Translations under genes and position numbers: made by a program
The notes under the pieces: generated by a model
The model's database searches: none
The model's input: the letters and a program-made list of their open reading frames with translations, nothing else
What the model was told of the DNA's origin: nothing
From: a virus
Length of the DNA stretch: 64,000 bases
Reading direction: 5' to 3' (one strand)
Virus record (IMG/VR): IMGVR_UViG_3300008952_003529
Shown here: positions 1-64,000 of the stretch, piece after piece
Position numbering within the stretch: the first letter of the stretch is position 1
Layout: each line of letters opens with the position of its first letter

Positions 1-327
1 AATATAACATGGGGAAAGTCTGTTGACAATCTCAAATTATCTCATAAGTTCAATGGCGATCTTTTAGAGCTTCGGTTTGATAGTATCGTTCATTTTGCTG
101 CTGAACAAGCCCTACGAAGTCAAGTTACGAACCTCAGAGAGATATCAAATGATATTTTCACTGATGGTGTGAAGAAGATCAAGGCTGATTTTAAAGACGC
201 CGCCGATAGGACGTTGAAGGTGTCTGAGCTTTCTAGAAATGATACTATAGAAATGGTTCAAGCCACCTCCAATTCTCCCCGAAAGGTTGCGTATTATCGG
301 GCTTTTTTAACATTGCAAGTAAGTTAA
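1..327 (+). CDS. 3' end of a hypothetical protein (partial, runs off the window start)
   Basis: Frame 1 is open from base 1 to TAA at 325-327 (NITWGKSVDN...YYRAFLTLQVS*), ending 9 nt before the terminase ATG. Confidence 0.75.
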   Translation, partial: NITWGKSVDNLKLSHKFNGDLLELRFDSIVHFAAEQALRSQVTNLREISNDIFTDGVKKIKADFKDAADRTLKVSELSRNDTIEMVQATSNSPRKVAYYRAFLTLQVS

Positions 328-336
328 CGATGTTGA

Positions 337-1932
337 ATGCCTCCTTTATCCAAACAGAAACAAGTCGCTGAAATTGTAAAGTGCGGTAAAGATCCTGCGT
401 ACTTTATAAATCGATACGTCCAAATTCAGCATCCGATACGCGGGCGTATTCCATTTCACACATTCCCATTTCAAGATGATTGTTTAGTCCACTTTAATGA
501 TCATCGCTTCAACATAGTCGTTAAGTCACGCCAGCTTGGGTTGTCAACCTTGACAGCTGCATATGCTGTGTGGATGACAATGTTTAGAAAAGATAAGACT
601 GTCTTGATCATAGCTACTAAGCTGGCAGTTGCTCAAAACTTTATTAAAAAAGTAAAGATAGCGTTAAGTGGAATCCCTAAGTGGATGTGGATTACTGAAA
701 TAACCGCAAAGAATACACAAGCGATTGAGTTTTCGAATGGTTCAATGATTAAGGCTATTCCTACCTCTGAAGACGCCGGCCGCTCCGAAGCATTAAGCCT
801 ATTGATTGTTGATGAAGCTGCCTTTATTCGTAATTTTGATGAACTATGGAAGGGCCTGTATCCTACACTGTCCACAGGTGGTAGAGCGATTGTTGTTAGC
901 ACGCCTAATGGAACGGGTGGTCAATATTATGACTTATGGAAACAAGCTGCTGAAGGAACGAATGAATTTAATCCCATAAAATTGCCTTGGGATGTGCATC
1001 CAGAGCGAGACGATGAGTGGTTTAATAAAGAATCGTTAAACATGAATAAGCAGCAGATCGCTCAAGAGCTGTTATGCGATTTTCAAGCATCAGGAAACAC
1101 TTTTCTATCAATTGAGGAGATAGAGAAATTACGTTATAAAGTTCGCACGCCGCTCGAGAAGTGGGGTCCGGAAAATAATGTATGGGTATGGAAATATGCG
1201 CTAGAGGATCATGAGTATGTAGTCTCTGCCGACGTTTCGAGAGGTGATGGAAAAGATTATTCTACTTTCCATGTCATTGATACAACAGTGTCAGAGGTGG
1301 TCGCTGAATTTCGTGGAAAGGTACCTCCAGATCAATTAGCATATTTGTTAATAGAGGCAGGTAGAAGGTATCATGAAGCCATGCTTTGTCCTGAAAGCAA
1401 TACATTCGGATACGCTGTTTTAATGAAGCTACAAGAATTAGGGTATAGAAACATTTATTTTTCCAAAGAAAAGGATAAATTTAACGCATTATATGGCACG
1501 GGTCCAATTGGTAAGGCAGGGTTTTCGACTCAAGGCGGCAGTCGTGCTAAAATTCTCACTAAGTTAGAAGAGATGATTAGAAACGAAAAAGTTGATGTAT
1601 ATTCACAAAGACTGGTTGATGAGCTAAAGACGTTTGTGTGGACTAACGGAAAAGCTCAAGCTCAGCGTGGGAGAAATGACGATCTTGTAATGTCTTTTGC
1701 CATTGGTCTTTGGCTTTACGACGGAGACTCTCATTCTTCAAAGAAGACAGTGGATATCAACAAAGCGATGTTGCAGGCATTTGCAATTAATAAAAAAGAA
1801 GAGCACCCAAAACGAAACATGTCCAATTTTGCTCAGCAGGTCGGGATGTTTACCGCTCGTGGTTGGCCTATAGCTGTGGATGAAGAGCATCCTGCAGTAT
1901 CTGGCTCTGTGGATTTCAGTTGGTTGCTTTAG
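337..1932 (+). CDS. terL: Terminase large subunit (T4 gp17-like)
   Basis: Walker A region VVKSRQLGLS, Walker B LLIVDEAAF, coupling motif VVSTPNG, nuclease motifs VSADVSRGDGKDYS and NDDLVMS. Confidence 0.96.
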   Translation: MPPLSKQKQVAEIVKCGKDPAYFINRYVQIQHPIRGRIPFHTFPFQDDCLVHFNDHRFNIVVKSRQLGLSTLTAAYAVWMTMFRKDKTVLIIATKLAVAQNFIKKVKIALSGIPKWMWITEITAKNTQAIEFSNGSMIKAIPTSEDAGRSEALSLLIVDEAAFIRNFDELWKGLYPTLSTGGRAIVVSTPNGTGGQYYDLWKQAAEGTNEFNPIKLPWDVHPERDDEWFNKESLNMNKQQIAQELLCDFQASGNTFLSIEEIEKLRYKVRTPLEKWGPENNVWVWKYALEDHEYVVSADVSRGDGKDYSTFHVIDTTVSEVVAEFRGKVPPDQLAYLLIEAGRRYHEAMLCPESNTFGYAVLMKLQELGYRNIYFSKEKDKFNALYGTGPIGKAGFSTQGGSRAKILTKLEEMIRNEKVDVYSQRLVDELKTFVWTNGKAQAQRGRNDDLVMSFAIGLWLYDGDSHSSKKTVDINKAMLQAFAINKKEEHPKRNMSNFAQQVGMFTARGWPIAVDEEHPAVSGSVDFSWLL

Positions 1933-1950
1933 GTTTAGATGGAAGGTTAG

Positions 1951-3939
1951 ATGGCAAATAAGGGAAACATATTTCAGAGGCTAACAAGTCTTTTTAGGGC
2001 CGGCCCAGTTGTTAAGCGTAAGGTTCGGATGCAAACGCCCGGCGCTTCCTCCTCTGCTGCCCAGCTTTTTAAGCGGGCTCACAATGACGTCTATAATACG
2101 ACATTAAGTGCGTATGGTTCCTTCGACCGGATGTCTCGGTACTCTGATTTTGCAGAGATGGAAGCTACACCAGAAATTGCTTCTGCTCTTGATATCTATT
2201 CTGAAGAAACGACTAGTCCTGATGAACACGGACGCGCGCTCCATATTTTTTGTGAAAATGATATTCAAAAAGAGCTTTTAGAAACGCTTTTTTATGATAC
2301 TCTAAATGTTGAGTTTAACCTTGTAATGTGGGTACGAAATCTTTGCAAATATGGCGATTTTTTCCTGTTCAACGATATCGATCCTGAGTTTGGTGTTGTT
2401 AACGCTTTCCCAATTCCTATTTCGGAAATGGAGAGAGAAGAAGGTTTTGATCCAGAAAATCCCGGTGCAGTAAGATTCCGGTGGCTCACACAGGGAAACA
2501 GTGTATTAGAGAACTGGCAAATAACACACTTTCGCTTGCTGGGGAATGATGCATTTTTGCCTTATGGGTCCTCTGTTCTAGAATCGGCTAGAAGAATTTG
2601 GCGACAGCTTATCCTTATTGAGGATGCAATGCTAGTTTATCGAGTAATTCGTGCTCCTGAACGACGAGTATTTTATATTGATGTTGGTAACGTTCCACCG
2701 GAAGATGTTCCAAATTATTTAGAGCAAGCAACTAGCACATTAAAAAGAGCTCCAGTTATTGATAAAGACAATGGAAAAGTTGACTTGCGTTATAACCCTC
2801 TTTCGGTAGACGAAGACTACTTTATTCCTGTACGTGGTGGGGACAGTGGTACAAAGATCGACACCCTCGCCGGGGGCCAGAATACAGCAGCAATCGAAGA
2901 TGTTGAATATATTCAGAAAAAATTATTTGCTGCGTTAAAAATTCCTCGAGCATATCTTGGTTATGATGAAGACGTCGGAGCGAAAGCGACACTCGCACAA
3001 GAAGACATCCGGTTTAGCAGAACAATTCAGCGAATTCAGAAAACAGTAATCGCCGAATTAAACAAAGTCGCTATGATCCACCTCTTTGTGCATGGATACG
3101 AGGGTGAAGACTTAATTGACTTTGAGCTTAAACTTTCCAATCCATCTTCTGTGGCTCAATTGCAAAAACTTGAATTAATATCAACCCGTTTTGATATTGC
3201 TGGCAAGGTTCCCGAGGGAATGCTTGATAGACGGTGGGTTCAGAAAAATGTTCTTGGTCTAACAGACAAGGTTATCGATGAAATTAATGAAGGTAGAAAA
3301 GAAGATAAGGTCCTCGATGCAGATGTCGAAGCCGCCGCCGCAGGTGGCGAAGGCGGTGACATGGGTGGTGGCGACATGGGTGGAGGAGATATGGGCGGTG
3401 GTGAAGAAGCCGGTGGTCTGTTCGCAGCAGATGAGCCACACGGTCCACTCTTAACAGCCCTACCCGGTGATGGGAACAAGCAAGCCGAAGAAGAAGAAGA
3501 AGAAGATGATGATATTGATATAAGCGCTCTTTCGATTGATGATCCAGATGCTCCCTTGAAAGCCCAGTCATCAGTTAAGAGAGTTTTCGGGAAGCCAACT
3601 CCCGGAACTAAAGCAAAGAGAGGGCCACTAACGACTCAAATGCCAGACTTTAAGAAGATGGTAACCCATTCCCGACCACAGGACTCTTTAAGAAAACCAT
3701 ACGGTGAAGATTATCTTCGACCTGCATTCGAGGGCATAGAATGGGATGAGCGAGATACTTACGATAGTATGTCAAGATCTACTAGACCAATGATGACACC
3801 AGAGATGAGGAGCGCAATGCAATCGCTCTCCTCGATTTTAACTCCTGAAGGTGGCGTGCTGTTGTCAGAAGCAGCCGAAAATGAGGAAGAAATATTCGAC
3901 CTCGATGAATACGATACCGGAGACATAGATGAAAGTTAA
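1951..3939 (+). CDS. Portal protein (T4 gp20-like) with a long acidic, Gly-rich C-terminal tail
   Basis: gp20-type motifs EDAMLVYRVIRAPERRVFYIDVGN, EDYFIPVRGG, IDTLAGGQN and DVEYIQKKLFAALKIP; directly follows terL. Confidence 0.95.
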   Translation: MANKGNIFQRLTSLFRAGPVVKRKVRMQTPGASSSAAQLFKRAHNDVYNTTLSAYGSFDRMSRYSDFAEMEATPEIASALDIYSEETTSPDEHGRALHIFCENDIQKELLETLFYDTLNVEFNLVMWVRNLCKYGDFFLFNDIDPEFGVVNAFPIPISEMEREEGFDPENPGAVRFRWLTQGNSVLENWQITHFRLLGNDAFLPYGSSVLESARRIWRQLILIEDAMLVYRVIRAPERRVFYIDVGNVPPEDVPNYLEQATSTLKRAPVIDKDNGKVDLRYNPLSVDEDYFIPVRGGDSGTKIDTLAGGQNTAAIEDVEYIQKKLFAALKIPRAYLGYDEDVGAKATLAQEDIRFSRTIQRIQKTVIAELNKVAMIHLFVHGYEGEDLIDFELKLSNPSSVAQLQKLELISTRFDIAGKVPEGMLDRRWVQKNVLGLTDKVIDEINEGRKEDKVLDADVEAAAAGGEGGDMGGGDMGGGDMGGGEEAGGLFAADEPHGPLLTALPGDGNKQAEEEEEEDDDIDISALSIDDPDAPLKAQSSVKRVFGKPTPGTKAKRGPLTTQMPDFKKMVTHSRPQDSLRKPYGEDYLRPAFEGIEWDERDTYDSMSRSTRPMMTPEMRSAMQSLSSILTPEGGVLLSEAAENEEEIFDLDEYDTGDIDES

Positions 3940-4783
3940 GCACAATAAGAAAAGGAATGTCGGCATTCTTTTTTCGCAATTATCAGAATATATTTCGAGC
4001 GCCCTCGTTGAGGGGCGTGAAAAAGATGCCCACATCGCGCTTGGAATTCTTAAGAAGCACTTTGCAAAAGGGTCGCAGCTGCACAGGGAGTTTCGCCTTT
4101 TTCGAGCGCTGGTTACCACATCAGTCCCAAGTTCTTCACTGGCTGTATCTATAATAAGTGAAGCACGAAATGCTTCTAGAAATATGGACGTCTCAAAATT
4201 AAGGCAAGAAAAATCTGCCCTAATCAAAGACATCAATTATAAGATTGCCGAGGAGGGCTTCTACACAAGACGTGTTATTGAATATAAGGCTTTTGCAACT
4301 GTCCAGACATTATTAAATAATTGGCGTCGCAAAGAATCCGATATTGATGTTACCACGAAGTTTGAAGCATCTCTCCATGAGCATCTCTTAAGAGAAAAAG
4401 CGGTAGTAAACTTAAGCTCTATGTCTACACCCGACGTTAATCGTTTGACGGTACAGATAATGCAGGAAAAACTTCAAGAAAAATTCGGACAGATCTTAAA
4501 TGAACAGCAAAATCTTTTATTAAAGCAATACGTGTTTTCAATGCAGTCAAATTCAAAAGACCACTTATTGGCTTCGATGCAGAGAATAAAAGAAGAAACA
4601 CGCAAATCATTAAACACCTTTGAGAATAAATGCTCAAATATAGTACTAAAAGAACAGCTGGCGGGGGTTCAACAAAAAATTGATATACTTCCCTCAGACA
4701 GAGTAGATGACTCTATCATATCACAATACTTAACTCTAATGAAGCTCGTGGAAGAGCTTGTTCCTGGAGACAAAAATGGCTGA
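3929..4783 (+). CDS. Hypothetical head-module protein (KHNKKRN N-terminus)
   Basis: 284-aa ORF overlapping both the portal and the protease genes; helical, no catalytic motif recognised. Confidence 0.8.
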   Translation: MKVKHNKKRNVGILFSQLSEYISSALVEGREKDAHIALGILKKHFAKGSQLHREFRLFRALVTTSVPSSSLAVSIISEARNASRNMDVSKLRQEKSALIKDINYKIAEEGFYTRRVIEYKAFATVQTLLNNWRRKESDIDVTTKFEASLHEHLLREKAVVNLSSMSTPDVNRLTVQIMQEKLQEKFGQILNEQQNLLLKQYVFSMQSNSKDHLLASMQRIKEETRKSLNTFENKCSNIVLKEQLAGVQQKIDILPSDRVDDSIISQYLTLMKLVEELVPGDKNG

Positions 4784-5393
4784 TTTAAAGCTTTTGACAG
4801 AATGGGCCCCATTTGAGTATACGAAAGAGCTTGTAGAGCAATCGAAGCTGGAAAATGATGGTAAGATAGTAATGAAGGGTGTTTTACAAAAGTCGGATAC
4901 GTTAAACCAAAATGGTCGTATCTATCCTCGAGCTATTTTAGATCGAGAGGTAAGAAATTATCAAAAATTTATTCAGGAGAACCGAGCGCTTGGGGAGTGC
5001 GACCACCCTGAAAGCTCGGTTGTTGAATTAAAAAATGCATCTCACATCGTAAGAGAAGCGTACATGGATGGAGACATATGCTATGGTCTTGTAGAGCTCT
5101 TAGACACCCCCGCTGGTAGAATACTACAGAGTCTTGTAGAAGCAGGGGTCACATTGGGCATCTCCAGTCGCGGTGTTGGTTCGACAAAAAGAAACGGTGA
5201 CACCGACGTTGTACAAGATGATTTTCAATTGATTTGTTGGGATTTCGTTTCAGAGCCTTCTACTCCAGGAGCATTTATGATGCGTGAGGGCCGGGTTGTG
5301 AATCAGAGCGAATTGAGTTCGGTATTTAACAAATCTGACAGAATCCACAGAATATTCAATGAAATACTAGAGTGGGGAGAAGATAATGAGTAG
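4776..5393 (+). CDS. Prohead core protease (T4 gp21-like)
   Basis: Motifs NQNGRIYP, ALGECDHP, GISSRGVGS and WDFVSEPSTPGA. Start moved to the ATG at 4776, which follows a GGAGA Shine-Dalgarno. Confidence 0.95.
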   Translation: MADLKLLTEWAPFEYTKELVEQSKLENDGKIVMKGVLQKSDTLNQNGRIYPRAILDREVRNYQKFIQENRALGECDHPESSVVELKNASHIVREAYMDGDICYGLVELLDTPAGRILQSLVEAGVTLGISSRGVGSTKRNGDTDVVQDDFQLICWDFVSEPSTPGAFMMREGRVVNQSELSSVFNKSDRIHRIFNEILEWGEDNE

Positions 5394-5916
5394 TCGATGG
5401 AACAATCCGGGCCCAGGGTTTGCTGGTGCGTATCAAGTAAGCGGTATTCCCTATGTCACATCATCAAATCATGGTGAATTAAGCGCCACGTCCGCAAACG
5501 TAGTTCAGATTAGTTTCCCCCGTGTTACTCGCTGGTTTGAGATCGCTTGTAGCGGATCCACGGATGCTAATTCTCATTTACGCTTGGGTTTTTCAGAAAA
5601 TGGTGTTAAGGGTGTCGGTGCCGTTACAAGTTCGGTATACACTGGTGTGATTAATGAGTTTGGTACCGAAGTTTGGGATACCACGTCCCCACGTCCGACA
5701 GCTGCGCAATTGGAAAATACACATAAGAATTTTTTCGTCGTTGGTGCGTCGACTGGCGTCGGTGCTACTTCTCGATTTGAAATGGCATGCACTGATTTAT
5801 TTTTAAGGGCAGACGGCGCCGGAGACACTGGGTTTACAATTATTGCTGGGCTGACATCTATTGCGAGAACAACACTTAATCTTACAGGCTCTACTGGCTT
5901 CCACGGAGTTGGATAA
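5386..5916 (+). CDS. Hypothetical protein, probably virion structural (Gly/Ser/Thr-rich, beta-rich)
   Basis: Overlaps the gp21 stop; begins with a GAYQVSGIPYVT motif; lies inside the head gene block. Confidence 0.7.
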   Translation: MSSRWNNPGPGFAGAYQVSGIPYVTSSNHGELSATSANVVQISFPRVTRWFEIACSGSTDANSHLRLGFSENGVKGVGAVTSSVYTGVINEFGTEVWDTTSPRPTAAQLENTHKNFFVVGASTGVGATSRFEMACTDLFLRADGAGDTGFTIIAGLTSIARTTLNLTGSTGFHGVG

Positions 5917-6362
5917 TGGCGAAGGTAACTAGAGACCACTTGAAGGCTCTTGTAAAAGAATGCTTATTTGAAATTTTGCTAGATGCTAGTGACACAAACG
6001 AGGTGATACAAGAAAGTAATACTTCGAAGCTTGTGGGTAGGTCCCGAAAGCTTTCCAGGAAACCGAAGGCAAGATCTCTTCATCCATCATTAGACAATAC
6101 GAGTTATGGAAAAAAGCAGCCTGAAAAGCCAGCGCCCCGCGTAAATACCCAAGCAATAACCAGTGATCCTATAATGTCTGCAATCTTCGAAGACACAGCG
6201 GCAACAACGCTGCAAGAGCAGGCCGCAGCAGAGCGTGGAAGGCCAATTGCTGGCGGCGATGCAGCTGCATTGATGGCTTCAAACAATGACCCCACCGACC
6301 TATTCGGTGAATCATCGCAGAATTGGGCAGCACTAGCTTTTAGTGATTCACCCAAAAAATGA
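5916..6362 (+). CDS. Hypothetical head-module protein
   Basis: 148-aa ORF coupled by a TAATG overlap; N-terminal amphipathic helix HLKALVKECLFEIL. Confidence 0.75.
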   Translation: MAKVTRDHLKALVKECLFEILLDASDTNEVIQESNTSKLVGRSRKLSRKPKARSLHPSLDNTSYGKKQPEKPAPRVNTQAITSDPIMSAIFEDTAATTLQEQAAAERGRPIAGGDAAALMASNNDPTDLFGESSQNWAALAFSDSPKK

Positions 6363-6410
6363 TAACAAACTACTCGAGCGAAATAAGTAATATTATTCCG
6401 GAGGATTGAA

Positions 6411-6686
6411 ATGGCAAAGTCCAAGAAACTTACACCCGCACTTCTTAGAAAGTTAGTGCTTCAAGAAAAAAGAAGAATTAGAGAAACTCTAGAGTCTGGC
6501 ACTTTAGGAGATGTTGATAAAGTGAAGGCTGATGAAGTTGAAGCTGATGAATATGCTAACTCTCTCGAGAAAGATATTGATTGGATGAAGGCTCTTAAAA
6601 TTCACGAACGACGATTAAAGATCAAATTAAAGAAGATCCAGGAAAACCGCGCGAAGCTACGTAGAAGAATCACTAAAAAACTTTAA
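6411..6686 (+). CDS. Hypothetical head-module protein
   Basis: 91 aa; GGAGG Shine-Dalgarno; N-terminal LLRKLVLQEKRRIRE and a basic C-terminal coiled coil. Confidence 0.75.
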   Translation: MAKSKKLTPALLRKLVLQEKRRIRETLESGTLGDVDKVKADEVEADEYANSLEKDIDWMKALKIHERRLKIKLKKIQENRAKLRRRITKKL

Positions 6687-6698
6687 AGGAACAAGAAC

Positions 6699-7181
6699 AT
6701 GCCCACACACAAACAAGGAATGGTAGAATCAGTTGTAACCACCAATGGGTCGGGGACTTCTGGAACTGAGACGATCAAGGCTAGCTTTCCCGCTTCGCCC
6801 ATATATCTTGGTGAAATGACGGATACCACCGTCAAAGAGCAAGCTCAAGAGCTTTTACTCGACGGCGTTGTAAATGACGGCGGACATACATTTGGTGAAT
6901 TTGATCGTGATTATGTCAATGCGCCCAACTACGGAGACGTTGAGGTTGGCGGCGGTGGTCTACCAGGCTCGCCATGGACACCAAACCCTGTATCACCTGG
7001 ACCTGGAAGTATGAATCCAACCGATCAAGCGGATCCGCCTGATGGCTGGGGTCAAACTCCAAATGCCCAGTGGGGTGGTGGTGTTGGTTCTCAACTTGAG
7101 CCTTCCGAGGCGTCAGCAGCACAATCGGCTACAAAGTTAGGTGATTATTCCCTAGGGAAAGCATCTGGCGACGCGGCATAA
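6699..7181 (+). CDS. Hypothetical Gly/Pro-rich head-module protein
   Basis: 160-aa ORF with an AAGGA Shine-Dalgarno, tightly packed in the head block. Confidence 0.75.
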   Translation: MPTHKQGMVESVVTTNGSGTSGTETIKASFPASPIYLGEMTDTTVKEQAQELLLDGVVNDGGHTFGEFDRDYVNAPNYGDVEVGGGGLPGSPWTPNPVSPGPGSMNPTDQADPPDGWGQTPNAQWGGGVGSQLEPSEASAAQSATKLGDYSLGKASGDAA

Positions 7182-7187
7182 ATTATA

Positions 7188-7766
7188 ATGAATGGATCAG
7201 ATCTTCCTGTAAGTATTGGTCGCCGCTCTGGACGGAGCTACGATACGAACAAAGGGTTCGGCTACGGAAGAACGTCTGACCGTTTTCATAAGCCCCGAAT
7301 GAAGGGCGGAAATTTTCCATATTCTGCGCCAGTTGAAACCGACGAGCCATTAACGGATGAAGATGAAGAGATTGCAAAGAAAGTCGTTAACAAAATGCGT
7401 GGTGGAGCAGACCATAGAGATCACCTTTCCAGTCGCGCAGCAGATCACTTCACCTTTCAAGGCGGGAATATGCGGGTTGGCATAGCGAATGAAGCCACTG
7501 CCGGAACCGGAATGGTACCTTTCCCGCGCATGTATAAAAGAAATAGGATACAAGTTGGTGGCGGGGTTAATAGTCCAATGGCGTTCACTCCGGGTAGCGC
7601 ACTACAAACCGGAACAGAGCGAGGATGGGCTCACGCACCAATTCCACCGGCGAATGCCAATGATGAGATAACGTTTTCAGAGCTTGAGACTGGTGAAGAC
7701 CCGTCAATTCTTAAATTAAGAAAGGTAATTAGTAGTATCTTGAAGCAAGAAAAGGAAAATGAATAG
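7188..7766 (+). CDS. Hypothetical head-module protein
   Basis: 192-aa ORF starting 6 nt after the previous stop; C-terminal ILKLRKVISSILKQE helix. Confidence 0.72.
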   Translation: MNGSDLPVSIGRRSGRSYDTNKGFGYGRTSDRFHKPRMKGGNFPYSAPVETDEPLTDEDEEIAKKVVNKMRGGADHRDHLSSRAADHFTFQGGNMRVGIANEATAGTGMVPFPRMYKRNRIQVGGGVNSPMAFTPGSALQTGTERGWAHAPIPPANANDEITFSELETGEDPSILKLRKVISSILKQEKENE

Positions 7767-7796
7767 CGAAGGGGAGTAATCTTCTTTTTTCATTGC

Positions 7797-7804
7797 ATAT
7801 TTAA
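7797..7804 (+). promoter_or_regulatory. Putative late-promoter motif ATATTTAA upstream of the scaffold-capsid operon
   Basis: One of 10 intergenic ATADTTAD copies, each 13-41 nt before a start codon; the others are at 11995, 15267, 18459, 21578, 23337, 23641, 37868, 52356 and 53707. Confidence 0.6.
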
Positions 7805-7827
7805 AATGTGCGCTAAGGAATGATATA

Positions 7828-9498
7828 ATGTCAACAAATCTTTACATGGAAGCGATTCAGGAGGCTCAAGAGCTCAAAGCTATGGCCGAACAGAGCGCAA
7901 AAAACAAGATTATTGAAGCACTCACACCCAAAATCCAGGCGATGGTTGAAGCACAGCTTCTTTCTGAGCAGGTCGAAGATGTTGAAGTCGAAGAAGTAGA
8001 CGGAGAAGACTGGGAAGCAATGGATGCCCCAGTTGATGACGTCGAGATCGTTGACATGTCAATGGATTCACTACTACCTGCTGAGGAATTAGCGGCTCCC
8101 GATGAACTGGTCGACGATGAAGATGCCGTCGAAGTAGATAATGAAGCTCAAGTGGTAGTAAATGCCCAGGGTGACGTTTCTGTAAACGTATCTGAAAATT
8201 CTTCTCTCTCACGAGAGAGCGTCAATGCCATGAACAGGTTGCGACGCAACTCTAAGTCTTCCAAAGGAAGTAAGCTCACAGAAAGAAATGTGCGGCTTCG
8301 GAGGAAGGTTAGGAGAATGGACGCATTGTTGGAGGGCATTGAATATCGTCAATTGTCTTCGCAGCAACGTGCTGTAATTAAAAAGTCATATGCAAAACTT
8401 TTAAACGAAATGATCAAATTGCGTAAAGAATCAATAGTTAGTTCTAATCGCAACGAGAAAAAGGTTCGTCTTGCAATTTTCGAAACATTAAAGGAGATGA
8501 AAACAATGACTGATCGACGAAGCCGCGCCATCTTCAACCGCCTTTTTGAAGCTGGTGTCGACGAATTAGATGAAATGGAAATCGTTCTTTCCGACGACGA
8601 TCTTTTGGGTCTCGGAGTGGAAGAAGAAGTGCTCGAGGATGAGGAAGCCTTAGACCTGGATGCACTCGCCGCCGATGTGGAAGTATCATGGGCTGGCGCA
8701 GAGGAAGAAGCCGAAGGCGAAGCCCTTGAAGATGAAGGGTTGGAGCTTGAGGATGAGGGCGAGGCCCTTGAAGATGAAGGTGAAGCTGAAGAGCTTGACC
8801 TTGGAGAGGTCTATGAGATCGATCCCCGTATGTTGAAGATGGAGCTTCGTAAGCTTCGTCAGAGACGTCGTCTTGCCGAACAGGAAGTTGGAAGAGCCGC
8901 TGCGGCCGATCCGGCACTTGCTCACGGTGGCGATGACGAGGGTGATGTCATTCTTGATGTCAACGAAGATGACCTTATTAATGCTTTAGCTGATGAGCTT
9001 GGTGACCCTGGTGTTCCTACACCTGATGTTGGCCCCCGACCTTCTGCAGGTGATGCAATGCCTGAGTCCTACAAGCGTAGACTCCGTAGACGCCGTGTTG
9101 CTGAACAGCGCCGTCGTCAAGCATCTGCCGGCAGACGAACTCGTCGAAACCCCAAGACAGTTGCTGAGAACCGAGTTCTCAAGCGCAAGCTGTCTGAAAT
9201 GAATCTTTTTAACGCAAAACTGCTTTACGTGAATAAACTGATGCAAAATCGTAATGTAAGTTCTAAGCAGCAGCGTGCCATTGTCGAGGCTTTAGATAGT
9301 GCCAAGACTGTTAGAGAGGCCAAGCTTGTTTATGACAGCTTGACTCGCTCACTCAAGAAGCGGTCCCTTTCTGAGGGATCAACCGGAAGAAGAGTCCTTG
9401 GATCTTCATCTAGACCTACTCGCCGAGGCAGTTCATCTGCTTCTGAGTCGGGACAGACTGATCGTTGGGCAGTTCTCGCCGGAATTAACAACAAGTAG
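7828..9498 (+). CDS. Prohead scaffold/core protein (T4 gp22-like)
   Basis: Immediately upstream of the MCP; very acidic and coiled-coil; conserved-looking C-terminal segment MNLFNAKLLYVNKL. Confidence 0.8.
   Translation: MSTNLYMEAIQEAQELKAMAEQSAKNKIIEALTPKIQAMVEAQLLSEQVEDVEVEEVDGEDWEAMDAPVDDVEIVDMSMDSLLPAEELAAPDELVDDEDAVEVDNEAQVVVNAQGDVSVNVSENSSLSRESVNAMNRLRRNSKSSKGSKLTERNVRLRRKVRRMDALLEGIEYRQLSSQQRAVIKKSYAKLLNEMIKLRKESIVSSNRNEKKVRLAIFETLKEMKTMTDRRSRAIFNRLFEAGVDELDEMEIVLSDDDLLGLGVEEEVLEDEEALDLDALAADVEVSWAGAEEEAEGEALEDEGLELEDEGEALEDEGEAEELDLGEVYEIDPRMLKMELRKLRQRRRLAEQEVGRAAAADPALAHGGDDEGDVILDVNEDDLINALADELGDPGVPTPDVGPRPSAGDAMPESYKRRLRRRRVAEQRRRQASAGRRTRRNPKTVAENRVLKRKLSEMNLFNAKLLYVNKLMQNRNVSSKQQRAIVEALDSAKTVREAKLVYDSLTRSLKKRSLSEGSTGRRVLGSSSRPTRRGSSSASESGQTDRWAVLAGINNK
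8716..8780 (+). repeat. Two 23-nt in-frame direct repeats (GEALEDEG) in the scaffold gene
   Basis: ggcgaagcccttgaagatgaagg at 8716-8738 and ggcgaggcccttgaagatgaagg at 8758-8780. Confidence 0.8.
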
Positions 9499-9526
9499 AC
9501 GCTAATTTCTAAAGGAGAAAACAAAA

Positions 9527-11473
9527 ATGTCTAAGAAGTTCACACTTGGTCAATTGACCGAAGGTATCCGAGCGCGCCACATGGGCGATCACGGTCGGCG
9601 CCTTACAGAAAAGTGGACTCGGACTGGTCTCTTGCGGGGTCTCGAGAGCGTCCATCGTGAAAACATGGCACAGTTGCTCGAGAACCAGGCAGGTCAGATT
9701 TTACGAGAGCAGAATACTCTCGGTGGTGGTGGGCTAGCGCCTGCAGCTTCATCTGGTGACATCCGAGGTTTCACTAATATTGCATTCCCAATCGTTCGTC
9801 GAGTATTCGGCGGTCTGGTTGCGAATGAGCTGGTTTCAATCCAGCCTATGAGTTTGCCGTCCGGCCTACTCTTCTACCTTGACTACACTTATGGTTCTAA
9901 CCAGGGTGGTGTTGCGGAAACTAGTTCCGGTGCAGATACCGGTCTTGGTACTAGCACTAAGAGTACATACGGCAAGGGTCAGTCCATATATAATAACCCC
10001 GCGGGTAAGGGCGTTCGCTCTGGTTCGCTGGGAACGGGTGGACAGTATGACTTGGCTGGTTCTGGTTATTCAAAGGTTCATGCAAGGGTCGATGTTACTC
10101 TTGATGCAACCAACCAGTTCGTGCTTGGAAACAGTGCAACTCAAAGTCGTACAACGTCAGCTGGCTCCGCTGCATCTTCTGGTGCAGATGGTCGGTTTCT
10201 CCAGTTCGATCCCCAGGTAACTAGGGCAATCGATTCAGAGAGCGGAACATTCCGTTTCGTTACCGTTGATCTTGGCACCCTCGGGTCCGAGTTCGATCCT
10301 CGTATGATTAAGGAAGCAGCCCTTGTTATATCTGGTACTGACTCCGCGCTTCAAAACCAGGCTGGTGATGGTCTGGCAGCTCCCTATACTGACCTTGCGG
10401 TTCCTGGCGAGACATGGCAGGGCGGCCGGAATGTGTATAACATCCGTCGTCTTAACCAGCTCGTTAAGTCCAGCTCAGATGGTGGCGCCATTTCTAGTGA
10501 TCCACTGGCTGCTGCAAGTAAGGCTGGTTCTGCACTTTTGATGGTACTTTCTGGTACGAACATCGGTACAGGCGACCTCGGTTGCTGGTCAGTTGTCTTT
10601 CCGAAGAGCAACTCTCTGAATGTTGGTAACGATGGCGATACCCTTGTGGTTCCCGTCTTCGAGTCTAACTTCAGCCAGAGCGATGCGCAACCGGTTATTC
10701 CCGAAATCGACATCAAGATCGAGAGCATCTCGGTCGTGGCGTCCACTCGGAAGCTGCGTGCTCGTTGGTCCCCAGAGCTTGCTCAGGACTTGAATGCTTA
10801 CCACAGCCTTGACGCTGAGGTTGAGCTTACTCAAATCCTCTCTGAGCAGATTGCTCTTGAGATCGATCGTGAGATCCTTAACGATCTCTTGATGGAAGCT
10901 GATACCAACTTCTACTGGAACCGTTCGCCTGGTGACTTTGTCAATAAGCGTAACGGTGCAGCTGTTTCTAGATCCGCATCCGCCGGGCCTTCCTTTACTG
11001 GTACGGTTCGCGAATGGTACGAGACCCTGGTCGAGACCATTATCGATGTTGCTAATGAGATTCATCGTAAGACTCTCCGAGGCTCTGCAAACTTCATGGT
11101 CGTTGGCCCTGATGTTGCTACCATCCTCGAGGCTTCGATCCTCTACCGCCCAGCCTACACCATTGATGGTGACGGTCAGGTGACTGGTGGAATGACTCTC
11201 GGCGCAGAGAAGGTCGGTACCCTGAGCAACCGTTTCACGGTCTATAAGGACCCCTACTTCCCACGCAACAAGATTCTTGTTGGGTATAAGGGCGGTAGCT
11301 ACCTTGAGACTGGTTACGTATATGCTCCTTATGTACCCCTGATTGTTACTCCGACAATCTTCGCTCCTGAGGACTTCACTCCTCGTAAGGGTGTGATGAC
11401 TCGGTATGGCAAGAAGATGGTACGTTCCGACTTCTACGGTACAGTCACGGTCATGAACATGGATATTATCTAA
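9527..11473 (+). CDS. Major capsid protein (T4 gp23-like) with a large insertion
   Basis: gp23-type motifs PIVRRVFGGLVANELVSIQPM, RKLRARWSPELAQDL, EQIALEIDREI, GYVYAPYVPL and GVMTRYG; AAGGAG Shine-Dalgarno. Confidence 0.97.
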   Translation: MSKKFTLGQLTEGIRARHMGDHGRRLTEKWTRTGLLRGLESVHRENMAQLLENQAGQILREQNTLGGGGLAPAASSGDIRGFTNIAFPIVRRVFGGLVANELVSIQPMSLPSGLLFYLDYTYGSNQGGVAETSSGADTGLGTSTKSTYGKGQSIYNNPAGKGVRSGSLGTGGQYDLAGSGYSKVHARVDVTLDATNQFVLGNSATQSRTTSAGSAASSGADGRFLQFDPQVTRAIDSESGTFRFVTVDLGTLGSEFDPRMIKEAALVISGTDSALQNQAGDGLAAPYTDLAVPGETWQGGRNVYNIRRLNQLVKSSSDGGAISSDPLAAASKAGSALLMVLSGTNIGTGDLGCWSVVFPKSNSLNVGNDGDTLVVPVFESNFSQSDAQPVIPEIDIKIESISVVASTRKLRARWSPELAQDLNAYHSLDAEVELTQILSEQIALEIDREILNDLLMEADTNFYWNRSPGDFVNKRNGAAVSRSASAGPSFTGTVREWYETLVETIIDVANEIHRKTLRGSANFMVVGPDVATILEASILYRPAYTIDGDGQVTGGMTLGAEKVGTLSNRFTVYKDPYFPRNKILVGYKGGSYLETGYVYAPYVPLIVTPTIFAPEDFTPRKGVMTRYGKKMVRSDFYGTVTVMNMDII

Positions 11474-11502
11474 TAACTCCGGTTCATACCACTCTATAAA
11501 CT

Positions 11503-11532
11503 ACGGGGTCCCTTCGGGGGCCCCGTTTTTTT
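11503..11532 (+). terminator. Rho-independent terminator after the major capsid gene
   Basis: ACGGGGTCCC-TTCG-GGGGCCCCGT: a 10-bp stem (one G-U pair) with a UUCG loop, followed by a T run. Confidence 0.93.
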
Positions 11533-11581
11533 ACGCGTACATGAATATGTTTATGATTCTAGAAATAAGGGAGTTATTTTT

Positions 11582-11956
11582 ATGCCATCAACAAGAGCCA
11601 GTTTAAATTCAAGTAAAAAATCAACAAAGACGTCAAAAGCGACAAGCTCAACTTCACCAGAAGTGACAAAGTCTACGTCTACTACAGCACCATCAACTGT
11701 ATCATCAAAAAATGCTACAAGCGCTACAGCAGATTCAGCTCGAATTGATAGTCTGGAAAATGAAGTTGCTAATTTAAAAGAACAGATTTCATTATTATCA
11801 ACCACCCCAATAATTCAAGGTACTAGTAATCCAGTAGAATCAAATGAAGCACTTCTTAGAATGATTTATGATTGGTTTCGCCTTCAAGACAATGAAATGG
11901 TTCGTACGCAATTTAACTCACGTCACGGCGAATTTTTGAAGAGCTGCGCTCGTTAA
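11582..11956 (+). CDS. Hypothetical protein: Ser/Thr/Lys-rich N-terminus plus coiled coil
   Basis: 124-aa ORF with a GGGAG Shine-Dalgarno. Confidence 0.7.
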   Translation: MPSTRASLNSSKKSTKTSKATSSTSPEVTKSTSTTAPSTVSSKNATSATADSARIDSLENEVANLKEQISLLSTTPIIQGTSNPVESNEALLRMIYDWFRLQDNEMVRTQFNSRHGEFLKSCAR

Positions 11957-12015
11957 TTCACTTCCACGAATGTGATTTTTTGCGCCTGGGTTCTATAGTT
12001 AGAACAGGGTGAGCT

Positions 12016-13203
12016 ATGTCAACATTCGCATTTACTAGAAATCCAACACCATTCGGTTTTTTCGATACTGACTCTGCATTTCAATCAGAGGCCGATGGTG
12101 TAGTTACGTTTGTTAAGCGAAAGCTTGGCGACGATATTTTAAGCGTAGAGCTTACAAAAAAGCAGATTTGGGGTTGCTTGGAAGAAGCAACCCTTGAGTA
12201 CGGTCGGGTTATAAACGAGGCCGACGCAAAGTCTCAGATCTCCAATGTTTTAGGTATGCCCACCGGCTCTGGGGATACAATGACCATTAACGGTGGTGGA
12301 GTGTTCCCCAGACAAAGCTTGGAATACTTACTTAGGATGGCCGAACCGTATGCCTCAGAAGCCGGTATCGGAGGTTCATACAATGCAGTGTCAGGATCGA
12401 TCCAACTTAATAAGAATCAGCAAGACTATAACATTTATGAAACGTTAGTGACATCACCGGGCGGATCGACATTAGTGGTTAGTAGTAGCAAGAATAGCCC
12501 ACGTACAAAGCTTAAAATTAACGAGGTATATCATTTTACCCCCTCTGCTGCATATCGTTTTTTTGATACGACCTCAGCTATAAATTACATGAATAATGAA
12601 TTTAGTTTTGAGTCGTTTACTCCGGAAACCGTTTTTTATGTGCTCCCGGTATTCGAAGATGTATTACGAGCGGGTCAAATGGGAATTTCGAACCGCGTCC
12701 GAAAATCAAATTATTCCTATAAGATTACTGGCGAGAATATTCGGATATTCCCAATGCCCACGCAAGATGACCCAAAGTATTTATGGCTTAATGTGTCTTT
12801 TGCTCCAAACCCTCTAGACCCCGATATAAAAGATGATACAATATACGGGGTATCTGGGCTTTCGAACGTTCCGTATGGTAGGATAGCTTACAATACGATT
12901 AATTCGGTTGGTAGACAGTGGATACGTCAATTTGCGGCCGCCCTATGCGAAGAGCTTCTTGGGCAAGTTCGTTCAAAATTCGGCTCTGTACCGATTCCTT
13001 CGGGTGACCTTCAATTAAACGGTGGTGACTTAATAACTAGAGGCAGGGAGGATCAAACACGTTTACGCGACCAATTAATAGAACTCCTGGAAGGGTTGAC
13101 ATTTAGCAAGATATTAGAGAGTCAAGCCGCCGACGCAGACAATATTCAGAATACATTAAAGAAAATCCCAATGCCACTCGGCAAAACAATAATAATAGCT
13201 TAA
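12016..13203 (+). CDS. Neck / head-completion protein (T4 gp13-like)
   Basis: Position after the MCP; motifs YVKRKLG-like FVKRKLGDDILSVEL and WIRQFAAALCEELLGQVRSKFGSVPIPSGDLQLNG. Confidence 0.85.
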   Translation: MSTFAFTRNPTPFGFFDTDSAFQSEADGVVTFVKRKLGDDILSVELTKKQIWGCLEEATLEYGRVINEADAKSQISNVLGMPTGSGDTMTINGGGVFPRQSLEYLLRMAEPYASEAGIGGSYNAVSGSIQLNKNQQDYNIYETLVTSPGGSTLVVSSSKNSPRTKLKINEVYHFTPSAAYRFFDTTSAINYMNNEFSFESFTPETVFYVLPVFEDVLRAGQMGISNRVRKSNYSYKITGENIRIFPMPTQDDPKYLWLNVSFAPNPLDPDIKDDTIYGVSGLSNVPYGRIAYNTINSVGRQWIRQFAAALCEELLGQVRSKFGSVPIPSGDLQLNGGDLITRGREDQTRLRDQLIELLEGLTFSKILESQAADADNIQNTLKKIPMPLGKTIIIA

Positions 13204-13209
13204 GGTGAT

Positions 13210-13896
13210 TTGATGGCTCGTCTTTTTATCACCCCCCGGGAAGTTGATCTTATATCTGACTTGACTAAAGAAGTCATGAAAGATGTTATTGGTCAAAAGA
13301 TTTATTATTATCGTATTCGGGAAGACCTTACGGAAATTCATGATGTGTATGAAGAGGCCGTAAATAAGATCTTTGATCCTCCAATCGATATTGATGCGAC
13401 AATCGAGTGGAACTCCCCCGTTGTAACAACAGGTCGTTTTGGTGTGGGAAAGAATCAAGAAATTGGTGCTTATTTACACTATAGAGACTTAATTGATAAG
13501 GGTATCGACGTCAGAGAGGGCGATTACTTCAGCTATGGTGAGGTATTCTTTGAAATAACTCAACTTCAGTGGCAGTCGACAATATATGGCGAAGTCGAAC
13601 ACACAACTGGCGTGAAACTCCAGGGCAAACAAGCTCGTAAGGGTCTAATTAATAAGGAACCAATCGGCCCAACAGACGAGGCCTATTATCCTGGAGACCC
13701 AAAAGCAGTGCAAGAGGTTTTTGTTCAACAACGCGGCTTCGCTGAAAATAGGCTCGGCCCAACGGGTGATGTCCGTGCTCTAATAGAGCAAGGAAAGATG
13801 CAATTACCTCCGACACCAGCACCAGCTGAGGTCTCTAAGAGGGTTCCACCGAATGAGCCGACACCAATCACTTCAAGATTTTATGATGAGACATAG
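13210..13896 (+). CDS. Neck / head-closure protein (T4 gp14-like)
   Basis: Follows the gp13-like gene; IGQKIYYY, VYEEA and VREGDYFSYGEVFFEI resemble gp14-type head-closure proteins. Confidence 0.75.
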   Translation: MMARLFITPREVDLISDLTKEVMKDVIGQKIYYYRIREDLTEIHDVYEEAVNKIFDPPIDIDATIEWNSPVVTTGRFGVGKNQEIGAYLHYRDLIDKGIDVREGDYFSYGEVFFEITQLQWQSTIYGEVEHTTGVKLQGKQARKGLINKEPIGPTDEAYYPGDPKAVQEVFVQQRGFAENRLGPTGDVRALIEQGKMQLPPTPAPAEVSKRVPPNEPTPITSRFYDET

Positions 13897-13898
13897 AG

Positions 13899-15242
13899 AT
13901 GTCAACACGATATAATACAACAGCATTCAAGGGTGGGCCACTAGACTTAGGATACTCAGGTGAGGATATTCCTCCTGATTTTGCTATTCCCTCTTGTACG
14001 ATAGAAGATGTTGATAGAGCATTGTTCAATTTTTTCAATGAAGAATTACCTCTTTTTTATAAGCGTCGGAAAGAAATGAAGAGGGTCCCAATAATTTTCG
14101 CAACTGGCGAGCGCTTTGCCATCCTTGCAAGAAACAAGCCTTTGAGAGATAAAGCCGGCGCGATTATTCTACCGCTAATATCCATCTTAAGAAGCGGGAT
14201 AGACCAAAATAGTGCCAAGGGTGCAATTCATGCACAGGGTGGTCCAATTACGATTAAGGTTCGACTTTCTGAAGATGACCCTCGATATCAACGCTTGCAG
14301 AATAGATTTGAATTTGAGAATTCTGATTCTGTGGCGGTAGCCGCAGATTCAAAGACTGCTGCTGGAACGGGTGGCGGCACTTCTGGCGGGAGGATTGCAA
14401 CTAGAAGAGAGGCGCCAGCGCTTCCGATTGCTCAACGTGGTGGATCTATGTTGACACCTCATACCTCAAAGAATATTGTCGAATTTATAGAGATTCCACC
14501 CATTAAACAATACACTGCAAATTATGAAATTACTTTTTGGACACAATACACTCAAGAAATGAATTCATTGTTGACTGTTTTGATGGGCGGTTATACGAGT
14601 CAATATCAAAGAACATTTTTGATTTCAACGACGGCCGGGTATAAATTCACCGCGTATATTGACGCAAGTTTAACACCCGGTAATAATTTTGATGACTTTT
14701 CGGAAGATGAAAGACTAGTTAAGTATAGCTTCAATGTAAGCATTCCAGCGTATGTTGTTGCTCCACAAGAAATAGGATTACCGGTGCCATTTAGGAGAAC
14801 AATTTCAGCCCCAGACATTAATTTTGGTACATCTGAATTAAGTGCCCAATTGGACACTGGACCGCCGTCTGGGGTTGCGTCAGGGGAACCTGGCCAATTT
14901 ATATTAGAAAATCTTGATACTGAAGATATGGGAATACCTGGACAAGCAATGCCAGCAGGAATTAATAGCACACTTACGAGTGGGTTTCCTGGTGTAGCCG
15001 CTGTTGTTTCGAACGCTATTAATATAGGATCTACAAATTCAGATTCGGTAACAACAGCAGCTTCATATCCGAACCGTCCGAAGGTAATAATTACTAAAAG
15101 AAACCCCTTCACTGGGAAGGATGAATACATTCAATTAAACGTGTTATATGCAAACAATAGAAAGGGAGAAACCGTTTTTAGACAATCAACTCAACCTCCG
15201 AGTGGATTTTCTATAGATTTAGGTGATCTCTTCAAGGATTGA
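13899..15242 (+). CDS. Tail terminator / sheath stabiliser (T4 gp15-like)
   Basis: Lies between the neck and sheath genes; IILPLISILRSGI and ANYEITFWTQYTQEMNSLL fit the gp15/tail-terminator pattern. Confidence 0.65.
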   Translation: MSTRYNTTAFKGGPLDLGYSGEDIPPDFAIPSCTIEDVDRALFNFFNEELPLFYKRRKEMKRVPIIFATGERFAILARNKPLRDKAGAIILPLISILRSGIDQNSAKGAIHAQGGPITIKVRLSEDDPRYQRLQNRFEFENSDSVAVAADSKTAAGTGGGTSGGRIATRREAPALPIAQRGGSMLTPHTSKNIVEFIEIPPIKQYTANYEITFWTQYTQEMNSLLTVLMGGYTSQYQRTFLISTTAGYKFTAYIDASLTPGNNFDDFSEDERLVKYSFNVSIPAYVVAPQEIGLPVPFRRTISAPDINFGTSELSAQLDTGPPSGVASGEPGQFILENLDTEDMGIPGQAMPAGINSTLTSGFPGVAAVVSNAINIGSTNSDSVTTAASYPNRPKVIITKRNPFTGKDEYIQLNVLYANNRKGETVFRQSTQPPSGFSIDLGDLFKD

Positions 15243-15307
15243 TATGACATTTACCCTTTGCACGAAATAGTTATTTGTGATGAAAGTAGATCCAGGAGAC
15301 CCGACTC

Positions 15308-18300
15308 ATGGCAGAACAGACATTTAGATCCCCCGGCTTCTTTGAGCGCGAAATAGATGCGTCAACAAGAAAGACCGAAATAACCGGAGTTCCAGCAGGA
15401 ATTATAGGCACTGCTGAGAAGGGACCAGCATTTGTACCCGTAACTGTGGGTAGTTTTCAAGACTTTGTTAATCGATTTGGAACAATAGATCCTGATCGAT
15501 TTGGACCATACGCGGTTCAAGCATTCTTAAAAAATAGAACTGCTGCAACATACATGCGCGTTTTAGGTGCCGGAGCGAATGAAACAACATCACAGATAAC
15601 GAATACACAAAATTATGGAACAGTTGTTAATGCTGGTCTTGTTTTGTCCGGTAACGTTTCTGCTTCGACTTCTAATGCAAACAATGGCGTTGTACAGTTC
15701 CTATGTGCTCGACATGATGCTGCAGCCTCCGAAGCAGTTGCGATGCCAGAGTTCACTGACAATCCGAGCTTTAATAACGCCGATGCTATGAAAATAGTTC
15801 GGGGTGTTATTTTTAATGCCACAACAGCACGTACACAAGTTATAGACCTGGATGAAACGTGGACGAGCACCGTCGACGATGAGTGCCAAATTGATAGTGG
15901 TGGTCTATTTGCTGTCGTTATTTCATCTTCGCTTGGGACAACTTTTGCGAACCAAGAAGATAATAATGGTACTGTGGTACCGGGTGTCAAGATTGTTTCT
16001 GCATCTTTAGATCCAGCTTCTCCAGCGTACATCTCGAATGTATTGAACACCGACCCCACGAAATTCGTTCAAGAACAGCATCTCCTATATCTTGATTTTG
16101 CCGTTGAAGATGAAATCGCACCAGTTGCGACCTCTGCAGCCGGCGTGGCCCTTCTGTCTGGGTCTGCGAACTTTGGAAAAACTTTACAGTCTGGTGCAGG
16201 GAATGAATTCACAATGCTCTTTGGGCGTTATGACACTCGCTACACAACACCCACAAGTCCCCAGATTATTTCGCAACCATTCGGAGGGACAGAGTATCCT
16301 CTTTTCCGGTTCGAAAGTCTATCTGATGGTGCTTACGGAAATGATAAAGTAAAGATTTCTATAGCAAACCTTCGCGCTAGTACAAACAAGAATTATAGGT
16401 ACGGAACATTCGAGGTCCAGGTTCGACGATTCGACGATACCGACTTAGCCCCCCAGATTCTTGAGAGCTATCCAGAGTGCAATCTAGACCCAAATTCTGA
16501 AAGCTTTATTGGTAGAAAAGTTGGCGACTATAAGACGTGGTATAACTTTGATGCTGAAAATGATGACGAACGTCGAATCATCGTCAGTGGAAAATATCCC
16601 AATCAGTCGGTATACATTCGCACGGTTATAAATGAAGCGGTATATAGAAGTGAGGTTCCTACTGACTCTTTACCTTTCGGCTTTTCTGGTATTCCAGCCC
16701 TCAAGACGTCTGATTCTTTAACTGATAATTCTCTATCACGCCTTGAGTTTGGTGGCGTTCCCTATGGAAACACTGGAAACACACGGTTGTGGGGTGACTG
16801 TAGTGCTGATGGCCTCGTAATGACTGGATCGATTATTCCTCCCCTTCCAATGCGCTTTAAGGTGACCAGAGGTGCTGTATCCACCACCGCATTCATGTCA
16901 GGCTGGCCCGGAGATGATGAAAGAGTGGATGGTCGCTTTTACTGGGGCGTAAAATTTGAAAGATGTCCAAAGGAAGATGACGTTACTAACGCAATCTTGA
17001 ACCAGAATATTTCCTCCGCGCCGAATTCAACCGTAGCTGCATATACTAAGTTCCAGGGAATTTCTAAACTTGATGCTCTAGTATCGGGAAGCGCAGTAGA
17101 TGCTTTCAACGCTAACAAGTTCACCCTTGCAAAGGTCGCCTTGGCTGGGACAGGAAGTGATACAACCGCCGCGACTCTGCTCTCAGAGGTTACGGCTTCC
17201 GCAAAAGAGCACATGCTAGAAGCAGCATACATCAGGAATGGTGTTCCAGATTCTCAGACATATGTTGTAGAAGATCCAGACGGATATGGTAAGCGTATCA
17301 CCTTCGCAACACTAGCACAGTCTTCGTCCATTAAGTTTAATAGATTTACAGCATATCTGAAGTTCACAACACCAATGTACGGTGGCTGGGATGGCTTAAA
17401 CATCTTGGACAAGGACATGTCTTTAATGAACGATAGAGCAACGTCAACAGACGCCTCTGGAGAGACAGGAAAGGCATCATCGGAATTCTCTGCAACAACA
17501 ATTGGGCTTGCAAGTAATCCAGCTGGAGACGGTAGACTCAATAACAATATTTTCGCTTATCGGGAAGCTGCCAGAATTATGACCGATCCTATGACGGTTC
17601 GAAATAATATTCTTTCCATCCCTGGAATAAGAGATTCTTATGTCACGGATTGGGCTGCTGATAGGACGAAGGCATACTCCATGGCTATTTACCTTATGGA
17701 CATCCCATCGTGGTCTGAGAATGCTGGTCGCCTATTTGGTGATGAGAACAGAACTCTTATCAAGAGCTCTTCGGATTCATTCCCAGATGTTCGTGAAACG
17801 GCGGAGCAATTTGAGTCTCGAGCAATCGATAACAACTATTGTGCGACATACTTCCCTGATGTGTATATTACTGACTCAAACAATCAGCAAGCTGTATTGG
17901 TCCCATCGTCAGTTGCCGCCTTGGCAGCGCTTGGGTATAATGACGCAGTCGCTTATCCTTGGTTCGCTCCCGCAGGGTTTAATCGAGGAAGTCTTGGGAT
18001 GGTAACCAATACTGACGCAAGATTGACTGCTAGCGATCGAGATGATTTATACGATGTACGAATCAATCCAATAGCAAACTTCCCGAATGGTGGGTTTGTA
18101 ATATTTGGACAAAAGACAATGCAGCTGTCTCAGTCTGCATTGGATCGTGTTAATGTACGTCGTATGATGCTTGAATTGAAGCGCCAGGTGGTTGCGGTCG
18201 CAAACAAGATTTTGTTTGAGCCAAATAATGCTGCGACGAGAGGACGCTTTATAAATCTAGTGACTCCATTACTAGCCGCGATTCAAGCGCAGCAGGGTAT

Positions 18301-18457
18301 TGAGTCATTCAAAGTTGTCATGGATGACACAAACAATAGCGCGCAAGATGTTGAAAGCAACAAGTTGAATGGTAGGATCGTTGTCGTACCCACAAGGGCG
18401 ATTGAGTTTATTGCGATAGATTTTATCATTACAAACAGTGGCGTAGACTTTGCGTGA
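15308..18457 (+). CDS. Contractile tail sheath protein 1 (gp18-like)
   Basis: N-terminal FRSPGFFEREID; C-terminal PWFAPAGFNRG, RINPI, VIFGQKT, ALDRVNVRRMM and VPTRAIEFIAIDF. Confidence 0.96.
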   Translation: MAEQTFRSPGFFEREIDASTRKTEITGVPAGIIGTAEKGPAFVPVTVGSFQDFVNRFGTIDPDRFGPYAVQAFLKNRTAATYMRVLGAGANETTSQITNTQNYGTVVNAGLVLSGNVSASTSNANNGVVQFLCARHDAAASEAVAMPEFTDNPSFNNADAMKIVRGVIFNATTARTQVIDLDETWTSTVDDECQIDSGGLFAVVISSSLGTTFANQEDNNGTVVPGVKIVSASLDPASPAYISNVLNTDPTKFVQEQHLLYLDFAVEDEIAPVATSAAGVALLSGSANFGKTLQSGAGNEFTMLFGRYDTRYTTPTSPQIISQPFGGTEYPLFRFESLSDGAYGNDKVKISIANLRASTNKNYRYGTFEVQVRRFDDTDLAPQILESYPECNLDPNSESFIGRKVGDYKTWYNFDAENDDERRIIVSGKYPNQSVYIRTVINEAVYRSEVPTDSLPFGFSGIPALKTSDSLTDNSLSRLEFGGVPYGNTGNTRLWGDCSADGLVMTGSIIPPLPMRFKVTRGAVSTTAFMSGWPGDDERVDGRFYWGVKFERCPKEDDVTNAILNQNISSAPNSTVAAYTKFQGISKLDALVSGSAVDAFNANKFTLAKVALAGTGSDTTAATLLSEVTASAKEHMLEAAYIRNGVPDSQTYVVEDPDGYGKRITFATLAQSSSIKFNRFTAYLKFTTPMYGGWDGLNILDKDMSLMNDRATSTDASGETGKASSEFSATTIGLASNPAGDGRLNNNIFAYREAARIMTDPMTVRNNILSIPGIRDSYVTDWAADRTKAYSMAIYLMDIPSWSENAGRLFGDENRTLIKSSSDSFPDVRETAEQFESRAIDNNYCATYFPDVYITDSNNQQAVLVPSSVAALAALGYNDAVAYPWFAPAGFNRGSLGMVTNTDARLTASDRDDLYDVRINPIANFPNGGFVIFGQKTMQLSQSALDRVNVRRMMLELKRQVVAVANKILFEPNNAATRGRFINLVTPLLAAIQAQQGIESFKVVMDDTNNSAQDVESNKLNGRIVVVPTRAIEFIAIDFIITNSGVDFA

Positions 18458-18490
18458 TATAGTTAAGAGAGAAACAGGAGATTTTTTGAA

Positions 18491-21400
18491 ATGGCTGAAC
18501 TGACATTTAAGAGCCCCGGGGTTTCTACAAGAGAAATCGATCTATCGGGCCCAACTAAGGCTGCTCCGACCGGAATACCTGCAGGTGTGATTGGAACAGC
18601 CAATCAGGGCCGAGCATTTGTGCCAATAACAATGGCTACGTTTGCAGACTTTGTGGCTGAATTCGGTAATACTGATGGTGAAAAGTTTGGACCTATGGCG
18701 ATGCGTCAATGGTTGAATTACGCCAGAGCCGGTACTTACCTTAGAATTCTAGGAGTAGGAGACGGGAAGAAGAGAAATTCGAACGGAACTGTCACTAATG
18801 CTGGTTTCGTAGTAGGCGCTGAGCAGTGGCGCGCCACTGGCATAGTTGGAGACAATGCGTACGCTGGTTCCACAACTACAAACGGTGGCGTTCTTGGACG
18901 AACTTGGTTCCTCGGCTGCATCATGGAAGAGTCGGGAAGTTCAACTGCATTCTCGTCAGCAGGACTGCAGTCTGTTCAACCCATCCTTCGCGGTGTCGTT
19001 ATGGCTCCTTCCGGCGTTGTACCGGCATTGAGCGCTTCAAGAAGTGCTATTTCCAACAACACTCCATTAGGTGCCCCTGGTGCAAATGATTACGCAGCTG
19101 CAGGAACGTTCGGCGCGGGCGCTACACAAGATGCCGGTTCCACGGTAGGATCAGTCAATCTCGCTGGTGGCCGTCAGGAATTTGTATTATTACTAAATGG
19201 TCATAGCCACACCGATGAGTATCCAACCATTATCACTGCTTCGTTTGATCCCAAGGCGCCCAATTATCTTTATAACGTTTTAAATACTGATTCTACTAAG
19301 ATCCAAAACGCTGGACACTATCTCTATGCGCATTGGGGGATCGATCCCGCCATAGCATATGTTACTGGTTCATCGCTGGTGGATGATGACTACGCCGCAA
19401 TAACTGAGGGTGGAACCGTTAAGACTGAGGATGTTGCATTCTTACTCACATCATCCATTAGCAGAAACAATAATGGTGACGCCAGTGTACCAAACTTTGA
19501 AGGGTTCGTTGACAGATTTCGTACAGCTTACTCTCCATACATTATCTCCCAGGCATACGGGGGAGTGAATTACAACTTATTTAGGATTCACGCTCTTGAC
19601 GATGGCGCGATTGGAAATACCAGGGTTAAGATCTCGGTCGAAAATATTACAAAGTCGACGAATACAAACAATCCGTATTCAGCGTTTGATTTACTGGTTA
19701 GAGACTTTAATGATACAGATTCTGAGCCGATTGTGATAGAAAAGTTCTCTAAGCTTTCATTAGACCCGGGTTCAGAAAGATATATCGCAAGACAAGTTGG
19801 AAATTACCACCTCTATTATGATTTTGATAAGCGCGTAGGTTCTCAAAAGCTTGTACTTGATGGTGCATATCCCAACAAGTCTAACTACATTAGAGTAGAG
19901 ACAAATAAGCTTCTGGATAACGCACAGCTTCCTGCGGATGTTTTACCCGTTGGTTTCCGTGGTCCAGCGCACCTCATTACATCAGGGTCCTCGATTTTCT
20001 CTGTTGCTGATAGCGCAGTAACGGACGTGATGGCCGGTGAAGTTGCATCTCAGCTCGTACAGCTACCCATTCCATATCGCTTAATGGTTTCTAAGAATAA
20101 GACTCCGAAAAAGTCGCTCGCCCCTGAGCTATATTGGGGTGTCCAGTTCTCGATTCAAGATAGCGTGGATGAGCCAAACCGGAACATTCAAACGAACAAC
20201 TCGATTGCATCCTATAGCACGTACTTTAACACATATTCGCAGAACGGTCAAGCAGCAGTCGTTGGTAATAACCAGGGTGTTGCTGATGCAAGCGGAACGA
20301 TTTTAGATTGTGATAAGTTCAATAACAACAAGTTCTCTCTTGAGAATATCCAAGTTGTTGTAACCACCGACACCACCCCTCGAGCAGATTCATCGCAATG
20401 GGCAGCAGCACAGTATATGCGGTCCGGTATCGCATCGGCGAGTATTCCTGATATTGATGGAACCGCTAGAACATCTGGTGATTCGGGTGGGTCTAGACTA
20501 CTTAGTGTAGCAACAGACTTTGGTTTGACGTCGACAAGAAGGTTCCTGAAGTTCACCACTATCGTGCAGAATGGGTTTGACGGGTCTAATATCTTTAACA
20601 AGGAAAAGCTAGCATTCTCAAACATTGCTGTAACGAAAGAAATGGCTGATGTCACCGCACAAGGCGGAGTAACTGGTCAGGTTACCGCTGCTTATCGAAA
20701 AGCAATGGATGTCTTAAAGGAACGCTCAGATGTGGATATTCAGTTGTTGGCTATTCCAGGTCAGAGAAATTCCGCCGTCACTGATTATTGTATGCAAGCT
20801 GTTGAAGAACGGTTTGATGCCATGTATATTATGGACCTCGAGGGGAAAGACACCTACAACGAGGTAATATCTGGTTCATCTCAGCTGGCGAGTGTTACAA
20901 ACACTGCGAATTCTTTTGCAGGGCGAAATTTGGATAACTCTTTCGCTGCTGCGTACTTCCCTGATGTGATTATGACTGATGTGGGTACTTCTACTAACGT
21001 ACAGGTTCCACCCAGCGTTGCGGTCCTCGGCGCGTTTGCACTAAACGATTCAGTCGCTTATCCCTGGTTTGCACCAGCAGGATTCACTCGAGGTGCATTG
21101 AAGAATGTTCTTGAAACACAAGTGAAGTTGAGCCGCTCAAACCTTGATGCTCTTTATGATGTAGACATTAACCCAATAACAGCATTCCCACAAACGAAGG
21201 GTGAGGTTGTGGTATTTGGCCAAAAGACTCTCCTCGCAGCACAGTCTGCGCTCGATAGAGTCAATGTAAGACGGCTTCTAATCGATGTTAGGCGCCAGGT
21301 TCGAGCGATTGGTGATACATTCCTCTTCGAGCCCAATAGGGAGTCAACGTTGGCGAGGTTCTCGGCTGCTGTTAATCCAGTTCTGGCCAGAATTCAAGCA

Positions 21401-21565
21401 CAGCAAGGTCTAGACCGATTCAAGGTACAGATCGACACTACCACAACGACGCAAGCCGATGTGGAAAATAACATTGTCAGAGGTAAGATTTTCCTCCAGC
21501 CGACAAGGTCCGTAGAGTTTATATCTCTTGATTTTGTCGTAACCAACGCTGGAACCGAAATTTAA
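18491..21565 (+). CDS. Contractile tail sheath protein 2 (gp18-like paralog)
   Basis: N-terminal FKSPGVSTREID; C-terminal PWFAPAGFTRG, DINPI, VVFGQKT, ALDRVNVRRLL and QPTRSVEFISLDF. Confidence 0.96.
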   Translation: MAELTFKSPGVSTREIDLSGPTKAAPTGIPAGVIGTANQGRAFVPITMATFADFVAEFGNTDGEKFGPMAMRQWLNYARAGTYLRILGVGDGKKRNSNGTVTNAGFVVGAEQWRATGIVGDNAYAGSTTTNGGVLGRTWFLGCIMEESGSSTAFSSAGLQSVQPILRGVVMAPSGVVPALSASRSAISNNTPLGAPGANDYAAAGTFGAGATQDAGSTVGSVNLAGGRQEFVLLLNGHSHTDEYPTIITASFDPKAPNYLYNVLNTDSTKIQNAGHYLYAHWGIDPAIAYVTGSSLVDDDYAAITEGGTVKTEDVAFLLTSSISRNNNGDASVPNFEGFVDRFRTAYSPYIISQAYGGVNYNLFRIHALDDGAIGNTRVKISVENITKSTNTNNPYSAFDLLVRDFNDTDSEPIVIEKFSKLSLDPGSERYIARQVGNYHLYYDFDKRVGSQKLVLDGAYPNKSNYIRVETNKLLDNAQLPADVLPVGFRGPAHLITSGSSIFSVADSAVTDVMAGEVASQLVQLPIPYRLMVSKNKTPKKSLAPELYWGVQFSIQDSVDEPNRNIQTNNSIASYSTYFNTYSQNGQAAVVGNNQGVADASGTILDCDKFNNNKFSLENIQVVVTTDTTPRADSSQWAAAQYMRSGIASASIPDIDGTARTSGDSGGSRLLSVATDFGLTSTRRFLKFTTIVQNGFDGSNIFNKEKLAFSNIAVTKEMADVTAQGGVTGQVTAAYRKAMDVLKERSDVDIQLLAIPGQRNSAVTDYCMQAVEERFDAMYIMDLEGKDTYNEVISGSSQLASVTNTANSFAGRNLDNSFAAAYFPDVIMTDVGTSTNVQVPPSVAVLGAFALNDSVAYPWFAPAGFTRGALKNVLETQVKLSRSNLDALYDVDINPITAFPQTKGEVVVFGQKTLLAAQSALDRVNVRRLLIDVRRQVRAIGDTFLFEPNRESTLARFSAAVNPVLARIQAQQGLDRFKVQIDTTTTTQADVENNIVRGKIFLQPTRSVEFISLDFVVTNAGTEI

Positions 21566-21606
21566 TCTTGCTGATGTATATTTAAGCACGTATAGGAGAA
21601 AACAAA

Positions 21607-22095
21607 ATGGCAGAGACTCTTTCAGTTACCGACATGTTGCCGAACAAATTTGAGCCCAAAAGAAAATTTAGGTGGGTGTTCGCGATTGAAGGTATTGATG
21701 CATTCCTTATTAAGACGGCGGCTCGTCCGACAATGAACACCGGTGAGATTGAGATTAATTTCATGAACTCTTCTCGGTGGATTGCTGGTAAGACGAAGTT
21801 CGATGCGATCTCAGTTACCCTTCACGATCCAATTGCTCCCTCAGGTGCGCAGCAGGTTATGGAATGGGTACGCACACACTACGAGTCGGTTTCAGGCCGG
21901 GGCGGTTACGCGGATTTTTATAAGCGTGATTGTCAGCTCAAGATGCTGGACCCAGTAGGGACAGTAGTCGAGCTTTGGGACATCAAAGGATGTTTCCTCA
22001 CCTCAGCCGGATTTGGTGACTTGGATTATGGTGCGGAAGATCCGGAAGAAATTTCGTTGACCCTACGTTTCGATAACGCAGTCCTTCAATACTAA
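21607..22095 (+). CDS. Tail tube protein (gp19-like)
   Basis: 162 aa directly after the sheaths; EPKRKFRWVFAI, ISVTLHDPI, ELWDIKGCF and EISLTLRFD fit the tube fold pattern. Confidence 0.92.
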   Translation: MAETLSVTDMLPNKFEPKRKFRWVFAIEGIDAFLIKTAARPTMNTGEIEINFMNSSRWIAGKTKFDAISVTLHDPIAPSGAQQVMEWVRTHYESVSGRGGYADFYKRDCQLKMLDPVGTVVELWDIKGCFLTSAGFGDLDYGAEDPEEISLTLRFDNAVLQY

Positions 22096-22155
22096 TTTAA
22101 ACCCTTTCCACAGTCTAGATTTGTCGGTGACAGATTGTTGGATAATTTAAGATGG

Positions 22156-22184
22156 AAACGCCCCACTAAGTTGGGGCGTTTTTT
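22156..22184 (+). terminator. Rho-independent terminator after the tail tube gene
   Basis: AAACGCCCCA-CTAAGT-TGGGGCGTTT followed by a T run. Confidence 0.9.
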
Positions 22185-22185
22185 A

Positions 22186-22213
22186 TTTACACATTTTTTG
22201 ATAGCTATATGAT
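22186..22213 (+). promoter_or_regulatory. Possible sigma70-type promoter upstream of the tail chaperone gene
   Basis: TTTACA (22186-22191), 16-nt spacer, TATGAT (22208-22213). Confidence 0.4.
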
Positions 22214-22253
22214 TTACTGAGTATTAGTACTGTACTACAGATGAGGTTTATTA

Positions 22254-23102
22254 ATGTCAAAGAAAAAAGAGAGTTCGGATAGAAGCGAATTATTCGGCGG
22301 TATGAAAGAGAATATGCCTACCCGTAACGTCATGAAGGACGATTTTGGGTTTGAGATTCCTGTTGAAAATGTTCCACTTCCGTCCATGGGAAAAGTTTAT
22401 CCCGAAGATTCTGCATGTCACAATAAAGAGACTTTAGAAATTAGAGCCATGACCGCTCGTGAGGAAGACATTCTTACTTCAAAGGCGCTTATTAAGAAAG
22501 GCACAGTTATCTCACACCTCTTAAAGTCGTGTATGATTGATAAATCGATTGATCCCGAGTCGATGTTGGCCGGTGATAGAAATGCTATCATGGTTGCATT
22601 ACGAGTTACAGGTTACGGTGCAGACTATAAGGTAGAAGTAGATTGTCCAGCCTGCAGCCAGCGCTCGAAACAAAACTTTAACTTAGGAGAGCTAGAGATT
22701 AATCGACTTGGAATTGAGCCTGTTTCTCACGGCGTAAATCTTTTTGAGTTCGAAATGCCTGTCACAAAGGCAAAGGTTAGGTTTAAGTTCCTAACCGGTA
22801 AAGATGAGCAAGAGATTATGGTTACGACAGAGCGGCGAAAGAAGCAAGGTTCGCAATCAGAGAATCTAATTACATCACGTCTACGCTACTCAATTGTGTC
22901 AGTCAACGGAGTGACGGACAAATCTAAGCTTGACTTGTTTATTCGTAATCTTCCTGCACGTGATTCTTTGGCATTTAGGAATCATCTAGACAAGAACGAA
23001 CCAGGTATTCAGATGAAGGCCTGGATGGATTGTAATTCATGTTTAGAGCACTCGGAGGTTAGACTGCCCCTGGGGGCGGCGTTTTTTTGGCCTGACGAGT
23101 AG
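22254..23102 (+). CDS. Baseplate hub assembly protein / tail assembly chaperone (T4 gp26-like)
   Basis: VPLPSMGKVYP, EIRAMTAREEDIL, GDRNAIMVALRVTGYG, CPAC and DCNSC zinc-type pairs; ends FFWPDE; lies between the tube and tape measure genes. Confidence 0.8.
   Translation: MSKKKESSDRSELFGGMKENMPTRNVMKDDFGFEIPVENVPLPSMGKVYPEDSACHNKETLEIRAMTAREEDILTSKALIKKGTVISHLLKSCMIDKSIDPESMLAGDRNAIMVALRVTGYGADYKVEVDCPACSQRSKQNFNLGELEINRLGIEPVSHGVNLFEFEMPVTKAKVRFKFLTGKDEQEIMVTTERRKKQGSQSENLITSRLRYSIVSVNGVTDKSKLDLFIRNLPARDSLAFRNHLDKNEPGIQMKAWMDCNSCLEHSEVRLPLGAAFFWPDE
23082..23090 (+). other. Putative programmed +1 ribosomal frameshift site (TTT TTT TGG)
   Basis: A 7-T run (23082-23088). The 0 frame reads FFWPDE*; the +1 frame reads FFGLTSSHKETFLEHIFALM and continues into the next ORF. 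Confidence 0.6.
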
Positions 23103-23340
23103 TCATAAGGAAACGTTCTTAGAGCATATTTTCGCTCTGATGTATTATATGGGCTTCTCGTACATAGAAGTCTATAACATTCCAATATGGCAACGTATAT
23201 GGTTTATTCAACGCTTGAACAAAGAGCTGAAGAAATCTCAAGGTGATTCCAGGGCTGCCCATGCAAATTCCGCTGATGCCCGAGCATTAGCAGGTAAACA
23301 CAGGGCACAAGTACCGTCAAAATTACGTAGATTCACATAA
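23083..23340 (+). CDS. Small tail chaperone segment (gp51/gpT-like), probably expressed as a frameshift extension of the upstream gene
   Basis: The frame is open from 23047 to TAA 23338-23340; the first ATG (23140) has no nearby Shine-Dalgarno; MGFSYIEVYNIPIWQRIWFIQRL resembles the short domains that precede tape-measure genes. Confidence 0.65.
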   Translation, partial: FFGLTSSHKETFLEHIFALMYYMGFSYIEVYNIPIWQRIWFIQRLNKELKKSQGDSRAAHANSADARALAGKHRAQVPSKLRRFT

Positions 23341-23359
23341 TTAAAACGTGAGGTACCCC

Positions 23360-23611
23360 ATGAAAGATAATAAGAAAGAATTTTTACGGGATTGTGCGAG
23401 GTATATTCGTGGCGAAGTGAGTGAAATTTCCTTACGGGGTGATAAGGGTGACTGTGTTCTATTCGCGAATGCTCTAAAAGAATCTCGTAATTTATACGAA
23501 AAGTTAAATGAGGAAAATCCCTCGATCTCTAATGTGATGGGCGCTTTGAAAAGAAAGCACAAGGCGTCAAAGAAATTGAGGATGGGTGCTGGGTTTACGT
23601 GGCCCTTCTAG
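23360..23611 (+). CDS. Hypothetical protein
   Basis: GAGGT Shine-Dalgarno before ATG 23360; preceded by an ATAATTAA motif. Confidence 0.65.
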   Translation: MKDNKKEFLRDCARYIRGEVSEISLRGDKGDCVLFANALKESRNLYEKLNEENPSISNVMGALKRKHKASKKLRMGAGFTWPF

Positions 23612-23669
23612 CTTAAACGATGCGCAGATTTTTAACTGCCATATTTAATGAAGTAAGGGTGGTAAAAGC

Positions 23670-26600
23670 GTGGCAGCAGACTCGAAAGAACTACAATCGC
23701 AATTAGCTATCCAGCAGTCGATCAACAAGGTTTTACAAGATCGACAGAAGGTGCTGGAAAAGCAGCAAAAGTATTTATCTAGCCAGGTAGATACCGCGGT
23801 ACAGCTGTGCAAGGCTCTAGAGTGTAAGGGCCTGGATGATGTCCAACAAAAAATGAAGGAAGTCCGAGATGGCTTAGCTGGTGCTGCCTCCGAGGCCGAT
23901 AAAGCCAGCGGCAAAATTGGTGAAATGACCACCAGTCTTCAAGACACAGAACAAGCGAATAAAAAAGTAATCAAGTCGTTCGCCGAGCTGATATCCCATA
24001 TTAAAGAATCACACGTTGCTTTAGCTGGCTTTGCCGCGGGTGCTGCTAAAGGGTTTAAGAGCGCCATCGCTGATATAAAGCAGATGGGTGCAACGATCGG
24101 TACGGTTATCGGTGGTATTAAAAACATCGGGCTGTCTATTGTTGCAATTCCATTCCAGATGTTTAGCGGACTAGTCGGCATGGCTAATGACCTGGCTGGA
24201 AGTGTATCTGCTTTAAGACAAGGAATCGAAGACGTTCGAGGAAGCTTTGGCGATCTAGCTAGTAACGAGGGCGCTGCTCTAATGAGCGGCTTAAGCAATC
24301 TTCAATCACAGTCTAGTAGCTTAGGTGGGACAGGTGTGAGTCTGGCGGCCGTCTACGGCGTTGGCCCTGATGGTGTAGCTGCAGCCCTAGCAGATCTCGC
24401 CGCTACAGCGGAGGCTCTCGGCCCTAAATTTGGAATGCTTTCTGATGAGTTCGCAAATTCAGCTGGCGAGATTCTTGCATTCAAGAAGGGGATGGGGCTA
24501 TCAGAAGAAGCCATGAGCGGTTTCGCAACGATGGCTATCTCTTCCGGCTCGAGTTTGACAGATACCCTTCAAGATGTAGGCAACTATTCTATTCAAATGG
24601 GCGATAAGTTTGGGGTCTCTTCCAAGCTCATATCGAAAGATATGGGTGAGATGGCAGCTGACTTCAAGAACTTCGGAACCATGTCGACCAAGGAAATGGC
24701 CGCGGCGTCTGTATACGCTAGAAAGCTCGGTATCGATGTTAAGGGTCTCCAAGGTGTTATCGGTAAGTTTGACGATTTCGAGGGAGCAGCTGACTCCGTA
24801 TCCCAATTAAACCAAGCGTTTGGTATCCAGCTTGACACCATGGAGATGATGAACGCAGAGAATCCCGCCGAACGAATCGACATGATGAAGAATGCCTTCC
24901 ATGAGGCAGGCAAATCTATCGAAGATATGACACGTCAAGAACGTGCACTGTTGGCAGAGCAAACCGGCCTTAGCGAAGAGGCTCTTGCCACTGCATTCTC
25001 ACAAGAGAATATGGGAACTTCTTACGAAGATATTGCTGCGGGCGCAGATGAAGCTGAAGAGAAGCAGTTATCACAAACAGAGGTGATGAACAAGCTTGCT
25101 GACACGATGGATCGAGTATTTAACTCAGGCCGAGATTTTAACGGCTTCTTCGATGCATTAACCCAAGGATTTACGAAAGGTTTAACACAATTCCCAGAAT
25201 TTAAGGAACTTTTAACTGCAATCCGCGAAGCACTACAGACGGTGTTTGAAGCTGGTAAAGAAATGGGTAAGCTTTTTGGTGAGCTTCTAGGCTCTGGTGG
25301 ATTTGATATTCTCGGTCCCCTTAAAGACATGTTCAACAGCGACGCCCTGAAGACATTATTCGGTGGAATAGGTGTCGATGAAACTGGCAAGAAAACAGGA
25401 ACAGGACTTATTGGCGCATTTAGTATGCTTATGAGTTTCCTGAAGGGTGATGAGGGAGTGAAGCTGTCAGACGTCTTTGATTCGGTTTCAGAATCTTTTT
25501 CAAATTTCTTCGGAGCAAACTCTGAGGCAGCAACTAAGTTGAAGGAAGGTATTTCAAGAATGATCACCGGGGTTGGTGAGATGATTGCTCAAATGATACC
25601 CTGGGTTGTAACAAAGGTTGTAGACTTTTTTAAGGGAATTGCTGAAGCCATCAGAAACCCACCAGACCTCGAAGGCGCAGCGTCTGAAGGGATAGGTGGT
25701 GCAATCATGGGAGCCATCTCTAGTATAGGTGGTGCCCTTATGGACGCCGTTCCAGAGTTGCTTGGTGCCTTCCTTGATATTATATCAGCTGTTTTTGAAA
25801 AACACGGTGGAAAGATCATCGCCGTTGGTGGCGCGTTGCTTGCATTTGTCCTTGGAAAGATGATTATCTTTGGAGCCATCAGCGCGGTTCAAGCAGCTGT
25901 AGGGGCAGTTGTTGTCAAAAAGTTAACAGACTTTATGCTCGGAGCAGTTGGGGATTCTGCTGATGCAGCTGAAGCATCGATGCCAGACGCTGGGCAGATG
26001 AAAGAAATGGCTCAGGGTGTTGGCGAAGGCCTCGGCGCGTTGATCGATTCCGTTGCGAAAATTGATGCAAAAAATATCGTAATGGCTGGCGTCAAGTTGG
26101 CCCTGATGGCGGCTTCGCTGCTTCCTGCAATTGCGATCTTTGCTGCTGGTATAGTCATGGCCGCCATGATTATGTCTGTAGCGCCCTGGGAAGGAATCGC
26201 GAAATTATTCGTGGTTATGCTGGTCGTCATTCCGCTTCTAATGCTAGTAATGCTCGCCGCGAAGTTCTTAGACCCTGGGACGTTATTATCATCAGCGGTT
26301 AACATGGCTTTAGCTGCTGTAGCACTTGGCCTTGGGATGATCCCATTCGCAGCGGCTCTAATGATCGTATATGCTTTAATTGGAAACATCCCGTTTTTGG
26401 AGATTGTGAAGATTTTTGCAGTGATGGGTCTTGCAATTCTTGCTGTGTTTATTATCTCTAAGATTGGTCTTTCTTTGGCTCCACCCATCACAGCGCCTGG
26501 CTTACTCTTTATGGCTTTAGCTGCAGGTCTGATGATTATCGGAATGGTGGCATTTGCATTGGCCTTAAAATTGGTGCATATGATTCTTAAGCCAATCCCG

Positions 26601-28361
26601 TTTATGGAAATTGTGCAGATGTTCGGAATGCTAGGTATGGCGATCCTTGCTACTGCCGCGCTAGCGCTGGTTGGTGCCGCGTTTGCGATGGCTGCTCCGC
26701 TCTTTATTCCTATGATGGGTGGGTTATTACTCGCTGCGCTAATGTTGACTGTTGGAGTTGCCGTCTTTGCAGGGGCTCTGGCGCTATTATTGGGCGCTCT
26801 CCCCAACATCGACCCGGCGGCAGTAGACACAATGTTTATTACAATTGGTAAAGCAATTCTTGCATTAGCTGTTTTGGTTGCTGTCGGTGCTGCCTTCGCA
26901 CTAATAACAGCATTTGCCCCCATGATAATCACGGGAATGTTAGCAGCAGCTGGATTCCTAACTGTTGGTGTATTGGCTTTCGCAGCCGCTTTAGCGATCG
27001 CATCGACAGTCGCTGGGGATGTCATGAAAGGAGCTGCAATCATGCCAATGATCGAGATGATGCTTAAGGTTTCATTGGCGATGGCTATTCTCGTTCCACT
27101 TGCTGCTCTTTTTGGAATGATGATTCCTATCCTGCCCTTCTTACTTTGGGGTCTTGGTGGATTGTCAGTGTTTATGGTTGGTGCCGCGGTAGCAGTCGGT
27201 GCAATGGTCGCTGCAGCTGCAACAATACCAATCGCTGACCCTGAAGATATGGCCGCAAGGATGGAAGTTATCGGTGGTGTGGCCACAGCGCTTCAGGCCC
27301 TTGGTGGTCTTGCTCTTGATGCTGGGAAATTGGGTGTTGCAGCCGAATCGCTTGGTAAAGGCGGTATGGACAAGGTCTTTAATTTAATGGGGAGCTTCCT
27401 TGATAAGATTAAGGACACTCTAGTTGGCACTGTAACCACGTTGGTGGGACTTGCTGTTGGATATAGCAAGAGTGATCTTGAGAAAGCAGCAGTCGTCGGA
27501 GACGTCGTCGCCGCCGTCGCTCAGTTCGCAGCCGCGATCGCCGAGCCGTTAGCACTCGTATCCTCAATGACAGGGTTCTTCAACCCCAGCGCCGCGTCAA
27601 ATATGAGCACTGTAATTGGTGGGCTTGGCGACATGATGGACATGCTAGCTGAAAAGCTACCAACAATAATCAATGCGCTCATTACAGCTGGCGCAGGAAT
27701 TCCATCGGGATTCAAGGAAAAAGCAGAATCAATGCAGATTATGTTCCAGGCGCTTGGTCCCATGATGGACGCGCTAGGGAAAATTCAGGTAATTGCTGAA
27801 GAATCTGTAAAGGGAATAGACGGACCATCAGTACAAACGTTATTCGACGGAATGGCCGGCGGTTTATCTGCCCTGGCCACGACGATGCCGCAGGTTATCT
27901 CAAGTTTGAGTGCCATCCCTGGAGCTGAAGAGGTTCAATCACAAGTTGATAAGTTAGATCAGTTGTTTAATGTGACAGTCGCTCTTTCTGACGTGCTTGG
28001 TAAATTTACGGAGCTCGGGGAAGCAAATTCTCCATCGATGACAGAGCGCGCCGGCGCGTTTCTTAAGAATCTGGTTGGTGGATCTGATGGACCAACCCCC
28101 GCTGCACAAGCAATTCTCTCGATGGTCGAGGAGATGAACTCTATCAACACCGCGCTAGACGGATTACCAGAGATTAATCTCAACGCAAACCTCCAGAAAG
28201 TTGCCGATGCATTCAGCGTTTCCGAATCCATCAACGTAGAGAACAAGCCCGTTAATATAACAATTAACCTTAGCGTTACAATGGACGCGAATAAGGTAGG
28301 TAGTGTTCTGGTTGATAAATCAGTTATGACAACACCGCTAGCCACAGCAGAGGGTCAATAA
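23670..28361 (+). CDS. Tail tape measure protein
   Basis: 1563 aa, Ala/Gly/Met-rich; N-terminal coiled coil; long hydrophobic repeat region; follows the tube and chaperone genes. Confidence 0.92.
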   Translation: MAADSKELQSQLAIQQSINKVLQDRQKVLEKQQKYLSSQVDTAVQLCKALECKGLDDVQQKMKEVRDGLAGAASEADKASGKIGEMTTSLQDTEQANKKVIKSFAELISHIKESHVALAGFAAGAAKGFKSAIADIKQMGATIGTVIGGIKNIGLSIVAIPFQMFSGLVGMANDLAGSVSALRQGIEDVRGSFGDLASNEGAALMSGLSNLQSQSSSLGGTGVSLAAVYGVGPDGVAAALADLAATAEALGPKFGMLSDEFANSAGEILAFKKGMGLSEEAMSGFATMAISSGSSLTDTLQDVGNYSIQMGDKFGVSSKLISKDMGEMAADFKNFGTMSTKEMAAASVYARKLGIDVKGLQGVIGKFDDFEGAADSVSQLNQAFGIQLDTMEMMNAENPAERIDMMKNAFHEAGKSIEDMTRQERALLAEQTGLSEEALATAFSQENMGTSYEDIAAGADEAEEKQLSQTEVMNKLADTMDRVFNSGRDFNGFFDALTQGFTKGLTQFPEFKELLTAIREALQTVFEAGKEMGKLFGELLGSGGFDILGPLKDMFNSDALKTLFGGIGVDETGKKTGTGLIGAFSMLMSFLKGDEGVKLSDVFDSVSESFSNFFGANSEAATKLKEGISRMITGVGEMIAQMIPWVVTKVVDFFKGIAEAIRNPPDLEGAASEGIGGAIMGAISSIGGALMDAVPELLGAFLDIISAVFEKHGGKIIAVGGALLAFVLGKMIIFGAISAVQAAVGAVVVKKLTDFMLGAVGDSADAAEASMPDAGQMKEMAQGVGEGLGALIDSVAKIDAKNIVMAGVKLALMAASLLPAIAIFAAGIVMAAMIMSVAPWEGIAKLFVVMLVVIPLLMLVMLAAKFLDPGTLLSSAVNMALAAVALGLGMIPFAAALMIVYALIGNIPFLEIVKIFAVMGLAILAVFIISKIGLSLAPPITAPGLLFMALAAGLMIIGMVAFALALKLVHMILKPIPFMEIVQMFGMLGMAILATAALALVGAAFAMAAPLFIPMMGGLLLAALMLTVGVAVFAGALALLLGALPNIDPAAVDTMFITIGKAILALAVLVAVGAAFALITAFAPMIITGMLAAAGFLTVGVLAFAAALAIASTVAGDVMKGAAIMPMIEMMLKVSLAMAILVPLAALFGMMIPILPFLLWGLGGLSVFMVGAAVAVGAMVAAAATIPIADPEDMAARMEVIGGVATALQALGGLALDAGKLGVAAESLGKGGMDKVFNLMGSFLDKIKDTLVGTVTTLVGLAVGYSKSDLEKAAVVGDVVAAVAQFAAAIAEPLALVSSMTGFFNPSAASNMSTVIGGLGDMMDMLAEKLPTIINALITAGAGIPSGFKEKAESMQIMFQALGPMMDALGKIQVIAEESVKGIDGPSVQTLFDGMAGGLSALATTMPQVISSLSAIPGAEEVQSQVDKLDQLFNVTVALSDVLGKFTELGEANSPSMTERAGAFLKNLVGGSDGPTPAAQAILSMVEEMNSINTALDGLPEINLNANLQKVADAFSVSESINVENKPVNITINLSVTMDANKVGSVLVDKSVMTTPLATAEGQ

Positions 28362-28543
28362 TGAGCAATGAAAAGATTGGTTTGACAGAGGAAGAAGCTA
28401 AATACTTAGAGGAGTGTGCAAAGGTATCGGAGGAAAAGTGGGAAGTTGTCAAGGGACTTTTGGAGTTTTTTGAAAAAACGCTCGCTGAAAATCCAGAAAG
28501 TGTTGGCGCCGCAATAGAGGAGTTGTTAAAGAGAAATGGCTGA
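28361..28543 (+). CDS. Small hypothetical protein
   Basis: 60 aa, overlapping both neighbours (TAATG junction upstream). Confidence 0.6.
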   Translation: MSNEKIGLTEEEAKYLEECAKVSEEKWEVVKGLLEFFEKTLAENPESVGAAIEELLKRNG

Positions 28544-31500
28544 AGATCCTTCAAACGGAGACTTTACACCTGCCGGAACCGGGACTAACGGTGAGGTAAT
28601 GTGGGGAGACGACTTAAAGGAGTCGTCAAAGCAAACCCTTGCTTCCTATATGAGCTCTTTGACGACAAACCCACAAACCCATAATGAATATTCAATAGGC
28701 CATTCTGAGTATGCTGAGACGTCCTATGTTGCAGCTGACGGTACCCCTGCGCCCATCCAAACCGGAGGGCAAGATCCAGATGTTGAGACATATACCGACT
28801 CGTTAGGTACTTCTTCTGCCGCTAGTGCCACGAGAACACTTTTTGATACAATGAGTAATTCTGGTAAATTTGACCAAGCTGCTCCAACAGACATTCCACT
28901 AAGCGATATCGTAGATAAAAATTCTCAAATTGACGGTCACCACCTACTATCAGACATTAAGGCCACGAGCGAACCATTTGAGCCAGGTGTTGGTGCGACT
29001 GACGGATCATCGTGGAAACCAATTCCAGCCGGCGCCCCTACTCAACAGCGAAAAATATCTCAAATTCTGCAAGGTTATAATCGTTTTAATCCTTCTGGTG
29101 CGACACCCTATATTGATGAAGGCGCGTTTTCTTCTCCTGGGTCGACGCAACAGATGGGGTTTGGTGTCTACGACCCAGACGCTGAGGGGATAGACTTTGC
29201 TACATTACGTAAAGTTGCGCAATCATTGTTACTTCGTCAAACTGGCCATGCCCGTGACGAAGACGCAGACCCCGCAGACTGGAGCCAGGTTGATGTTATT
29301 AACGCAACGAATGTCCAAACTGGTGCATCAAAAATATCGATTGAATTCTTAAGAACAATTAACGCATTCGGGGCTCCAAATAAACCGTTTGTGCCGACTG
29401 AGTTACGATATAGCGATAGGGATGGTAGCCCATTAGAGGCACAGAAAAGTTTTGGCGCTTTAAACTCTAATAAGGAACCGTTTACTGGTAAAAATAGACT
29501 AGCGATGCTAGCTGTCGCTGCAGAGGGTCTCGGCGCCATTGTATTAGGTGCGATTGTTGTCGGTGGTGTCATTGACTTACTAGACACAGGCGGCGGCTCC
29601 ATCCCGTCTAGACCTGCTGAAATGAAGTATGGTCGACATGCAGATGAGCCCCTGCACGTTCGAGTTCTAAGAGTGATGGGAGTTCCACGCACGAATCATT
29701 CGTTTGTTATGTGCGTAATTTTCGGACTTATTGAATTTGTGGGGTTAAATCCCCCGTCAGGGGACCCGCCCGCATCGGCGACGGGAAACTGGGGAGCATT
29801 TGTTACATGGTGGACAATATTCGTAGTTCCATATCTAGCCACTGCAGTTCAAAACGTATTGTGGGCAAGCGGGTACTATGCAAACCTCTTCAGAGTTATA
29901 CGACGTGATATTGACCGATTCTTAGATACAGCAGGAGGAATTCCTGGTGGTGGCTCCAATCCCGCTTTAGCAATTCTGGACTTGTTACTTGCACTAAACA
30001 CTTTTCCCTCATGGCGATTTTTCATGGTTCTTGCTGTGATTGGAGATTGCGCTCTTCAAAGAAAATATCGTTCGTTTCCGCTTGGTGGCGTTGGGTCAAA
30101 TCCACTTGAGAAGATGCCAAACACCGGACAGACTAGACAAGCTCAAAGTAAAATTGCAAAAGACAAAAATGCTTTAGCTTGGCGGCACAAAGCAGCTCCA
30201 GCCAGGTTTCTACTGCCTGAACAACTTACAACAGCATTCGAAGTTTTTGATATGGGTAAATCCACACCCGCTGCTCTTTTGTCACTGGTGGGCGATTCCA
30301 AGAACGATCCTGGTTCCATGTGGCCAACTGGTGAAACTTATTGGAAAAAGAAGCAACGCAATAAAAAATTGTCATCTAGTGGAAGGCTTCCAAAGGAAAT
30401 GGTAACAGCGCTTGAAAACCAGCTGGAGATTGAGTACATGCCATTCTATCTTCACGATCTTCGTACAAATGAGATCATTGGTTTACATGGCTTCTTAGAG
30501 AATATTAAAGACTCTTATTCTGTAAGTTATTCAGACTCCAGTGGATATGGTCGTATAGACAAGGTGAAAATTTATCAAAGCACCGAGCGTAGCATTAATC
30601 TTGATTTTTGGCTTGTCTCAACATCTCCCAAGGATTTTGATTCTATGTGGTTTACCGTAAATAAATTAATTACGCTGCTATATCCACAATGGTCGATGGG
30701 CAAAAGAGTCCAGGCAGGCGATAAGCATTTTGTGATGCCATTCTCTCAAATTCCCACTGCGTCTCCTATGGTTCGTCTCCGAGTCGGTGATGTAATCCGC
30801 GGTAACTATACGAGATTTAATCTGGCACGCTTATTTGGAATCTCTGAGGCGCTCGCGGCCAGCGAATCCGGTTCATCTGCTGATGATATGGCCCAACAAC
30901 AGGCATTTGATATATCATTTGATTCACAAACCGGCATGGATTGGGAGCAATATGAGGATGAGTTAGAGACCTATCATGCTCGATATGACACCGAGCCATC
31001 TTCTCCAACAGACAGCACCCACGGATTTTCTGTTGGCCAAGAATGTACACTGCTTGCAAACGTAGACGGATATACTACATGGGATAGAGGATCTGGTTCA
31101 GCTTCAGAGGTGCCCCCCGGCGCAGGGGCAATACATGTAGAGTCAACGCCATTTTTGAGCCGTACATTAAGCGAGGGGAGAGTAAAAGTTCTCGAAGTGC
31201 GATGGCTCGGTCTTGCTGATACAGCGGATGGTATTGAGGCAGAGACTGTTGGGGCGATGTCAATGAGAAATTCCGGTCACAATGTAGAATATTGTGTTAC
31301 ATGGGTCGACCCGAACAATAACGCTGACCCTTATTCTGAGGCGCTTGAAGAAAAGGGTCACTATCATCATTATTACGTTCTTCAAGAAGATCTGGTAGCT
31401 GATATGCCTATGCCAGTGGATTTAGATGAGACCGTCACACTTGATGAGCAGATAGAGAATATAGCTGCATTTTTTAGTCCAGATAATAACGCCATTGTAA

Positions 31501-31892
31501 GTTCTTTCGAGACCGCCGGCGGGAGAGGTCTTGCAGGATTCATCACTTCTTTTGATATGGATTGGGGCCTGAACTCAAATCTTTGGGACATGAGTAAGAT
31601 GGGAAGAAGAGCTCCGACGGCGATGAAGATATCTATGGCATTTGCCCCGATTCATGATATTCCTCCCGGGCTAGACAATAATGGGTTCATGCGATCAATA
31701 AATTACCCTGTTGGGAATATTGCTGGTATGCTCGGTACAGATCAATATGATCAAGGTTCAGCTGGAGAAGTTCAGATGTCAACCGATGCTGGCGAATCGC
31801 GTCGAGCTGGTGGCGTCGATGCTGGTAAATTAACAAGAGATCGTTTTGTTGCGGCTGTTAATGAGGCGTTCGCGCACATGGGATCGCCATGA
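28536..31892 (+). CDS. Large baseplate protein with a tube-like (gp48/gp54-type) domain
   Basis: Internal segment PFYLHDLRTNEIIGLHGFLENIKDSYSVSY...YQSTERSINLDFWLV...LYPQW...VRLRVGD and distal GFITSFDMDW...APTAMKISMAFAPIH; lies after the tape measure gene. Confidence 0.65.
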   Translation: MAEDPSNGDFTPAGTGTNGEVMWGDDLKESSKQTLASYMSSLTTNPQTHNEYSIGHSEYAETSYVAADGTPAPIQTGGQDPDVETYTDSLGTSSAASATRTLFDTMSNSGKFDQAAPTDIPLSDIVDKNSQIDGHHLLSDIKATSEPFEPGVGATDGSSWKPIPAGAPTQQRKISQILQGYNRFNPSGATPYIDEGAFSSPGSTQQMGFGVYDPDAEGIDFATLRKVAQSLLLRQTGHARDEDADPADWSQVDVINATNVQTGASKISIEFLRTINAFGAPNKPFVPTELRYSDRDGSPLEAQKSFGALNSNKEPFTGKNRLAMLAVAAEGLGAIVLGAIVVGGVIDLLDTGGGSIPSRPAEMKYGRHADEPLHVRVLRVMGVPRTNHSFVMCVIFGLIEFVGLNPPSGDPPASATGNWGAFVTWWTIFVVPYLATAVQNVLWASGYYANLFRVIRRDIDRFLDTAGGIPGGGSNPALAILDLLLALNTFPSWRFFMVLAVIGDCALQRKYRSFPLGGVGSNPLEKMPNTGQTRQAQSKIAKDKNALAWRHKAAPARFLLPEQLTTAFEVFDMGKSTPAALLSLVGDSKNDPGSMWPTGETYWKKKQRNKKLSSSGRLPKEMVTALENQLEIEYMPFYLHDLRTNEIIGLHGFLENIKDSYSVSYSDSSGYGRIDKVKIYQSTERSINLDFWLVSTSPKDFDSMWFTVNKLITLLYPQWSMGKRVQAGDKHFVMPFSQIPTASPMVRLRVGDVIRGNYTRFNLARLFGISEALAASESGSSADDMAQQQAFDISFDSQTGMDWEQYEDELETYHARYDTEPSSPTDSTHGFSVGQECTLLANVDGYTTWDRGSGSASEVPPGAGAIHVESTPFLSRTLSEGRVKVLEVRWLGLADTADGIEAETVGAMSMRNSGHNVEYCVTWVDPNNNADPYSEALEEKGHYHHYYVLQEDLVADMPMPVDLDETVTLDEQIENIAAFFSPDNNAIVSSFETAGGRGLAGFITSFDMDWGLNSNLWDMSKMGRRAPTAMKISMAFAPIHDIPPGLDNNGFMRSINYPVGNIAGMLGTDQYDQGSAGEVQMSTDAGESRRAGGVDAGKLTRDRFVAAVNEAFAHMGSP

Positions 31893-32191
31893 AAGGTGGA
31901 GTTCGTAGATATCGTAGGGCCCCTAAGCTTAAAAGAGGGAAATTTTATGGCACATTCGATCCAGGATTTTTCATTTACAAAGCTGTACAAAGAGGACAAA
32001 TATACTGCGATAGCTATGTAACAAAGCAAACAGAGCGACTTGATGTAATAGCTGGTGCCAAATATGGGGATGGAACCCTATGGTGGATAATCGCTGCTGC
32101 AAGCGGTATAGGGTGGAATCTCCAAGTACCAGCCGGGACATATCTTTCTATCCCAAAGAGGTTATCACAAATTGAGAAACTGATAGGGTGA
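31889..32191 (+). CDS. LysM-domain baseplate wedge protein (gp53/gpX-like)
   Basis: ERLDVIAGAKYGDGTLWWIIAAAS...GTYLSIP pattern. Confidence 0.85.
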   Translation: MKGGVRRYRRAPKLKRGKFYGTFDPGFFIYKAVQRGQIYCDSYVTKQTERLDVIAGAKYGDGTLWWIIAAASGIGWNLQVPAGTYLSIPKRLSQIEKLIG

Positions 32192-32194
32192 ACG

Positions 32195-35100
32195 ATGTCT
32201 CTTGTAGATGATAAGCTGTCTTTGGCTGTTGAAAAATTAGGAAGATATTTCTCCATTGTATCAAAAGAAGATTTTGTCGCCGCACTAGCGTGGGGTGGAG
32301 ATGATGTTGGGACTTTCGGTACTGAAGACTTTGATAATGGCGATGTTCTAGATCAGCTTGTACGATTATTAACGAACACCACAGAGGGTGGCGTAATCGT
32401 GAATGATATCGTCTCAGAATTAAATGATCTTTTGTCAGGAGATGATGGTACAGACAAAGCTGCGGCCGCAACTCTTTATAAGTTCGTGGGAGAGCCTGAT
32501 TCGTTCGGTACAATAGATTTTGATGGTATGCCTGTTTCTAGCGTTTCTATCAAAGATATGTGCGAGGGAGATGTAGTGAATCAGACGTTTGCCGCCCCAC
32601 AGAAGGCCTCACCTAACCTAACAGCGACATGTATTTATCCTGTTAGACTTACACCTGCCAATCGAGACACAGGCGCAGTCGCTCTTTTTATGAACGCGAT
32701 TCCAACTCTAGAGTTCTCCAGGTGCGTTCCATATTTGGACATCGTTATTATTTCACCAAATTCGCCTCTTAATGTTGACGGAAGTATTCAAACAATGTCT
32801 TTGATGCAATTTTTGCTAGGTCAAGCTATTCTGGATCCAGACACAGTGAACTACGATTTGGCATCCGCTATTGCTATGGATGCAGTAGGCGATTTTATAG
32901 AAAAAATGGAGGCAGCTGAAGCATCTGGTGATGAGGAGCTGCTGGAGGAAGTTGAGGCCGGTATCGCAACAGCTGGGATGGAGCTGTTTACCGCTCCCCA
33001 AACGCTAGTGCCGATGGATGAGATGTATGATGATTTTGAGGCAATCCAGGGTGACACTGACGATCCCGACGATGCACCTGGAGGAGTGGGCGGAACCAGG
33101 GGGGCTCCAATTATTGATCGAACTCGTCCATTTATGACTCTGGGGGACTTCAATATTACAGTCACTCCATCCAGAGGGATGATGTCTCATAAGACTGCCG
33201 AACTAAGCTTAACGCTCCATGATCGGTCAAGGCTTCAAGAAGTCGCAGAGTTTGTTAAGCCAGACCTTTATGGCAGAACAGAGCTTATGATTACGTACGG
33301 ATGGTCTCATCCTGATGATTCCGGAGCCTCCGCAGATGATGGTACACTTTCTGGAAATTTTTACGGTACATTTTTAAATGCGTTAAAAGTTACGGAAAAA
33401 TATGGGATCATTAATAGCTCTTTTTCGTTTGACGAAGTAGGTCAAGTTAAAATCAAATTAAAGCTTTCCATGAAAGGTGCCTCTCAAGTTGATACTACAA
33501 GTATCAGTAAGGGTGAGGGCGTCGACGATATTATGGAAACAATTCGTGACTTAACAGAGGCAATTTCAGTTTTAAAAAGAGAAATATTGGGGGATTCATC
33601 TGACTCTGCATCAGATGTGGGTGGTGCTACTTTTCTATCGTCAGCATCAGACACTAGTGGAGCATTGACAATAGATGAAGACACATCAAAGGCTATTGCT
33701 GCATTTTTAGATAGTCATAGAAATGAGGAAGAGGGAAGTCCCGTCGACGAACTCACCGATAACCTTACCGAACTTTTTGGTTCTGACGGTACGGGGGGCG
33801 CCGTCGCGGACGCGAAAAATACTATTGCTGCTGCTGTCGCTGATAAATTGAACAAGGCAAAAACTTTGCGCGCTAATCAGGATGACATATCAGAAACCAG
33901 AAGAGATCCATTTGCTAGAACTTTTACCGGTGCGGGTGGGTCTACGGAATTTGTTGATATCCAGTTTGATGATACCAAATATATAAGTCTTGGCGCACTT
34001 ATGCTATATTTTGTTGGAAAACCGCTAGCTGCGACACACCGATTTGACGAGGTACAATTTGTTTTTTACGCTTTTAACGATAAATCGACATACCTAAGCG
34101 ATTCAAATATTTCCGAATTCCCCATTAAATTTAGCGAATTTGAGAAGAAATTTAAAGAGCTCACTGAGACTAGCGCGAATATTCCATTGTCTCGTTTTAT
34201 CAGTATGTTAAACACTGAATACGTCCATAACCAAGCTGCTCCAGTTTATGGTCTGACTTCGTTATATGAAACTGATGACGAGGGTAATAGCAAAATGAAA
34301 GAGTCGTTCTCGGAAGATGCGACTGAGCTATACAACGAGAAGGTGAAGCGTCTAGAAGATGCATACGGTGTCAGCGAGGATCAAGAATTTAAAATGCCCA
34401 GAGTGGCGATGCATATCGAAGCAGTTCCTACCAGACTTGGAAGTGAATTAGGAAAACGTGGCACAATTTTAAGAATACACTTGTATGATAGCCAGGCCTC
34501 AAAGTATACGGCGCTTTCTAAAATGCTTATCGCAGCCCGAGGAAGCTCTTTAGGGATGCTATCATCTGCTGCATCGGAAGCGAATCGGGAACCGGGGGAA
34601 GATGAAGAAACGTCCATCGCAGATCACCAAGCGGAGTATGTGGCTCTTTTGCAAGATGCAATAGACCAGGGATTAATCGAGGCTGTACCAGAGTTGGTAG
34701 GAGTGACTGTCGATTCAGGTAGTGGGGATGTTACGATCGATCCTGAAGAATTTTCTAGAAATTACTTCAGGCTAAAAGGTGGGTTTCGTTCCCTAAAGGC
34801 CTTCATAACAAGAACAATGCCTTCCATAATCTATGGATCTCAAAACTCTGCGGTGATTAGCGCTGATCTTGCATCAATGAATAACTCCAAATTAGCTACT
34901 GTAAATATGCAGCGTGGTGGATTGGGCGGCGGTACGACAGCTCAGGGGTCTAGAGATTCTGGCCTCCCCCTCCAGACTGCTCCTACATCTTTAAGCCTCA
35001 CCACGCTTGGTTGCCCGGTGATTTCGTACGGCCAGTACTTCTTTGTTGATTTTGGGACGGGAACAACAGTCGACAATCAATATGTGGTTAGCGGAATTAG

Positions 35101-35230
35101 CCACACTATTTCTCAAGGGAAATTTGAAACAAAGCTGAAGTGTACACAGGTGGACGCATTTGGAAAGTATATAAGCACATTCCAGAGTATAGAGAAATCG
35201 TTAGCAGCAATGGCTGACACCGAAGACTAA
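32195..35230 (+). CDS. Baseplate hub protein (gp27/gpD-like)
   Basis: Follows the LysM gene; ELMITYGWSHP, and a C-terminal LTTLGCPVISYGQYFFVDFGTGTTVDNQYVVSGISHTISQGKFETKLK. Confidence 0.7.
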   Translation: MSLVDDKLSLAVEKLGRYFSIVSKEDFVAALAWGGDDVGTFGTEDFDNGDVLDQLVRLLTNTTEGGVIVNDIVSELNDLLSGDDGTDKAAAATLYKFVGEPDSFGTIDFDGMPVSSVSIKDMCEGDVVNQTFAAPQKASPNLTATCIYPVRLTPANRDTGAVALFMNAIPTLEFSRCVPYLDIVIISPNSPLNVDGSIQTMSLMQFLLGQAILDPDTVNYDLASAIAMDAVGDFIEKMEAAEASGDEELLEEVEAGIATAGMELFTAPQTLVPMDEMYDDFEAIQGDTDDPDDAPGGVGGTRGAPIIDRTRPFMTLGDFNITVTPSRGMMSHKTAELSLTLHDRSRLQEVAEFVKPDLYGRTELMITYGWSHPDDSGASADDGTLSGNFYGTFLNALKVTEKYGIINSSFSFDEVGQVKIKLKLSMKGASQVDTTSISKGEGVDDIMETIRDLTEAISVLKREILGDSSDSASDVGGATFLSSASDTSGALTIDEDTSKAIAAFLDSHRNEEEGSPVDELTDNLTELFGSDGTGGAVADAKNTIAAAVADKLNKAKTLRANQDDISETRRDPFARTFTGAGGSTEFVDIQFDDTKYISLGALMLYFVGKPLAATHRFDEVQFVFYAFNDKSTYLSDSNISEFPIKFSEFEKKFKELTETSANIPLSRFISMLNTEYVHNQAAPVYGLTSLYETDDEGNSKMKESFSEDATELYNEKVKRLEDAYGVSEDQEFKMPRVAMHIEAVPTRLGSELGKRGTILRIHLYDSQASKYTALSKMLIAARGSSLGMLSSAASEANREPGEDEETSIADHQAEYVALLQDAIDQGLIEAVPELVGVTVDSGSGDVTIDPEEFSRNYFRLKGGFRSLKAFITRTMPSIIYGSQNSAVISADLASMNNSKLATVNMQRGGLGGGTTAQGSRDSGLPLQTAPTSLSLTTLGCPVISYGQYFFVDFGTGTTVDNQYVVSGISHTISQGKFETKLKCTQVDAFGKYISTFQSIEKSLAAMADTED

Positions 35231-35267
35231 CATGAACATTGTATGATCGGGCTCTATTGTTATTTGC

Positions 35268-36458
35268 ATGTCTCTCTTTATTCACAAAAAATCTATTGGA
35301 ACCAGCAGAAATCTTTTTTTGGATGATGGCGAGGTTTGCTGGACTCCCACTGAGGTTGATGCAACATTTACATACGGCTGTCTCACAAGACCTAATTCCA
35401 TTGAGCCGCTACTTAGTCTTTTTGGACTGACTCTTCCAGATTTGATACCACCTCGATTTGTCGAGGCCATGCGAATTTGTGGGATGACATCTGGCATACC
35501 GTGGGGAGACGTACTTCCAAAGAATCAATTTATGGAGAGGTTTAAGCACTTCATGAACAAGCTAGCAGAGGCACAAGCCGTACTTCATAGTAATGAATAT
35601 TCTCATTTTTTTATTAAGACAAATGAAATTTTAGGCAAACTGTCTCCATGTGAAATTGACAGTAAGTTCGCAGCTCAAGAATTGCAGATATCAGATTCAG
35701 CTGCATTGAGAAGTTTTTTGAAATCCAGCCGGAGTGTTCCGCTCTATTGCAGGGCTTCTACGAAAACTGGCCGATTGACAATCAAGGATGGCCCACAAAT
35801 TCTGACCCTTAAGAAAGAATATCGTAAAGTATTAAAAAGCACATTCTCAAGTGGGTCGCTTTATGAAATCGATTTTACATCTCTAGAGCCAAGAGTCGCT
35901 TTTAATATTACAGCTGGTGAGAAACTGCTTCCTGGAGAGAAGAGCCCCGCTGATTTGTACCAATTCTTTATAGAAAAATCCAATATTCAAATTCAGAGAG
36001 ACACAGCGAAGCTCGCAGTATTATGCTCACTTTACGGTGCGGGAACTTCTAAGTTGAGGTCAGTTTTGCAGAAAGATGGGAGTACATTTTCCGCTGATAT
36101 GCTAATCAAGAGGGTAGAGTCGTTTTTCGGCTTAAAAGAGATATTCAGGATGTTGAATGACCAAGCGCAATCAGGATATATCACTAATTTTTATGGCCGA
36201 CCCATTGAGGTCACGGATGCTCGCCGCAATGTGCTTGTGAATAATTTCCTGCAATCATCCGCGGTCGACGTTGCATTGGCAGGGTTTTGCCAGATCGCTG
36301 AAAATATTCCTTCATGCAAGCCGGTATTTATTATTCATGATGCTCTAATTATGGATGTGCCGAAAGGACAAGAAGACGCTTTGGAGAACATCGTTGCTCA
36401 AGGATTTTCTGATGAGAAGATGGGACACTTTCCTCTCAAGCTCACGAGGCTAAAATGA
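35268..36458 (+). CDS. Minimal family A DNA polymerase (polymerase domain only)
   Basis: TKTGRL; motif A IDFTSLEPRV; motif B RDTAKLAVLCSLYG; NNFLQSSAVD; motif C IIHDALIMDV; no exonuclease domains recognised. Confidence 0.82.
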   Translation: MSLFIHKKSIGTSRNLFLDDGEVCWTPTEVDATFTYGCLTRPNSIEPLLSLFGLTLPDLIPPRFVEAMRICGMTSGIPWGDVLPKNQFMERFKHFMNKLAEAQAVLHSNEYSHFFIKTNEILGKLSPCEIDSKFAAQELQISDSAALRSFLKSSRSVPLYCRASTKTGRLTIKDGPQILTLKKEYRKVLKSTFSSGSLYEIDFTSLEPRVAFNITAGEKLLPGEKSPADLYQFFIEKSNIQIQRDTAKLAVLCSLYGAGTSKLRSVLQKDGSTFSADMLIKRVESFFGLKEIFRMLNDQAQSGYITNFYGRPIEVTDARRNVLVNNFLQSSAVDVALAGFCQIAENIPSCKPVFIIHDALIMDVPKGQEDALENIVAQGFSDEKMGHFPLKLTRLK

Positions 36459-36973
36459 ACGAAGAAAAATTACGAAAATATATCCGGCGAATGCTTACAG
36501 AAGAGGCTGAGGAGCCACAACCTCCTACACGACCAAAACGTAGAGGTGTTAAAACGAAACCAGGATCAATAACTGCGTCTATCGGTCGGGGGAACACCAG
36601 CACCGGCGTAAAAGAAGCAGGTGCATTAGCAAAAGACAACCCCAAGCAATTAATGAAAAATCTCAAGATTTCATCTGGAGGCCCAGGCGATTTAAAGGGT
36701 ATTGGGTATATTCTTAAACAAGCGTTTAAGGGGGCTGAAGCAATGCAACAAGCATACTCTGGTCATAGTACTGTGAGTAAAGGTGATAAAAAAGGTATTA
36801 AGGTTTCTATGTCTAAGCTTGATCCTCGAAATGGTGTGAAATATCTTCAACATACTCTTTTTGCTGCGAAAGAAGCTGGGATGTTCAAGTTAAAAGATGC
36901 GCTACAAATAGACGTCGATGGTAAAGATATCGTCATTTATTTTTCTGAACATAAGGGTAGCTGGAACAAATAA
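36455..36973 (+). CDS. Hypothetical protein
   Basis: ATGA overlap with the polA-like gene; N-terminal KLRKYIRRMLTEE helix. Confidence 0.75.
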   Translation: MNEEKLRKYIRRMLTEEAEEPQPPTRPKRRGVKTKPGSITASIGRGNTSTGVKEAGALAKDNPKQLMKNLKISSGGPGDLKGIGYILKQAFKGAEAMQQAYSGHSTVSKGDKKGIKVSMSKLDPRNGVKYLQHTLFAAKEAGMFKLKDALQIDVDGKDIVIYFSEHKGSWNK

Positions 36974-36977
36974 AGCC

Positions 36978-37005
36978 TTGTACATCCCACCAGGAATGTT
37001 AAAAT
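36978..37005 (+). promoter_or_regulatory. Possible sigma70-type promoter for the exonuclease gene
   Basis: TTGTAC, 16-nt spacer, extended -10 TGT-TAAAAT; GGAG Shine-Dalgarno downstream. Confidence 0.5.
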
Positions 37006-37026
37006 ATATCTTGGTAGGAGAAATGT

Positions 37027-37866
37027 ATGAAGCATTTAGAAAATAAGGACGGTCTTGTAGTTCTCACTAAGTTCTCTGGACTGTCGGCCCCTGATCGAGA
37101 GCCCATTTCTGGAGATGTTCCAGCAGTTGTGCTGGATGTGGAAACAACCGGCCTTCGAGCAGACAAAGACGAAGTTATTCAAATCGCTATACGCCCGTTT
37201 TTTGTGAGCCCCTCGACCGGTGAAATTTCTGGTATTAAGAAAACGATCGAGTTCAAGCAGCAACCGACATACCCTCTCTCGCCTGAAATTCAAGACATTA
37301 CAGGCTTCTCTGATGAAGACTTGAAGGGTCATGAGATTAATTGGGCTCGAGTTGCAAAGATTTTAAATTCATGTCAATTTATAATTGCTCACAATGCAAG
37401 CTTTGATAGGGAATGGGTAGACACGAACCTTAAAAGGAACGGCCATTCGCCTCCCCCTGATGCCATCTGGTGTTGCTCAATGTCTCAAGTTATGTGGAAG
37501 GACATTTGCCGCCCATCAAAGGCTCTAGAGGTCCTCTGCGCCTGGCATGGTTTTTTCTATAATTCCCATAACGCTATTGCTGACATTGATGCGACTCTCC
37601 ACCTTCTGAGGATGAGTGATAAGATGGAAGAACTGCTTCAGACGGCAGTAAAATCTGATTATCATGTTTTTGCTGTTGGGTCTCAAAGGGATGAGAATCC
37701 GCTTTTGAAATCTCGTCGTTATCGCTGGAATCCCGAGCTAACATGTTGGTGGAAATCTACGCCGAATCAAAATGCGGCGGAAGATGAGTGCGAATGGCTA
37801 GCACAGAACTTAAGAAAAGTAGAGCCGCAATTTTTTGAAGTAGAGCCGCAGAATCGTTTTTCTTGA
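37027..37866 (+). CDS. DEDDh 3'-5' exonuclease (DnaQ / Pol III epsilon-like)
   Basis: ExoI VLDVETTG, ExoII IIAHNASFDR, ExoIII HNAIADIDAT. Confidence 0.9.
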   Translation: MKHLENKDGLVVLTKFSGLSAPDREPISGDVPAVVLDVETTGLRADKDEVIQIAIRPFFVSPSTGEISGIKKTIEFKQQPTYPLSPEIQDITGFSDEDLKGHEINWARVAKILNSCQFIIAHNASFDREWVDTNLKRNGHSPPPDAIWCCSMSQVMWKDICRPSKALEVLCAWHGFFYNSHNAIADIDATLHLLRMSDKMEELLQTAVKSDYHVFAVGSQRDENPLLKSRRYRWNPELTCWWKSTPNQNAAEDECEWLAQNLRKVEPQFFEVEPQNRFS

Positions 37867-37880
37867 GATAATTAAAATAG

Positions 37881-38150
37881 ATGAGTATCGATCACGAAAA
37901 AAAGCTTAGAGAGTTTATTAGGTTTCTTGTTGAGGAAGCCGAAGTTCTTGGCGAACCCGATTTTATACCGGGTCGTGATGAGGATGATGATGAGGGTCAT
38001 CATGATGAAGCTTCGACGGGCGGTGTCCCGGGTCCGATGCTTCCATTGGGTATGGGTTCCCCATCTGCTCGCCGAAAAAGACGGAAAGATGCCACGACCG
38101 CAAATGCGTCTGGTTTCGGCGGCGCAAAGGCCCATAAAAAAAGAAAATAA
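37881..38150 (+). CDS. Small hypothetical protein (acidic centre, basic C-terminus)
   Basis: 89 aa; preceded by ATAATTAA; N-terminal KKLREFIRFLVEEA. Confidence 0.7.
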   Translation: MSIDHEKKLREFIRFLVEEAEVLGEPDFIPGRDEDDDEGHHDEASTGGVPGPMLPLGMGSPSARRKRRKDATTANASGFGGAKAHKKRK

Positions 38151-38250
38151 ATTTGAACATTGACAGCTTAACTATTAAATTTTACTTGTCCTTAGGGATA
38201 CCCATACTGGGAAATTAAACATTGCATATTAAAAATTTGGAGATTACAAA

Positions 38251-39057
38251 ATGGCAATTGATTTTGAAGCACTTCGTAAGAAGCTAGGCCAGCTTTCTGG
38301 CACCAACTCTCGCCGCGATAAGATGTGGCGACCTCAAGAAGGGGAAGAAGCTATTGTTCGGATGCTAGCATTCGATACTGAGGATGGGCTTCCCTTTTCA
38401 GAACGATGGTTCTATTATAACATCGGAAATAATCCAGGTCTCTTGGCCCCCTATCAATTTGGCAATCCTGACCCGATTCAGGAGCTGATTACCACTCTTC
38501 GTGATGAAGGAACAAAGGAGTCCTATGAGCTCTGCAAGAAGCTTTACCCAAAGCCTCGCTACTATGCTCCTGTTATTGTTCGTGGTGAGGAAGACAAGGG
38601 TGTTCGTCTTTGGGCTTTCGGGAAGACAGTGTATCAGTCACTTCTCAACATTATGCTTGATGAAGACTATGGCGACATCACTGATCCCTCAAACGGTCGA
38701 GATGTAAAGGTTATCTGCACCAAGCAGCCCGGACGTCTTTACGCCTCAACAGAAGTTCGACCTCGAGGTAAGCAGTCTAAGCTGGCTTCTTCGACCAAGC
38801 AAGCCAAGGAATGGCTAGACTCTTTGCCCAACCTTGACGATCTTTACGAAGCGAAGTCTTACGACCAGCTTTCAAAGATTGTTAATGACTGGTTGAGTGG
38901 GGATGATGCTGAAACCCAAAACTCAGAAGGTACCTCGCGTGGGTTTTCCAACGCTCAGGGCTCCAATACTACCACAGCCGGTGATAGCAACGAGCTCACG
39001 TCGAAGTTCAAGAGTTTGGATGATGCATTCGCTGATTTGGAAGATGACGGTTTTTAG
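38251..39057 (+). CDS. ssb: Single-stranded DNA-binding protein (T4 gp32-like)
   Basis: MAIDFEALRKKL start, KLYPKPRYYAPVIVRGEE, VRLWAFGKTVY, YGDITDP..GRD and an acidic tail FADLEDDGF. Confidence 0.88.
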   Translation: MAIDFEALRKKLGQLSGTNSRRDKMWRPQEGEEAIVRMLAFDTEDGLPFSERWFYYNIGNNPGLLAPYQFGNPDPIQELITTLRDEGTKESYELCKKLYPKPRYYAPVIVRGEEDKGVRLWAFGKTVYQSLLNIMLDEDYGDITDPSNGRDVKVICTKQPGRLYASTEVRPRGKQSKLASSTKQAKEWLDSLPNLDDLYEAKSYDQLSKIVNDWLSGDDAETQNSEGTSRGFSNAQGSNTTTAGDSNELTSKFKSLDDAFADLEDDGF

Positions 39058-39083
39058 TCTCTAAAAAATAAGCGAATATCTCC

Positions 39084-39119
39084 GAGGGACCGAATCTCTG
39101 ATTCGGTCCCTCTTTTTTT
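39084..39119 (+). terminator. Rho-independent terminator after ssb
   Basis: Perfect 13-bp stem GAGGGACCGAATC-TCT-GATTCGGTCCCTC followed by T7. Confidence 0.93.
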
Positions 39120-39146
39120 GAAAACATGCTGAGAAGATGTTATAAT
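39118..39146 (+). promoter_or_regulatory. sigma70-type promoter for the uvsX-exonuclease-helicase-RNR operon
   Basis: TTGAAA, 17-nt spacer, TATAAT with an extended -10 TG; the -35 box overlaps the U-tract of the upstream terminator. Confidence 0.8.
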
Positions 39147-39165
39147 CTTTCAACGGGGAAATTTA

Positions 39166-40362
39166 ATGGCAAAGAAGAAAGACAAGAAAGAAACAGAAGA
39201 TTTTACCAGCGACTTAATCAAATCGCTGAATAAAGAGCACGGCACCAGGGTCGCATATAATTTGTCTCAAGATGAATCTCCTACTCACGTCAAACGGTGG
39301 GTGAGCACTGGCTCTGCACAATTAGATTATATTATTTCAAATAGATCGAATGGTGGTTTACCAGAGGGACGTATCGTAGAGATTTTTGGTCCTCCGTCCA
39401 TTGGAAAATCCCATATTGCTATTCAAATTGCTCGATCCACCCAAGAAATGGGGGGTATCGTAGTTTATATTGACACCGAGAATGCTACATCAGTAGAAAA
39501 TCTAGCTTTGCTTGGGGTCAACATTAGTAAGAGGTTTGTTTACGTCGATACACATTGTACTGAAGAAGTACTTTCCATTGCTGAGTCGACGATTATGAAG
39601 GCTAGAGCAATGGAAAAAGATGTACCAATCACTATCATTTGGGATTCTGTTGCTGCATCATCTCCCAAGGCAGAGTTGACCGGAACGTATGAGCAGAATT
39701 CGATCGGACTACAGGCTCGAGCCATTTCAAAGGGAATGCGAAAAATTACAGGGGTTATAGGTCAAACTAATACACTCTTTGTAATTCTTAATCAGACTCG
39801 AACAAAAATTGGTGTTATGTACGGTGACCCCACAACCACACCTGGCGGTAAAGCTATTCCATTCCATTCGTCGGTTCGCATTAAGCTCGGAGCTGGCCAG
39901 AAAATTGAAAATAAGGAAAAAGAAGTTATCGGTATCCACGTATCTGCAAAGACAATCAAGAATAAAGTGGCTGCCCCTTTTCGGACATGCAAATTTGAAA
40001 TTCATTTTGGAAAAGGCATCCGCGAACATGAACAAGTTTTTGATGAATTACGTAAATTCGGAGCGGGAATTATTGATGGCAAAGAGGTGTGTATTAAGGG
40101 TTCGTCAGCTTGGAAAAATTTGACTGTTACTGACACTAGCACAGGCGAAATTTTATTAGAGAAGAAATTCTATAAGGCTGACTTTAGAGATGTCTGGCAA
40201 GACCCTCAATATAAAGAATACATTGATGCTTTGCTAGAGCTCTGTATGATTCGAAAGTTAGAAGATCCCAATGAAGCACATCTAGATACCGAGGCTTACG
40301 AAGAGGTAAGAGCGGCTGCAATGGAGATTAATCTTGATGACATTCCTGATTTAGATGCATAA
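39166..40362 (+). CDS. uvsX: RecA/UvsX recombinase
   Basis: VSTGSAQLD, GRIVEIFGPPSIGKSH (Walker A), YIDTEN, IIWDSVA, ILNQTR and TTPGGKAIPFHSSVRI. Confidence 0.95.
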   Translation: MAKKKDKKETEDFTSDLIKSLNKEHGTRVAYNLSQDESPTHVKRWVSTGSAQLDYIISNRSNGGLPEGRIVEIFGPPSIGKSHIAIQIARSTQEMGGIVVYIDTENATSVENLALLGVNISKRFVYVDTHCTEEVLSIAESTIMKARAMEKDVPITIIWDSVAASSPKAELTGTYEQNSIGLQARAISKGMRKITGVIGQTNTLFVILNQTRTKIGVMYGDPTTTPGGKAIPFHSSVRIKLGAGQKIENKEKEVIGIHVSAKTIKNKVAAPFRTCKFEIHFGKGIREHEQVFDELRKFGAGIIDGKEVCIKGSSAWKNLTVTDTSTGEILLEKKFYKADFRDVWQDPQYKEYIDALLELCMIRKLEDPNEAHLDTEAYEEVRAAAMEINLDDIPDLDA

Positions 40363-41305
40363 ACGACCGATACTCATTATTGATGGTCTAAATTGTTTTT
40401 TTAGACATTTCGTTGCGAACCCATCATTAAGCGATAACGGCGATCCGGTTGGGGGTGTTGTTGGTTTCTTGAAAGGTCTACAGCTTTTGCTGGAGAGGTA
40501 CAACCCTGATCGGGTTATTGTTGTTTGGGAGGGTGGTGGTTCACCTCGCCGTCGGTCGATCGACCCTAATTATAAGATGGGCCGCCGGCCTGAAAGATTA
40601 AATCGTTTCTATTCAGATGACATTCCAGATACCGTCTCTAATCGAAATGAGCAGTTAGCAAAGCTTGTAAAAACGTTACGGTACACTCCTGTTTTGCAAT
40701 TTTATGTTTCTGATTGCGAGGCAGATGATATAATCGCAAGATTAGTGAACGTAAATTTTAAGGATGAAGACTGTATAATCGTCTCCACCGATAAGGACTT
40801 GTATCAATTGGTCTCTGAAAAAATAAAGCAATGGTCCCCAGGGCAAAAAGCTGAGCTCAGCACTAGCGTTATTTTAGAGAAATTTGGTATTCATCCAATT
40901 AATTTTTGTGTAGCTCGTTGCTTCATTGGTGACGGATCTGACGGGTTAAAAGGCATCCCTGGAGCGGGGTTTAAAGCTATGGCAAAACGTTTTCCTGAAC
41001 TTAAATCTTCTTCATTTGTGAGTGTCGAAGATATACTTACATTATGTCGCGAACGGCAAGAACAAAAGAGGTTAAAGCTTTATGATAATATCATGTCAGG
41101 AGAAGAAGTTGTTAAGAAAAATTGGAAACTTATGTATCTTGGAGATGGTAACCTTTCAGCCTCGCACGTTCAAAAAGTAGATGGTATTGTTGAAGCAGCA
41201 ACACCCCGAAAAGACAAGCTAGGGTTTATGCGCTGCTTAATACAGCTTTGCATCAAAAACTTCGACACAGATAAGCTCTTTATGACTTTCAAAGCGTTAA
41301 ATTAA
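40355..41305 (+). CDS. 5'-3' exonuclease / T4 RNase H-like flap nuclease
   Basis: LIIDGLN, VVWEGG, CEADDIIA, IVSTDKDLYQL and GDGSDGLKGIPGAG. Confidence 0.92.
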   Translation: MHKRPILIIDGLNCFFRHFVANPSLSDNGDPVGGVVGFLKGLQLLLERYNPDRVIVVWEGGGSPRRRSIDPNYKMGRRPERLNRFYSDDIPDTVSNRNEQLAKLVKTLRYTPVLQFYVSDCEADDIIARLVNVNFKDEDCIIVSTDKDLYQLVSEKIKQWSPGQKAELSTSVILEKFGIHPINFCVARCFIGDGSDGLKGIPGAGFKAMAKRFPELKSSSFVSVEDILTLCRERQEQKRLKLYDNIMSGEEVVKKNWKLMYLGDGNLSASHVQKVDGIVEAATPRKDKLGFMRCLIQLCIKNFDTDKLFMTFKALN

Positions 41306-41316
41306 AAAGGAACATC

Positions 41317-42720
41317 ATGGCATCCACTATTGCATTATTAGATTCGGTTCCATCCGGCCAATTTTCACAGTATAACAAAAATTTTCAAGAAAAGATTTTG
41401 CAGGGCTTGTTATCTGACAAAACTTGGGCAATGCAGATGGTAGAAGTTATGCGCTCAGATTTTTTTGAACTTCGATATCTTGAATATCTTTGTGAAAAAT
41501 ACTTTACGTACTTTGCTGAGTACCGCTGCTTCCCAACACAGGTTTTGCTCATTAGTATTATTAAGGATGCCCTAAGCGAAGACGGTGATATTTTGCTCAG
41601 AGATCAAATAGTATCATATTTGATAAGAATGAAAGAAAACCCGAGCCCAAATGATCTGGCGTACGTTAAGGCTAAGGCGCTAGATTTTTGTAAAAGACAG
41701 GCCTTTAAAGAAGCCCTTGAAGAATCAGTTAATTTGATCACCACCGGTGAATTTGAGCATGTTATTACTCTAATGAAGAACGCTGTTTCGATTGGGATGC
41801 CCAATACTGCTGGTCACGATTTTTTTGAAGATATGGAAGCGAGATTTTTGAAAATCCAGCGTTGCGTTTGCCCAACAGGCTTAGCAGAATTGGATTCGAG
41901 AGAAATTTTAAATGGTGGCCTGGGACGAGGTGAAATTGGCGTCGTTGTTGCCAACACTGGTGTCGGAAAATCTCATTGGCTTGTGGCAATGGGAGCGAAC
42001 GCAATGAGGAATGGAAAAAATGTTCTTCACTACACTTTTGAGTTGACAGAGCAGGCTGTTGGATTGAGATATGATGCCAATCTGTGTAATATATCAGCGT
42101 CTGATGTAATTGACCATAAGAAGACTGTTCAAGACTACTATGGGAAAAATGAAGGATTTGGCCGATTGATGATCAAAGAGTATCCAACAGGTTCCGCATC
42201 TGTGGTGTCTATTAGGAACCATATCGAGAAATTAGCTTTTCGTAATTTCAAGCCAAGCGTCATAATCGTAGATTACGCAGATATTATGCGCTCCACCAAG
42301 TCATATGACTCTTTACGACACGAATTAAAGCTAATTTATGAGGAGCTAAGAAATTTGGCCATGGAGCTTAATATTCCTATATGGACTGCATCACAAGCAA
42401 ATAGGGATTCTGCAAATTCTGATATTGTTGGGCTTGAGAACATGTCAGAAGCATATGGGAAAGCCATGGTTGCAGATTTTGTAGTGTCGATTTCCAGAAA
42501 GGCAACCGAAAAAGCCACCGGTGCCGGCCGGCTATTTATTGCAAAAAATCGTGCAGGGAAGGACGGGATCGTTTTTCCTATTCACATTGACACAGCTACA
42601 TCTAAGATTAGCGTATTGGACGAAGATGTTTCTACACTTTCAGAAACAATCGAAAATGATGAGAAAGAAATGAAGTCTGCGCTTAGAAAAAAATGGAAGT
42701 CAATTTCAGGTATCGCTTAG
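41317..42720 (+). CDS. Replicative DNA helicase (DnaB / T4 gp41-like)
   Basis: GGLGRGEIGVVVANTGVGKS (Walker A), YTFEL, IIVDYADIM, IWTASQANR and IAKNRAG. Confidence 0.94.
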   Translation: MASTIALLDSVPSGQFSQYNKNFQEKILQGLLSDKTWAMQMVEVMRSDFFELRYLEYLCEKYFTYFAEYRCFPTQVLLISIIKDALSEDGDILLRDQIVSYLIRMKENPSPNDLAYVKAKALDFCKRQAFKEALEESVNLITTGEFEHVITLMKNAVSIGMPNTAGHDFFEDMEARFLKIQRCVCPTGLAELDSREILNGGLGRGEIGVVVANTGVGKSHWLVAMGANAMRNGKNVLHYTFELTEQAVGLRYDANLCNISASDVIDHKKTVQDYYGKNEGFGRLMIKEYPTGSASVVSIRNHIEKLAFRNFKPSVIIVDYADIMRSTKSYDSLRHELKLIYEELRNLAMELNIPIWTASQANRDSANSDIVGLENMSEAYGKAMVADFVVSISRKATEKATGAGRLFIAKNRAGKDGIVFPIHIDTATSKISVLDEDVSTLSETIENDEKEMKSALRKKWKSISGIA

Positions 42721-42731
42721 GGAGTTCCGGT

Positions 42732-45239
42732 ATGACATATGACTATAAAACGGCGGTCGAAAAATCGCTGGCTTATTTTGGTGGTGATGAGTTAGCTGCT
42801 AATGTCGTTGTAACGAAATATCTTTTGATGAATAAAGATGGTGAGTATCTTGAAGCCACACCTAACGATATGCACCGTCGTCTCGCAAAAGAATTTCACC
42901 GGATTGAAGCGAAATATGAGAACCCACTAACTGAAGAAGAAATATTTGATTTGTTGAAGGGATTTAAGAAGATAATCCCCCAAGGCTCTCCCATGGCTGG
43001 AATTGGTAACAATACCAAATTACAGTCTATCTCGAATTGTTTTGTCATTCCAGCGCCCGAAGACAGTTATGGGGGAATTCTTTCAACAGACCAAAGACTC
43101 GTTCAGATTGCCAAGCGCCGCGGCGGTGTTGGTTTTGATATAAGCACAATTCGACCAAAGGGCCTTTCTACTGCTAACGCTGCAAAGACTACCGACGGAA
43201 TTGAGGTCTTCATGGATCGCTTTTCTAATTCGTGTCGAGAGGTTGCGCAAGGTGGCCGCCGCGGCGCATTGATGCTTACGATATCTGTTCATCATCCTCA
43301 AATTCGTGACTTTATAAAAATCAAGAAAGACCTTAAAAGAGTGACAGGTGCGAATATTTCTATTCGTGTAACTGATGAGTTTATGGAAGCAGTTCAATCA
43401 AGCTCAAATGTACATTTACGTTGGCCTGTAGAGAGCAAAGAGTGCACGATATCAGAGTACGTTGACGCAAAAACGCTTTGGCATGAAATTATAGAGTCAG
43501 CTCATGCCACCGCTGAACCCGGATTGTTGTTTTGGGATACGGCAAAAAAGATGACTCCTTCTGATATTTACGCTAACGAAGGTTTTTCATCGTGCTCCAC
43601 AAACCCTTGCGGCGAGATTATTTTGTCTCCTCATGACAGCTGCAGATTGATGCTTGTGAACTTGACAAGCTTCGTAAAGAAAAAGTGGAAGTCTAATGCA
43701 AAATTTGACTTCGCTTCATTCGGCAAAGTGGTTCAAAAAGCTCAACGCTTAATGGACGACATGATCGATATTGAGATTGAGCAAGTTGAAAAGATTCTTA
43801 AGAAGATTGAGGCCGATCCAGAGTCTGGCGAGGTAAAGCAAATCGAGAAAGACTTGTGGACAAATATCCAGACGATGGCTGTTCTAGGGCGTAGAACTGG
43901 CCTTGGAATCACGGGACTTGGTGATACTTTAGCAATGCTGGGTGTACAATATGGTAGCAAAAAAAGCATCAAGCTCACTGAAGAAATATATCGAGCGCTA
44001 GCGGTTAATGCGTACTATTCATCTGCTGTCTTGGCAAAAGAACGCGGTGCGTTTCCTGCGCACGATCACGCCAAAGAGGATGGTCATCCATTTTTAGAGA
44101 GAATTTGGAAAGAAAATCCAGAAATTAAGGAAATGAATAAGGAATTTGGTCGCCGAAATATTTCAATAACTACGACGGCCCCAGCCGGATCAGTTTCTGT
44201 ACTGACACAAACAACTTCCGGTATCGAGCCAGCTTATATGCTACACTATACACGTCGTAAAAAAATTACAGGTCAAGACGAGGCTGCTAGTGTGGATTTT
44301 GTTGATGATAGTGGCGATAAGTGGCAAGAATATACAGTTTATCATCATGGATTTAGAGAGTGGATAGAACATTCGGCATTTCGCAGCGATGATGATCCTG
44401 AAGAGATGGTCGAACTGAGTCCGTATAAGTGTTCAACAGCCTCAGAAATTGATTGGGTTGCAAAAGTGAGAATGCAGGCAGCTGCTCAAAAATGGGTATG
44501 TCATGCAATCTCTAATACGACAAATCTTCCCGCAGATATAGACATTGAGACCGTTAAAGATGTTTATATGACTGGTTGGGAGCTAGGGTGCAAGGGTATC
44601 ACTGTATATCGTGATGGTTCACGAACTGGTGTTTTGGTCGCGAAAACAGAGGAAGAAGTTGACCCCCGGGAAAGTGAAAAGATCATCATAAAATCAGCTC
44701 CCAGAAGACCTGAAATATTAGACTGTGATATTCACCAGGCAAACATTAAGGGTGAGGCCTGGACGTTACTAGTGGGGTTAATGGACGGTGTTCCCTACGA
44801 AATTATTGGTGGTCTTGCGGAATATGTGGAAATTCCACGACGCTATATCACTGGTCAAATTCGGCGTCGCCCTCGTAAGTCAATGCCTTCGAAATATGAT
44901 TTAATTTTTGGGCAGAATGGTGACGAGATGACCATCAAGGACATTGTTAAGGTTTTTGATAACCCCAACCATTCGGCATTTACAAGGACAATTTCGTTAG
45001 CATTACGCCATGGCGTCCCGACCCAGTATTTGGTGGAGCAATTATTAAAAGATAAAGATGCGGATTTATTTTGTTTTTCAAAAGTCATTGCACGGTGCTT
45101 GAAGAAATATATCGCAGATGGTACAAGGGCTAGCAATGGCGTACTTGAGTGTGATTGTGAAACACCAGAAGACTGTAATGTTGTTTATCAAGAGGGCTGT
45201 GCGACATGCTTGACATGCGGCATGGCGAAGTGCGGATAG
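42732..45239 (+). CDS. nrdJ: Ribonucleotide reductase, class II (adenosylcobalamin-dependent, NrdJ-like)
   Basis: ISNCFV, RRGGVG, RRGALM, ANISI, thiyl-radical motif TNPCGEI, SCRL, TTAPAGSVS, ISNTTN, C-terminal EGCATCLTCGMAKC; no NrdB in the window. Start set to the ATG at 42732 after GGAG. Confidence 0.85.
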   Translation: MTYDYKTAVEKSLAYFGGDELAANVVVTKYLLMNKDGEYLEATPNDMHRRLAKEFHRIEAKYENPLTEEEIFDLLKGFKKIIPQGSPMAGIGNNTKLQSISNCFVIPAPEDSYGGILSTDQRLVQIAKRRGGVGFDISTIRPKGLSTANAAKTTDGIEVFMDRFSNSCREVAQGGRRGALMLTISVHHPQIRDFIKIKKDLKRVTGANISIRVTDEFMEAVQSSSNVHLRWPVESKECTISEYVDAKTLWHEIIESAHATAEPGLLFWDTAKKMTPSDIYANEGFSSCSTNPCGEIILSPHDSCRLMLVNLTSFVKKKWKSNAKFDFASFGKVVQKAQRLMDDMIDIEIEQVEKILKKIEADPESGEVKQIEKDLWTNIQTMAVLGRRTGLGITGLGDTLAMLGVQYGSKKSIKLTEEIYRALAVNAYYSSAVLAKERGAFPAHDHAKEDGHPFLERIWKENPEIKEMNKEFGRRNISITTTAPAGSVSVLTQTTSGIEPAYMLHYTRRKKITGQDEAASVDFVDDSGDKWQEYTVYHHGFREWIEHSAFRSDDDPEEMVELSPYKCSTASEIDWVAKVRMQAAAQKWVCHAISNTTNLPADIDIETVKDVYMTGWELGCKGITVYRDGSRTGVLVAKTEEEVDPRESEKIIIKSAPRRPEILDCDIHQANIKGEAWTLLVGLMDGVPYEIIGGLAEYVEIPRRYITGQIRRRPRKSMPSKYDLIFGQNGDEMTIKDIVKVFDNPNHSAFTRTISLALRHGVPTQYLVEQLLKDKDADLFCFSKVIARCLKKYIADGTRASNGVLECDCETPEDCNVVYQEGCATCLTCGMAKCG

Positions 45240-45243
45240 TGAT

Positions 45244-45639
45244 ATGAGTTATTCAGGTAAAGTTATAGACCATTTTGAGAACCCAAAAAATGTAGGAAGC
45301 TTCGATCAGGATGACCCTAGTGTTGGTACTGGGATTGTAGGCGCTCCAGCTTGCGGTGATGTAATGAAGCTTCAACTTAAAATTAGCGACACCGGCATTA
45401 TCGAGGATGCCAAATTTAAAACTTTTGGTTGCGGTTCTGCAATTGCATCCACCTCGTTAATAACTGTATGGGTCAAAGGAAAAACGCTGGAAGAAGCCTC
45501 AGAGATAAAAAATACTGATGTTGCAAAAGAGCTTTGTTTACCACCAGTAAAGATCCACTGCTCTGTGTTGGCAGAAGACGCGATTAAAGCTGCAATAGAA
45601 GACTATAGGAGAAGAAGTGCACTGGACATCAAAAATTGA
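45244..45639 (+). CDS. iscU: Fe-S cluster scaffold IscU
   Basis: DHFENPKNVG, GAPACGDVMKL, FGCGSAIAS and LPPVKIHC: three Cys ligands plus the LPPVK HscA-binding motif. Confidence 0.96.
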   Translation: MSYSGKVIDHFENPKNVGSFDQDDPSVGTGIVGAPACGDVMKLQLKISDTGIIEDAKFKTFGCGSAIASTSLITVWVKGKTLEEASEIKNTDVAKELCLPPVKIHCSVLAEDAIKAAIEDYRRRSALDIKN

Positions 45640-46219
45640 TAATAAAATTGAAAAAGTTGAGCTAAGAAAAAGCCCGGTCATTGTAAGAGTTAATAAATTT
45701 GACGAAGAATCAGCAAAAAAGTTTAACGATGAAATGGCTTTAGCACATAACACTGGACAAGATGTGATTCCAGTTGTTATTGATTCGTACGGAGGACAAG
45801 TTTACAGTTTGATGGCGATGATAAGCGCAATAAAGAATGCTGAAATACCCGTCGCTACGATCGTCGAAGGAAAAGCGATGTCCTGTGGTGCGATTCTTTT
45901 TTCATTCGGTGAAGAGGGTCGCCGTTTTATGGACCCCAATGCAACAGTGATGATTCATGATGTGTCGTCAATGGACATGGGGAAAGTAGAAGAATTAAAG
46001 GCTGGCGCAAAAGAAGCAGATCGTCTAAACGGTATTGTATACAAGATGATGGCTCAAAATTGTGGCAAGAAAGACGATTATTTTATGAAGATTGTCGACA
46101 AGAAGAAACACGCAGACTGGTTTCTGGATGCTAAAGAAGCAAAGAAGCATGGGCTTGCAAATCACCTCCGTGTTCCAAAGCTTTCTATAACGGTCGAAGT
46201 TAATATCGAGATGGAGTAA
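45617..46219 (+). CDS. clpP: ClpP-like serine protease
   Basis: IDSYGGQV, catalytic Ser in KAMSCGA, His in VMIHDVS, and WFLDAKEAKKHGL. Confidence 0.85.
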   Translation: MHWTSKIDNKIEKVELRKSPVIVRVNKFDEESAKKFNDEMALAHNTGQDVIPVVIDSYGGQVYSLMAMISAIKNAEIPVATIVEGKAMSCGAILFSFGEEGRRFMDPNATVMIHDVSSMDMGKVEELKAGAKEADRLNGIVYKMMAQNCGKKDDYFMKIVDKKKHADWFLDAKEAKKHGLANHLRVPKLSITVEVNIEME

Positions 46220-46223
46220 GGAA

Positions 46224-47183
46224 GTGGATAAAGACTTTTATAATAAATCTAGCTCTGATAGTCTGGGGTGGGAACCGTCTTGGTTCGGGTGTGAAGAGTT
46301 TAATAACGATCTAGTAAAAGCCGTCAAGGAGTGGCAGAAATCATACGGTTTAACAGCGGATGGTCTTGTTGGCCCAATGACGTATAGAAGGCTCTGGACC
46401 GAAAGGGAGACGAACATTACTGATTGGATGGATGCGTTACCATTAAAACGAACCTATCGAGATGGAGACAAGCACATCGTCCACAACGGGCACTTTATTC
46501 CCATAGAGTGGGACAAAGTAATTTTGTGGGATGAGTCTGATGGGTTCAAATCAAAAGACGGGTGCTACACAAGCTATGCCGGAAAGCCCGATCGTAAACC
46601 AACGATGTTTGTCAACCATTGGGACGTATGTCTCAGCGCAGAATCGTGCGCAAAGGTTTTGAATAAGCGTGGAATATCAGTACACTTTCTTATTGATAAT
46701 GACGGTACCATTTTTCAGATGCTAGATACGCAGCATAAGGCATGGCATGCTGGAATTCCTCGCTACGAAGGTGGGAACTCAAAGGGAATTGGCGTCGAAA
46801 TTTCTAATGCATATTACTTGAAATATCAAGACTGGTATACTAAACAGGGTCTAGGGAAAAGACCGGTTCAAGAACATGGTTATGTGCATGGAAGAACATT
46901 ACCTCCGTTTACAGACTTTTATCCTGTCCAACTTGAGGCCCTTAAGGCTCTTTGGAAAGCGATACACACTGGAATTGGAATACCCTTAGATTATCCTAAG
47001 AATGTAGAAGGTCACATCGAAACAGGGGTGCACAAAGAGTGTGAGCGAGGAAAATTTCACGGTTTTTGTAACCATTATAATTTCACTCGCGGAAAGATAG
47101 ATTGTGCCGGATTAGATTTACCGAAACTGCTACAAGATGTTGCTGCTTCTCCTGCTTATTGTATCGATAAAGAACGAGGATAA
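46224..47183 (+). CDS. Endolysin: peptidoglycan-binding domain plus N-acetylmuramoyl-L-alanine amidase
   Basis: AVKEWQKSYGLTADGLVGPMT (PG-binding); VNHWD, SVHFLIDNDGTIFQ, AWHAG, GIGVEISN and NHYNF..KIDC (Amidase_2-type). Confidence 0.85.
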   Translation: MDKDFYNKSSSDSLGWEPSWFGCEEFNNDLVKAVKEWQKSYGLTADGLVGPMTYRRLWTERETNITDWMDALPLKRTYRDGDKHIVHNGHFIPIEWDKVILWDESDGFKSKDGCYTSYAGKPDRKPTMFVNHWDVCLSAESCAKVLNKRGISVHFLIDNDGTIFQMLDTQHKAWHAGIPRYEGGNSKGIGVEISNAYYLKYQDWYTKQGLGKRPVQEHGYVHGRTLPPFTDFYPVQLEALKALWKAIHTGIGIPLDYPKNVEGHIETGVHKECERGKFHGFCNHYNFTRGKIDCAGLDLPKLLQDVAASPAYCIDKERG

Positions 47184-47187
47184 GATA

Positions 47188-47751
47188 ATGCCAGCATGTG
47201 ATGGAAAGCTTTTTAAAAAATTTAAGCGGGGCTCCGCTTTTGTTGAGACAGGGGCATATCTTGGCGAGGGCGTGCAAGCTGCACTAAGGGCTGGGTTTGA
47301 TAAAATCTGGACCGTTGAATTATCTGAGTCGCAGTACAAACATGTAGCCAAGAAATTTTGCGATAATGAAAAAGTTGTATGTTTATTTGGAGACTCGAGA
47401 GACCTTCTTGGGGAGATGCTGTTAAAGTGTAGAGACATGGACCCACTGATTTGGCTTGATGCACATGGCGGTCAATCAAACACGGGGGATATTACAATGC
47501 AAGATATGATTCCGCTTGAGTGTGGTATTATCAATAATGTGATGGAAAAACGAAGTTTTACGATTTTAATCGATGATTTCGGCTACAGTAACGACAAGAC
47601 TCTCCTAGAAGAAAATTGGATTGTTAAAGAAGTAAGAAGAATCTGGCCTGATGCTATTATTACTAGGGAAGACGGTTGCGGCGATCATCGCGGGGGATAC
47701 CGGACTATGCCCGGTTTTGTCTTAGCAGTGCGTGTGGAAAATAAAATCTAG
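47188..47751 (+). CDS. Class I SAM-dependent methyltransferase-like protein
   Basis: FVETGAYLGEG (motif I-like), IWTVEL, GDSRDLL, IWLDAH and ILIDD. Start set to the ATG at 47188 after GAGGA. Confidence 0.6.
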   Translation: MPACDGKLFKKFKRGSAFVETGAYLGEGVQAALRAGFDKIWTVELSESQYKHVAKKFCDNEKVVCLFGDSRDLLGEMLLKCRDMDPLIWLDAHGGQSNTGDITMQDMIPLECGIINNVMEKRSFTILIDDFGYSNDKTLLEENWIVKEVRRIWPDAIITREDGCGDHRGGYRTMPGFVLAVRVENKI

Positions 47752-47820
47752 TGATTCAACGATTTACTGAGTGATGGAGTAGCGTAGTATTATTGCGTAT
47801 ATTCTGCTATAGGAGAAAAC

Positions 47821-48831
47821 ATGAAAGTAGCGCATATTGACTATATTTGGGTAGACGGGTTTGATGTACCATCAATTAGGTCAAAGACGAAGGTAGGTCC
47901 CATCACAACTAACGATGAGGGCCAATCCGCGATAGAAATAACACAGTGGAATTTTGATGGCTCATCGACCGGCCAGGCTTCGACGAGCGAGTCTGAAAGA
48001 CTTCTAACACCTGTTCGTCTTTACCAGGTGTCACCAAGCCAGTACATGGTACTTTGTGAGGTGGAGGACGTTGATGGAACAGCACATTCTACAAACCATA
48101 GAGCTGTTCTGCGAGAGTATCTTACGGAAAATCCGACCAAAAATCTTTGGCTTGGTTTCGAACAAGAATATTTTTTAACTGATAATAGAAGTAAGAATAT
48201 GTTTTGGGCGGGTGAAGTAGAGCCGCCAAACACACCCATGTATTATTGTTCTTCTGGTGGGGACAGAGTGATGAAACGAGGCTTAGTAAGAGCCCACGCT
48301 GATATTTGCTGGTCAATGGGAATTCAGGTTGTTGGATATAACGCTGAAGTCGCTCCAAGTCAATGGGAATTTCAATGTTTCGGTGAAGACACGCTAAAGG
48401 CATGTGATGATTTATGGGTTTCAAGATATATGTTGTCACTTCTCGCCGAGAACGATGGCGTTGGTGTCGATTGGTCCCCCAAGCCACATACAGGATGGAA
48501 CGGCTCAGGTTGTCATACTAATTTTTCAACCGAGGAGATGCGGACAGGTACGGACAACGAGAAGTTGTATAATAGCATTTTAGAAAAGATGTCCATGAAC
48601 CATACCTCAACGATATCAGAATATGGCGAAGGGAATAATGATAGATTAGTGGGAGCGTATGAGACATCTAGTTTCGAGAAGTTTTCGTACGGCGTCGCCG
48701 ACCGTAGTGCTTCTGTTAGGATTCCCACATCGACAGTCGACAACGAGTGGAAAGGGTATTTAGAGGACCGACGACCTTCTTCAAATTGTGATCCGTACCG
48801 AGTCGCAAACCAATTAATAAGATTTGTGTGA
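47821..48831 (+). CDS. glnII: Glutamine synthetase, type II
   Basis: DYIWVDG, RSKTK, WNFDGSSTGQA, GFEQEY, NAEVAPSQWEFQ, WNGSGCHTN, RSASVRIP and GYLEDRRPSSNCDPY. Confidence 0.93.
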   Translation: MKVAHIDYIWVDGFDVPSIRSKTKVGPITTNDEGQSAIEITQWNFDGSSTGQASTSESERLLTPVRLYQVSPSQYMVLCEVEDVDGTAHSTNHRAVLREYLTENPTKNLWLGFEQEYFLTDNRSKNMFWAGEVEPPNTPMYYCSSGGDRVMKRGLVRAHADICWSMGIQVVGYNAEVAPSQWEFQCFGEDTLKACDDLWVSRYMLSLLAENDGVGVDWSPKPHTGWNGSGCHTNFSTEEMRTGTDNEKLYNSILEKMSMNHTSTISEYGEGNNDRLVGAYETSSFEKFSYGVADRSASVRIPTSTVDNEWKGYLEDRRPSSNCDPYRVANQLIRFV

Positions 48832-48840
48832 GGGAATGCT

Positions 48841-50385
48841 GTGTCGTTAAAATTTACTGTTGATTTAACCGAAGAGCAGGCGTCTGTATTGTCTCTTGAT
48901 GTTATAACATTTTTAGACGCCTTATGTGAAGAGTTCAGTCTTACGATTGCTCATCTTCTGGATGAGCGTGGGGGATTTACACCTGGTTTTCTGGAAGAAA
49001 CGAAGTGGATACGAGAAAGCCAGTGGAAGATTGCGGATTTCTCAAAAGACCTCGAAGACAGACGTGTCGAAATTACTGGTCCTCCCGATCGAAAAATGAT
49101 AATCAACGCATTGAATTCCGGCGCGAATGTGTACATGGCAGACTTTGAGGACTCCAATTCTCCGACGTGGAGCAACTGTGTAAATGGCCAGATAAATTTG
49201 CGCGATGCGATTCATAACGAGATTGATTTTCATGATGAGAAAAGAGACAAAATGTACTCCCTCGGCTCCGAGCTAGCAGTGTTATTTGTTCGTCCCCGCG
49301 GACTTCATTTATCAGAGGGTCATGTGATTCATGATTTGTGGGATGCGCCAATTCCAGCAGCGCTCTTCGACTTTGGTGTTTACATTGCGAATAATATCAC
49401 CACCCTTGTGGAGACCGGCCGCAGTCCCTATTTTTATCTTCCCAAATTAGAGCACCACAATGAAGCTGCTCTTTGGAATAAGATTTTTTCATTTTCTGAA
49501 GAATATTTTGGCGTGAAGAATGGAGTTATTAAGGCAACTGTGTTGATTGAAACCCTTCCAGCGGCATTTCAAATGGACGAGATATTATACGAATTGCGAG
49601 AGCATTCAGTTGGGTTGAATTGCGGTCGGTGGGACTATATTTTTAGTTTCATAAAAACATTTCGAAATGACCCAAAGTATATTGTTCCTGATCGAGATGA
49701 AGTGGGTATGACGCAACATTTTATGCAGTCCTACTCGAGACTCTTAATACAAACATGTCACCGCCGGGGAGCGCATGCGATGGGCGGTATGGCTGCTCAG
49801 ATACCTATAAAGAACGACCCTGTAGCGAACTCAACCGCGATTAGAAAGGTAGAGCAAGACAAGATTCGGGAAGTAATGGATGGACATGACGGCACATGGG
49901 TAGCGCATCCAGGATTAGTGGCAATCGCAAAAAAAGTTTTCGATGAATATCTTATCACGCCCAACCAAATTAACAGACCTCTATCAAATATTGAGATATC
50001 AACTGAAGACTTGGTGGAAGTTCCTGTAGGATCTTTCACAGAGGAAATGTTAAGAAAAAATATAAAAATTGGATATGAATATATGAAGGCCTGGGTTGCG
50101 GGGTCTGGGTGCGTGCCTCTTAACAATTTAATGGAAGACGCCGCCACTGCTGAGATATCTCGTGCACAGACCTGGCAGTGGTTGCGGCATAACGTAATGC
50201 TTGATAACGGAGCTGTTGTGACGCAAGAGTATTTAGGCGCACTGTTTCAGGAAGAATTGATTGGTGAGTGCGGAGTAGCGTATGATCTATGGCACATATT
50301 GTGCTTTCAAAATAATATGGATGAGTTTTTAACACTACAAGCCTATAATAGCTTGGAATTAAATGGAAAATTGGAGATTCTCTGA
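48841..50385 (+). CDS. aceB: Malate synthase A
   Basis: [25 protein letters not shown] (catalytic Arg), [39 protein letters not shown] and [12 protein letters not shown] (catalytic Asp). Confidence 0.96.
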
Positions 50386-51623
50386 TGACAGCTAATAATC
50401 GATGGGACGGAATTACCCGCCCTTACTCCGCTGAGCAGGTAGATAAATTACGCGGCTCATTTCGTGAAAACTATGGTTTCGCAACACACGTTGCAACAAA
50501 GCTTTGGAACCAATTATGCTCTGAGCCCTACGTTCATGCAATGGGAGCTGTGACTGGAAATCAAGCGATGCAGATGGTCAAGGCCGGTACACCCTCGATT
50601 TATTGCTCTGGATGGCAAGTCGCCGCCGACGCGAATGATTCTCATTCCATGTACCCGGACCAAAGTTTATATGCGGTAAACAGTGTTCCAATGCTTATTG
50701 AAAAAATAAATAATGCTCTTCGTCGTGCCGACCAGGTCGAATGGATTGAAAATTGCGGGTCAATAAGAGACTGGTTCGCACCGATTGTTGCAGATGCAGA
50801 AGCAGGTTTCGGTGGAAACCTCAATGCGTTTGAATTGATGCAAGCAATGATTCGCGCCGGCGCAGCAGGGGTGCATTTTGAAGACCAGTTATCTTCGGCC
50901 AAGAAGTGTGGTCATTTAGGCGGAAAAGTTCTTGTACCGACCAGCGAGTTTGTTAAGAAATTGATAGCTGCTCGGCTAGCAGCGGATGTGATGGATGTAC
51001 CAACTATTTTAATTGCCCGTACCGATGCCGATTCAGCCCGTTTGATAACGTTAGATGTTGATCCTATAGACCAACAATTTATTACATCAAATGAACGAAC
51101 CGCAGAAGGATTTTATCATATCACTGGCGGGATAGATATGGCCATATCTCGAGGCTTGGCGTATGCGCCGTATGCCGACCTTCTTTGGTGCGAAACCAGC
51201 ACGCCTGATTTAGCAGAGGCGCAAAAATTCGCTGACGCTATACATGAAAAATTTCCCGGTAAGATGCTGGCGTATAATTGTTCACCTTCTTTTAACTGGC
51301 GCGCGAACCTCGATGATGAAACTATTGCAAAGTTTCAAAATTCTTTGGGGGAAATGGGTTACAAATTTCAGTTTATCACCTTGGCTGGTTTTCATTGCTT
51401 GAATTATTCAATGTTCAATTTAGCGCTGGATTACAATAAGCGAGATATGTCTGCATACGCCGAACTTCAAGCTGCTGAATTTGCCGCTGAAGATATTGGA
51501 TATACTGCTACAAAGCACCAACGTGAAGTAGGAACAGGATATTTCGACGCAGTTGCACAAACGATATCGTCAGATTCATCGACTTTAGCTTTAAAAGAGT
51601 CCACCGAAGCTGAGCAATTTTAG
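50385..51623 (+). CDS. aceA: Isocitrate lyase
   Basis: [33 protein letters not shown], active-site [35 protein letters not shown] and [12 protein letters not shown]. Confidence 0.97.
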
Positions 51624-52330
51624 TGAGTAGAATTGAATTATATGATGACAAGATAGGCGTTGTTGAATACGTTTCCCATATGGGAGAAGACATTACAGTT
51701 GTTAATAGCGCCAGGGTTTCTTTTGGGAAACATAAGGATGTAATGGATGACAAAGATAGAAAGCTTATTAAGTATCTTATCAAACATAAGCATACGTCAA
51801 CACTCGAACACTGTGTTATAACATATCGGTTCATAGTACCCCTTTTCGTTCGAAGCCAGCATCACCGTCATCGAACATGGAGCTATAACGAGATATCACG
51901 TCGTTATACTGACGAGAATCTCCGGTTTTATGAGCCAGCAAGTTTCAGAACGCAGCATAAATCCAATCGACAAGCTTCAAATATTAATGAGCTAAGGGAC
52001 CCTGTAGTGATACCAGACCTTTCGGATACGGATTATGGTATGACTGCATCTCAAGTTGTCAGTGATCATCACCGACGTTCTGTAATGTTATACAACGATC
52101 TTCTCAGGGTAGGTGTATGCCGCGAACAGGCTCGAGGTGTTCTCTCCCAAAACCTGTACACTGAGTATTACGGAACTGTCAATTTAAACAATCTTTTAAA
52201 GTTTGTTTCGCTTCGAACCCATGACGGTGCCCAATGGGAGATTCAACAAGTAGCAAAAGCTTGTTTAGAAATTGCTAAAAATTGCTGGCCAGAAACAATA
52301 GAAGCCTATCAAGAATTAACATCATCTTGA
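51623..52330 (+). CDS. thyX: Flavin-dependent thymidylate synthase ThyX
   Basis: VNSARVSF, LIKHKHTSTLEH, ThyX motif RHRTWSYNEISRRY, REQARGVL, LR...GAQWEI. Confidence 0.95.
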   Translation: MSRIELYDDKIGVVEYVSHMGEDITVVNSARVSFGKHKDVMDDKDRKLIKYLIKHKHTSTLEHCVITYRFIVPLFVRSQHHRHRTWSYNEISRRYTDENLRFYEPASFRTQHKSNRQASNINELRDPVVIPDLSDTDYGMTASQVVSDHHRRSVMLYNDLLRVGVCREQARGVLSQNLYTEYYGTVNLNNLLKFVSLRTHDGAQWEIQQVAKACLEIAKNCWPETIEAYQELTSS

Positions 52331-52396
52331 TTCAAGAAAGCTTATCTTTTGCTCTATATTTAAGAGCTGGATAGTTTGTTTCGGCGGTAATATAAT

Positions 52397-52633
52397 ATGT
52401 CAAAATGTGATAGCGGTTCTAGTATTTTACGGTTAAGAGCTCTTAGGGAGCAATTATGTGGTAAAGAACAAGAATGGAAGTCGGCATTTGAGGTACGTGA
52501 TGAAGTTGTACAAAGGTTAGTGGATATACACACTTACTCTGGGTTGGATGACGCTGAAATGGAGGTTATTCATGAAAAGCTTGGTTGCATTTTAGAATAC
52601 CTTCAAATAACACCTGACGAAGACACGGAGTAA
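52397..52633 (+). CDS. Hypothetical protein
   Basis: 78-aa ORF preceded by ATATTTAA at 52356. Confidence 0.55.
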   Translation: MSKCDSGSSILRLRALREQLCGKEQEWKSAFEVRDEVVQRLVDIHTYSGLDDAEMEVIHEKLGCILEYLQITPDEDTE

Positions 52634-52637
52634 GATT

Positions 52638-52961
52638 ATGCCTGAAGAAACTAATGGATGGAGCGAATATTCTAGGCTTGTTTTAAAAGAACTTGAAACG
52701 CTAGCAACAAGTATCCAAGCACTAAATGCTGAGATTCAAGAGCTTAAGCAAGAAATTGCTAGAATGAGAGAGAGGGAAGACCGGGTAGACGAGCTTCGTG
52801 CCTGGAAAGAAAAGATTGATGAAGTTGCATCGCCCTCTCAGCTCGGAACGATGACAAAAGAAGTAGAAGACCTGAAGCTTTTTAAGACAAAGGCAATAAC
52901 TGCTTTTGTGGTGGTCCAATTCGTTATGGCTGCCTTTGCTTGGGCTATAAATTATCTGTAA
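52638..52961 (+). CDS. Coiled-coil protein with a C-terminal transmembrane helix (holin/XhlA-like candidate)
   Basis: Heptad region followed by AITAFVVVQFVMAAFAWAINYL at the C-terminus. Confidence 0.55.
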   Translation: MPEETNGWSEYSRLVLKELETLATSIQALNAEIQELKQEIARMREREDRVDELRAWKEKIDEVASPSQLGTMTKEVEDLKLFKTKAITAFVVVQFVMAAFAWAINYL

Positions 52962-52976
52962 ATCTCGATAATTTCT

Positions 52977-52997
52977 GTTATCATAACATATGATAAC
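52977..52997. repeat. Perfect 21-bp inverted repeat (operator-like)
   Basis: GTTATCATA-ACA-TATGATAAC in the 52962-53099 intergenic gap. Confidence 0.75.
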
Positions 52998-53099
52998 TTG
53001 GATTCCGCTCAACCCCAGCAATCATACCTTGAATGATTATCGGGGGTGGTTACAAATGAATCATGACTCCTATAATATGATTAGTGAAATGGAGGAAAC

Positions 53100-53333
53100 A
53101 TGAACACTAATGAACTAAAAATGAATGATGATGCAATCAATCATCTCGCAAAGCTTCTGCAAATGGCTATTTTAACTGGTACTGATATTATGGACAATCT
53201 TCGTTCTGCTACATTTGTTGTACACAACGATGAGCTTCATATCCATCCAGATTATCATGAAGCGTTTGAGCAGAATATTCAAAATATGATGTCTGCCTTG
53301 GCAACTGAAGAAGAAGTTGAAGAAGTTGAGTGA
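53100..53333 (+). CDS. Hypothetical protein
   Basis: 77 aa with a GGAGG Shine-Dalgarno; TATAAT at 53071-53076 upstream. Confidence 0.75.
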   Translation: MNTNELKMNDDAINHLAKLLQMAILTGTDIMDNLRSATFVVHNDELHIHPDYHEAFEQNIQNMMSALATEEEVEEVE

Positions 53334-53700
53334 CAAATTAGACCAAATGTTCGCCCGGCGGACAGCGTTTATGACACGCTTAAAGGGAAAGAAGCCAGCT
53401 GAGTATCCAGATTGGCCGATCGATTTGTCAGATAAACGAAACCAACAGCACGTAAGAGATATGGCTCTAAGGGGTGTTGAGGAAATGTTCGAGGCATTGC
53501 AGCATCTCAAAAACTGGAAACCGCATAGAGACACAGAGGTTCATGAATTTGATAGAAGCGAATTTTTGGAGGAGGTTGTTGATGCGTTTAACTACTTTAT
53601 GTCAGTACTTGTCTTGACTGGAGTCGATGCTGAAGAGCTTTTTAGCGCGTACTGTGAAAAAGACCAGATAATTCATGATCGGTTGGATGAGGGTTATTGA
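53317..53700 (+). CDS. All-alpha NTP pyrophosphatase (dimeric dUTPase / T4 gp56 dCTPase family)
   Basis: Motifs EEMFEALQHLKNWKPH and FLEEVVDAFNYF; the start codon is uncertain (53317, 53326 or 53347). Confidence 0.8.
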   Translation: MKKLSDKLDQMFARRTAFMTRLKGKKPAEYPDWPIDLSDKRNQQHVRDMALRGVEEMFEALQHLKNWKPHRDTEVHEFDRSEFLEEVVDAFNYFMSVLVLTGVDAEELFSAYCEKDQIIHDRLDEGY

Positions 53701-53721
53701 TCGACGATATTTAATGACGTT

Positions 53722-54402
53722 ATGCAGCAATTCAAGCGTCAACTTCAAAGAAAAATTCGAATATTAAAATCTGAGCTAAAAATGCTCCAAAATTATTATG
53801 ACGAATCGTATAACCTTTTTAAAGAGTATGAGCAGGAATGGCTTAGCGATTTAAATCACTTTCAAAAAAAATTTAAGGGCCCTCAACCAGTTGATGAAAC
53901 CCCCGATACGACAGCAACAGGCGTGGGGTATAAGCTGGGACAAGCTGAAGAACGAAAAAATCATGATACAGCCGAGCAACCAGAGAAATTTCATCCGGAA
54001 TGGGCAAAAAAATTATTTCGTAAGATTGCTATGTTGACGCATCCAGACCGCGCGATGCCAGAAGACAAAGCTAGGTTGGAAGCGTTATTTTTAAAAGCAT
54101 CCACAGCACTAGAAAGCGAAGATCATGAAGAATTATTATCACTCGCTTTAGATCTCGGAATTTCGATTGATATAGATGCACCCGAGCTTAGACCTCTTCT
54201 CGAAAAGCGTGTCGCTCAAGTGAAGGAAAAAATAGCTTCTTTAGAATGTGACATTCCATGGATCTGGGGCGAAGGATTCGGTCTCCTTGAAATACGAATT
54301 CCTCTTTTAAGAGCAGTATTAGCTAATGATGGAATCGATACAAACGATGAAGAATTAAGAACTGAGATTAGTAAAAGAGAGAGCGAAAATGATACCGGGT
54401 GA
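53722..54402 (+). CDS. J-domain-like protein (HPD motif) with an N-terminal coiled coil
   Basis: AKKLFRKIAMLTHPDR...LFLKASTALE. Confidence 0.7.
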   Translation: MQQFKRQLQRKIRILKSELKMLQNYYDESYNLFKEYEQEWLSDLNHFQKKFKGPQPVDETPDTTATGVGYKLGQAEERKNHDTAEQPEKFHPEWAKKLFRKIAMLTHPDRAMPEDKARLEALFLKASTALESEDHEELLSLALDLGISIDIDAPELRPLLEKRVAQVKEKIASLECDIPWIWGEGFGLLEIRIPLLRAVLANDGIDTNDEELRTEISKRESENDTG

Positions 54403-54604
54403 TGTGGCGTGTATTACGGAGTACCACTTCGGTGTAGGCTCAGACGGAACATCTTACATTCTCACGCCAGGTGACGGCGGATTGATTGTCGAACGCTATC
54501 ATGAATTCGGGACAGTTATATTATTTATATTAGGTAACCTCATTGAGGTGGAAGAGCAAGCGCTAAGTCTACGTGAGTATAATAACCGGGAGATTATCAA
54601 ATGA
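54389..54604 (+). CDS. Small hypothetical protein
   Basis: 71 aa, overlapping both neighbours; MIPGDVACI start typical of small beta-barrel phage proteins. Confidence 0.6.
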   Translation: MIPGDVACITEYHFGVGSDGTSYILTPGDGGLIVERYHEFGTVILFILGNLIEVEEQALSLREYNNREIIK

Positions 54605-55431
54605 CAAAGAAGATTAATCAAGATCGATTAAACGAAATTATAAAAGAAGAAGTTGTTAGTCATTTTTTGATGGAATCAAACTTACGAGTGGTGAGCACCT
54701 TAACGAACCGCGTTACGCGCGCGATTCTTTTCCTTGTAAAAGATGGTAAGACAACCACTGAGGAATATCAAGTCTTGGAAGCAGACGATTTAATCGACAC
54801 TGCCGGCCTACAAGATGAGACAGCTATCTACAGTCTTGATATAGATTTTCTCCCTGGAAAAATTAATCCAGACTTGGTCAGTGATGACTTCGGCGAAGAC
54901 GACACTTATTTAAGCGTTTCGTTATTTATTACTCCCTCTGATGCGATCCATATTTCTGGTGATAATATCAACCGTACGGGGAGCCCCGGAATTCATGTGG
55001 ATGTATTTGCTCCGAACCCGCTCCCTGATAAGAAGCGTGCTCTTCTTCGATCTGAGATTTCGAATACTGTCCGTCATGAGATTGAGCATATGCTTCAAGA
55101 GCTTCCAATGTATTATCGAGGGATGGAAGCTGCCGAGGGTGGAACATACGAATATGAAGACTTCGAAGTCATCGGTACGCCGGTGTCAGATCGCGCGAAA
55201 GATTACTATCTTGATGTAAAAGAGGTCTCTGCTCATATTATGGGATATGCGCATAATGCACAATCAACAAAGGCATTAGAAAGTGAAATACGTTCCATGC
55301 TTCAGAATTGGGCTAAGCAAGATTGGGAAAAAGATCGAGAGCGATATATCGCACCTGAAGATGTAGATATTATTGCAGGCGCCTGGATGGATTGGGCAAA
55401 AAAACACCTGAGAAAACAAAGATTTCGTTGA
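54601..55431 (+). CDS. Hypothetical zincin-like (HExxH) protein
   Basis: VRHEIEHMLQE, and a downstream YYLDVKEVSAH that could supply the third ligand. Confidence 0.55.
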   Translation: MTKKINQDRLNEIIKEEVVSHFLMESNLRVVSTLTNRVTRAILFLVKDGKTTTEEYQVLEADDLIDTAGLQDETAIYSLDIDFLPGKINPDLVSDDFGEDDTYLSVSLFITPSDAIHISGDNINRTGSPGIHVDVFAPNPLPDKKRALLRSEISNTVRHEIEHMLQELPMYYRGMEAAEGGTYEYEDFEVIGTPVSDRAKDYYLDVKEVSAHIMGYAHNAQSTKALESEIRSMLQNWAKQDWEKDRERYIAPEDVDIIAGAWMDWAKKHLRKQRFR

Positions 55432-55456
55432 AAAAGATTGCTAATTTCTCTATAAT
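55428..55456 (+). promoter_or_regulatory. sigma70-type promoter for dnaE
   Basis: TTGAAA (55428-55433), 17-nt spacer, TATAAT (55451-55456); GGAGA Shine-Dalgarno before ATG 55475. Confidence 0.8.
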
Positions 55457-55474
55457 GATTGGTATGGAGACAAA

Positions 55475-58400
55475 ATGCGAAAGACGAAACTAATCCCACC
55501 CAGTAAATTTATCTCCCTTCATTCACATGACGGGTTTTCTACTTTTGACGGTTTGGGGTACCCACAAGAACACATCGATTTTGTTATTGAGAATGGCATG
55601 GATGGATGGTGTCTTACTAATCATGGTCATATGAATTCTTTTGGTCATGCATTTCTCCATGCAGAAAAAGTTCAAAAGCGCGGTGGTTCGTTTAAGTTCG
55701 TTCCAGGCTGTGAAATGTATGTGCATCCTGACCTTGAAGTATGGCAGCTCGATTACGAAATTAGGCAAGCAGCAAAGAAGGGTGACAAGGAGGCTATGTT
55801 CGCTCTTAGAGAGCGTCGTGAAGCAATAACAACTCCTCTTACTGCGATCATTGATGGCGATGATGAGATTGTTGATATAGGCAAAGAAGACGCTGGCCTC
55901 ACTGTAGAAAATGAAGAGGAAACCAAGTCTGGGAAATTTTATGATCCAGTAAAGCGTCGTCATCATCTTGTGGTTTTGCCAAAGACGAGTGAAGGTCTCC
56001 AGCGCTTGTTTCATCTCGTAAGTAGAGGTTACAGAGAGGGCTTCTATAGGTTCCCCCGTGTAGACTATAGGATGTTAAGGGAAGCCGCCCAGGGTGGCCA
56101 TCTGATGATTTCTACAGCATGTATCGGCGGTCCTATTGCTTATGAGGTGTTTCGACATGCTCAACAGATAGAATTTGATGATTTAAAGCATACTTTACTT
56201 GACGATCCTTCATTTCACCGTAATGTGATGACAGGAGTTGGGAACGCGTACCAAGGTCTTGTTGATGCGGTTGGAATGGATGATGTACATCTAGAGCTTC
56301 AATTTAACAAGCTTCCTGCACAACACCTTGTTAATCGTGCGATTATTGAATTTGCAAACAACAATGGTCTAAATGATAAGCTTGTCGTTACAACGGATTC
56401 ACATTATGCTCGTCCTGAGCATTGGCGGGAGCGTGAACTTTACAAGAAGTTGGGGTGGTTAAATTATCGTGAATTCGACCCATCTAAGTTGCCACAATCA
56501 AGAGATGACTTGAAATGTGAACTCTATCCCAAGAATGCACATCAGGTTTGGGACACATATCTTGAGTCAGCCGATGGCATGGATTTTTATGATGATCAAA
56601 TAGTAAAAGATGCGATCGAACGGCCCCATGGGATAGTACATGAGGGTATTCAAGACATTGCCCCTGACCGCACTATGAAGCTCCCATCTTACGTTGTCCC
56701 CGAAGGACAAACTGATGATAAGGCGCTTCTTGAGGCTTGTAAAAAGGGGCTTATTGAACGCGGCTTTGCAAGCGACCCGAAGTATATTGAGCGCTTGAAG
56801 TATGAGTTGAAAGTTATCAAAGACAAGAAGTTTTCTCGATACTTTTTGACCATGACGGCAATCATTAACATCGCAAGAAAAGCAATGTTGGTCGGTCCTG
56901 GCCGAGGCTCCGCCGCCGGCAGTCTTGTTGCGTATGTGCTTCGACTAACAGACGTAGATCCTTTTGAGTACGACTTAATGTTCGAGAGATTTTTGAACCC
57001 TTCTCGAAAAGGCGCCCCTGATATTGATACCGACGTCGGTGACCGCGATCTTTTGATTCAATTAATGAAAGATGAATGGGGTGATGAAAATATCATTCCT
57101 ATTTCGAACTACAACACCTTTAAGCTAAAATCACTTGTTAAGGATATTTCTCGTTTTTATGGAATTCCATTTCACGAAGTAAATAAGGCATTGTCCACCG
57201 TCGATCAAGACGTACGGCGAGCTGTTTTTAAGCCGGGTACTGATAAGAACCTGTTTGTCCTTTTGTACGAAGACGCGCTAGCACATTCGTCGAAGTTTCG
57301 GACATTCATTGAAAAACATCCAGAAGTAGCAGAGCCTATCCAGGTTTTGTTTAAGCAGAACAAGGCCTTGGGTCGACATGCTGGTGGGTGTATTGTAGCA
57401 GAGAATATTTCCGAAAGAATGCCACTAATCAAAGCCCGAGGAGAGCTTCAAACTCCATGGGCCGAAGGGATGAACTACAAACATCTTGAAACATTCGGGT
57501 GGATTAAGTTTGATCTTCTCGGCCTTGAGACACTACGGATTATCCAAAGAACGATTGAGCTTATCCTTCAACGAAAGGAGGGTATCGAAGAGCCTACATT
57601 CGAGCAGGTTTCGGAGTGGTTTGAGACTCACATGAATCCCAAGATTTTAGATTTGAATGACCAGCATGTTTATGAGCATGTTTATGCTGAAGGTCGGTTC
57701 CCGGGTGTGTTTCAGTTGGCTAATCGAGGCTCTAGAAATCTCTTTAAGAAAGCCAAGCCAAAGAGCATTGTTGATATTGCAACACTGACGTCGATTTATC
57801 GTCCTGGTCCACTAACTGCAAAAGTTGATAGACACTACATTAAGGCAAAGAACAATCCGGGCAGTGTGGATTATGGTCATCCGCTGATTAAAGAAGTTCT
57901 TGAAGAAACATATGGGATGATTGTTTTTCAAGAGCAAATCATGCAATTGTGCTCTGTGGTCGCTGGTTTCCCAGAAGAAGAAACCGACACTGTGCGTCGT
58001 AGTATTATGAAGAGAAAGGCATCGGAAGCAGAGGAGTCTTTGGCTCAGGCCAGAGCGATTAAGGAACAGTTCGTTGCAGGTGCTGTAGGGAATGGTGTCG
58101 ATCGACAGTTGGCAGACGACCTTTACGAGAAGATTTTGTACTTCTCTGGCTATGGATTCAATAAGGCACATGCTGTTTCATATGCTATTGACTCTTACTA
58201 CTGTGCTTGGCTGTTGACGTATTACGAGGAAGAGTGGCTTTGCGCTTATCTAGAAGCTATGTCTGGTAATGATAAAAAGCGAGCTAAGGCTTTTGCTGAA
58301 GTTAAGGCTCTCGGTTATCGGGTTGCTCCAATTGATATCAATTATGCAACCAAGAAGTGGACAATTCTTGAGGGGAAAAAGTTCATGCCATCTCTTCTTT

Positions 58401-59083
58401 CATGTAAGGGCATCGGTGCAGCAGCTATCGACGAGCTTGTAGCTAATCGTCCTTACCAGAAAATTGATGATTTGCTCTGGACAGAAGACGGAAAATGGAA
58501 GCACTCTAAATTTAATAAACGCGCAATGGAGGCGCTGATTAACATTCGTGCATTCGAATCAATGAACCTTATCGGCAGCGAGTTTGAGTCTTATAAACAT
58601 ATGCATGAAGTCTTGATTGGTAAGAATAACGATATTAAAAAATGGACTAAAAAGGATGCTGATCGCGGAAGAAGAAATTATCGAGAAGCATTGTTAGAAA
58701 CGCAAGGTTGCGGAGACTGGTCTCGCAGAGAGCGTGTCGAGAACAGCGTAAAGCACTTCGGCTCGTTTAACGCATCCACCCTAATTTCAGACGAAGTACA
58801 AGATAAGTTAACAGAAATGAATATCCATCCTATCGATGCGATTAATGGGCATGATTTGTATTGGTTTCTCGTGTCTGAGGTGAAGCCAAAGATGACAAAG
58901 AATAATCGCCCATATTTGCTCGTTACAGCCACAGCATTGTCAGGTCAAACATACCGAATGTTTTGCTGGGGATGGGATGGAGAGACAGAGCTACCACTTT
59001 ACAGCCTTTGTGTCGCAGAAGTAAAAAAGAACGACTTTGGGTATCAAACGTCAATGAAAAAAGTAAAATTGCTACAAATGTGA
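55475..59083 (+). CDS. dnaE: DNA polymerase III alpha subunit (family C, DnaE-type)
   Basis: PHP domain SLHSHDGFSTFDG, TNHGH, GCEMY and TTDSHY; GPGRGSAAGSLVAY; catalytic PDIDTD; GRHAGG; KFDLLGL; GVFQL; YGFNKAHAVSY; no intein seen. Confidence 0.96.
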   Translation: MRKTKLIPPSKFISLHSHDGFSTFDGLGYPQEHIDFVIENGMDGWCLTNHGHMNSFGHAFLHAEKVQKRGGSFKFVPGCEMYVHPDLEVWQLDYEIRQAAKKGDKEAMFALRERREAITTPLTAIIDGDDEIVDIGKEDAGLTVENEEETKSGKFYDPVKRRHHLVVLPKTSEGLQRLFHLVSRGYREGFYRFPRVDYRMLREAAQGGHLMISTACIGGPIAYEVFRHAQQIEFDDLKHTLLDDPSFHRNVMTGVGNAYQGLVDAVGMDDVHLELQFNKLPAQHLVNRAIIEFANNNGLNDKLVVTTDSHYARPEHWRERELYKKLGWLNYREFDPSKLPQSRDDLKCELYPKNAHQVWDTYLESADGMDFYDDQIVKDAIERPHGIVHEGIQDIAPDRTMKLPSYVVPEGQTDDKALLEACKKGLIERGFASDPKYIERLKYELKVIKDKKFSRYFLTMTAIINIARKAMLVGPGRGSAAGSLVAYVLRLTDVDPFEYDLMFERFLNPSRKGAPDIDTDVGDRDLLIQLMKDEWGDENIIPISNYNTFKLKSLVKDISRFYGIPFHEVNKALSTVDQDVRRAVFKPGTDKNLFVLLYEDALAHSSKFRTFIEKHPEVAEPIQVLFKQNKALGRHAGGCIVAENISERMPLIKARGELQTPWAEGMNYKHLETFGWIKFDLLGLETLRIIQRTIELILQRKEGIEEPTFEQVSEWFETHMNPKILDLNDQHVYEHVYAEGRFPGVFQLANRGSRNLFKKAKPKSIVDIATLTSIYRPGPLTAKVDRHYIKAKNNPGSVDYGHPLIKEVLEETYGMIVFQEQIMQLCSVVAGFPEEETDTVRRSIMKRKASEAEESLAQARAIKEQFVAGAVGNGVDRQLADDLYEKILYFSGYGFNKAHAVSYAIDSYYCAWLLTYYEEEWLCAYLEAMSGNDKKRAKAFAEVKALGYRVAPIDINYATKKWTILEGKKFMPSLLSCKGIGAAAIDELVANRPYQKIDDLLWTEDGKWKHSKFNKRAMEALINIRAFESMNLIGSEFESYKHMHEVLIGKNNDIKKWTKKDADRGRRNYREALLETQGCGDWSRRERVENSVKHFGSFNASTLISDEVQDKLTEMNIHPIDAINGHDLYWFLVSEVKPKMTKNNRPYLLVTATALSGQTYRMFCWGWDGETELPLYSLCVAEVKKNDFGYQTSMKKVKLLQM

Positions 59084-59117
59084 TAAAATAAACTGACTAA
59101 AGGTTATGGAGTAAGAA

Positions 59118-60146
59118 TTGTACGCAGGAAGTTTCGAGAGTTTTACTGAATGTTATATTGAGTTGATTAAAGAGGTCTATAACAATCCGACCTATATGTC
59201 AGCTCCTCGTGGGCAAAAGATTAAAGAAAAACTGGGTGTTTCATTTACAATCGAGAACCCCAGAGATCGAATTCCGTATGTTGCGGGTCGAAAATTTAGT
59301 ATTTCTTATATGGTCGCTGAGCTATTGTGGTACCTTTCAGCCAATAATAAGACTGAGTGGATTTCAAGGTATTCGGCTTTCTGGAAAGATATTAGTGATG
59401 ATGGTGTAACTGCAAACTCTGCTTATGGTGCCCGCTTGTTTGAGAAGCACCCCAAGATTGCCGATGGCCGTTATAGACAGTGGCAATATGTTGTAAATGA
59501 GCTTAATCGTGATAGAGATTCTAGAAGAGCCGTGATGCACCTACGTGTTCCAGCTGATAGTATCGATGCTCGGCTTGATGTTCCCTGTACTTTATCACTT
59601 CAATTTTTTATTCGTGATGAAAAGCTCCACATGATTGTGAATATGCGCAGTTCTGACCTTATTTTTGGGATTGCTTATGATATACCTGCATTTACACTTT
59701 TCCAGGAAATTTTAGCTGAGCAACTGGAAGTCGGCCTCGGTTCTTATACACACATGAGTAATTCTCTTCATATTTACGAGCGGCATTTCGAGATGGTCGA
59801 AGGTATTTTGGCCAGAGAAAATCGTACTCTTAAACTTCACGAAACTCATGGTCCAATGCCTCCACTCGGATCATTGAATTGTAAGCAGTGGGTTCTTGAA
59901 GGGTGGATTGAGACACTAATGAAAGCTGAAGATCATATTAGCAGCTTAACTAGCCCGATAGAAATTCAGCAAGCATTTAATACTCATTTCATATCGACAG
60001 AAGAAGCTGACAACGTTTGGTCAGACTGGGCCAGGGTCTTGGCCGCACACAGATTAAGAAAGCTTGGCTTTACTGAAGATGCGAACCGTGTTCAAAACCA
60101 GACGGCATTTTCTGGTTATTCATTCAACATTAAAAAAGAGGGATAG
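59118..60146 (+). CDS. Thymidylate-synthase-fold dCMP-modifying enzyme (dCMP hydroxymethylase-like)
   Basis: AELLWY, NSAYG, DSRRAVM, catalytic Cys in DVPCTLSLQF, NMRSSDLIFG and SLHIYERHF. GIAYDIPAF has Asp where dUMP-specific ThyA has Asn (GLPFNIASY). TTG start. Confidence 0.85.
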   Translation: MYAGSFESFTECYIELIKEVYNNPTYMSAPRGQKIKEKLGVSFTIENPRDRIPYVAGRKFSISYMVAELLWYLSANNKTEWISRYSAFWKDISDDGVTANSAYGARLFEKHPKIADGRYRQWQYVVNELNRDRDSRRAVMHLRVPADSIDARLDVPCTLSLQFFIRDEKLHMIVNMRSSDLIFGIAYDIPAFTLFQEILAEQLEVGLGSYTHMSNSLHIYERHFEMVEGILARENRTLKLHETHGPMPPLGSLNCKQWVLEGWIETLMKAEDHISSLTSPIEIQQAFNTHFISTEEADNVWSDWARVLAAHRLRKLGFTEDANRVQNQTAFSGYSFNIKKEG

Positions 60147-60148
60147 AA

Positions 60149-61273
60149 GTGACAAATTACGATTATCTTATTGTCGGCGCCGGACTTTTTGGTGCAACTT
60201 TTGCGAGGGAAATGACAGATGCTGGAAAAAAGTGCCTTGTTATTGACAAGCGTCCGCATATTGGCGGAAACGTTTATTCAGAAAATAGGAATGGAGTTGA
60301 TGTGCATGTATACGGAGCTCATATTTTTCATACTAGTAGTGATCGTATTTGGGAGTATGTAAATCGATTTGCAACATTCAACAATTACGTCAATAAACCA
60401 AAGGTCAGGTTTGGCGATAGGATTTTTTCTTTTCCTATTAATTTAATGACGCTACACCAGCTTTGGGGTGTGATGACACCTGCGGAAGCCGAGGCAAAGC
60501 TTAAGGAAGTTCGTATTCCATGCGAGAATCCAGATAATTTAGAGGACTGGATCTTATCTCAAGTTGGTCGTGAAGTATATGAGACATTCATTCGTGGATA
60601 CACAATGAAGCAATGGCAAAGGGATCCTCGAGAGCTACCTGCATCAATCATTAAGCGACTTCCCATTCGTATGGTTTTCGAGGAGAATTATTTCTTTGAC
60701 AAGTATCAAGGGATTCCTGTCAAAGGGTATACAGAGATGGTCAATAATATGCTTGAGGATATTACGGTCATGACCGGCATGGATTACTTCGCACAACGTG
60801 AACACTTCAATTCTTTAGCGGAAACAGTCGTATTTACTGGGAAGGTGGATGAGTATTTTGATTTTTGCCATGGTGAACTAGAGTATAGAACTCTCCGATT
60901 TGAGCATGAAGAGCTCGAAGGGGATTTCCAGGGAAATGCAGTTGTGAACTATACCTCACCAGACATTCCCTTCACTCGAATCGTTGAGCACAAACATTTT
61001 CTACCGTCTACCGCAAGCAAGTTGCCTAATACTATTGTTACACGAGAATATTCTGACGAGTATAAGCGAGGAAAGACGCCGTATTATCCCATTAACAATG
61101 ATCGAAATAACATGATGTATAAGAAATATGCAGCGATGGCCGCCGCGGAAGATGATGTAATTTTTGGTGGTAGGTTGGCAGAGTACAAATATTATGATAT
61201 GCATCAAGTTATTGGTTCTGCGCTTGTAAAAGCCAAGCGAGAGCTCAATAATCAATCAATGGAGAAAGAATGA
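60149..61273 (+). CDS. glf: UDP-galactopyranose mutase
   Basis: IVGAGLFGA (FAD binding), HIGGN, YGAHIFHT, GYTMKQW, YQGIP, LEYRTL, FTRIVEHKHF, PYYPIN and GGRLAEYKYYDMHQV. Confidence 0.96.
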   Translation: MTNYDYLIVGAGLFGATFAREMTDAGKKCLVIDKRPHIGGNVYSENRNGVDVHVYGAHIFHTSSDRIWEYVNRFATFNNYVNKPKVRFGDRIFSFPINLMTLHQLWGVMTPAEAEAKLKEVRIPCENPDNLEDWILSQVGREVYETFIRGYTMKQWQRDPRELPASIIKRLPIRMVFEENYFFDKYQGIPVKGYTEMVNNMLEDITVMTGMDYFAQREHFNSLAETVVFTGKVDEYFDFCHGELEYRTLRFEHEELEGDFQGNAVVNYTSPDIPFTRIVEHKHFLPSTASKLPNTIVTREYSDEYKRGKTPYYPINNDRNNMMYKKYAAMAAAEDDVIFGGRLAEYKYYDMHQVIGSALVKAKRELNNQSMEKE

Positions 61274-61476
61274 GCCGTATTAATAGAGGCCGCCGCCGCA
61301 AAGAAGAACTTCGTGAAGTAGTAGAAGAAAATACAAAGGAACGTGCTAAACGATCGCCACAGCAGCAATTGGATTTGCTTGATGAAAGACTTGGCATCGG
61401 AATCGGAGCAGTTCGCGAACGAAAGCACTTACAGAAACTTTTAGCAAATAGTAAAAATAAAAAGGACAAAAAATGA
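61270..61476 (+). CDS. Small basic hypothetical protein
   Basis: 68 aa with ATGA overlaps on both sides; RSPQQQLDLLDERLGIGIGAVRER. Confidence 0.75.
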   Translation: MSRINRGRRRKEELREVVEENTKERAKRSPQQQLDLLDERLGIGIGAVRERKHLQKLLANSKNKKDKK

Positions 61477-62528
61477 GAGTACTTTACAGCTTTTGGGGAT
61501 TTATTACCCCTCTTGAGAAAAACAGCATTGTCGACACACCTGATGGTGAACGAGGAAATCGAGTTGACTGGGTAAACGAACTATTAAAGCGCGGTCATAC
61601 ACCAATTCAGCTTCAAAAGATGCGTGATGACGAGCAGTATCTGGGGGTTGAGTATGACGACTCTGGTTTCCCTGATGGCGATATTCTTTATGTAGAGTGG
61701 CGCTGGCCGACCTGGAAGAATTCCGGTCAGAATCCTGTTGAGTCTGATTATAATCGCCAATGCGAAGTACTTGACTATTACCATGAACAAGGAATTCCCA
61801 TTGTGATAGTTGACGGTGATTTGAAGATGACGCCTGAGGAAGAGTTGCGCTGGCCAGATGCCATCTTAGCAGATGCATGTGTCGACCCCCAGCACCAAAC
61901 TCGTAAGCGTATTACAATTCCCTGGTGCAATTATATGAAGCGATACTTCGATCCAGTAGAATATTCGTACAATTATACATACGTCGGTAACAATTACGAA
62001 CGTGAATATCAATTCGGGAAATACTATATTGACCCAAGCCGATATCTGAGAGAGGAGGGAATCCAGACTACGATTTATGGAAATTGGCTTCAGAAATCGC
62101 CTGAAAGAGTTGATCCGGGAGAGCTCTTAGCCAAGACGCCTTGCGTTGCGTTTGGACCTCGCTTGGCATACAAAGATATTTTTAGTGTATTGAACTCTTC
62201 TATCACGGTAACTCACATTACAAAGGATGCGTATACTCCATTTGGCAACATCACAGGAAGATTTTTTGAGGCGATCAAAAGTAACGTTCCTGCGTTGATT
62301 CCAATTGAGTTTCGGCATGCATTACCTGTCGGGCTAAAGGGTGGCGCTCTTGTGGTTGAAACGGCAGATGATGTGATCGATAAGGTGAAGTGGATTTCAA
62401 CGTTAAGTGCCACAGAGCGAAAAGCGCTAGTCGACGAGCAAGAAGAAGCTCTACGTACTGTTATCGACCCTCGCCCTGAATATCGCACTGATCTTCTTGA
62501 ACATATTGTGGGAGATTATCAAGCATGA
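61473..62528 (+). CDS. GT-B glycosyltransferase resembling T4 DNA beta-glucosyltransferase
   Basis: 351 aa. IVIVDGDLK, YTYVGNNYER, TTIYGNW and NSSITVTHITKDAYTPFGNITGRFFEAIKSNVPALIPIEF parallel the T4 BGT segments as I recall them (YLFTDIRL, VIYGG, IEFFGN, NFITLRVWETMASDAVMLIDEEF). Confidence 0.72.
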   Translation: MRVLYSFWGFITPLEKNSIVDTPDGERGNRVDWVNELLKRGHTPIQLQKMRDDEQYLGVEYDDSGFPDGDILYVEWRWPTWKNSGQNPVESDYNRQCEVLDYYHEQGIPIVIVDGDLKMTPEEELRWPDAILADACVDPQHQTRKRITIPWCNYMKRYFDPVEYSYNYTYVGNNYEREYQFGKYYIDPSRYLREEGIQTTIYGNWLQKSPERVDPGELLAKTPCVAFGPRLAYKDIFSVLNSSITVTHITKDAYTPFGNITGRFFEAIKSNVPALIPIEFRHALPVGLKGGALVVETADDVIDKVKWISTLSATERKALVDEQEEALRTVIDPRPEYRTDLLEHIVGDYQA

Positions 62529-63088
62529 AAGTTGCATTTATTGGTCCCGATATGACGGGGAAATCGAACATCGCTGCTGAGCTTTCGAAACAAACGGGCG
62601 TTCCAGTTTTTAAGAATTCTGGAGAGTGGAAAACGCAGTTAAACAGCTCGGAGTACTTTCTTAACCTACTGAGATTTGGTGGCCCATTTTTGATGGATTT
62701 CATCCGGCAAACAAACGTATCAGTCATCTTAGACCGTTTTTATCCTTGTGAGATGGTATATTCGCAAGCTTTCGGTCGAGAAACGGACGACACCGCATTA
62801 GCGTGGATGGACAAGAATTTCGCAGAGGTAGGCGGAAAGTTCATTATTTGCGTTCGGAATGACTATTCAGATTTGATTGATGATCAATATCCTGAAGACC
62901 TGCCGCCAAATGTATTGGGTGCTTTAACTCTTCATTATCGAAAGTTTGCTAAATGGACAGGGTGTGAATGCTTGATTTTGGAAACAGATGATATGGACCT
63001 GAACAATCAGGTAAAAAAGATTAAAATGTTCTTAGGAATTAAGAATAGGGAAGATATGCAAGCGGAGGATTTTTGTAGTCATGCGTAA
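62525..63088 (+). CDS. dNMP kinase (thymidylate-kinase-like P-loop)
   Basis: P-loop GPDMTGKS and the TMPK-type ILDRFYPCEMVYS motif. Confidence 0.85.
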   Translation: MKVAFIGPDMTGKSNIAAELSKQTGVPVFKNSGEWKTQLNSSEYFLNLLRFGGPFLMDFIRQTNVSVILDRFYPCEMVYSQAFGRETDDTALAWMDKNFAEVGGKFIICVRNDYSDLIDDQYPEDLPPNVLGALTLHYRKFAKWTGCECLILETDDMDLNNQVKKIKMFLGIKNREDMQAEDFCSHA

Positions 63089-64000
63089 AGCTTTAGTTAC
63101 TGGCTGTTGTGGTTTTATTGGTGGACATCTTACTAGAATGTTAGTGAAAGATGGGTGGAATGTTGTTGGCGTCGACGATCTTTCAAATGGTGATCCAGAC
63201 GTCCTTCATGATATTGATATTCGATGTGTCCCACCGGCACTTCTCCCTGCCTATAACGGCGCGGAAGATGTAGACAAGACACTTATTATTACTGGTGATT
63301 TTGCAAATGAACATATTCTCATGAGAGCCGACCGCGGCGATTTTGATGTTATTTTTCATCTTGCCGCGAATCCACGGGTAGAGTATTCTGTAAAGAACCC
63401 TGCATCGACAACTCATACAAACGTCCAGAAGACGATTGAGCTAATGACTGCGGCCGTTGGAAAGATTGATCGATTTGTATTTGCTTCTTCTTCCGCAGTG
63501 TATGGTAACGGGGTTTCATTACCAACCAAAGAGTCTGAGTCAACAAATCCTCAATCTCCATACGCTCTACAGAAACTTGTAGTTGAGCAATTCGGTGAAA
63601 TGTACAGTGAACTCTATGGCTTAGATTTTGTTGCATTGAGGTTTTTCAATGTATACGGCCCCGGACAGCTTGGGAGTTCTCCGTATTCTACTGCAATCGC
63701 CGCGTGGTGTGATAAGCTGAAGGCTGGAAAGCCCCTCCGAAGTGACGGGGACGGGGAGCAAAGTAGAGATATGGTTTATGTTGAGGATGTCTCCAGGGCC
63801 CTTATTACGTGTGCAGAACGAAACAGCTCCTTTGGATTTGAAGTATATAACGTAGGCGCAGGTCAATCATTGACAAATAATCAAATTTTGAATGGCCTTC
63901 GTGAATATTTTCCATCAATGGAAATCACGCATGCGCCTGAACGAACAGGAGACGTCAAGCATACTTTGGCTAACGTTAATAAGATTGAAACTGAAGTTCT
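63081..64000 (+). CDS. NAD-dependent UDP-sugar 4-epimerase (extended SDR, GalE/WbpP-like); partial, cut by the window end
   Basis: Missing from the ORF track. My translation from ATG 63081: ALVTGCCGFIGGHL, GVDDLSNG, VIFHLAA, FVFASSSAVYG, SPYALQK (YxxxK), LRFFNVYGP and QSRDMVYVEDV; open to the window end. Confidence 0.9.
   Translation, partial: MRKALVTGCCGFIGGHLTRMLVKDGWNVVGVDDLSNGDPDVLHDIDIRCVPPALLPAYNGAEDVDKTLIITGDFANEHILMRADRGDFDVIFHLAANPRVEYSVKNPASTTHTNVQKTIELMTAAVGKIDRFVFASSSAVYGNGVSLPTKESESTNPQSPYALQKLVVEQFGEMYSELYGLDFVALRFFNVYGPGQLGSSPYSTAIAAWCDKLKAGKPLRSDGDGEQSRDMVYVEDVSRALITCAERNSSFGFEVYNVGAGQSLTNNQILNGLREYFPSMEITHAPERTGDVKHTLANVNKIETEV

Follow-up and report, generated by a model that had tools for sequence, protein, structure and literature searches.

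Putative auxiliary glyoxylate shunt genes aceB and aceA in the genome of an uncultured marine huge phage

Genes of the aceBA locus and the surrounding genome

The analyzed stretch of DNA (the window; 64,000 nucleotides) comes from the IMG/VR record IMGVR_UViG_3300008952_003529. The parent record is a 178 kb (178,344 bp) fragment of the genome of an uncultured marine huge myophage with a GC content of 43.4%. A 290 kb contig is known for a relative, and the full genome of the phage studied probably has a size of ~280–400 kb. Nearly the whole gene set is located on a single strand, and a sigma factor, a DnaE polymerase, a ribonucleotide reductase (RNR) and DNA-modification genes are phage-encoded. 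The hallmark genes for terminase, portal, major capsid protein, UvsX, DnaB and DnaE-type polymerase, together with two sheath genes, lie on the same strand as aceBA; within the one contig, the terminase, portal, capsid and sheath genes are upstream of the pair and the DnaE polymerase gene is downstream. In addition, the record contains a one-piece tmRNA with the tag ANNNYYYEQALAA, which does not give a firm host assignment.

Table 1. Features identified in the aceBA region (positions within the window)
Feature	Coordinates	Strand	Basis
Ribonucleotide reductase large subunit	42693-45239	+	Pfam Ribonuc_red_lgC 306.9 bits
IscU/NifU-type Fe-S scaffold	45244-45639	+	Pfam NifU_N 178.9 bits
ClpP-like protease	45617-46219	+	Pfam CLP_protease 96 bits
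Endolysin-type N-acetylmuramoyl-L-alanine amidase with PG-binding domain	46224-47183	+	Pfam Amidase_2, PG_binding_1
GlnII-like glutamine synthetase, 336 aa	47821-48831	+	Gln-synt_C 76.5 bits; ends 9 nt upstream of aceB
aceB, malate synthase A, 514 aa (predicted)	48841-50385	+	TIGR01344; Pfam MS_TIM-barrel, MS_C
TGATG, aceB stop TGA (50383-50385) / aceA ATG (50385-50387)	50383-50387	+	1 nt overlap, read directly
aceA, isocitrate lyase, 412 aa (predicted)	50385-51623	+	NF011645, TIGR01346
TAGTG, aceA stop TAG (51621-51623) / thyX GTG (51623-51625)	51621-51625	+	read directly
thyX, flavin-dependent thymidylate synthase	51623-52330	+	TIGR02170 164 bits, cut-off 87.9

The aceB gene starts with GTG, and the sequence GAGGGA is located 7 nt upstream. 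Its product matches the TIGR01344 model with 685.6 bits (equivalog cut-off 594.5) over model positions 1–509 of 511, and the solved structure PDB 3cux with E=3e-172. According to phmmer alignments with PDB 3cuz and 3cux, residues R151, E237, D265 and D433 of AceB correspond to R166, E250, D278 and D447 of E. coli malate synthase A (3cuz), in which R166 and D447 are the catalytic Arg and Asp and E250 and D278 are the Mg2+ ligands. The protein is ~47% identical to enterobacterial malate synthases (MS). Its family membership predicts the activity EC 2.3.3.9, that is, formation of malate from glyoxylate and acetyl-CoA.

As for AceA, its scores are 725 bits with NF011645 (cut-off 562) and 556.5 bits with TIGR01346 (cut-off 275.9), whereas the methylisocitrate lyase (prpB) models give only 77–95 bits, well under their cut-offs. 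The match with PDB 3i4e has E=8e-182. Alignment to solved structures locates the motifs SGWQ (75), DAEAGFGG (137), EDQ (166), KKCGH (173–177), ARTDA (211) and NCSPSFNW (298); KKCGH, the active-site Cys loop, and the Mg2+/substrate motifs are invariant across 10 phage homologues. The N-terminus is ~15–20 residues shorter than in bacterial isocitrate lyases (ICLs), and identity to the enterobacterial enzymes is ~62%. The predicted activity is EC 4.1.3.1, cleavage of isocitrate to succinate and glyoxylate. For both proteins, identity to solved structures is above 45–65%. With scores over the equivalog cut-offs and residues aligned to solved structures, the initial annotation of both genes as intact and possessing all catalytic motifs is borne out. 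The same applies to the TGATG coupling of aceB and aceA and to the 1-nt overlap of aceA with thyX, both read in the sequence, and to the endolysin and RNR genes noted upstream, which were recognized by their domains (Table 1).

The TGATG overlap is repeated in two independent assemblies, L120 and L121, and remoter relatives have spacers of 10–60 nt; the TAGTG arrangement occurs also in L120 and in L014. The two genes are arranged as a putative single transcription unit. A scan of the 42–56 kb region revealed 33 promoter-like sites versus 30.4 in shuffled sequences; there was no excess, no transcription unit was definable from these sites, and terminator-like sites fell mainly within genes.

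The gene order is that of the E. coli aceBAK operon without aceK, as had been proposed: the order was read in the sequence, and the 178 kb record gave no match to PF06315 (AceK) over its entire length, with a positive control matching in E. coli. Likewise, no genes for isocitrate dehydrogenase (ICDH), citrate synthase, aconitase or PEP carboxykinase were detected in the 178 kb record, and positive controls worked for each of them. The pair also shares with aceBAK both enzyme families and the catalytic residues. In contrast to the E. coli operon, the phage genes are set among replication and lysis genes, aceA is followed by thyX, and the ICL has the shortened N-terminus.

Residence of aceBA in phage genomes

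The aceBA arrangement is repeated in L120 and L121 with 98–99% nucleotide identity and is present in the 290 kb relative too; three independent assemblies from different samples have both junctions in common. At least 18 further IMG/VR viral contigs carrying MS immediately upstream of ICL were found in the database search that the initial annotation had suggested. In codon usage, the distances of the two genes correspond to the 53rd and 47th percentile of the genome ORFs, and their GC3 is genome-typical. The dN/dS values, determined against strain L120 (98% identical; L014, L003 and L004 were dropped because synonymous sites were saturated), were 0.079 for aceB and 0.035 for aceA, comparable to those of UvsX, DnaB, RNR and polymerase (0.03–0.12). 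Thus, aceBA are genuinely phage-borne, putative auxiliary metabolic genes, conserved and under purifying selection, in agreement with the earlier argument against host contamination. A misjoining of bacterial aceBA to a phage contig, suggested by the metagenomic origin of the record and by bacterial ICLs 66–70% identical to the phage protein among the matches listed, is refuted by the junctions common to three assemblies from different samples, the synteny in many viral contigs, the phage-typical codon usage, the virus-only clades described below and the stop/start overlaps tying aceBA to thyX.

In the constructed MS tree, 20 viral sequences were split from 28 named cellular ones with an SH-aLRT support of 99.2; in the ICL tree, 20 viral sequences were split from 37 cellular ones (SH-aLRT 87). 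No cellular clade enclosing viral sequences was present in either tree. The best cellular ICLs among the matches listed (species representatives, 66–70% identity) belonged to Betaproteobacteria, Bacillota, Acidobacteriota and Myxococcota and were scattered. The phylogeny had been expected to point to a donor or host lineage; with virus-only clades and the taxonomic scatter of the best cellular ICLs listed, it does not do so.

Many members of the phage lineage do not contain aceBA, and the flanking genes of the cassette vary. Retrieval of the lineage by RNR was pattern-dependent and missed known carriers of the pair, so that it supports presence/absence variation and not frequency. The lineage comparison identifies RNR as the upstream border of a variable cargo slot; the ClpP-like gene after RNR is kept across the whole lineage. 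The IscU/NifU gene is polymorphic between strains, the segment 45299–45604 being missing from L120 and L121. The glutamine synthetase (GS), which scored 285 bits with the NF041605 GlnII model, under its cut-off of 500, was found in a subset of relatives only. Therefore, aceBA is accessory, dispensable cargo in a variable slot after RNR–ClpP. Since the adjacency of aceBA to thyX and GS is not conserved in the lineage, it argues only weakly for an operon dedicated to nucleotide supply and reflects no conserved functional coupling.

Comparison with previously described systems

A full two-enzyme shunt in a phage had been assumed to be rare or undescribed. This assumption is not confirmed: the pair has been published for marine and huge phages, in viromes in 2013 (PMC4053976), as an operon in 2017 (PMC5332604) and, in a 2025 preprint (10.1101/2025.02.27.640493), in 20 huge phages, and the IMG/VR contigs mentioned above add at least 18 more. 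The aceBA pair analyzed here is a further well-documented case.

One of the closest described systems is the aceBA operon of TARA_ERS478052_N000008, a complete viral genome of environmental origin (178,632 bp; Nishimura et al. 2017, mSphere, PMC5332604). This genome belongs to an uncultured marine tailed phage with T4-like structural genes and, like the phage studied, has adjacent aceB and aceA in this order on one strand, lacks aceK and carries sugar-nucleotide/polysaccharide genes. Its GC content is 37.5% versus 43.4% here, AceB has 502 aa versus 514 aa, and aceB and aceA are separated by a 15 nt spacer instead of overlapping by 1 nt. Its pair is flanked by dozens of small ORFs upstream and by UvdE and RNase T downstream, whereas RNR–ClpP–amidase–GS and thyX–polymerase, respectively, are found here. 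The nearly equal lengths (178,344 and 178,632 bp) had raised the question of whether the two are one genome; identity of the two phages is ruled out by GC content, protein lengths and neighbourhood. The MS of the Tara contig L113, which has the gene order of TARA_ERS478052_N000008, falls inside the same virus-only clade.

In the survey of the Huge Phage Genome Collection (10.1101/2025.02.27.640493), 98 ICL and 22 MS genes, adjacent in 20 genomes, are given, as well as marine, soil and plant habitats for the MS-bearing huge phages and GS in 247 huge phages. The phage studied matches this description, including the GS gene. The survey passages on these genes report counts and habitats, to which phylogeny, selection and within-lineage presence/absence are added here. 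Earlier, aceA and aceB were assigned to Pacific Ocean viromes and a reprogramming of host carbon was proposed (Hurwitz, Hallam and Sullivan 2013, PMC4053976); that evidence was at the level of reads and gene families without genome context, whereas the context here is complete and replicated.

Among the cultured, characterised phages in the phage collection, none contained the aceB and aceA pair, a point in favour of the initial assumption. Of the authentic phage records in this collection, only C48C1 (OQ984149, 156 kb, Kyanoviridae) encodes a homologue of ICL, with 54% identity. As in the phage studied, a NifU-like gene and an endolysin gene are located near its ICL; the ICL is annotated as hypothetical, is not accompanied by MS and stands apart on a long branch of its own in the tree. 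The other aceA or aceB matches in the collection came from Salmonella contigs of bacterial origin or from unannotated "phage" records that were very short and had sequences of enterobacterial type; these matches were not accepted as showing that phages carry the genes.

Possible role of the cassette during infection

Taken together, aceBA probably represents a phage-encoded auxiliary glyoxylate shunt in the form of a two-gene cassette, for which we infer expression, activity and the fate of carbon. During infection, phage ICL would split host isocitrate into succinate and glyoxylate, and phage malate synthase A would form malate from glyoxylate and acetyl-CoA. Both TCA steps that release CO2 and produce NAD(P)H would be bypassed, with a net gain of one C4 acid from two acetyl units. 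Only the two branch enzymes would come from the phage, and the host would provide citrate synthase, aconitase, succinate and malate dehydrogenases and PEP carboxykinase. With AceK absent, host isocitrate dehydrogenase would not be switched off, and the flux split would be set by the amount of phage ICL. In E. coli, the Km for isocitrate is usually much higher in ICL than in ICDH; for this reason and because of the absence of AceK, the shunt flux is uncertain.

The C4 surplus would most likely be directed to aspartate for nucleotides and, through gluconeogenesis, to sugar nucleotides for the phage glycosyltransferases and DNA-modification genes, with the greatest benefit expected in carbon-poor hosts fed on acetate, lipid or amino acids. 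The record contains genes encoding Gmd, two epimerases, a PfkB kinase and GT2, GT4 and GT6 transferases, and Glf and a thymidylate-synthase-fold enzyme are located after the polymerase. These large sugar-nucleotide/glycosyltransferase modules and Glf show an evident need for sugars and make a carbon-supply role plausible. Sugar-nucleotide genes are frequent in huge phages, and their link to aceBA is anecdotal. In addition, no integrase or resolvase was found within the 178 kb record, which is a fragment; this fits deployment in lytic infection.

The cassette could instead relieve iron or redox stress: with fewer NAD(P)H-producing steps, the demand for iron-rich Complex I would be lower, the IscU-type scaffold would keep host aconitase loaded, and iron-limited ocean hosts would stay productive. 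Iron limitation induces ICL and MS in marine heterotrophs, in which the shunt is a marker of iron stress (PMC11069385). The IscU/NifU gene lies 3 kb upstream of aceBA, a NifU gene lies 3 kb from the ICL of C48C1, and L014 contains NifU_N, NifU and IscA. Among lineage contigs with sufficient sequence, NifU is present in 7/12 with aceB and 0/8 without it (Fisher p=0.015, relatedness ignored), a count that takes L006 and L007 (one virus) twice and includes L120 among the NifU carriers on account of a remnant of 29 residues. However, the closest strains have lost IscU and still keep aceBA under selection, and IscU may equally meet Fe-S or RNR-related needs of the phage. As the purpose of the cassette, iron-stress relief seems rather unlikely; it is compatible with carbon supply.

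A broader evolutionary scenario, advanced here only tentatively and with similarly low confidence, is that aceBA is an old virus-specific mobile cassette that diversified in marine huge phages, moving between positions and lineages, with signs of recombination between both genes and without repeated capture from hosts, and that in the lineage of the phage studied it travels preferentially with the IscU-type scaffold as an iron-stress module. If so, this module would sustain the flux from aconitase to ICL and cut the respiratory iron demand of iron-limited ocean hosts.

It is improbable that AceA and AceB aid the growth and survival of a host carrying the phage for a long time in a lysogenic or pseudolysogenic state. 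The authors of TARA_ERS478052_N000008 proposed such a role from its LPS genes and a zeta-toxin homologue (PMC5332604), and the genome studied does not support it. A weak zeta-toxin-like P-loop match was detected here (G000 167798–168376, minus strand), but the Zeta_toxin family matches 14/14 control genomes and carries little information. The genome is organized like that of a virulent huge phage, with genes almost entirely on one strand and with a DnaE polymerase, a sigma factor, an RNR and DNA-modification genes of its own, and the 178 kb fragment lacks integrase and resolvase, while lysogeny genes are possible in the missing part.

Even less probable is that glyoxylate is channelled into glycine to supply purines and one-carbon units, in which case ICL would be the main enzyme and MS would be secondary. 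ICL-only phages are far commoner than pair carriers (98 ICL versus 22 MS genes in 10.1101/2025.02.27.640493), and C48C1 and L031/L032 carry ICL only. However, MS is directly coupled to ICL here and is under purifying selection, and the MS–ICL order is the same in every pair-bearing contig, which argues that MS consumes the glyoxylate; the scanned ORFs did not include a glyoxylate aminotransferase.

Returning to the auxiliary glyoxylate shunt as the preferred interpretation, the new elements are the virus-only clades of both enzymes with strong purifying selection, the status of the cassette as optional cargo in a variable slot within one lineage, and a testable hint of a linkage of aceBA to Fe-S assembly and iron limitation. 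At any given moment, a substantial fraction of marine bacteria is infected. Central-carbon genes on phages alter carbon processing in infected cells, and a virus-encoded glyoxylate shunt would save carbon otherwise respired to CO2.

The aceB-aceA pair and its junctions

The two ORFs, located where the initial annotation had placed them, were assigned to malate synthase A (MS, aceB) and isocitrate lyase (ICL, aceA). In the profile search, methylisocitrate-lyase models scored the aceA ORF far under their thresholds. The ICL was aligned to the solved structure 3i4e (E = 8e-182), and the MS to 3cux and 3cuz. All ICL motifs checked, namely SGWQ, DAEAGFGG, EDQ, KKCGH (residues 173-177), ARTDA and NCSPSFNW, were present, and MS residues R151, E237, D265 and D433 aligned with R166, E250, D278 and D447 of E. 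coli malate synthase, whose functional roles are those given in the structural literature. Thus, the catalytic motifs are intact, as initially proposed. The predicted coupling of aceB to aceA and the 1-nt overlap of aceA with thyX are both seen in the sequence, and a gene similar to glutamine synthetase (GS) ends 9 nt upstream of the aceB GTG start codon. The expected phage neighbors were also found, with the endolysin just upstream and RNR farther upstream.

Features of the window and of the whole 178,344 bp record (positions marked G000 refer to the record)
Feature	Position	Strand	Basis or remark
aceB, malate synthase A, 514 aa	48841-50385	+	NCBIfam equivalog, 685.6 bits (cut-off 594.5)
aceA, isocitrate lyase, 412 aa	50385-51623	+	NF011645, 725 bits (cut-off 562)
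TGATG, aceB TGA/aceA ATG overlap	50383-50387	+	sequence
TAGTG, aceA TAG/thyX GTG overlap	51621-51625	+	sequence
IscU/NifU, ClpP, amidase endolysin, GlnII-like GS	window, directly 5' of the pair		family matches
First extra segment, 306 nt	45299-45604		in frame, most of IscU/NifU gene
Second extra segment, 494 nt	47228-47721		within no-hit ORF 47137-47751, between amidase and GS
Terminase, portal, major capsid protein, two sheath paralogs	window
Major capsid gene	9527-11473		GC3 0.505, z=+3.2; codon-usage distance 98th percentile
Adjacent sheath paralogs, each >1000 aa	15308-18457; 18491-21565
gp32, UvsX, exonuclease, DnaB, RNR, DnaE-type polymerase, thymidylate-synthase-fold enzyme, UDP-galactopyranose mutase (Glf)	window
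Thymidylate-synthase-fold enzyme, then directly Glf	59118-61273		Glf 261 bits; just past DnaE polymerase
Gmd, two epimerases, PfkB kinase, many glycosyltransferases, sigma-70 factor, GroEL-like gene, tmRNA, tRNA-Ala	rest of record
Sugar module: GDP-mannose 4,6-dehydratase, two NAD-dependent epimerases, PfkB-type kinase, Zn-dependent dehydrogenase, GT2, GT4, GT6 glycosyltransferases	G000 9935-30171		ahead of window
GroEL/Cpn60-like protein	G000 159218-160810
Sigma-70 family factor	G000 161138-161893		regions 1.2, 2, 3
One-piece tmRNA	G000 170290-170884	-	Rfam RF00023, 125 bits; ~28 kb past window end

Phage carriage of the pair

An assembly artefact or chimera was rejected. The order GS-aceB-aceA-thyX with identical overlaps was found in contigs L120 (ENA, 85 kb) and L121 (Logan assembly of an SRA run), which were assembled from other samples and are 98-99% identical to the window over >20 kb. 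A search of IMG/VR revealed at least 18 viral contigs with MS immediately 5' of ICL, and many of them share the UvsX-exo-DnaB-RNR-ClpP synteny. Both genes have the codon usage and GC3 usual for the phage genome, and their dN/dS values relative to L120 (0.079 for aceB and 0.035 for aceA) fall between the extremes seen for replication-core genes (0.03-0.12). These data uphold the earlier argument against host contamination. Two segments are present in the window in addition to the sequence shared with L120 and L121; of the first, L120 retains only a 29-residue remnant, indicating that IscU was gained or lost among near-identical strains.

The window corresponds to positions 78268-142267 of the IMG/VR virus record. 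The record (43.4% GC, CheckV completeness 44%) contains no terminal repeat, and 163 of its 173 ORFs lie on one strand. Since the same gene block occurs on a 289,811 bp contig of a relative, the record represents part of a huge-phage genome. In the first sheath paralog, sheath profiles cover no more than the last ~200 residues, which points to large extra domains in each paralog. In composition, the major capsid gene departs strongly from the rest of the genome; it may be highly expressed with a codon bias of its own. The tmRNA, with the tag peptide ANNNYYYEQALAA, adjoins tRNA-Ala(TGC) and is a possible clue to the host.

Distribution and phylogeny

In the likelihood tree, a branch with an SH-aLRT of 99.2 separated 20 viral MS from 28 named cellular copies and one giant-virus MAG copy. 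The split of 20 viral from 37 cellular ICLs was less supported (SH-aLRT 87), and the ICL-only Phage C48C1 and contig L031 formed long branches. Phylogeny had been proposed as a way to identify the donor and host lineage; the best cellular ICLs among the matches listed are 66-70% identical and taxonomically scattered. The MS of the giant-virus MAG (IMGVR GVMAG-S-3300013285-28) groups with cellular sequences in the Acidobacteriota/Myxococcota region, outside the phage clade, and has no ICL beside it; either it was acquired separately, or its presence in this MAG is a binning artefact. Within the virus-only ICL and MS clades there are also two publicly named proteins, P0011 ('Cytophagales bacterium' MAG) and P0134 ('archaeon'), encoded on contigs of ~8-11 kb; these contigs are probably phage DNA that was assigned to cellular MAGs during binning.

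Most IMG/VR carriers of the pair share TerL (48-65%) and DnaE polymerase (39-80%) with this phage and thus represent one broad group; in one 201 kb record, however, the cassette lies ~88 kb from the polymerase. An unnamed metagenomic MS subclade has the gene order of the Tara virus TARA_ERS478052_N000008 (small ORFs, AceB, AceA, UvdE, RNase T). In metagenome contigs L015 (420 kb) and L016 (391 kb), which probably belong to very large phages equipped with translation genes, the pair is flanked on one side by AspRS/LysRS-type and IleRS-type synthetases, EF-Tu and QueF and on the other by a sulfotransferase and a mannose-6-phosphate-isomerase-type cupin.

When lineage members were gathered via RNR, irrespective of aceBA presence, the pair was absent from many contigs that share the gp32-to-ClpP synteny. 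In L135, amidase, GS and ThyX follow one another with no gene between, and in L123 and L128 the polymerase region follows ClpP directly. Where present, the cassette varies in position relative to amidase and GS. It is thus an optional cargo of a variable slot, and the proximity of thyX and GS in this phage is no sign of a conserved functional operon.

The initial suggestion that a two-enzyme shunt is rare or undescribed in phages did not hold. Both genes were reported from Pacific viromes in 2013 (PMC4053976), and in 2017 an aceBA operon was described in a 178,632 bp Tara genome, stated to be the first such case for a complete viral genome (PMC5332604). A 2025 preprint on huge phages lists 98 ICL and 22 MS genes, adjacent in 20 genomes, and GS in 247 huge phages (10.1101/2025.02.27.640493). 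The pair studied here is confirmed as a well-replicated further case of this published phenomenon. Among the cultured phages of the phage collection, none has both genes; Phage C48C1 has ICL only. Other matches in the collection were rejected as bacterial contigs or tiny contaminated records. Six accessions filed as phages (AGRM01000005, AFYI01000007, OR845679, OR845746, OR850939 and OR851757) correspond to Salmonella contigs of 500 kb or to unannotated fragments of 1.5-4.5 kb with enterobacterial-type aceA or aceB; this apparent host DNA could be misleading in AMG surveys.

Putative function of the shunt

No AceK, ICDH, citrate synthase, aconitase or PEPCK was found in the 178,344 bp record, with positive controls for each; the absence of aceK beside the pair had been noted initially. 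The phage provides just the two branch enzymes of the shunt. They most likely serve as an auxiliary shunt in the infected host, and the initial interpretation is supported in part, with genuine phage carriage upheld.

A serious alternative, or complement, to carbon supply is iron or redox relief, given that iron limitation induces both enzymes in marine heterotrophs (PMC11069385) and that an Fe-S scaffold gene lies near the pair. NifU was present in 7/12 lineage contigs with aceB versus 0/8 without it (p=0.015), a raw count that ignores kinship and includes near-duplicates, so this association is only a lead. A reading of the pair as a mobile, virus-specific cassette with a link to iron stress seems unlikely. 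In this incomplete record, growth promotion during lysogeny, proposed by Nishimura, finds no support: neither an integrase nor a resolvase is present, and the genome is built like that of virulent huge phages.

As an auxiliary shunt, phage ICL and MS would channel isocitrate and acetyl-CoA of the host into succinate and malate, which would conserve carbon and make net C4 available for aspartate and nucleotides. The sugar module has a counterpart in the LPS and capsule genes of the published Tara virus. The thymidylate-synthase-fold enzyme is possibly a dNMP hydroxymethylase and, by family matches, is compatible together with Glf with sugar-modified DNA. Via host gluconeogenesis, the conserved carbon may reach the sugar nucleotides used by the glycosyltransferase and DNA-modification genes of the phage.

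Follow-up and report, generated by a model that had tools for sequence, protein, structure and literature searches.

The genes that follow dnaE in this marine giant-phage genome fragment would, on the reading we favour, constitute a T4-style system of cytosine replacement with a changed sugar supply, the product being galactofuranosyl-5-hydroxymethylcytosine (galactofuranosyl-hmC); the probability of this reading is put at roughly 0.5. The relevant features of the window, meaning the whole 64,000-nucleotide stretch of DNA that was analysed, are as follows, with four of the six operon genes (the ThyA-fold enzyme, Glf, kinase and epimerase) identified from Pfam, NCBIfam and PDB comparisons.

51623..52330, + strand: ThyX, flavin-dependent thymidylate synthase (PF02511, E 2e-46)
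53317..53700, + strand: NTP pyrophosphatase of the all-alpha type, a relative of the T4 gp56 dCTPase/dUTPase (PF08761 dUTPase_2, E 9e-5)
55475..59083, + strand: replicative polymerase of the DnaE type, around which the replication module is anchored (PF07733, PF17657, PF02811, PF14579)
59118..60146, + strand: predicted dCMP hydroxymethylase of the ThyA fold, MilA/T4 gp42 type, 342 aa (PF00303, E 7e-35)
60149..61273, + strand: UDP-galactopyranose mutase (Glf), 374 aa (PF03275, E 8e-78; TIGR00031)
61270..61476, + strand: basic protein, 68 aa (conserved in homologs)
61473..62528, + strand: GT-B glycosyltransferase (GT), 351 aa, predicted to act on DNA (hmC) (predicted fold)
62525..63088, + strand: P-loop nucleoside/nucleotide kinase, YorR/dNK-like, 187 aa, predicted hm-dCMP kinase (P-loop, profile)
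63081..64000, continuing 73 nt beyond the window, + strand: NDP-sugar 4-epimerase, extended SDR (PF01370, E 3e-50)

The six genes 3' of dnaE overlap or nearly touch, all on the + strand, with 34 nt between the end of DnaE and the first of them; neighbouring genes are separated by 2 nt at one junction, and overlap by 4 nt at three others and by 8 nt at the last kind. This agrees with the tight packing described in the first-pass annotation, and the functions named there were upheld for five of the six genes by Pfam, NCBIfam, PDB and fold comparisons. The epimerase ORF is complete in the genome (330 aa, L001:4081-5073), and 3' of it is encoded a 146-aa protein with a generic cupin fold and no informative match. 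Promoter and terminator scans gave signals no better than chance, no tRNAs were found within the window, and there were no RNA datasets containing the DNA of this locus among the public runs listed.

From family knowledge, we infer a pathway that would lead to the full replacement of cytosine. The gp56-like pyrophosphatase would convert dCTP to dCMP, both clearing dCTP and feeding the hydroxymethylase, and the ThyA-fold enzyme would convert dCMP to hm-dCMP with methylene-tetrahydrofolate. The P-loop kinase would then yield hm-dCDP, and the host NDP kinase hm-dCTP, which the phage DnaE polymerase would build into DNA. After replication, the GT-B enzyme would cap the 5-hydroxymethyl group with a sugar whose donor would be made on site, through conversion of UDP-glucose to UDP-galactopyranose by the 4-epimerase and ring contraction to UDP-galactofuranose by Glf.

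The surrounding genes are consistent with this scheme. ThyX provides dTMP, leaving the ThyA-fold enzyme free for another role, while the gp56-like protein shares 33% identity with T4 gp56 over 76 aa (pairwise BLASTP, E 4e-8), its gene also being kept in close relatives. With a dCMP deaminase gene that also lies near the operon, these appear to complete a T4-like gene set, and the T4-like logic proposed originally is strengthened by both the gp56-like dCTPase and the residue signature of the hydroxymethylase. The latter enzyme, which has a C-terminal extension of ~100 aa, has MilA as its best PDB match (5jnh, E 5e-42), and on alignment to E. coli ThyA, whose numbering is used here, it has E58, R126, D143, C146, S167, D169 and D177, with its catalytic Cys aligned to C146. 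Asp177 replaces Asn177 in this protein and in 58/58 family members, a change that marks cytosine rather than uracil as the substrate (PMC13326640, PMC5175136). Likewise, an acidic residue in place of Leu143, here Asp143, lets water reach the methylene intermediate (PMC13326640, PMC5175136), and the Ser167 and Arg126 present here, where MilA has Ala and Lys, denote a preference for deoxyribose (PMC5175136). The D169N substitution diagnostic of 5-hydroxy-dCMP synthases of the RB69 gp48 type (PMC13326640) was absent from the alignment, in which Asp169 and Glu58 are kept, and in which the proven 5-hydroxy-dCMP synthases RB69 gp48 and RL38J1, serving as controls, show Asn169/Phe58. All determinants published for dCMP hydroxymethylases are present in the homolog, such that the predicted activity is hydroxymethylation, not hydroxylation, in line with the dCMP-type enzyme first suggested.

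Glf scored 367.1 bits against TIGR00031, above the equivalog cut-off of 303.75 (NCBIfam), which bears out its original naming, and it matched E. coli UGM 1i8t with an E of 2e-125. In a phmmer alignment to 1i8t, the FAD-binding GxGxxG and the conserved substrate-site residues of the E. coli enzyme (Y151, W156, R170, Y181, R247, R278, E298, Y311, Y346 and D348) were identical. His and Lys occur where C. jejuni UNGM 4mo2 has Arg59 and Arg168 (HIFHTS and SIIKRLP aligning with HIFRTS and SIIRRLP), two residues that presumably have a role in N-acetyl recognition. By its score and these positions, Glf is a canonical mutase, with a pocket predicted to be of the Gal rather than the GalNAc type. Between it and the GT, the 68-aa protein noted previously as small and basic has a pI of 10.7 and 19 homologs at 60-99% identity, its ORF being found between Glf and GT in contigs L094 and L095 too and missing from 17 other Glf-bearing relatives. 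It is a real gene confined to a sub-clade, and this conserved basic protein may be a further pathway component.

The kinase, whose P-loop reads GPDMTGKS and whose gene adjoins that of the GT in 57 loci, had a weak match from its single sequence, and the family profile brought YorR (2axp) to an E of 6e-13, followed by the deoxyguanosine kinase dGK (2jaq) at 3e-4. T4 gp1 (1dek/1del) did not appear among the single-sequence matches with E up to 10, nor among the best 60 of 134 profile matches (E up to 1). The proposed kinase stands, but it appears to be YorR/dNK-like rather than gp1-like. For the 4-epimerase, alignment to E. coli GalE showed the S124/Y149/K153 triad and GxxGxxG of an SDR enzyme to be kept, and the dehydratase Asp-Glu pair to be absent, but the galE model TIGR01179 scored 149.1 bits, below its cut-off of 262.3 (NCBIfam), the TviC and RmlB models scored nearly as well, and every equivalog cut-off was missed. 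This shortfall, and a small gatekeeper residue (Thr where E. coli GalE has a bulky Tyr299), mean that the substrate is not fixed; the nearest solved relatives are the UDP-GlcNAc-type 4-epimerases 6dnt, 6wjb, WbgU and WbpP.

Because the only Pfam match of the GT was sub-threshold, its earlier description as T4-BGT-like needed a test of fold, and at that level it held. The AlphaFold model (pLDDT 92.4) had T4 BGT (1c3j) as its top Foldseek match (E 8e-10), with a Z of 22.8 and an rmsd of 3.6 over 306 aa by VIA, and hhalign of the GT family to T4 BGT gave a probability of 66% (E 5.5e-5) across the R-x-x-E donor motif. Within this motif, R263-x-x-E266 is invariant in the family, and is the counterpart of the C-terminal UDP-sugar motif R269-x-x-E272 of BGT. 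The GT-B DNA arabinofuranosyltransferase HY126 (9iqz) was also among the structure matches. The modelled structure thus supports a GT-B enzyme resembling T4 BGT at the level of fold, but the likeness did not extend to a match to PF09198 (the T4 BGT family, CAZy GT63) at E <= 0.01, and BshA, PimA and PglA scored within 1 Z of T4 BGT by VIA, such that non-DNA GT-B enzymes are tied with it. The protein is also acidic, with a pI of 4.9 versus 9.05 for T4 BGT; BLASTP against T4 BGT was not significant, and tblastn against 50,697 phage records returned no match. It is the gene context that supports hmC-DNA as the predicted acceptor.

This context is conserved. TS, GT and kinase genes cluster near DnaE in ~60 related contigs, across GT identities of 24-86%, with an epimerase present in most of them. 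Glf itself is missing from the majority of relatives that share this GT family. It immediately adjoins the core in a GT clade of 12 members (SH-aLRT 99), in L072 (order Epi-Glf-Kin-GT-Epi-TS) and in L077/L079 (Glf-Kin-GT-TS). On a GT tree from a quick IQ-TREE search, the presence of Glf needs at least three changes, and the Glf genes of these groups do not fall together, other Glfs lying between them, one of which is from a named bacterium. Glf has been recruited repeatedly, joining the TS-GT-kinase core separately in at least three lineages. The Glf neighbours in Aeromonas phage 60AhydR15PP were considered as relatives and rejected, there being no detectable relation to the GT family or BGT.

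A further instance is found in a cultured virus, the Lactobacillus brevis phage ATCCB (MK504445), where genes 0044-0047 encode an adjacent kinase, TS, BGT (PF09198) and Glf. The kinase is a homolog (hhalign 95%) and the TS has the same D143/D169/D177 signature, but the GT falls within PF09198 as a genuine BGT homolog (E 9e-22) and is unrelated in sequence to the operon GT (BLASTP not significant; hhalign of the GT family only 2.6% probability), and this 80-kb phage of a Gram-positive host has no epimerase. The paper reporting its isolation mentions neither these genes nor DNA modification. Given Glf beside the core in three lineages and in ATCCB, a furanosyl donor is plausible and well motivated, if unproven, and the galactofuranosyl cap advanced in the first-pass annotation gains in plausibility to that extent, tempered by the many same-GT relatives without Glf.

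The operon shares with the T4 glucosyl-hmC system (gp56 dCTPase, gp42 dCMP hydroxymethylase, gp1 dNMP kinase and alpha/beta-glucosyltransferases) its logic and the folds of the dCTPase, hydroxymethylase and GT-B enzymes, the hydroxymethylase active-site signature being identical and the R-x-x-E donor motif common to both GTs. It differs in having a YorR/dNK-like kinase, a GT outside PF09198, a DnaE polymerase, and its own donor-sugar enzymes, the epimerase and Glf, both of which T4 lacks. The earlier statement that no use of Glf for DNA modification was known has been overtaken: Lee et al. 2026 (NAR) propose UDP-Galf made by a phage Glf for glycosylated (hexosylated) 5-hydroxycytosine in Rhizobium phage RL38JI/Pootjesviridae, with galactose as the base-proximal sugar and UDP-Galf as its proposed donor (PMC13326640). 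In RL38JI, too, a phage Glf occurs together with a nucleotide kinase, GT-B transferases and a homolog of ThyA (PMC13326640). However, this last enzyme, with Asn169/Phe58, makes 5-hydroxy-dCMP in a flavin-dependent reaction, so C5 itself carries the sugar through an ether link, whereas Asp169/Glu58 in the operon predicts hydroxymethyl, and the RL38JI Glf is far from the TS/GT genes (~69 kb versus ~131 kb) rather than within an operon. The 'subclass II' phage clusters of GT and epimerase (bioRxiv 10.1101/2023.12.21.572611) are alike in that an adjacent epimerase reshapes the UDP-sugar pool, with GT activity on 5hmC depending on the partner epimerase and giving Hex, HexNAc or HexA on 5hmC; unlike the operon, they form 5hmC post-replication using a methyltransferase and TET-like oxygenase, and no mutase or furanose is reported for them (10.1101/2023.12.21.572611). 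The originally claimed novelty is reduced in its phage Glf/UDP-Galf component, but Galf on hmC remains a base not yet described.

The mostly Glf-less GT family, and the few residues specific to the Glf-clade GTs, whose functional motifs differ from those of the Glf-less sister clade only at positions 11, 14, 99, 178 and 269, mostly conservatively, count against galactofuranosyl-hmC. They fit the rather unlikely alternative of a pyranosyl (glucosyl, galactosyl or HexNAc) hmC, in which Glf would serve a second sugar-adding step or a virion/host-surface glycan island. The genome has such an island apart from the operon (genome positions 9935-17661; four GT2, a GT6 and GT1-like), which could use UDP-Gal or UDP-Galf. 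GT6 enzymes have UDP-Gal or UDP-GalNAc as typical donors. Yet in this operon the Glf gene lies between those of TS and GT in translational coupling, and Glf has been put beside the kinase-GT-TS core three separate times, plus ATCCB. GT2 islands, moreover, are seen in relatives both with and without Glf. A 92%-complete, Glf-bearing relative lacks the GT6 gene; a search of five relatives for GT6 also found none, an absence that is weak because these records are fragments.

The epimerase also counts against galactofuranosyl-hmC, in falling below equivalog cut-offs with solved relatives of UDP-GlcNAc type, and with its Thr gatekeeper it would suit a different furanose as the product of this enzyme pair, either Araf (UDP-Xyl to UDP-Arap to UDP-Araf) or GalNAcf (UDP-GlcNAc to UDP-GalNAcp to UDP-GalNAcf). 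UGM may have a side activity on UDP-Ara. Arabinofuranosyl-5-hydroxycytosine is proven in RB69 and DLP3 (PMC13326640), but the Ara5P isomerase and kinase/uridylyltransferase of known phage Araf pathways (PMC13326640) are absent from the domain annotation of the operon, and the His/Lys of Glf contrasts with the Arg pair of bifunctional UNGM, making another furanose improbable. Finally, the acidic GT, without a PF09198 match and with structure scores equalled by those of GT-B enzymes for lipids and small molecules, counts against galactofuranosyl-hmC by allowing that its acceptor is something other than DNA. The sugar genes would then build a glycan of the virion or a surface, and the TS homolog would give plain hmC or serve nucleotide metabolism. 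This reading is very improbable for a GT gene kept in a replication/nucleotide-metabolism module beside a hydroxymethylase and kinase in ~60 contigs, with T4 BGT as its top structural and profile match, and with the other glycan genes of the genome in a separate island.

The module is widespread, with near-identical DNA in marine/seawater metagenomes of at least five studies besides the likely source study. It is conceivable, at somewhat less than even odds, that a cosmopolitan marine jumbo-phage clade replaces cytosine with 5-(galactofuranosyl-oxymethyl)cytosine, and that furanosyl capping is a recurrent, independently evolved counter-defence, with separate captures of Glf in three or more lineages of the group, in ATCCB and in Pootjesviridae. 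Glf beside a D169-type ThyA homolog, a GT-B enzyme and a YorR-like kinase would be a genomic marker for such systems, and the idea could be put directly to the test in ATCCB, a cultured proxy. If true, a furanosyl cap would add a substrate class that is new for DNA glycosyltransferases, and might be a source of enzymes for 5hmC labelling. Phage DNA with glycosylated hmC is protected against both restriction enzymes and CRISPR nucleases, to which hosts respond with nucleases that read particular sugars; a furanosyl cap would be a new chemical solution in the arms race between phage and host.

The window runs from base 78268 to base 142267 of one IMG/VR virus record. This record, 178,344 bp long, is a fragment of a jumbo phage, its completeness being estimated at 44% (CheckV). 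Near-identical DNA is present in marine and seawater metagenomes, with runs from at least five studies besides the likely source study containing at least half of the sampled words. The first-pass annotation had described six tightly packed genes after dnaE, and both the ORFs and their junctions (three overlaps of 4 nt, one of 8 nt and a single gap of 2 nt) proved to be as it stated, with the enzyme identities borne out by sequence and fold comparison. The relevant features are:

51623-52330, ThyX, which provides for dTMP synthesis
55475-59083, DnaE, directly before the operon
59118-60146, + strand, TS-fold enzyme (PF00303, E 7e-35)
60149-61273, + strand, UDP-galactopyranose mutase (Glf)
61270-61476, + strand, 68-aa protein
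61473-62528, + strand, glycosyltransferase (GT), with only a sub-threshold Glyco_trans_1_2 match in sequence searches
62525-63088, + strand, kinase
63081 onward, + strand, epimerase, extending 73 nt past the window end
9935-17661 in genome numbering, outside the window, glycan island holding one GT6 and one GT1-like gene besides four GT2 domains

The closest solved structure to the TS-fold enzyme is the CMP 5-hydroxymethylase MilA (E 5e-42), with weaker matches to ThyA (E about 1e-21) and T4 gp42 (E 4e-16). Among ThyA homologues, Asn at E. coli position 169 characterises flavin- and O2-dependent 5-hydroxy-dCMP synthases, while Asp177 is associated with a cytosine substrate, and an acidic residue at 143 with a non-methyl product (Lee et al. 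2026, PMC13326640); deoxyribose is selected by Ser167 and Arg126 (Zhao et al. 2016, PMC5175136). In an alignment that also contained E. coli ThyA (the source of the numbering), T4 gp42, RB69 gp48 and the RL38J1 homologue, the phage enzyme exhibits the T4 gp42 pattern of Glu58, Arg126, Asp143, Cys146, Ser167, Asp169 and Asp177; RB69 gp48 and the RL38J1 homologue, both proven hydroxylases, instead have Phe58 and Asn169. Cys146, Ser167, Asp169 and Asp177 are retained by all 58 TS homologues from related contigs, and Asp143 by 56, the other two, both distant, having Asn. The product predicted from these residues is hm-dCMP, rather than 5-hydroxy-dCMP or hm-CMP, and its formation would require neither flavin nor O2.

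The surrounding genes also include a small all-alpha pyrophosphatase (53317-53700) similar to the T4 gp56 dCTPase (33% identity, E 4e-8), and a dCMP deaminase encoded shortly downstream. The genes after the operon, numbered here on the genome stretch L001, encode an MT-A70 adenine methyltransferase and a phosphoesterase of the DHH/DHHA1 type along with dCMP deaminase (L001:5525-7350), and also a protein with an Fe/Mn superoxide-dismutase C-terminal domain (L001:9403-10110), and this gene order 3' of the operon is conserved across relatives. DnaE is split or interrupted in some related contigs (L015:1027-3291, L021:128-5628), with Intein_splicing domains called within the L015 fragments. Just before thyX, at 48841-51623, the gene for malate synthase (PF01274, E 1e-104) adjoins one for isocitrate lyase (PF00463, E 1e-94), the pair constituting a phage-borne glyoxylate shunt, and a glutamine-synthetase-like gene lies at 47821-48831.

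The structure model of the GT, built from 37 homologues, was confident (pLDDT 92.4), and its best match was T4 beta-glucosyltransferase (BGT) both by Foldseek (E 8e-10) and by VIA (Z 22.8, rmsd 3.6, 306/351 residues, 15% identity), with BshA, PimA and PglA less than one Z unit from BGT in the latter comparison. The invariant R263-x-x-E266 aligned with R269-x-x-E272 of BGT in a profile comparison (66% probability, E 5.5e-5). As modelled, the protein belongs to the GT-B enzymes and resembles BGT in features of its donor site, but it falls outside the PF09198 family and is acidic (pI 4.9, versus 9.05 for BGT). The 187-aa kinase has a P-loop, and its family profile hits deoxynucleoside kinases as well as YorR of SPbeta (E 6e-13), T4 gp1 being absent from the matches listed by single-sequence and family-profile searches.

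Glf scored 367 bits, above the NCBI equivalog cut-off of 303.75, and aligned over its full length with E. coli UGM (E 2e-125), conserving the substrate-site residues of that enzyme. His and Lys occupy the positions of Arg59 and Arg168 in the GalNAc-capable C. jejuni enzyme. The last gene product is an extended SDR, sensibly read from its sequence as a 4-epimerase, because the Ser-Tyr-Lys triad and UDP-binding arginines are present and the dehydratase Asp-Glu pair is absent; it lies under all equivalog cut-offs (149 versus 262 for the galE model), its closest solved structures are UDP-GlcNAc-type epimerases, and its gatekeeper is Thr in place of Tyr299. In the close and sister clades it is always followed by a 146-aa cupin (L001:5063-5503, or 64063-64503 in window numbering), of generic fold, without His metal ligands and with invariant Trp, Lys, Glu, Cys and Tyr, which may be an extra sugar-modifying or sugar-binding component.

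The comparison of gene order spanned 57 IMG/VR loci of the GT family, which has at least 194 homologues, plus five assembly contigs. A core of GT, TS and kinase genes recurred near DnaE in nearly all of these contigs, across GT identities of 24% to 86%, the few gaps being mostly at cut-off or distant loci; an epimerase was present in most, and Glf in 22 loci. These Glf loci comprise a clade of 12 distinct GTs including that of this phage (SH-aLRT 99), the contig L072 (Epi-Glf-Kin-GT-Epi-TS), and the contigs L077 and L079 (Glf-Kin-GT-TS-dCMP deaminase-DnaE), with the GLF domain confirmed by Pfam in L072 and L077. At least three changes of Glf label are required on the GT tree, and these sequence relationships fit separate captures rather than inheritance, because on the Glf tree the three groups are split by other Glfs, including that of the bacterium Thermonema lapsum in the sister group of this phage's clade. 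Identity to this phage's Glf is 64-65% for T. lapsum, 52% for L072 and 32% for L077. T. lapsum (Bacteroidota) has the closest named cellular Glf, a weak hint to the lineage from which this clade of marine phages acquired the gene or in which it replicates. Across phages, Glf occurred in 90 of 50,697 records, many of them Pootjesviridae or T4-like Aeromonas phages.

The basic 68-aa ORF (pI 10.7) is, by its conservation, a real gene, having 19 homologues at 60-99% identity and the same position between Glf and GT in two other contigs; it is absent in 17 further Glf-bearing relatives. It forms a ~200-nt insertion limited to a sub-clade, the Glf-to-GT spacing being ~20 nt in most Glf-bearing relatives.

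A similar arrangement exists in the cultured Lactobacillus phage ATCCB, in which kinase, TS, BGT and Glf genes adjoin. Its kinase is homologous to that described here (hhalign 95%) and its TS signature is identical, whereas its GT is a true PF09198 BGT. In the T4-like Aeromonas phage 60AhydR15PP, Glf (PF03275, E 6e-54) adjoins uncharacterised 358- and 328-aa proteins (L006:8004-10184), with a gp42-type TS (D143/D169/D177) elsewhere in the genome; this cultured phage may represent another Glf-linked hmC system. Aeromonas Tulanevirus phages combine a gp42-like TS with Glf. GT-epimerase pairs have been demonstrated to act on 5hmC (10.1101/2023.12.21.572611), and arabinofuranosyl-5-hydroxycytosine is known from RB69 and DLP3 (PMC13326640). 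The novelty originally claimed for the furanose therefore stands in part: neither a galactofuranosyl-hmC base nor a Glf within an hmC operon was described in the literature searched, but a phage Glf had already been proposed to make UDP-Galf in RL38JI, where the base-proximal sugar is galactose (PMC13326640).

UDP-Gal or UDP-Galf could instead be used by the separate glycan island (on the genome stretch L028), consistent with the same GT functioning without Glf in most relatives, and with no clear donor-pocket switch being found between Glf-bearing and Glf-less GTs. However, GT2 islands are common to relatives with and without Glf, one 92%-complete Glf-bearing relative has no GT6 gene, and Glf is always positioned beside the DNA-modification core. 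The island itself encodes a 649-aa GT2-containing protein, three more GT2 proteins, a GT6 (PF03414, E 3e-31), and methyltransferase-like and GT1-like proteins, preceded by two proteins without a Pfam match (1267 and 1354 aa). The operon probably specifies a pathway for making and glycosylating hmC (probability about 0.8), in which galactofuranose is a plausible cap, at roughly even odds.

Follow-up and report, generated by a model that had tools for sequence, protein, structure and literature searches.

A glycosyltransferase related to T4 beta-glucosyltransferase in a probable cytosine hypermodification module of an uncultured marine myovirus

Results

The glycosyltransferase gene lies in a replication-associated operon of a large myovirus

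The DNA analyzed here (the window, 64,000 nucleotides) spans positions 78268 to 142267 of a 178-kb viral contig, ~44% complete, from IMG/VR record IMGVR_UViG_3300008952_003529. The phage is a large myovirus, with genes for a terminase, a portal, a major head protein, two ~1000-aa sheath paralogues, and a T4-type baseplate protein, and its contig carries a replication set consisting of DnaE, DnaB, RecA, a gp32-like protein, FEN, RNR, and ThyX. Within the window, a block of genes on one strand, coupled in translation, encodes DnaE, a thymidylate synthase (TS) homologue, the mutase Glf, a GT-B glycosyltransferase (referred to here as the GT), a small kinase, and a GalE-like epimerase (Table 1). 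The genes of this module overlap by 4 to 8 nt and lie amid genes for replication and nucleotide metabolism; the TS-like gene belongs to the same operon as the GT gene and is located 1.3 kb upstream of it. An earlier sequence-only reading of this DNA had drawn attention to the proximity of the GT and Glf, and this observation holds: glf ends at 61273, 200 nt upstream of the GT gene, and only a 68-aa open reading frame (ORF) intervenes. No homologue of the 68-aa ORF was found among 51 related loci (described below), and in close relatives glf directly abuts the GT gene without this ORF between them.

Table 1. Features of the glycosyltransferase operon (window coordinates)
Feature	Coordinates	Strand	Evidence and remarks
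DnaE-type DNA polymerase III alpha	55475-59083	+	Pfam, NCBIfam; heads the gene block
TS homologue, 342 aa, predicted (d)CMP C5-hydroxymethylase	59118-60146	+	MilA relative; residue signature
Glf, UDP-galactopyranose mutase (product UDP-galactofuranose)	60149-61273	+	TIGR00031, 367 bits (cutoff 304); PF03275, 7.6e-78
Very basic ORF, 68 aa, uncertain gene	61270-61476	+	4-nt overlaps with glf and the GT gene
GT-B glycosyltransferase with BGT-related C-domain	61473-62528	+	ATG start, 351 aa; candidate catalytic Asp D114/D116; predicted UDP-binding R177, R263, E266
P-loop nucleotide kinase (YorR/dNK-like), 187 aa	62525-63088	+	AAA_28, 8.5e-5; phrog_761 "thymidylate kinase," 5e-5
UDP-hexose/UDP-HexNAc 4-epimerase (GalE-like)	63081-64000	+	Pfam Epimerase, 3.4e-50; runs off the window

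The epimerase gene is complete on the contig, where it encodes 330 aa (L002:1349-2338). Genes farther downstream on the contig encode a 146-aa cupin, a DHH phosphoesterase, an MT-A70 methyltransferase, and a dCMP deaminase; the 146-aa protein was recognized as a cupin by fold, and no specific function emerged for it. A promoter-like site precedes dnaE (55428-55456, 11/12 consensus matches); the promoter and terminator scan as a whole performed at chance level. We also searched for a dCTPase of the T4 gp56 type. A possible candidate, the 127-aa ORF at 53317-53697, has only a weak match to dUTPase_2 and no match in the PDB. Approximately 50 kb upstream of the window, the contig carries a separate glycan island that encodes four GT2s, a GT6, a CgeB-like GT, two GT1s, and a GDP-mannose dehydratase.

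The GT represents a large unnamed family whose C-domain is homologous to that of T4 BGT

The sequence-only reading likened the GT to T4 beta-glucosyltransferase (BGT), the enzyme of CAZy family GT63 and Pfam family PF09198. T4 BGT binds UDP through R191, R195, R269, and E272 and uses as its catalytic base Asp100, which ends N-domain strand beta4. The two proteins are indeed of equal length (351 aa), and the motif strings that had suggested the relationship are present: IVIVDGD occupies residues 110 to 116 of the GT and ITGRFFE residues 260 to 266, followed by ALIPIEF. A word-indexed search yielded 194 relatives of the GT, and an exhaustive one yielded 247 cluster representatives. All relatives are metagenomic, Tara samples included, and every one is labeled "hypothetical." Searches of curated families returned PF13524 alone from Pfam (E <= 0.01), at 19.3 bits and thus below the gathering cutoff of 25, and no family from PHROGs or NCBIfam; PF13524 was flagged in many relatives of the GT, both close and distant. 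A collection of 50,697 phage records gave no match by tblastn or megablast, nor did the PDB by phmmer at E <= 10.

An AF2 model of the GT built with 39 homologues (pLDDT 93.4, pTM 0.90) has the two-Rossmann GT-B fold. When this model was compared with 48,161 structure chains by VIA-align, T4 BGT ranked second (Z = 21.8, rmsd 3.8, 297 aligned residues) and, at 15%, had the highest sequence identity listed. Foldseek gave TM scores of 0.62/0.65 for the same pair. Three GT4 enzymes (sucrose-phosphate synthase, PglA, and PimA) fell within 1 Z unit of BGT, T4 alpha-glucosyltransferase (AGT) scored 20.3, and all of these enzymes together with BshA lay within ~2 Z units. Fold scores therefore cannot separate BGT from GT4 enzymes that act on small molecules or glycolipids, and we did not rest the case on fold.

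For the C-domain, sequence profiles were decisive, matching along its entire length. The GT family profile aligned with a 26-member profile of the BGT family over 149 columns (95.2%, E = 2.6e-8), and a more diverse profile of relatives at ~30% identity aligned over 168 columns (98.5%, E = 1.7e-15), beginning at the phosphate loop (YVGNNYER versus IYGGSFRSGQRE). The aligned pairs G172=G188, R177=R195, Y254=Y261, R263=R269, E266=E272, and E279=E285 (GT=BGT) are all invariant in the GT family. Three of the four UDP-binding residues of BGT are thus kept, while R191 aligns with N173. The proposed correspondence of the R-x-x-E motifs is beyond chance; both profile alignments pair R263 with R269, E266 with E272, and E279 with E285. 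In controls on an equal footing, each with a single sequence as target, the family profile matched BGT at 76% and the phage's own CgeB-like GT at 9%; T4 AGT, two GT1s, and the GTs of phages RL38J1 and RB69 all scored <=3%. The comparison with BGT and AGT versus CgeB-like enzymes that the sequence-only reading had suggested favors BGT by profile. A language-model search independently placed the BGT clusters of PF09198 as the nearest named family beyond the GT's own.

PF09198 itself matched neither the GT nor any of 52 distant relatives, whereas it matched all 47 true BGT homologues. PF13524 was found in 34 of the 52 distant relatives and is carried by BGT homologues too. The earlier caution that the R-F-F-E motif also occurs in CgeB-like enzymes was correct, since R-x-x-E lies in what Pfam describes as the CgeB-like domain PF13524; the relationship to BGT survives it, because BGT homologues carry PF13524, so that both descriptions refer to the same C-domain superfamily.

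The N-domain of the GT has no reliable sequence similarity to that of BGT. Among 41 distinct family members, neither D114 nor D116 varies, and both remain at least 90% conserved when relatives at ~30% identity are considered. In the model, a helix (residues 92 to 106) is followed by a strand (110 to 113) and then D114, the same topology as in BGT. The Asp at a strand end that had been proposed as the catalytic base is thus present and invariant, but its equivalence to BGT D100 does not follow from sequence: in the global alignment, whose N-domain portion has low confidence, D68 is the residue opposite D100. The matching helix-strand-Asp topology in the model makes D114 the favored candidate.

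With the same length, the GT-B fold, a homologous C-domain, and counterparts of R195, R269, and E272, the GT has T4 BGT as its nearest characterized relative by three independent methods, namely profile-profile comparison, structure, and language-model features. It is not a member of the BGT family proper: it has no PF09198 match, no detectable similarity in the N-domain, and an acidic charge where BGT is basic.

Linkage to a TS-like gene, a kinase, and DnaE is conserved across related loci

We examined gene order at 51 related loci (47 from IMG/VR and four other metagenomic contigs), whose GTs are 38 to 86% identical to that of the window. The kinase gene adjoins the GT gene in all 51. DnaE is encoded within 10 kb of the GT in 49, and one of the misses (L004) has an intein-split DnaE. 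A long TS-like gene is linked in 47, with three of the four absences at truncated loci, and an orthologue of the GalE-like epimerase is present in most. Even for a GT relative with only 29% identity, the neighboring genes include a long TS-like gene and those for DnaE, DnaB, and primase. In T4, gene 42 adjoins b-gt near the polymerase gene; both the GT and T4 BGT are thus encoded beside a cytosine hydroxymethylase near a DNA polymerase gene. The DNA modification setting proposed for the GT is supported by this conserved cytosine modification module, in which it stands beside a gp42/MilA-type enzyme (see below) as b-gt stands beside gene 42. This gene context is the strongest evidence for the role of the GT.

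The linkage also bears on whether the GT could be an ordinary CgeB/PF13524-type enzyme whose acceptor is a glycan, a lipid, a protein, or a small molecule, with its placement incidental and with Glf and GalE feeding polysaccharide synthesis or virion glycosylation. Such a role would fit the single Pfam match to PF13524, the fold scores of GT4-type polysaccharide and small-molecule enzymes, which equal that of BGT, the acidic charge of the GT, and the presence of a glycan island on the contig; in addition, one distant relative neighbors a methyltransferase and a GT4. However, the linkage to TS-like, kinase, and DnaE genes holds across the 51 loci and persists at 29% identity, the glycan island is ~50 kb away, and the profile controls prefer BGT to the phage's own CgeB-like GT. 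No flippase, glycan polymerase, lipid carrier, or membrane genes were found adjacent to the GT gene. The GT shares the R-x-x-E motif of the C-domain with CgeB/YkvP-like proteins but falls below the Pfam threshold, and its neighbors belong to nucleotide metabolism instead of the synthesis of spore coat or polysaccharide. We consider a CgeB-type role quite unlikely.

The TS homologue carries the residue signature of cytosine hydroxymethylases

The best solved relative of the TS homologue is the CMP hydroxymethylase MilA (E = 4.9e-42, compared with 2e-21 for true TS). According to a residue rule in Escherichia coli ThyA numbering, N177D indicates a cytosine substrate and L143D/E a nonmethyl product, and D169N marks flavin-dependent 5-hydroxy-dCMP synthases (Lee et al. 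2026, PMC13326640); the use of D169 to distinguish 5-hydroxymethylcytosine (5hmC) from 5-hydroxycytosine (5hoC) is empirical. In an alignment that took in T4 gp42, RB69 gp48, RL38J1 gp216, and RL38J1 ThyA, the window TS homologue and all 47 linked homologues have C146, Asp at C-3 (L143D), S168, D169, and D177 (N177D). The signature of the window protein (RS-S-D) is that of T4 gp42, whereas RB69 gp48 and RL38J1 gp216 read RS-Q-N. Given this gp42/MilA pattern in place of Q168-N169, the predicted base is 5hmC.

The module also resembles the clusters of RB69, DLP3, and RL38J1 (PMC13326640), which share the triad of a TS-like enzyme, a first GT, and a YorR-like kinase. The order TS-like/GT/kinase is common to RB69 (p048/p047:046/p045) and RL38J1 (gp216/gp215/gp214), the published kinases match YorR, as does that of the window, and the top structural neighbor of their first GTs, 6kih, is also that of the window GT. 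Their TS homologues, in contrast, are D169N and make 5hoC, and Glf of RL38J1 is encoded ~60 kb from the GT rather than in the operon. Direct comparisons revealed no detectable homology at the sequence level. Alignment of the GT by hhalign with RB69 gp46:47 and RL38J1 gp215, used as single-sequence templates that could miss a very remote relationship, gave 0.1 to 0.8%; the GT family HMM had no match in the RL38J1 genome; and the RL38J1 and RB69 kinases had no detectable homology to the window kinase. We therefore rejected simple orthology between the GT and "galactosyltransferase 1" of RL38J1.

These comparisons speak to the possibility that the modified base is 5hoC, as in RB69, DLP3, and RL38J1, with the sugar ether-linked directly to C5. 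The shared gene order points that way, as do the phage-encoded Glf, also found in RL38J1, whose base-proximal sugar is galactose, and the fact that the RL38J1 5hoC synthase has MilA as its top structural match as well. Yet Asp169 is retained, as in T4 gp42 and MilA, in 47 of 47 linked TS-like genes, while the tested 5hoC synthases are all D169N; the window TS homologue is only 22% identical to RL38J1 gp216; and the GTs are not detectably homologous. A 5hoC base is accordingly very unlikely in our judgment, and a role for the GT in glycosylating cytosine, as 5hmC, is well supported.

DNA is the more likely acceptor

The kinase that adjoins the GT gene has its best PDB match, a weak one, in YorR (2axp/3kb2, E = 0.05). 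No other kinase of PF02223 or PF01712 was found on the contig, which is ~44% complete, so the GT-adjacent enzyme may simply be the hm-dCMP kinase. The universal adjacency of GT and kinase is compatible with glycosylation of either DNA or a mononucleotide. For the 5hoC phages, the published data are compatible with addition of the first sugar either to DNA or to the mononucleotide: single first GTs had no activity on 5hoC DNA, and transfer of the first sugar onto DNA was not shown for RB69 and DLP3 (Lee et al. 2026, PMC13326640).

The GT has a pI of 4.87 and a net charge of -17 (-11 in the N-domain), compared with a pI of 9.05 for T4 BGT; by bulk charge, the basic DNA-binding cleft that the sequence-only reading expected is unsupported as stated. 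Values across the GT family range from 4.9 to 7.8, and acidity is shared by the enzymes proposed as first GTs in RB69 and RL38J1 (pI 5.0 to 5.6). The proteome of the phage is acidic overall (median pI 5.5), so the charge of the GT is not decisive against a DNA groove, yet FEN, PolA, and MT-A70 of the same phage are basic. Invariant Arg residues are retained in the acceptor domain.

One could propose from these data that the GT glycosylates free 5hm-dCMP before replication, after which the kinase would phosphorylate the glycosylated nucleotide and DnaE would incorporate it. The overlapping reading frames of GT and kinase, adjacent in 51 of 51 loci, would accord with this order of events, and an acidic GT with invariant Arg residues in the acceptor domain would suit a small, phosphate-bearing acceptor. 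RB69 has a separate gp1-type dNMP kinase besides its GT-adjacent kinase, and the findings on the 5hoC phages leave the acceptor undecided. Nevertheless, every phage hmC glycosyltransferase characterized to our knowledge works on DNA, as does BGT, the nearest relative of the GT. The kinase is fully explained as an hm-dCMP kinase, and the route would require a polymerase that tolerates hexosyl-dCTP, a bulky substrate. We regard glycosylation of the free nucleotide as unlikely. Because BGT is a DNA enzyme, DNA would be the more likely acceptor of the GT than the mononucleotide.

The epimerase and Glf point to a probable galactose-type donor

The nearest solved relatives of the epimerase are the UDP-GlcNAc/Glc 4-epimerases 6dnt, PelX, WbgU, and WbpP. 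The intermediate common to these modules is likely a UDP-hexose or UDP-HexNAc of galacto configuration. Since the GT is paired with a 4-epimerase and sometimes with Glf, its donor is probably not UDP-glucose.

The sequence-only reading had proposed UDP-galactofuranose (UDP-Galf) as the donor. Glf is encoded in the operon throughout the clade of GTs with at least 74% identity and, independently, at locus L057, whose GT is 39% identical and placed elsewhere in the tree and whose overlapping genes run in the order SDR-Glf-kinase-GT-epimerase-TS-like. There is also a precedent in RL38J1, which encodes a phage Glf, has a galactose next to the base, and was proposed to use UDP-Galf as the donor (PMC13326640). 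On the other hand, Glf is absent from 32 of the 51 loci, and the eight other GTs of the glycan island could also consume UDP-Galf. We searched for GT residues that track with Glf, as these might mark a donor pocket specific for the furanose, and found five clade-specific columns, none of them invariant or in a motif and none shared by L057; 51 residues, all motif residues among them, do not vary between members with and without Glf. The sequences thus lend no support to a switch of donor. That UDP-Galf is the donor of the window GT is possible but somewhat doubtful.

Discussion

The GT described here, from a large marine myovirus that is uncultured, is probably the enzyme that adds the sugar within a prereplicative module for cytosine hypermodification. 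In the pathway that we propose, the TS homologue would turn dCMP into 5-hydroxymethyl-dCMP, the small adjacent kinase would phosphorylate this product toward the triphosphate, and the phage DnaE replisome would incorporate the modified nucleotide into DNA. The GT would then use a UDP-sugar to place a hexose on the oxygen of the 5-hydroxymethyl group, with an N-domain Asp (D114 or D116) as the putative base and with R177, R263, and E266 holding UDP as in T4 BGT. The epimerase would provide the galacto-configured UDP-sugar, which Glf-bearing phages may convert to UDP-Galf beforehand, and the product would shield phage DNA against host nucleases. Because the GT travels with a predicted cytosine hydroxymethylase, these marine phages probably coat their DNA cytosines with a sugar, putatively of the galactose type.

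A more specific proposal for the window clade is that the GT transfers galactofuranose from UDP-Galf onto 5hmC, yielding galactofuranosyl-5hmC DNA. We advance it tentatively and with some doubt. If true, galactofuranosyl-5hmC would be an undescribed base with a furanose hexose on hmC, the work of a BGT-related family that is widespread in marine phages, and the Glf-less relatives would make galactopyranosyl-5hmC. A variant in which the sugar is joined to the mononucleotide ahead of replication would be even less conventional.

The general class to which the GT belongs has been anticipated. A metavirome survey described BGT-like GT-B enzymes and found ~28% of GT-B contigs associated with TS homologues (bioRxiv 10.1101/2023.12.21.572611), and UDP-Galf was invoked for RL38J1 in the 2026 study. 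The metavirome enzymes share with the GT a BGT-like GT-B architecture and an origin in uncultured phages, but those characterized act after TET/5mYOX oxidation of 5mC. T4 BGT, in turn, comes from a T-even phage, whereas the GT is paired with a 4-epimerase, and sometimes with Glf, in a marine myovirus of the DnaE type. New here is a large unnamed family of BGT-related GTs that is coupled to a hydroxymethylase, not to a hydroxylase, as well as to a 4-epimerase and, in two of its lineages, to Glf, in this marine DnaE-type background.

Glycosylated cytosines are a main means by which phages escape restriction enzymes and CRISPR nucleases. Few chemistries are known to us: glucosyl- and gentiobiosyl-5hmC, arabinosyl-5hoC, and the galactosyl-glucosyl-5hoC of RL38J1. 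The kinase that always adjoins the GT is relevant to the question raised in 2026 of whether the first sugar is placed onto DNA or onto the nucleotide, and relatives with and without Glf form a natural pair in which to study the evolution of donor choice. Enzymes of this kind are also candidate tools for selective labeling of 5hmC. For phage biology, the family would contribute a relative of BGT by which abundant marine phages probably attach a sugar of galacto configuration to 5hmC.

Predicted hydroxymethylase and nucleotide supply

In L042, a related viral locus whose glycosyltransferase is 59% identical to the BGT-related enzyme studied here, the long MilA-like form of the thymidylate-synthase (TS) homologue is replaced by a short, T4 gp42-like one of 255 aa. 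This short protein reads RS-N-D and shares 32% identity with the TS homologue of the window. The presence of this short homologue where the long form would be expected suggests that the hydroxymethylase was exchanged inside the module. Complete replacement of cytosine would need a dCTPase/dUTPase. From its weak domain match, a 127-aa ORF is a possible candidate for this function; a PDB search returned no match. Elsewhere in the window, malate synthase and isocitrate lyase (48841-51623) give the phage a complete glyoxylate shunt, adjoining ThyX.

Features of the window and of other stretches of the same contig (L002, continuing past the window's end; L069; L070) and of one relative (L004)
Feature	Location	Remark
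Tail-sheath paralogues, side by side (two)	window 15308-21565	phrog_23 matches
NifU	window 45244-45639	near glyoxylate-shunt pair
ClpP	window 45617-46219	near glyoxylate-shunt pair
Glutamine-synthetase-like gene	window 47821-48831	near glyoxylate-shunt pair
Malate synthase	window 48841-50385	
Isocitrate lyase	window 50385-51623	
127-aa ORF	window 53317-53697	weak dUTPase_2 (all-alpha NTP pyrophosphatase) match
68-aa ORF, Lys/Arg-rich	window 61270-61476	overlaps Glf and glycosyltransferase by 4 nt each
146-aa cupin	L002:2331-2768	downstream of epimerase, just beyond window end
MT-A70 family DNA adenine methyltransferase	L002:3529-4206	same gene run as module
Glycan-synthesis island, apart from module	contig G000:C1 ~9.9-18.5 kb (L069), 20.2-30.2 kb (L070)	
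PD-(D/E)XK nuclease, then two GT1-family glycosyltransferases	L070:6832-10171	
Interrupted DnaE gene	L004:1-7659	257-kb relative

Both sheath paralogues (~1,050 and ~1,025 aa) are much longer than typical sheath proteins. The DnaE gene of L004 is interrupted by an intein and other insertions, with Intein_splicing matches on its fragments.

Genes adjoining the glycosyltransferase

Glf directly abuts the glycosyltransferase in close relatives, whereas the 68-aa ORF separates them in the window. No homologue of this ORF was found among the 51 related loci; it is either a young gene or an insertion without a coding role. The cupin assignment was borne out by the fold (pLDDT 91), with Foldseek matches to vicilins, quercetinase, OxdC, and KdgF. 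The protein is kept in related loci at identities down to ~37%, the canonical metal-binding His residues varying within the family, and it may tailor the sugar.

Other glycosyltransferases of the contig

The glycan-synthesis island encodes four GT2, one GT6, and one CgeB-like (PF13524) glycosyltransferase, together with GDP-mannose 4,6-dehydratase, two further SDR epimerases, a PfkB kinase, a split transketolase, and a Zn-dehydrogenase. It possibly serves glycosylation of the virion or host surface, and is a possible competing sink for UDP-Gal or UDP-Galf. Both GT1-family enzymes of L070 also match PF20706 (GT4 in conflict systems). By analogy with Rhizobium phage RL38J1, in which extra DNA glycosyltransferases are scattered over the genome, this pair could likewise act on DNA. 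Given the adenine methyltransferase, the phage DNA may carry adenine methylation together with cytosine hypermodification.
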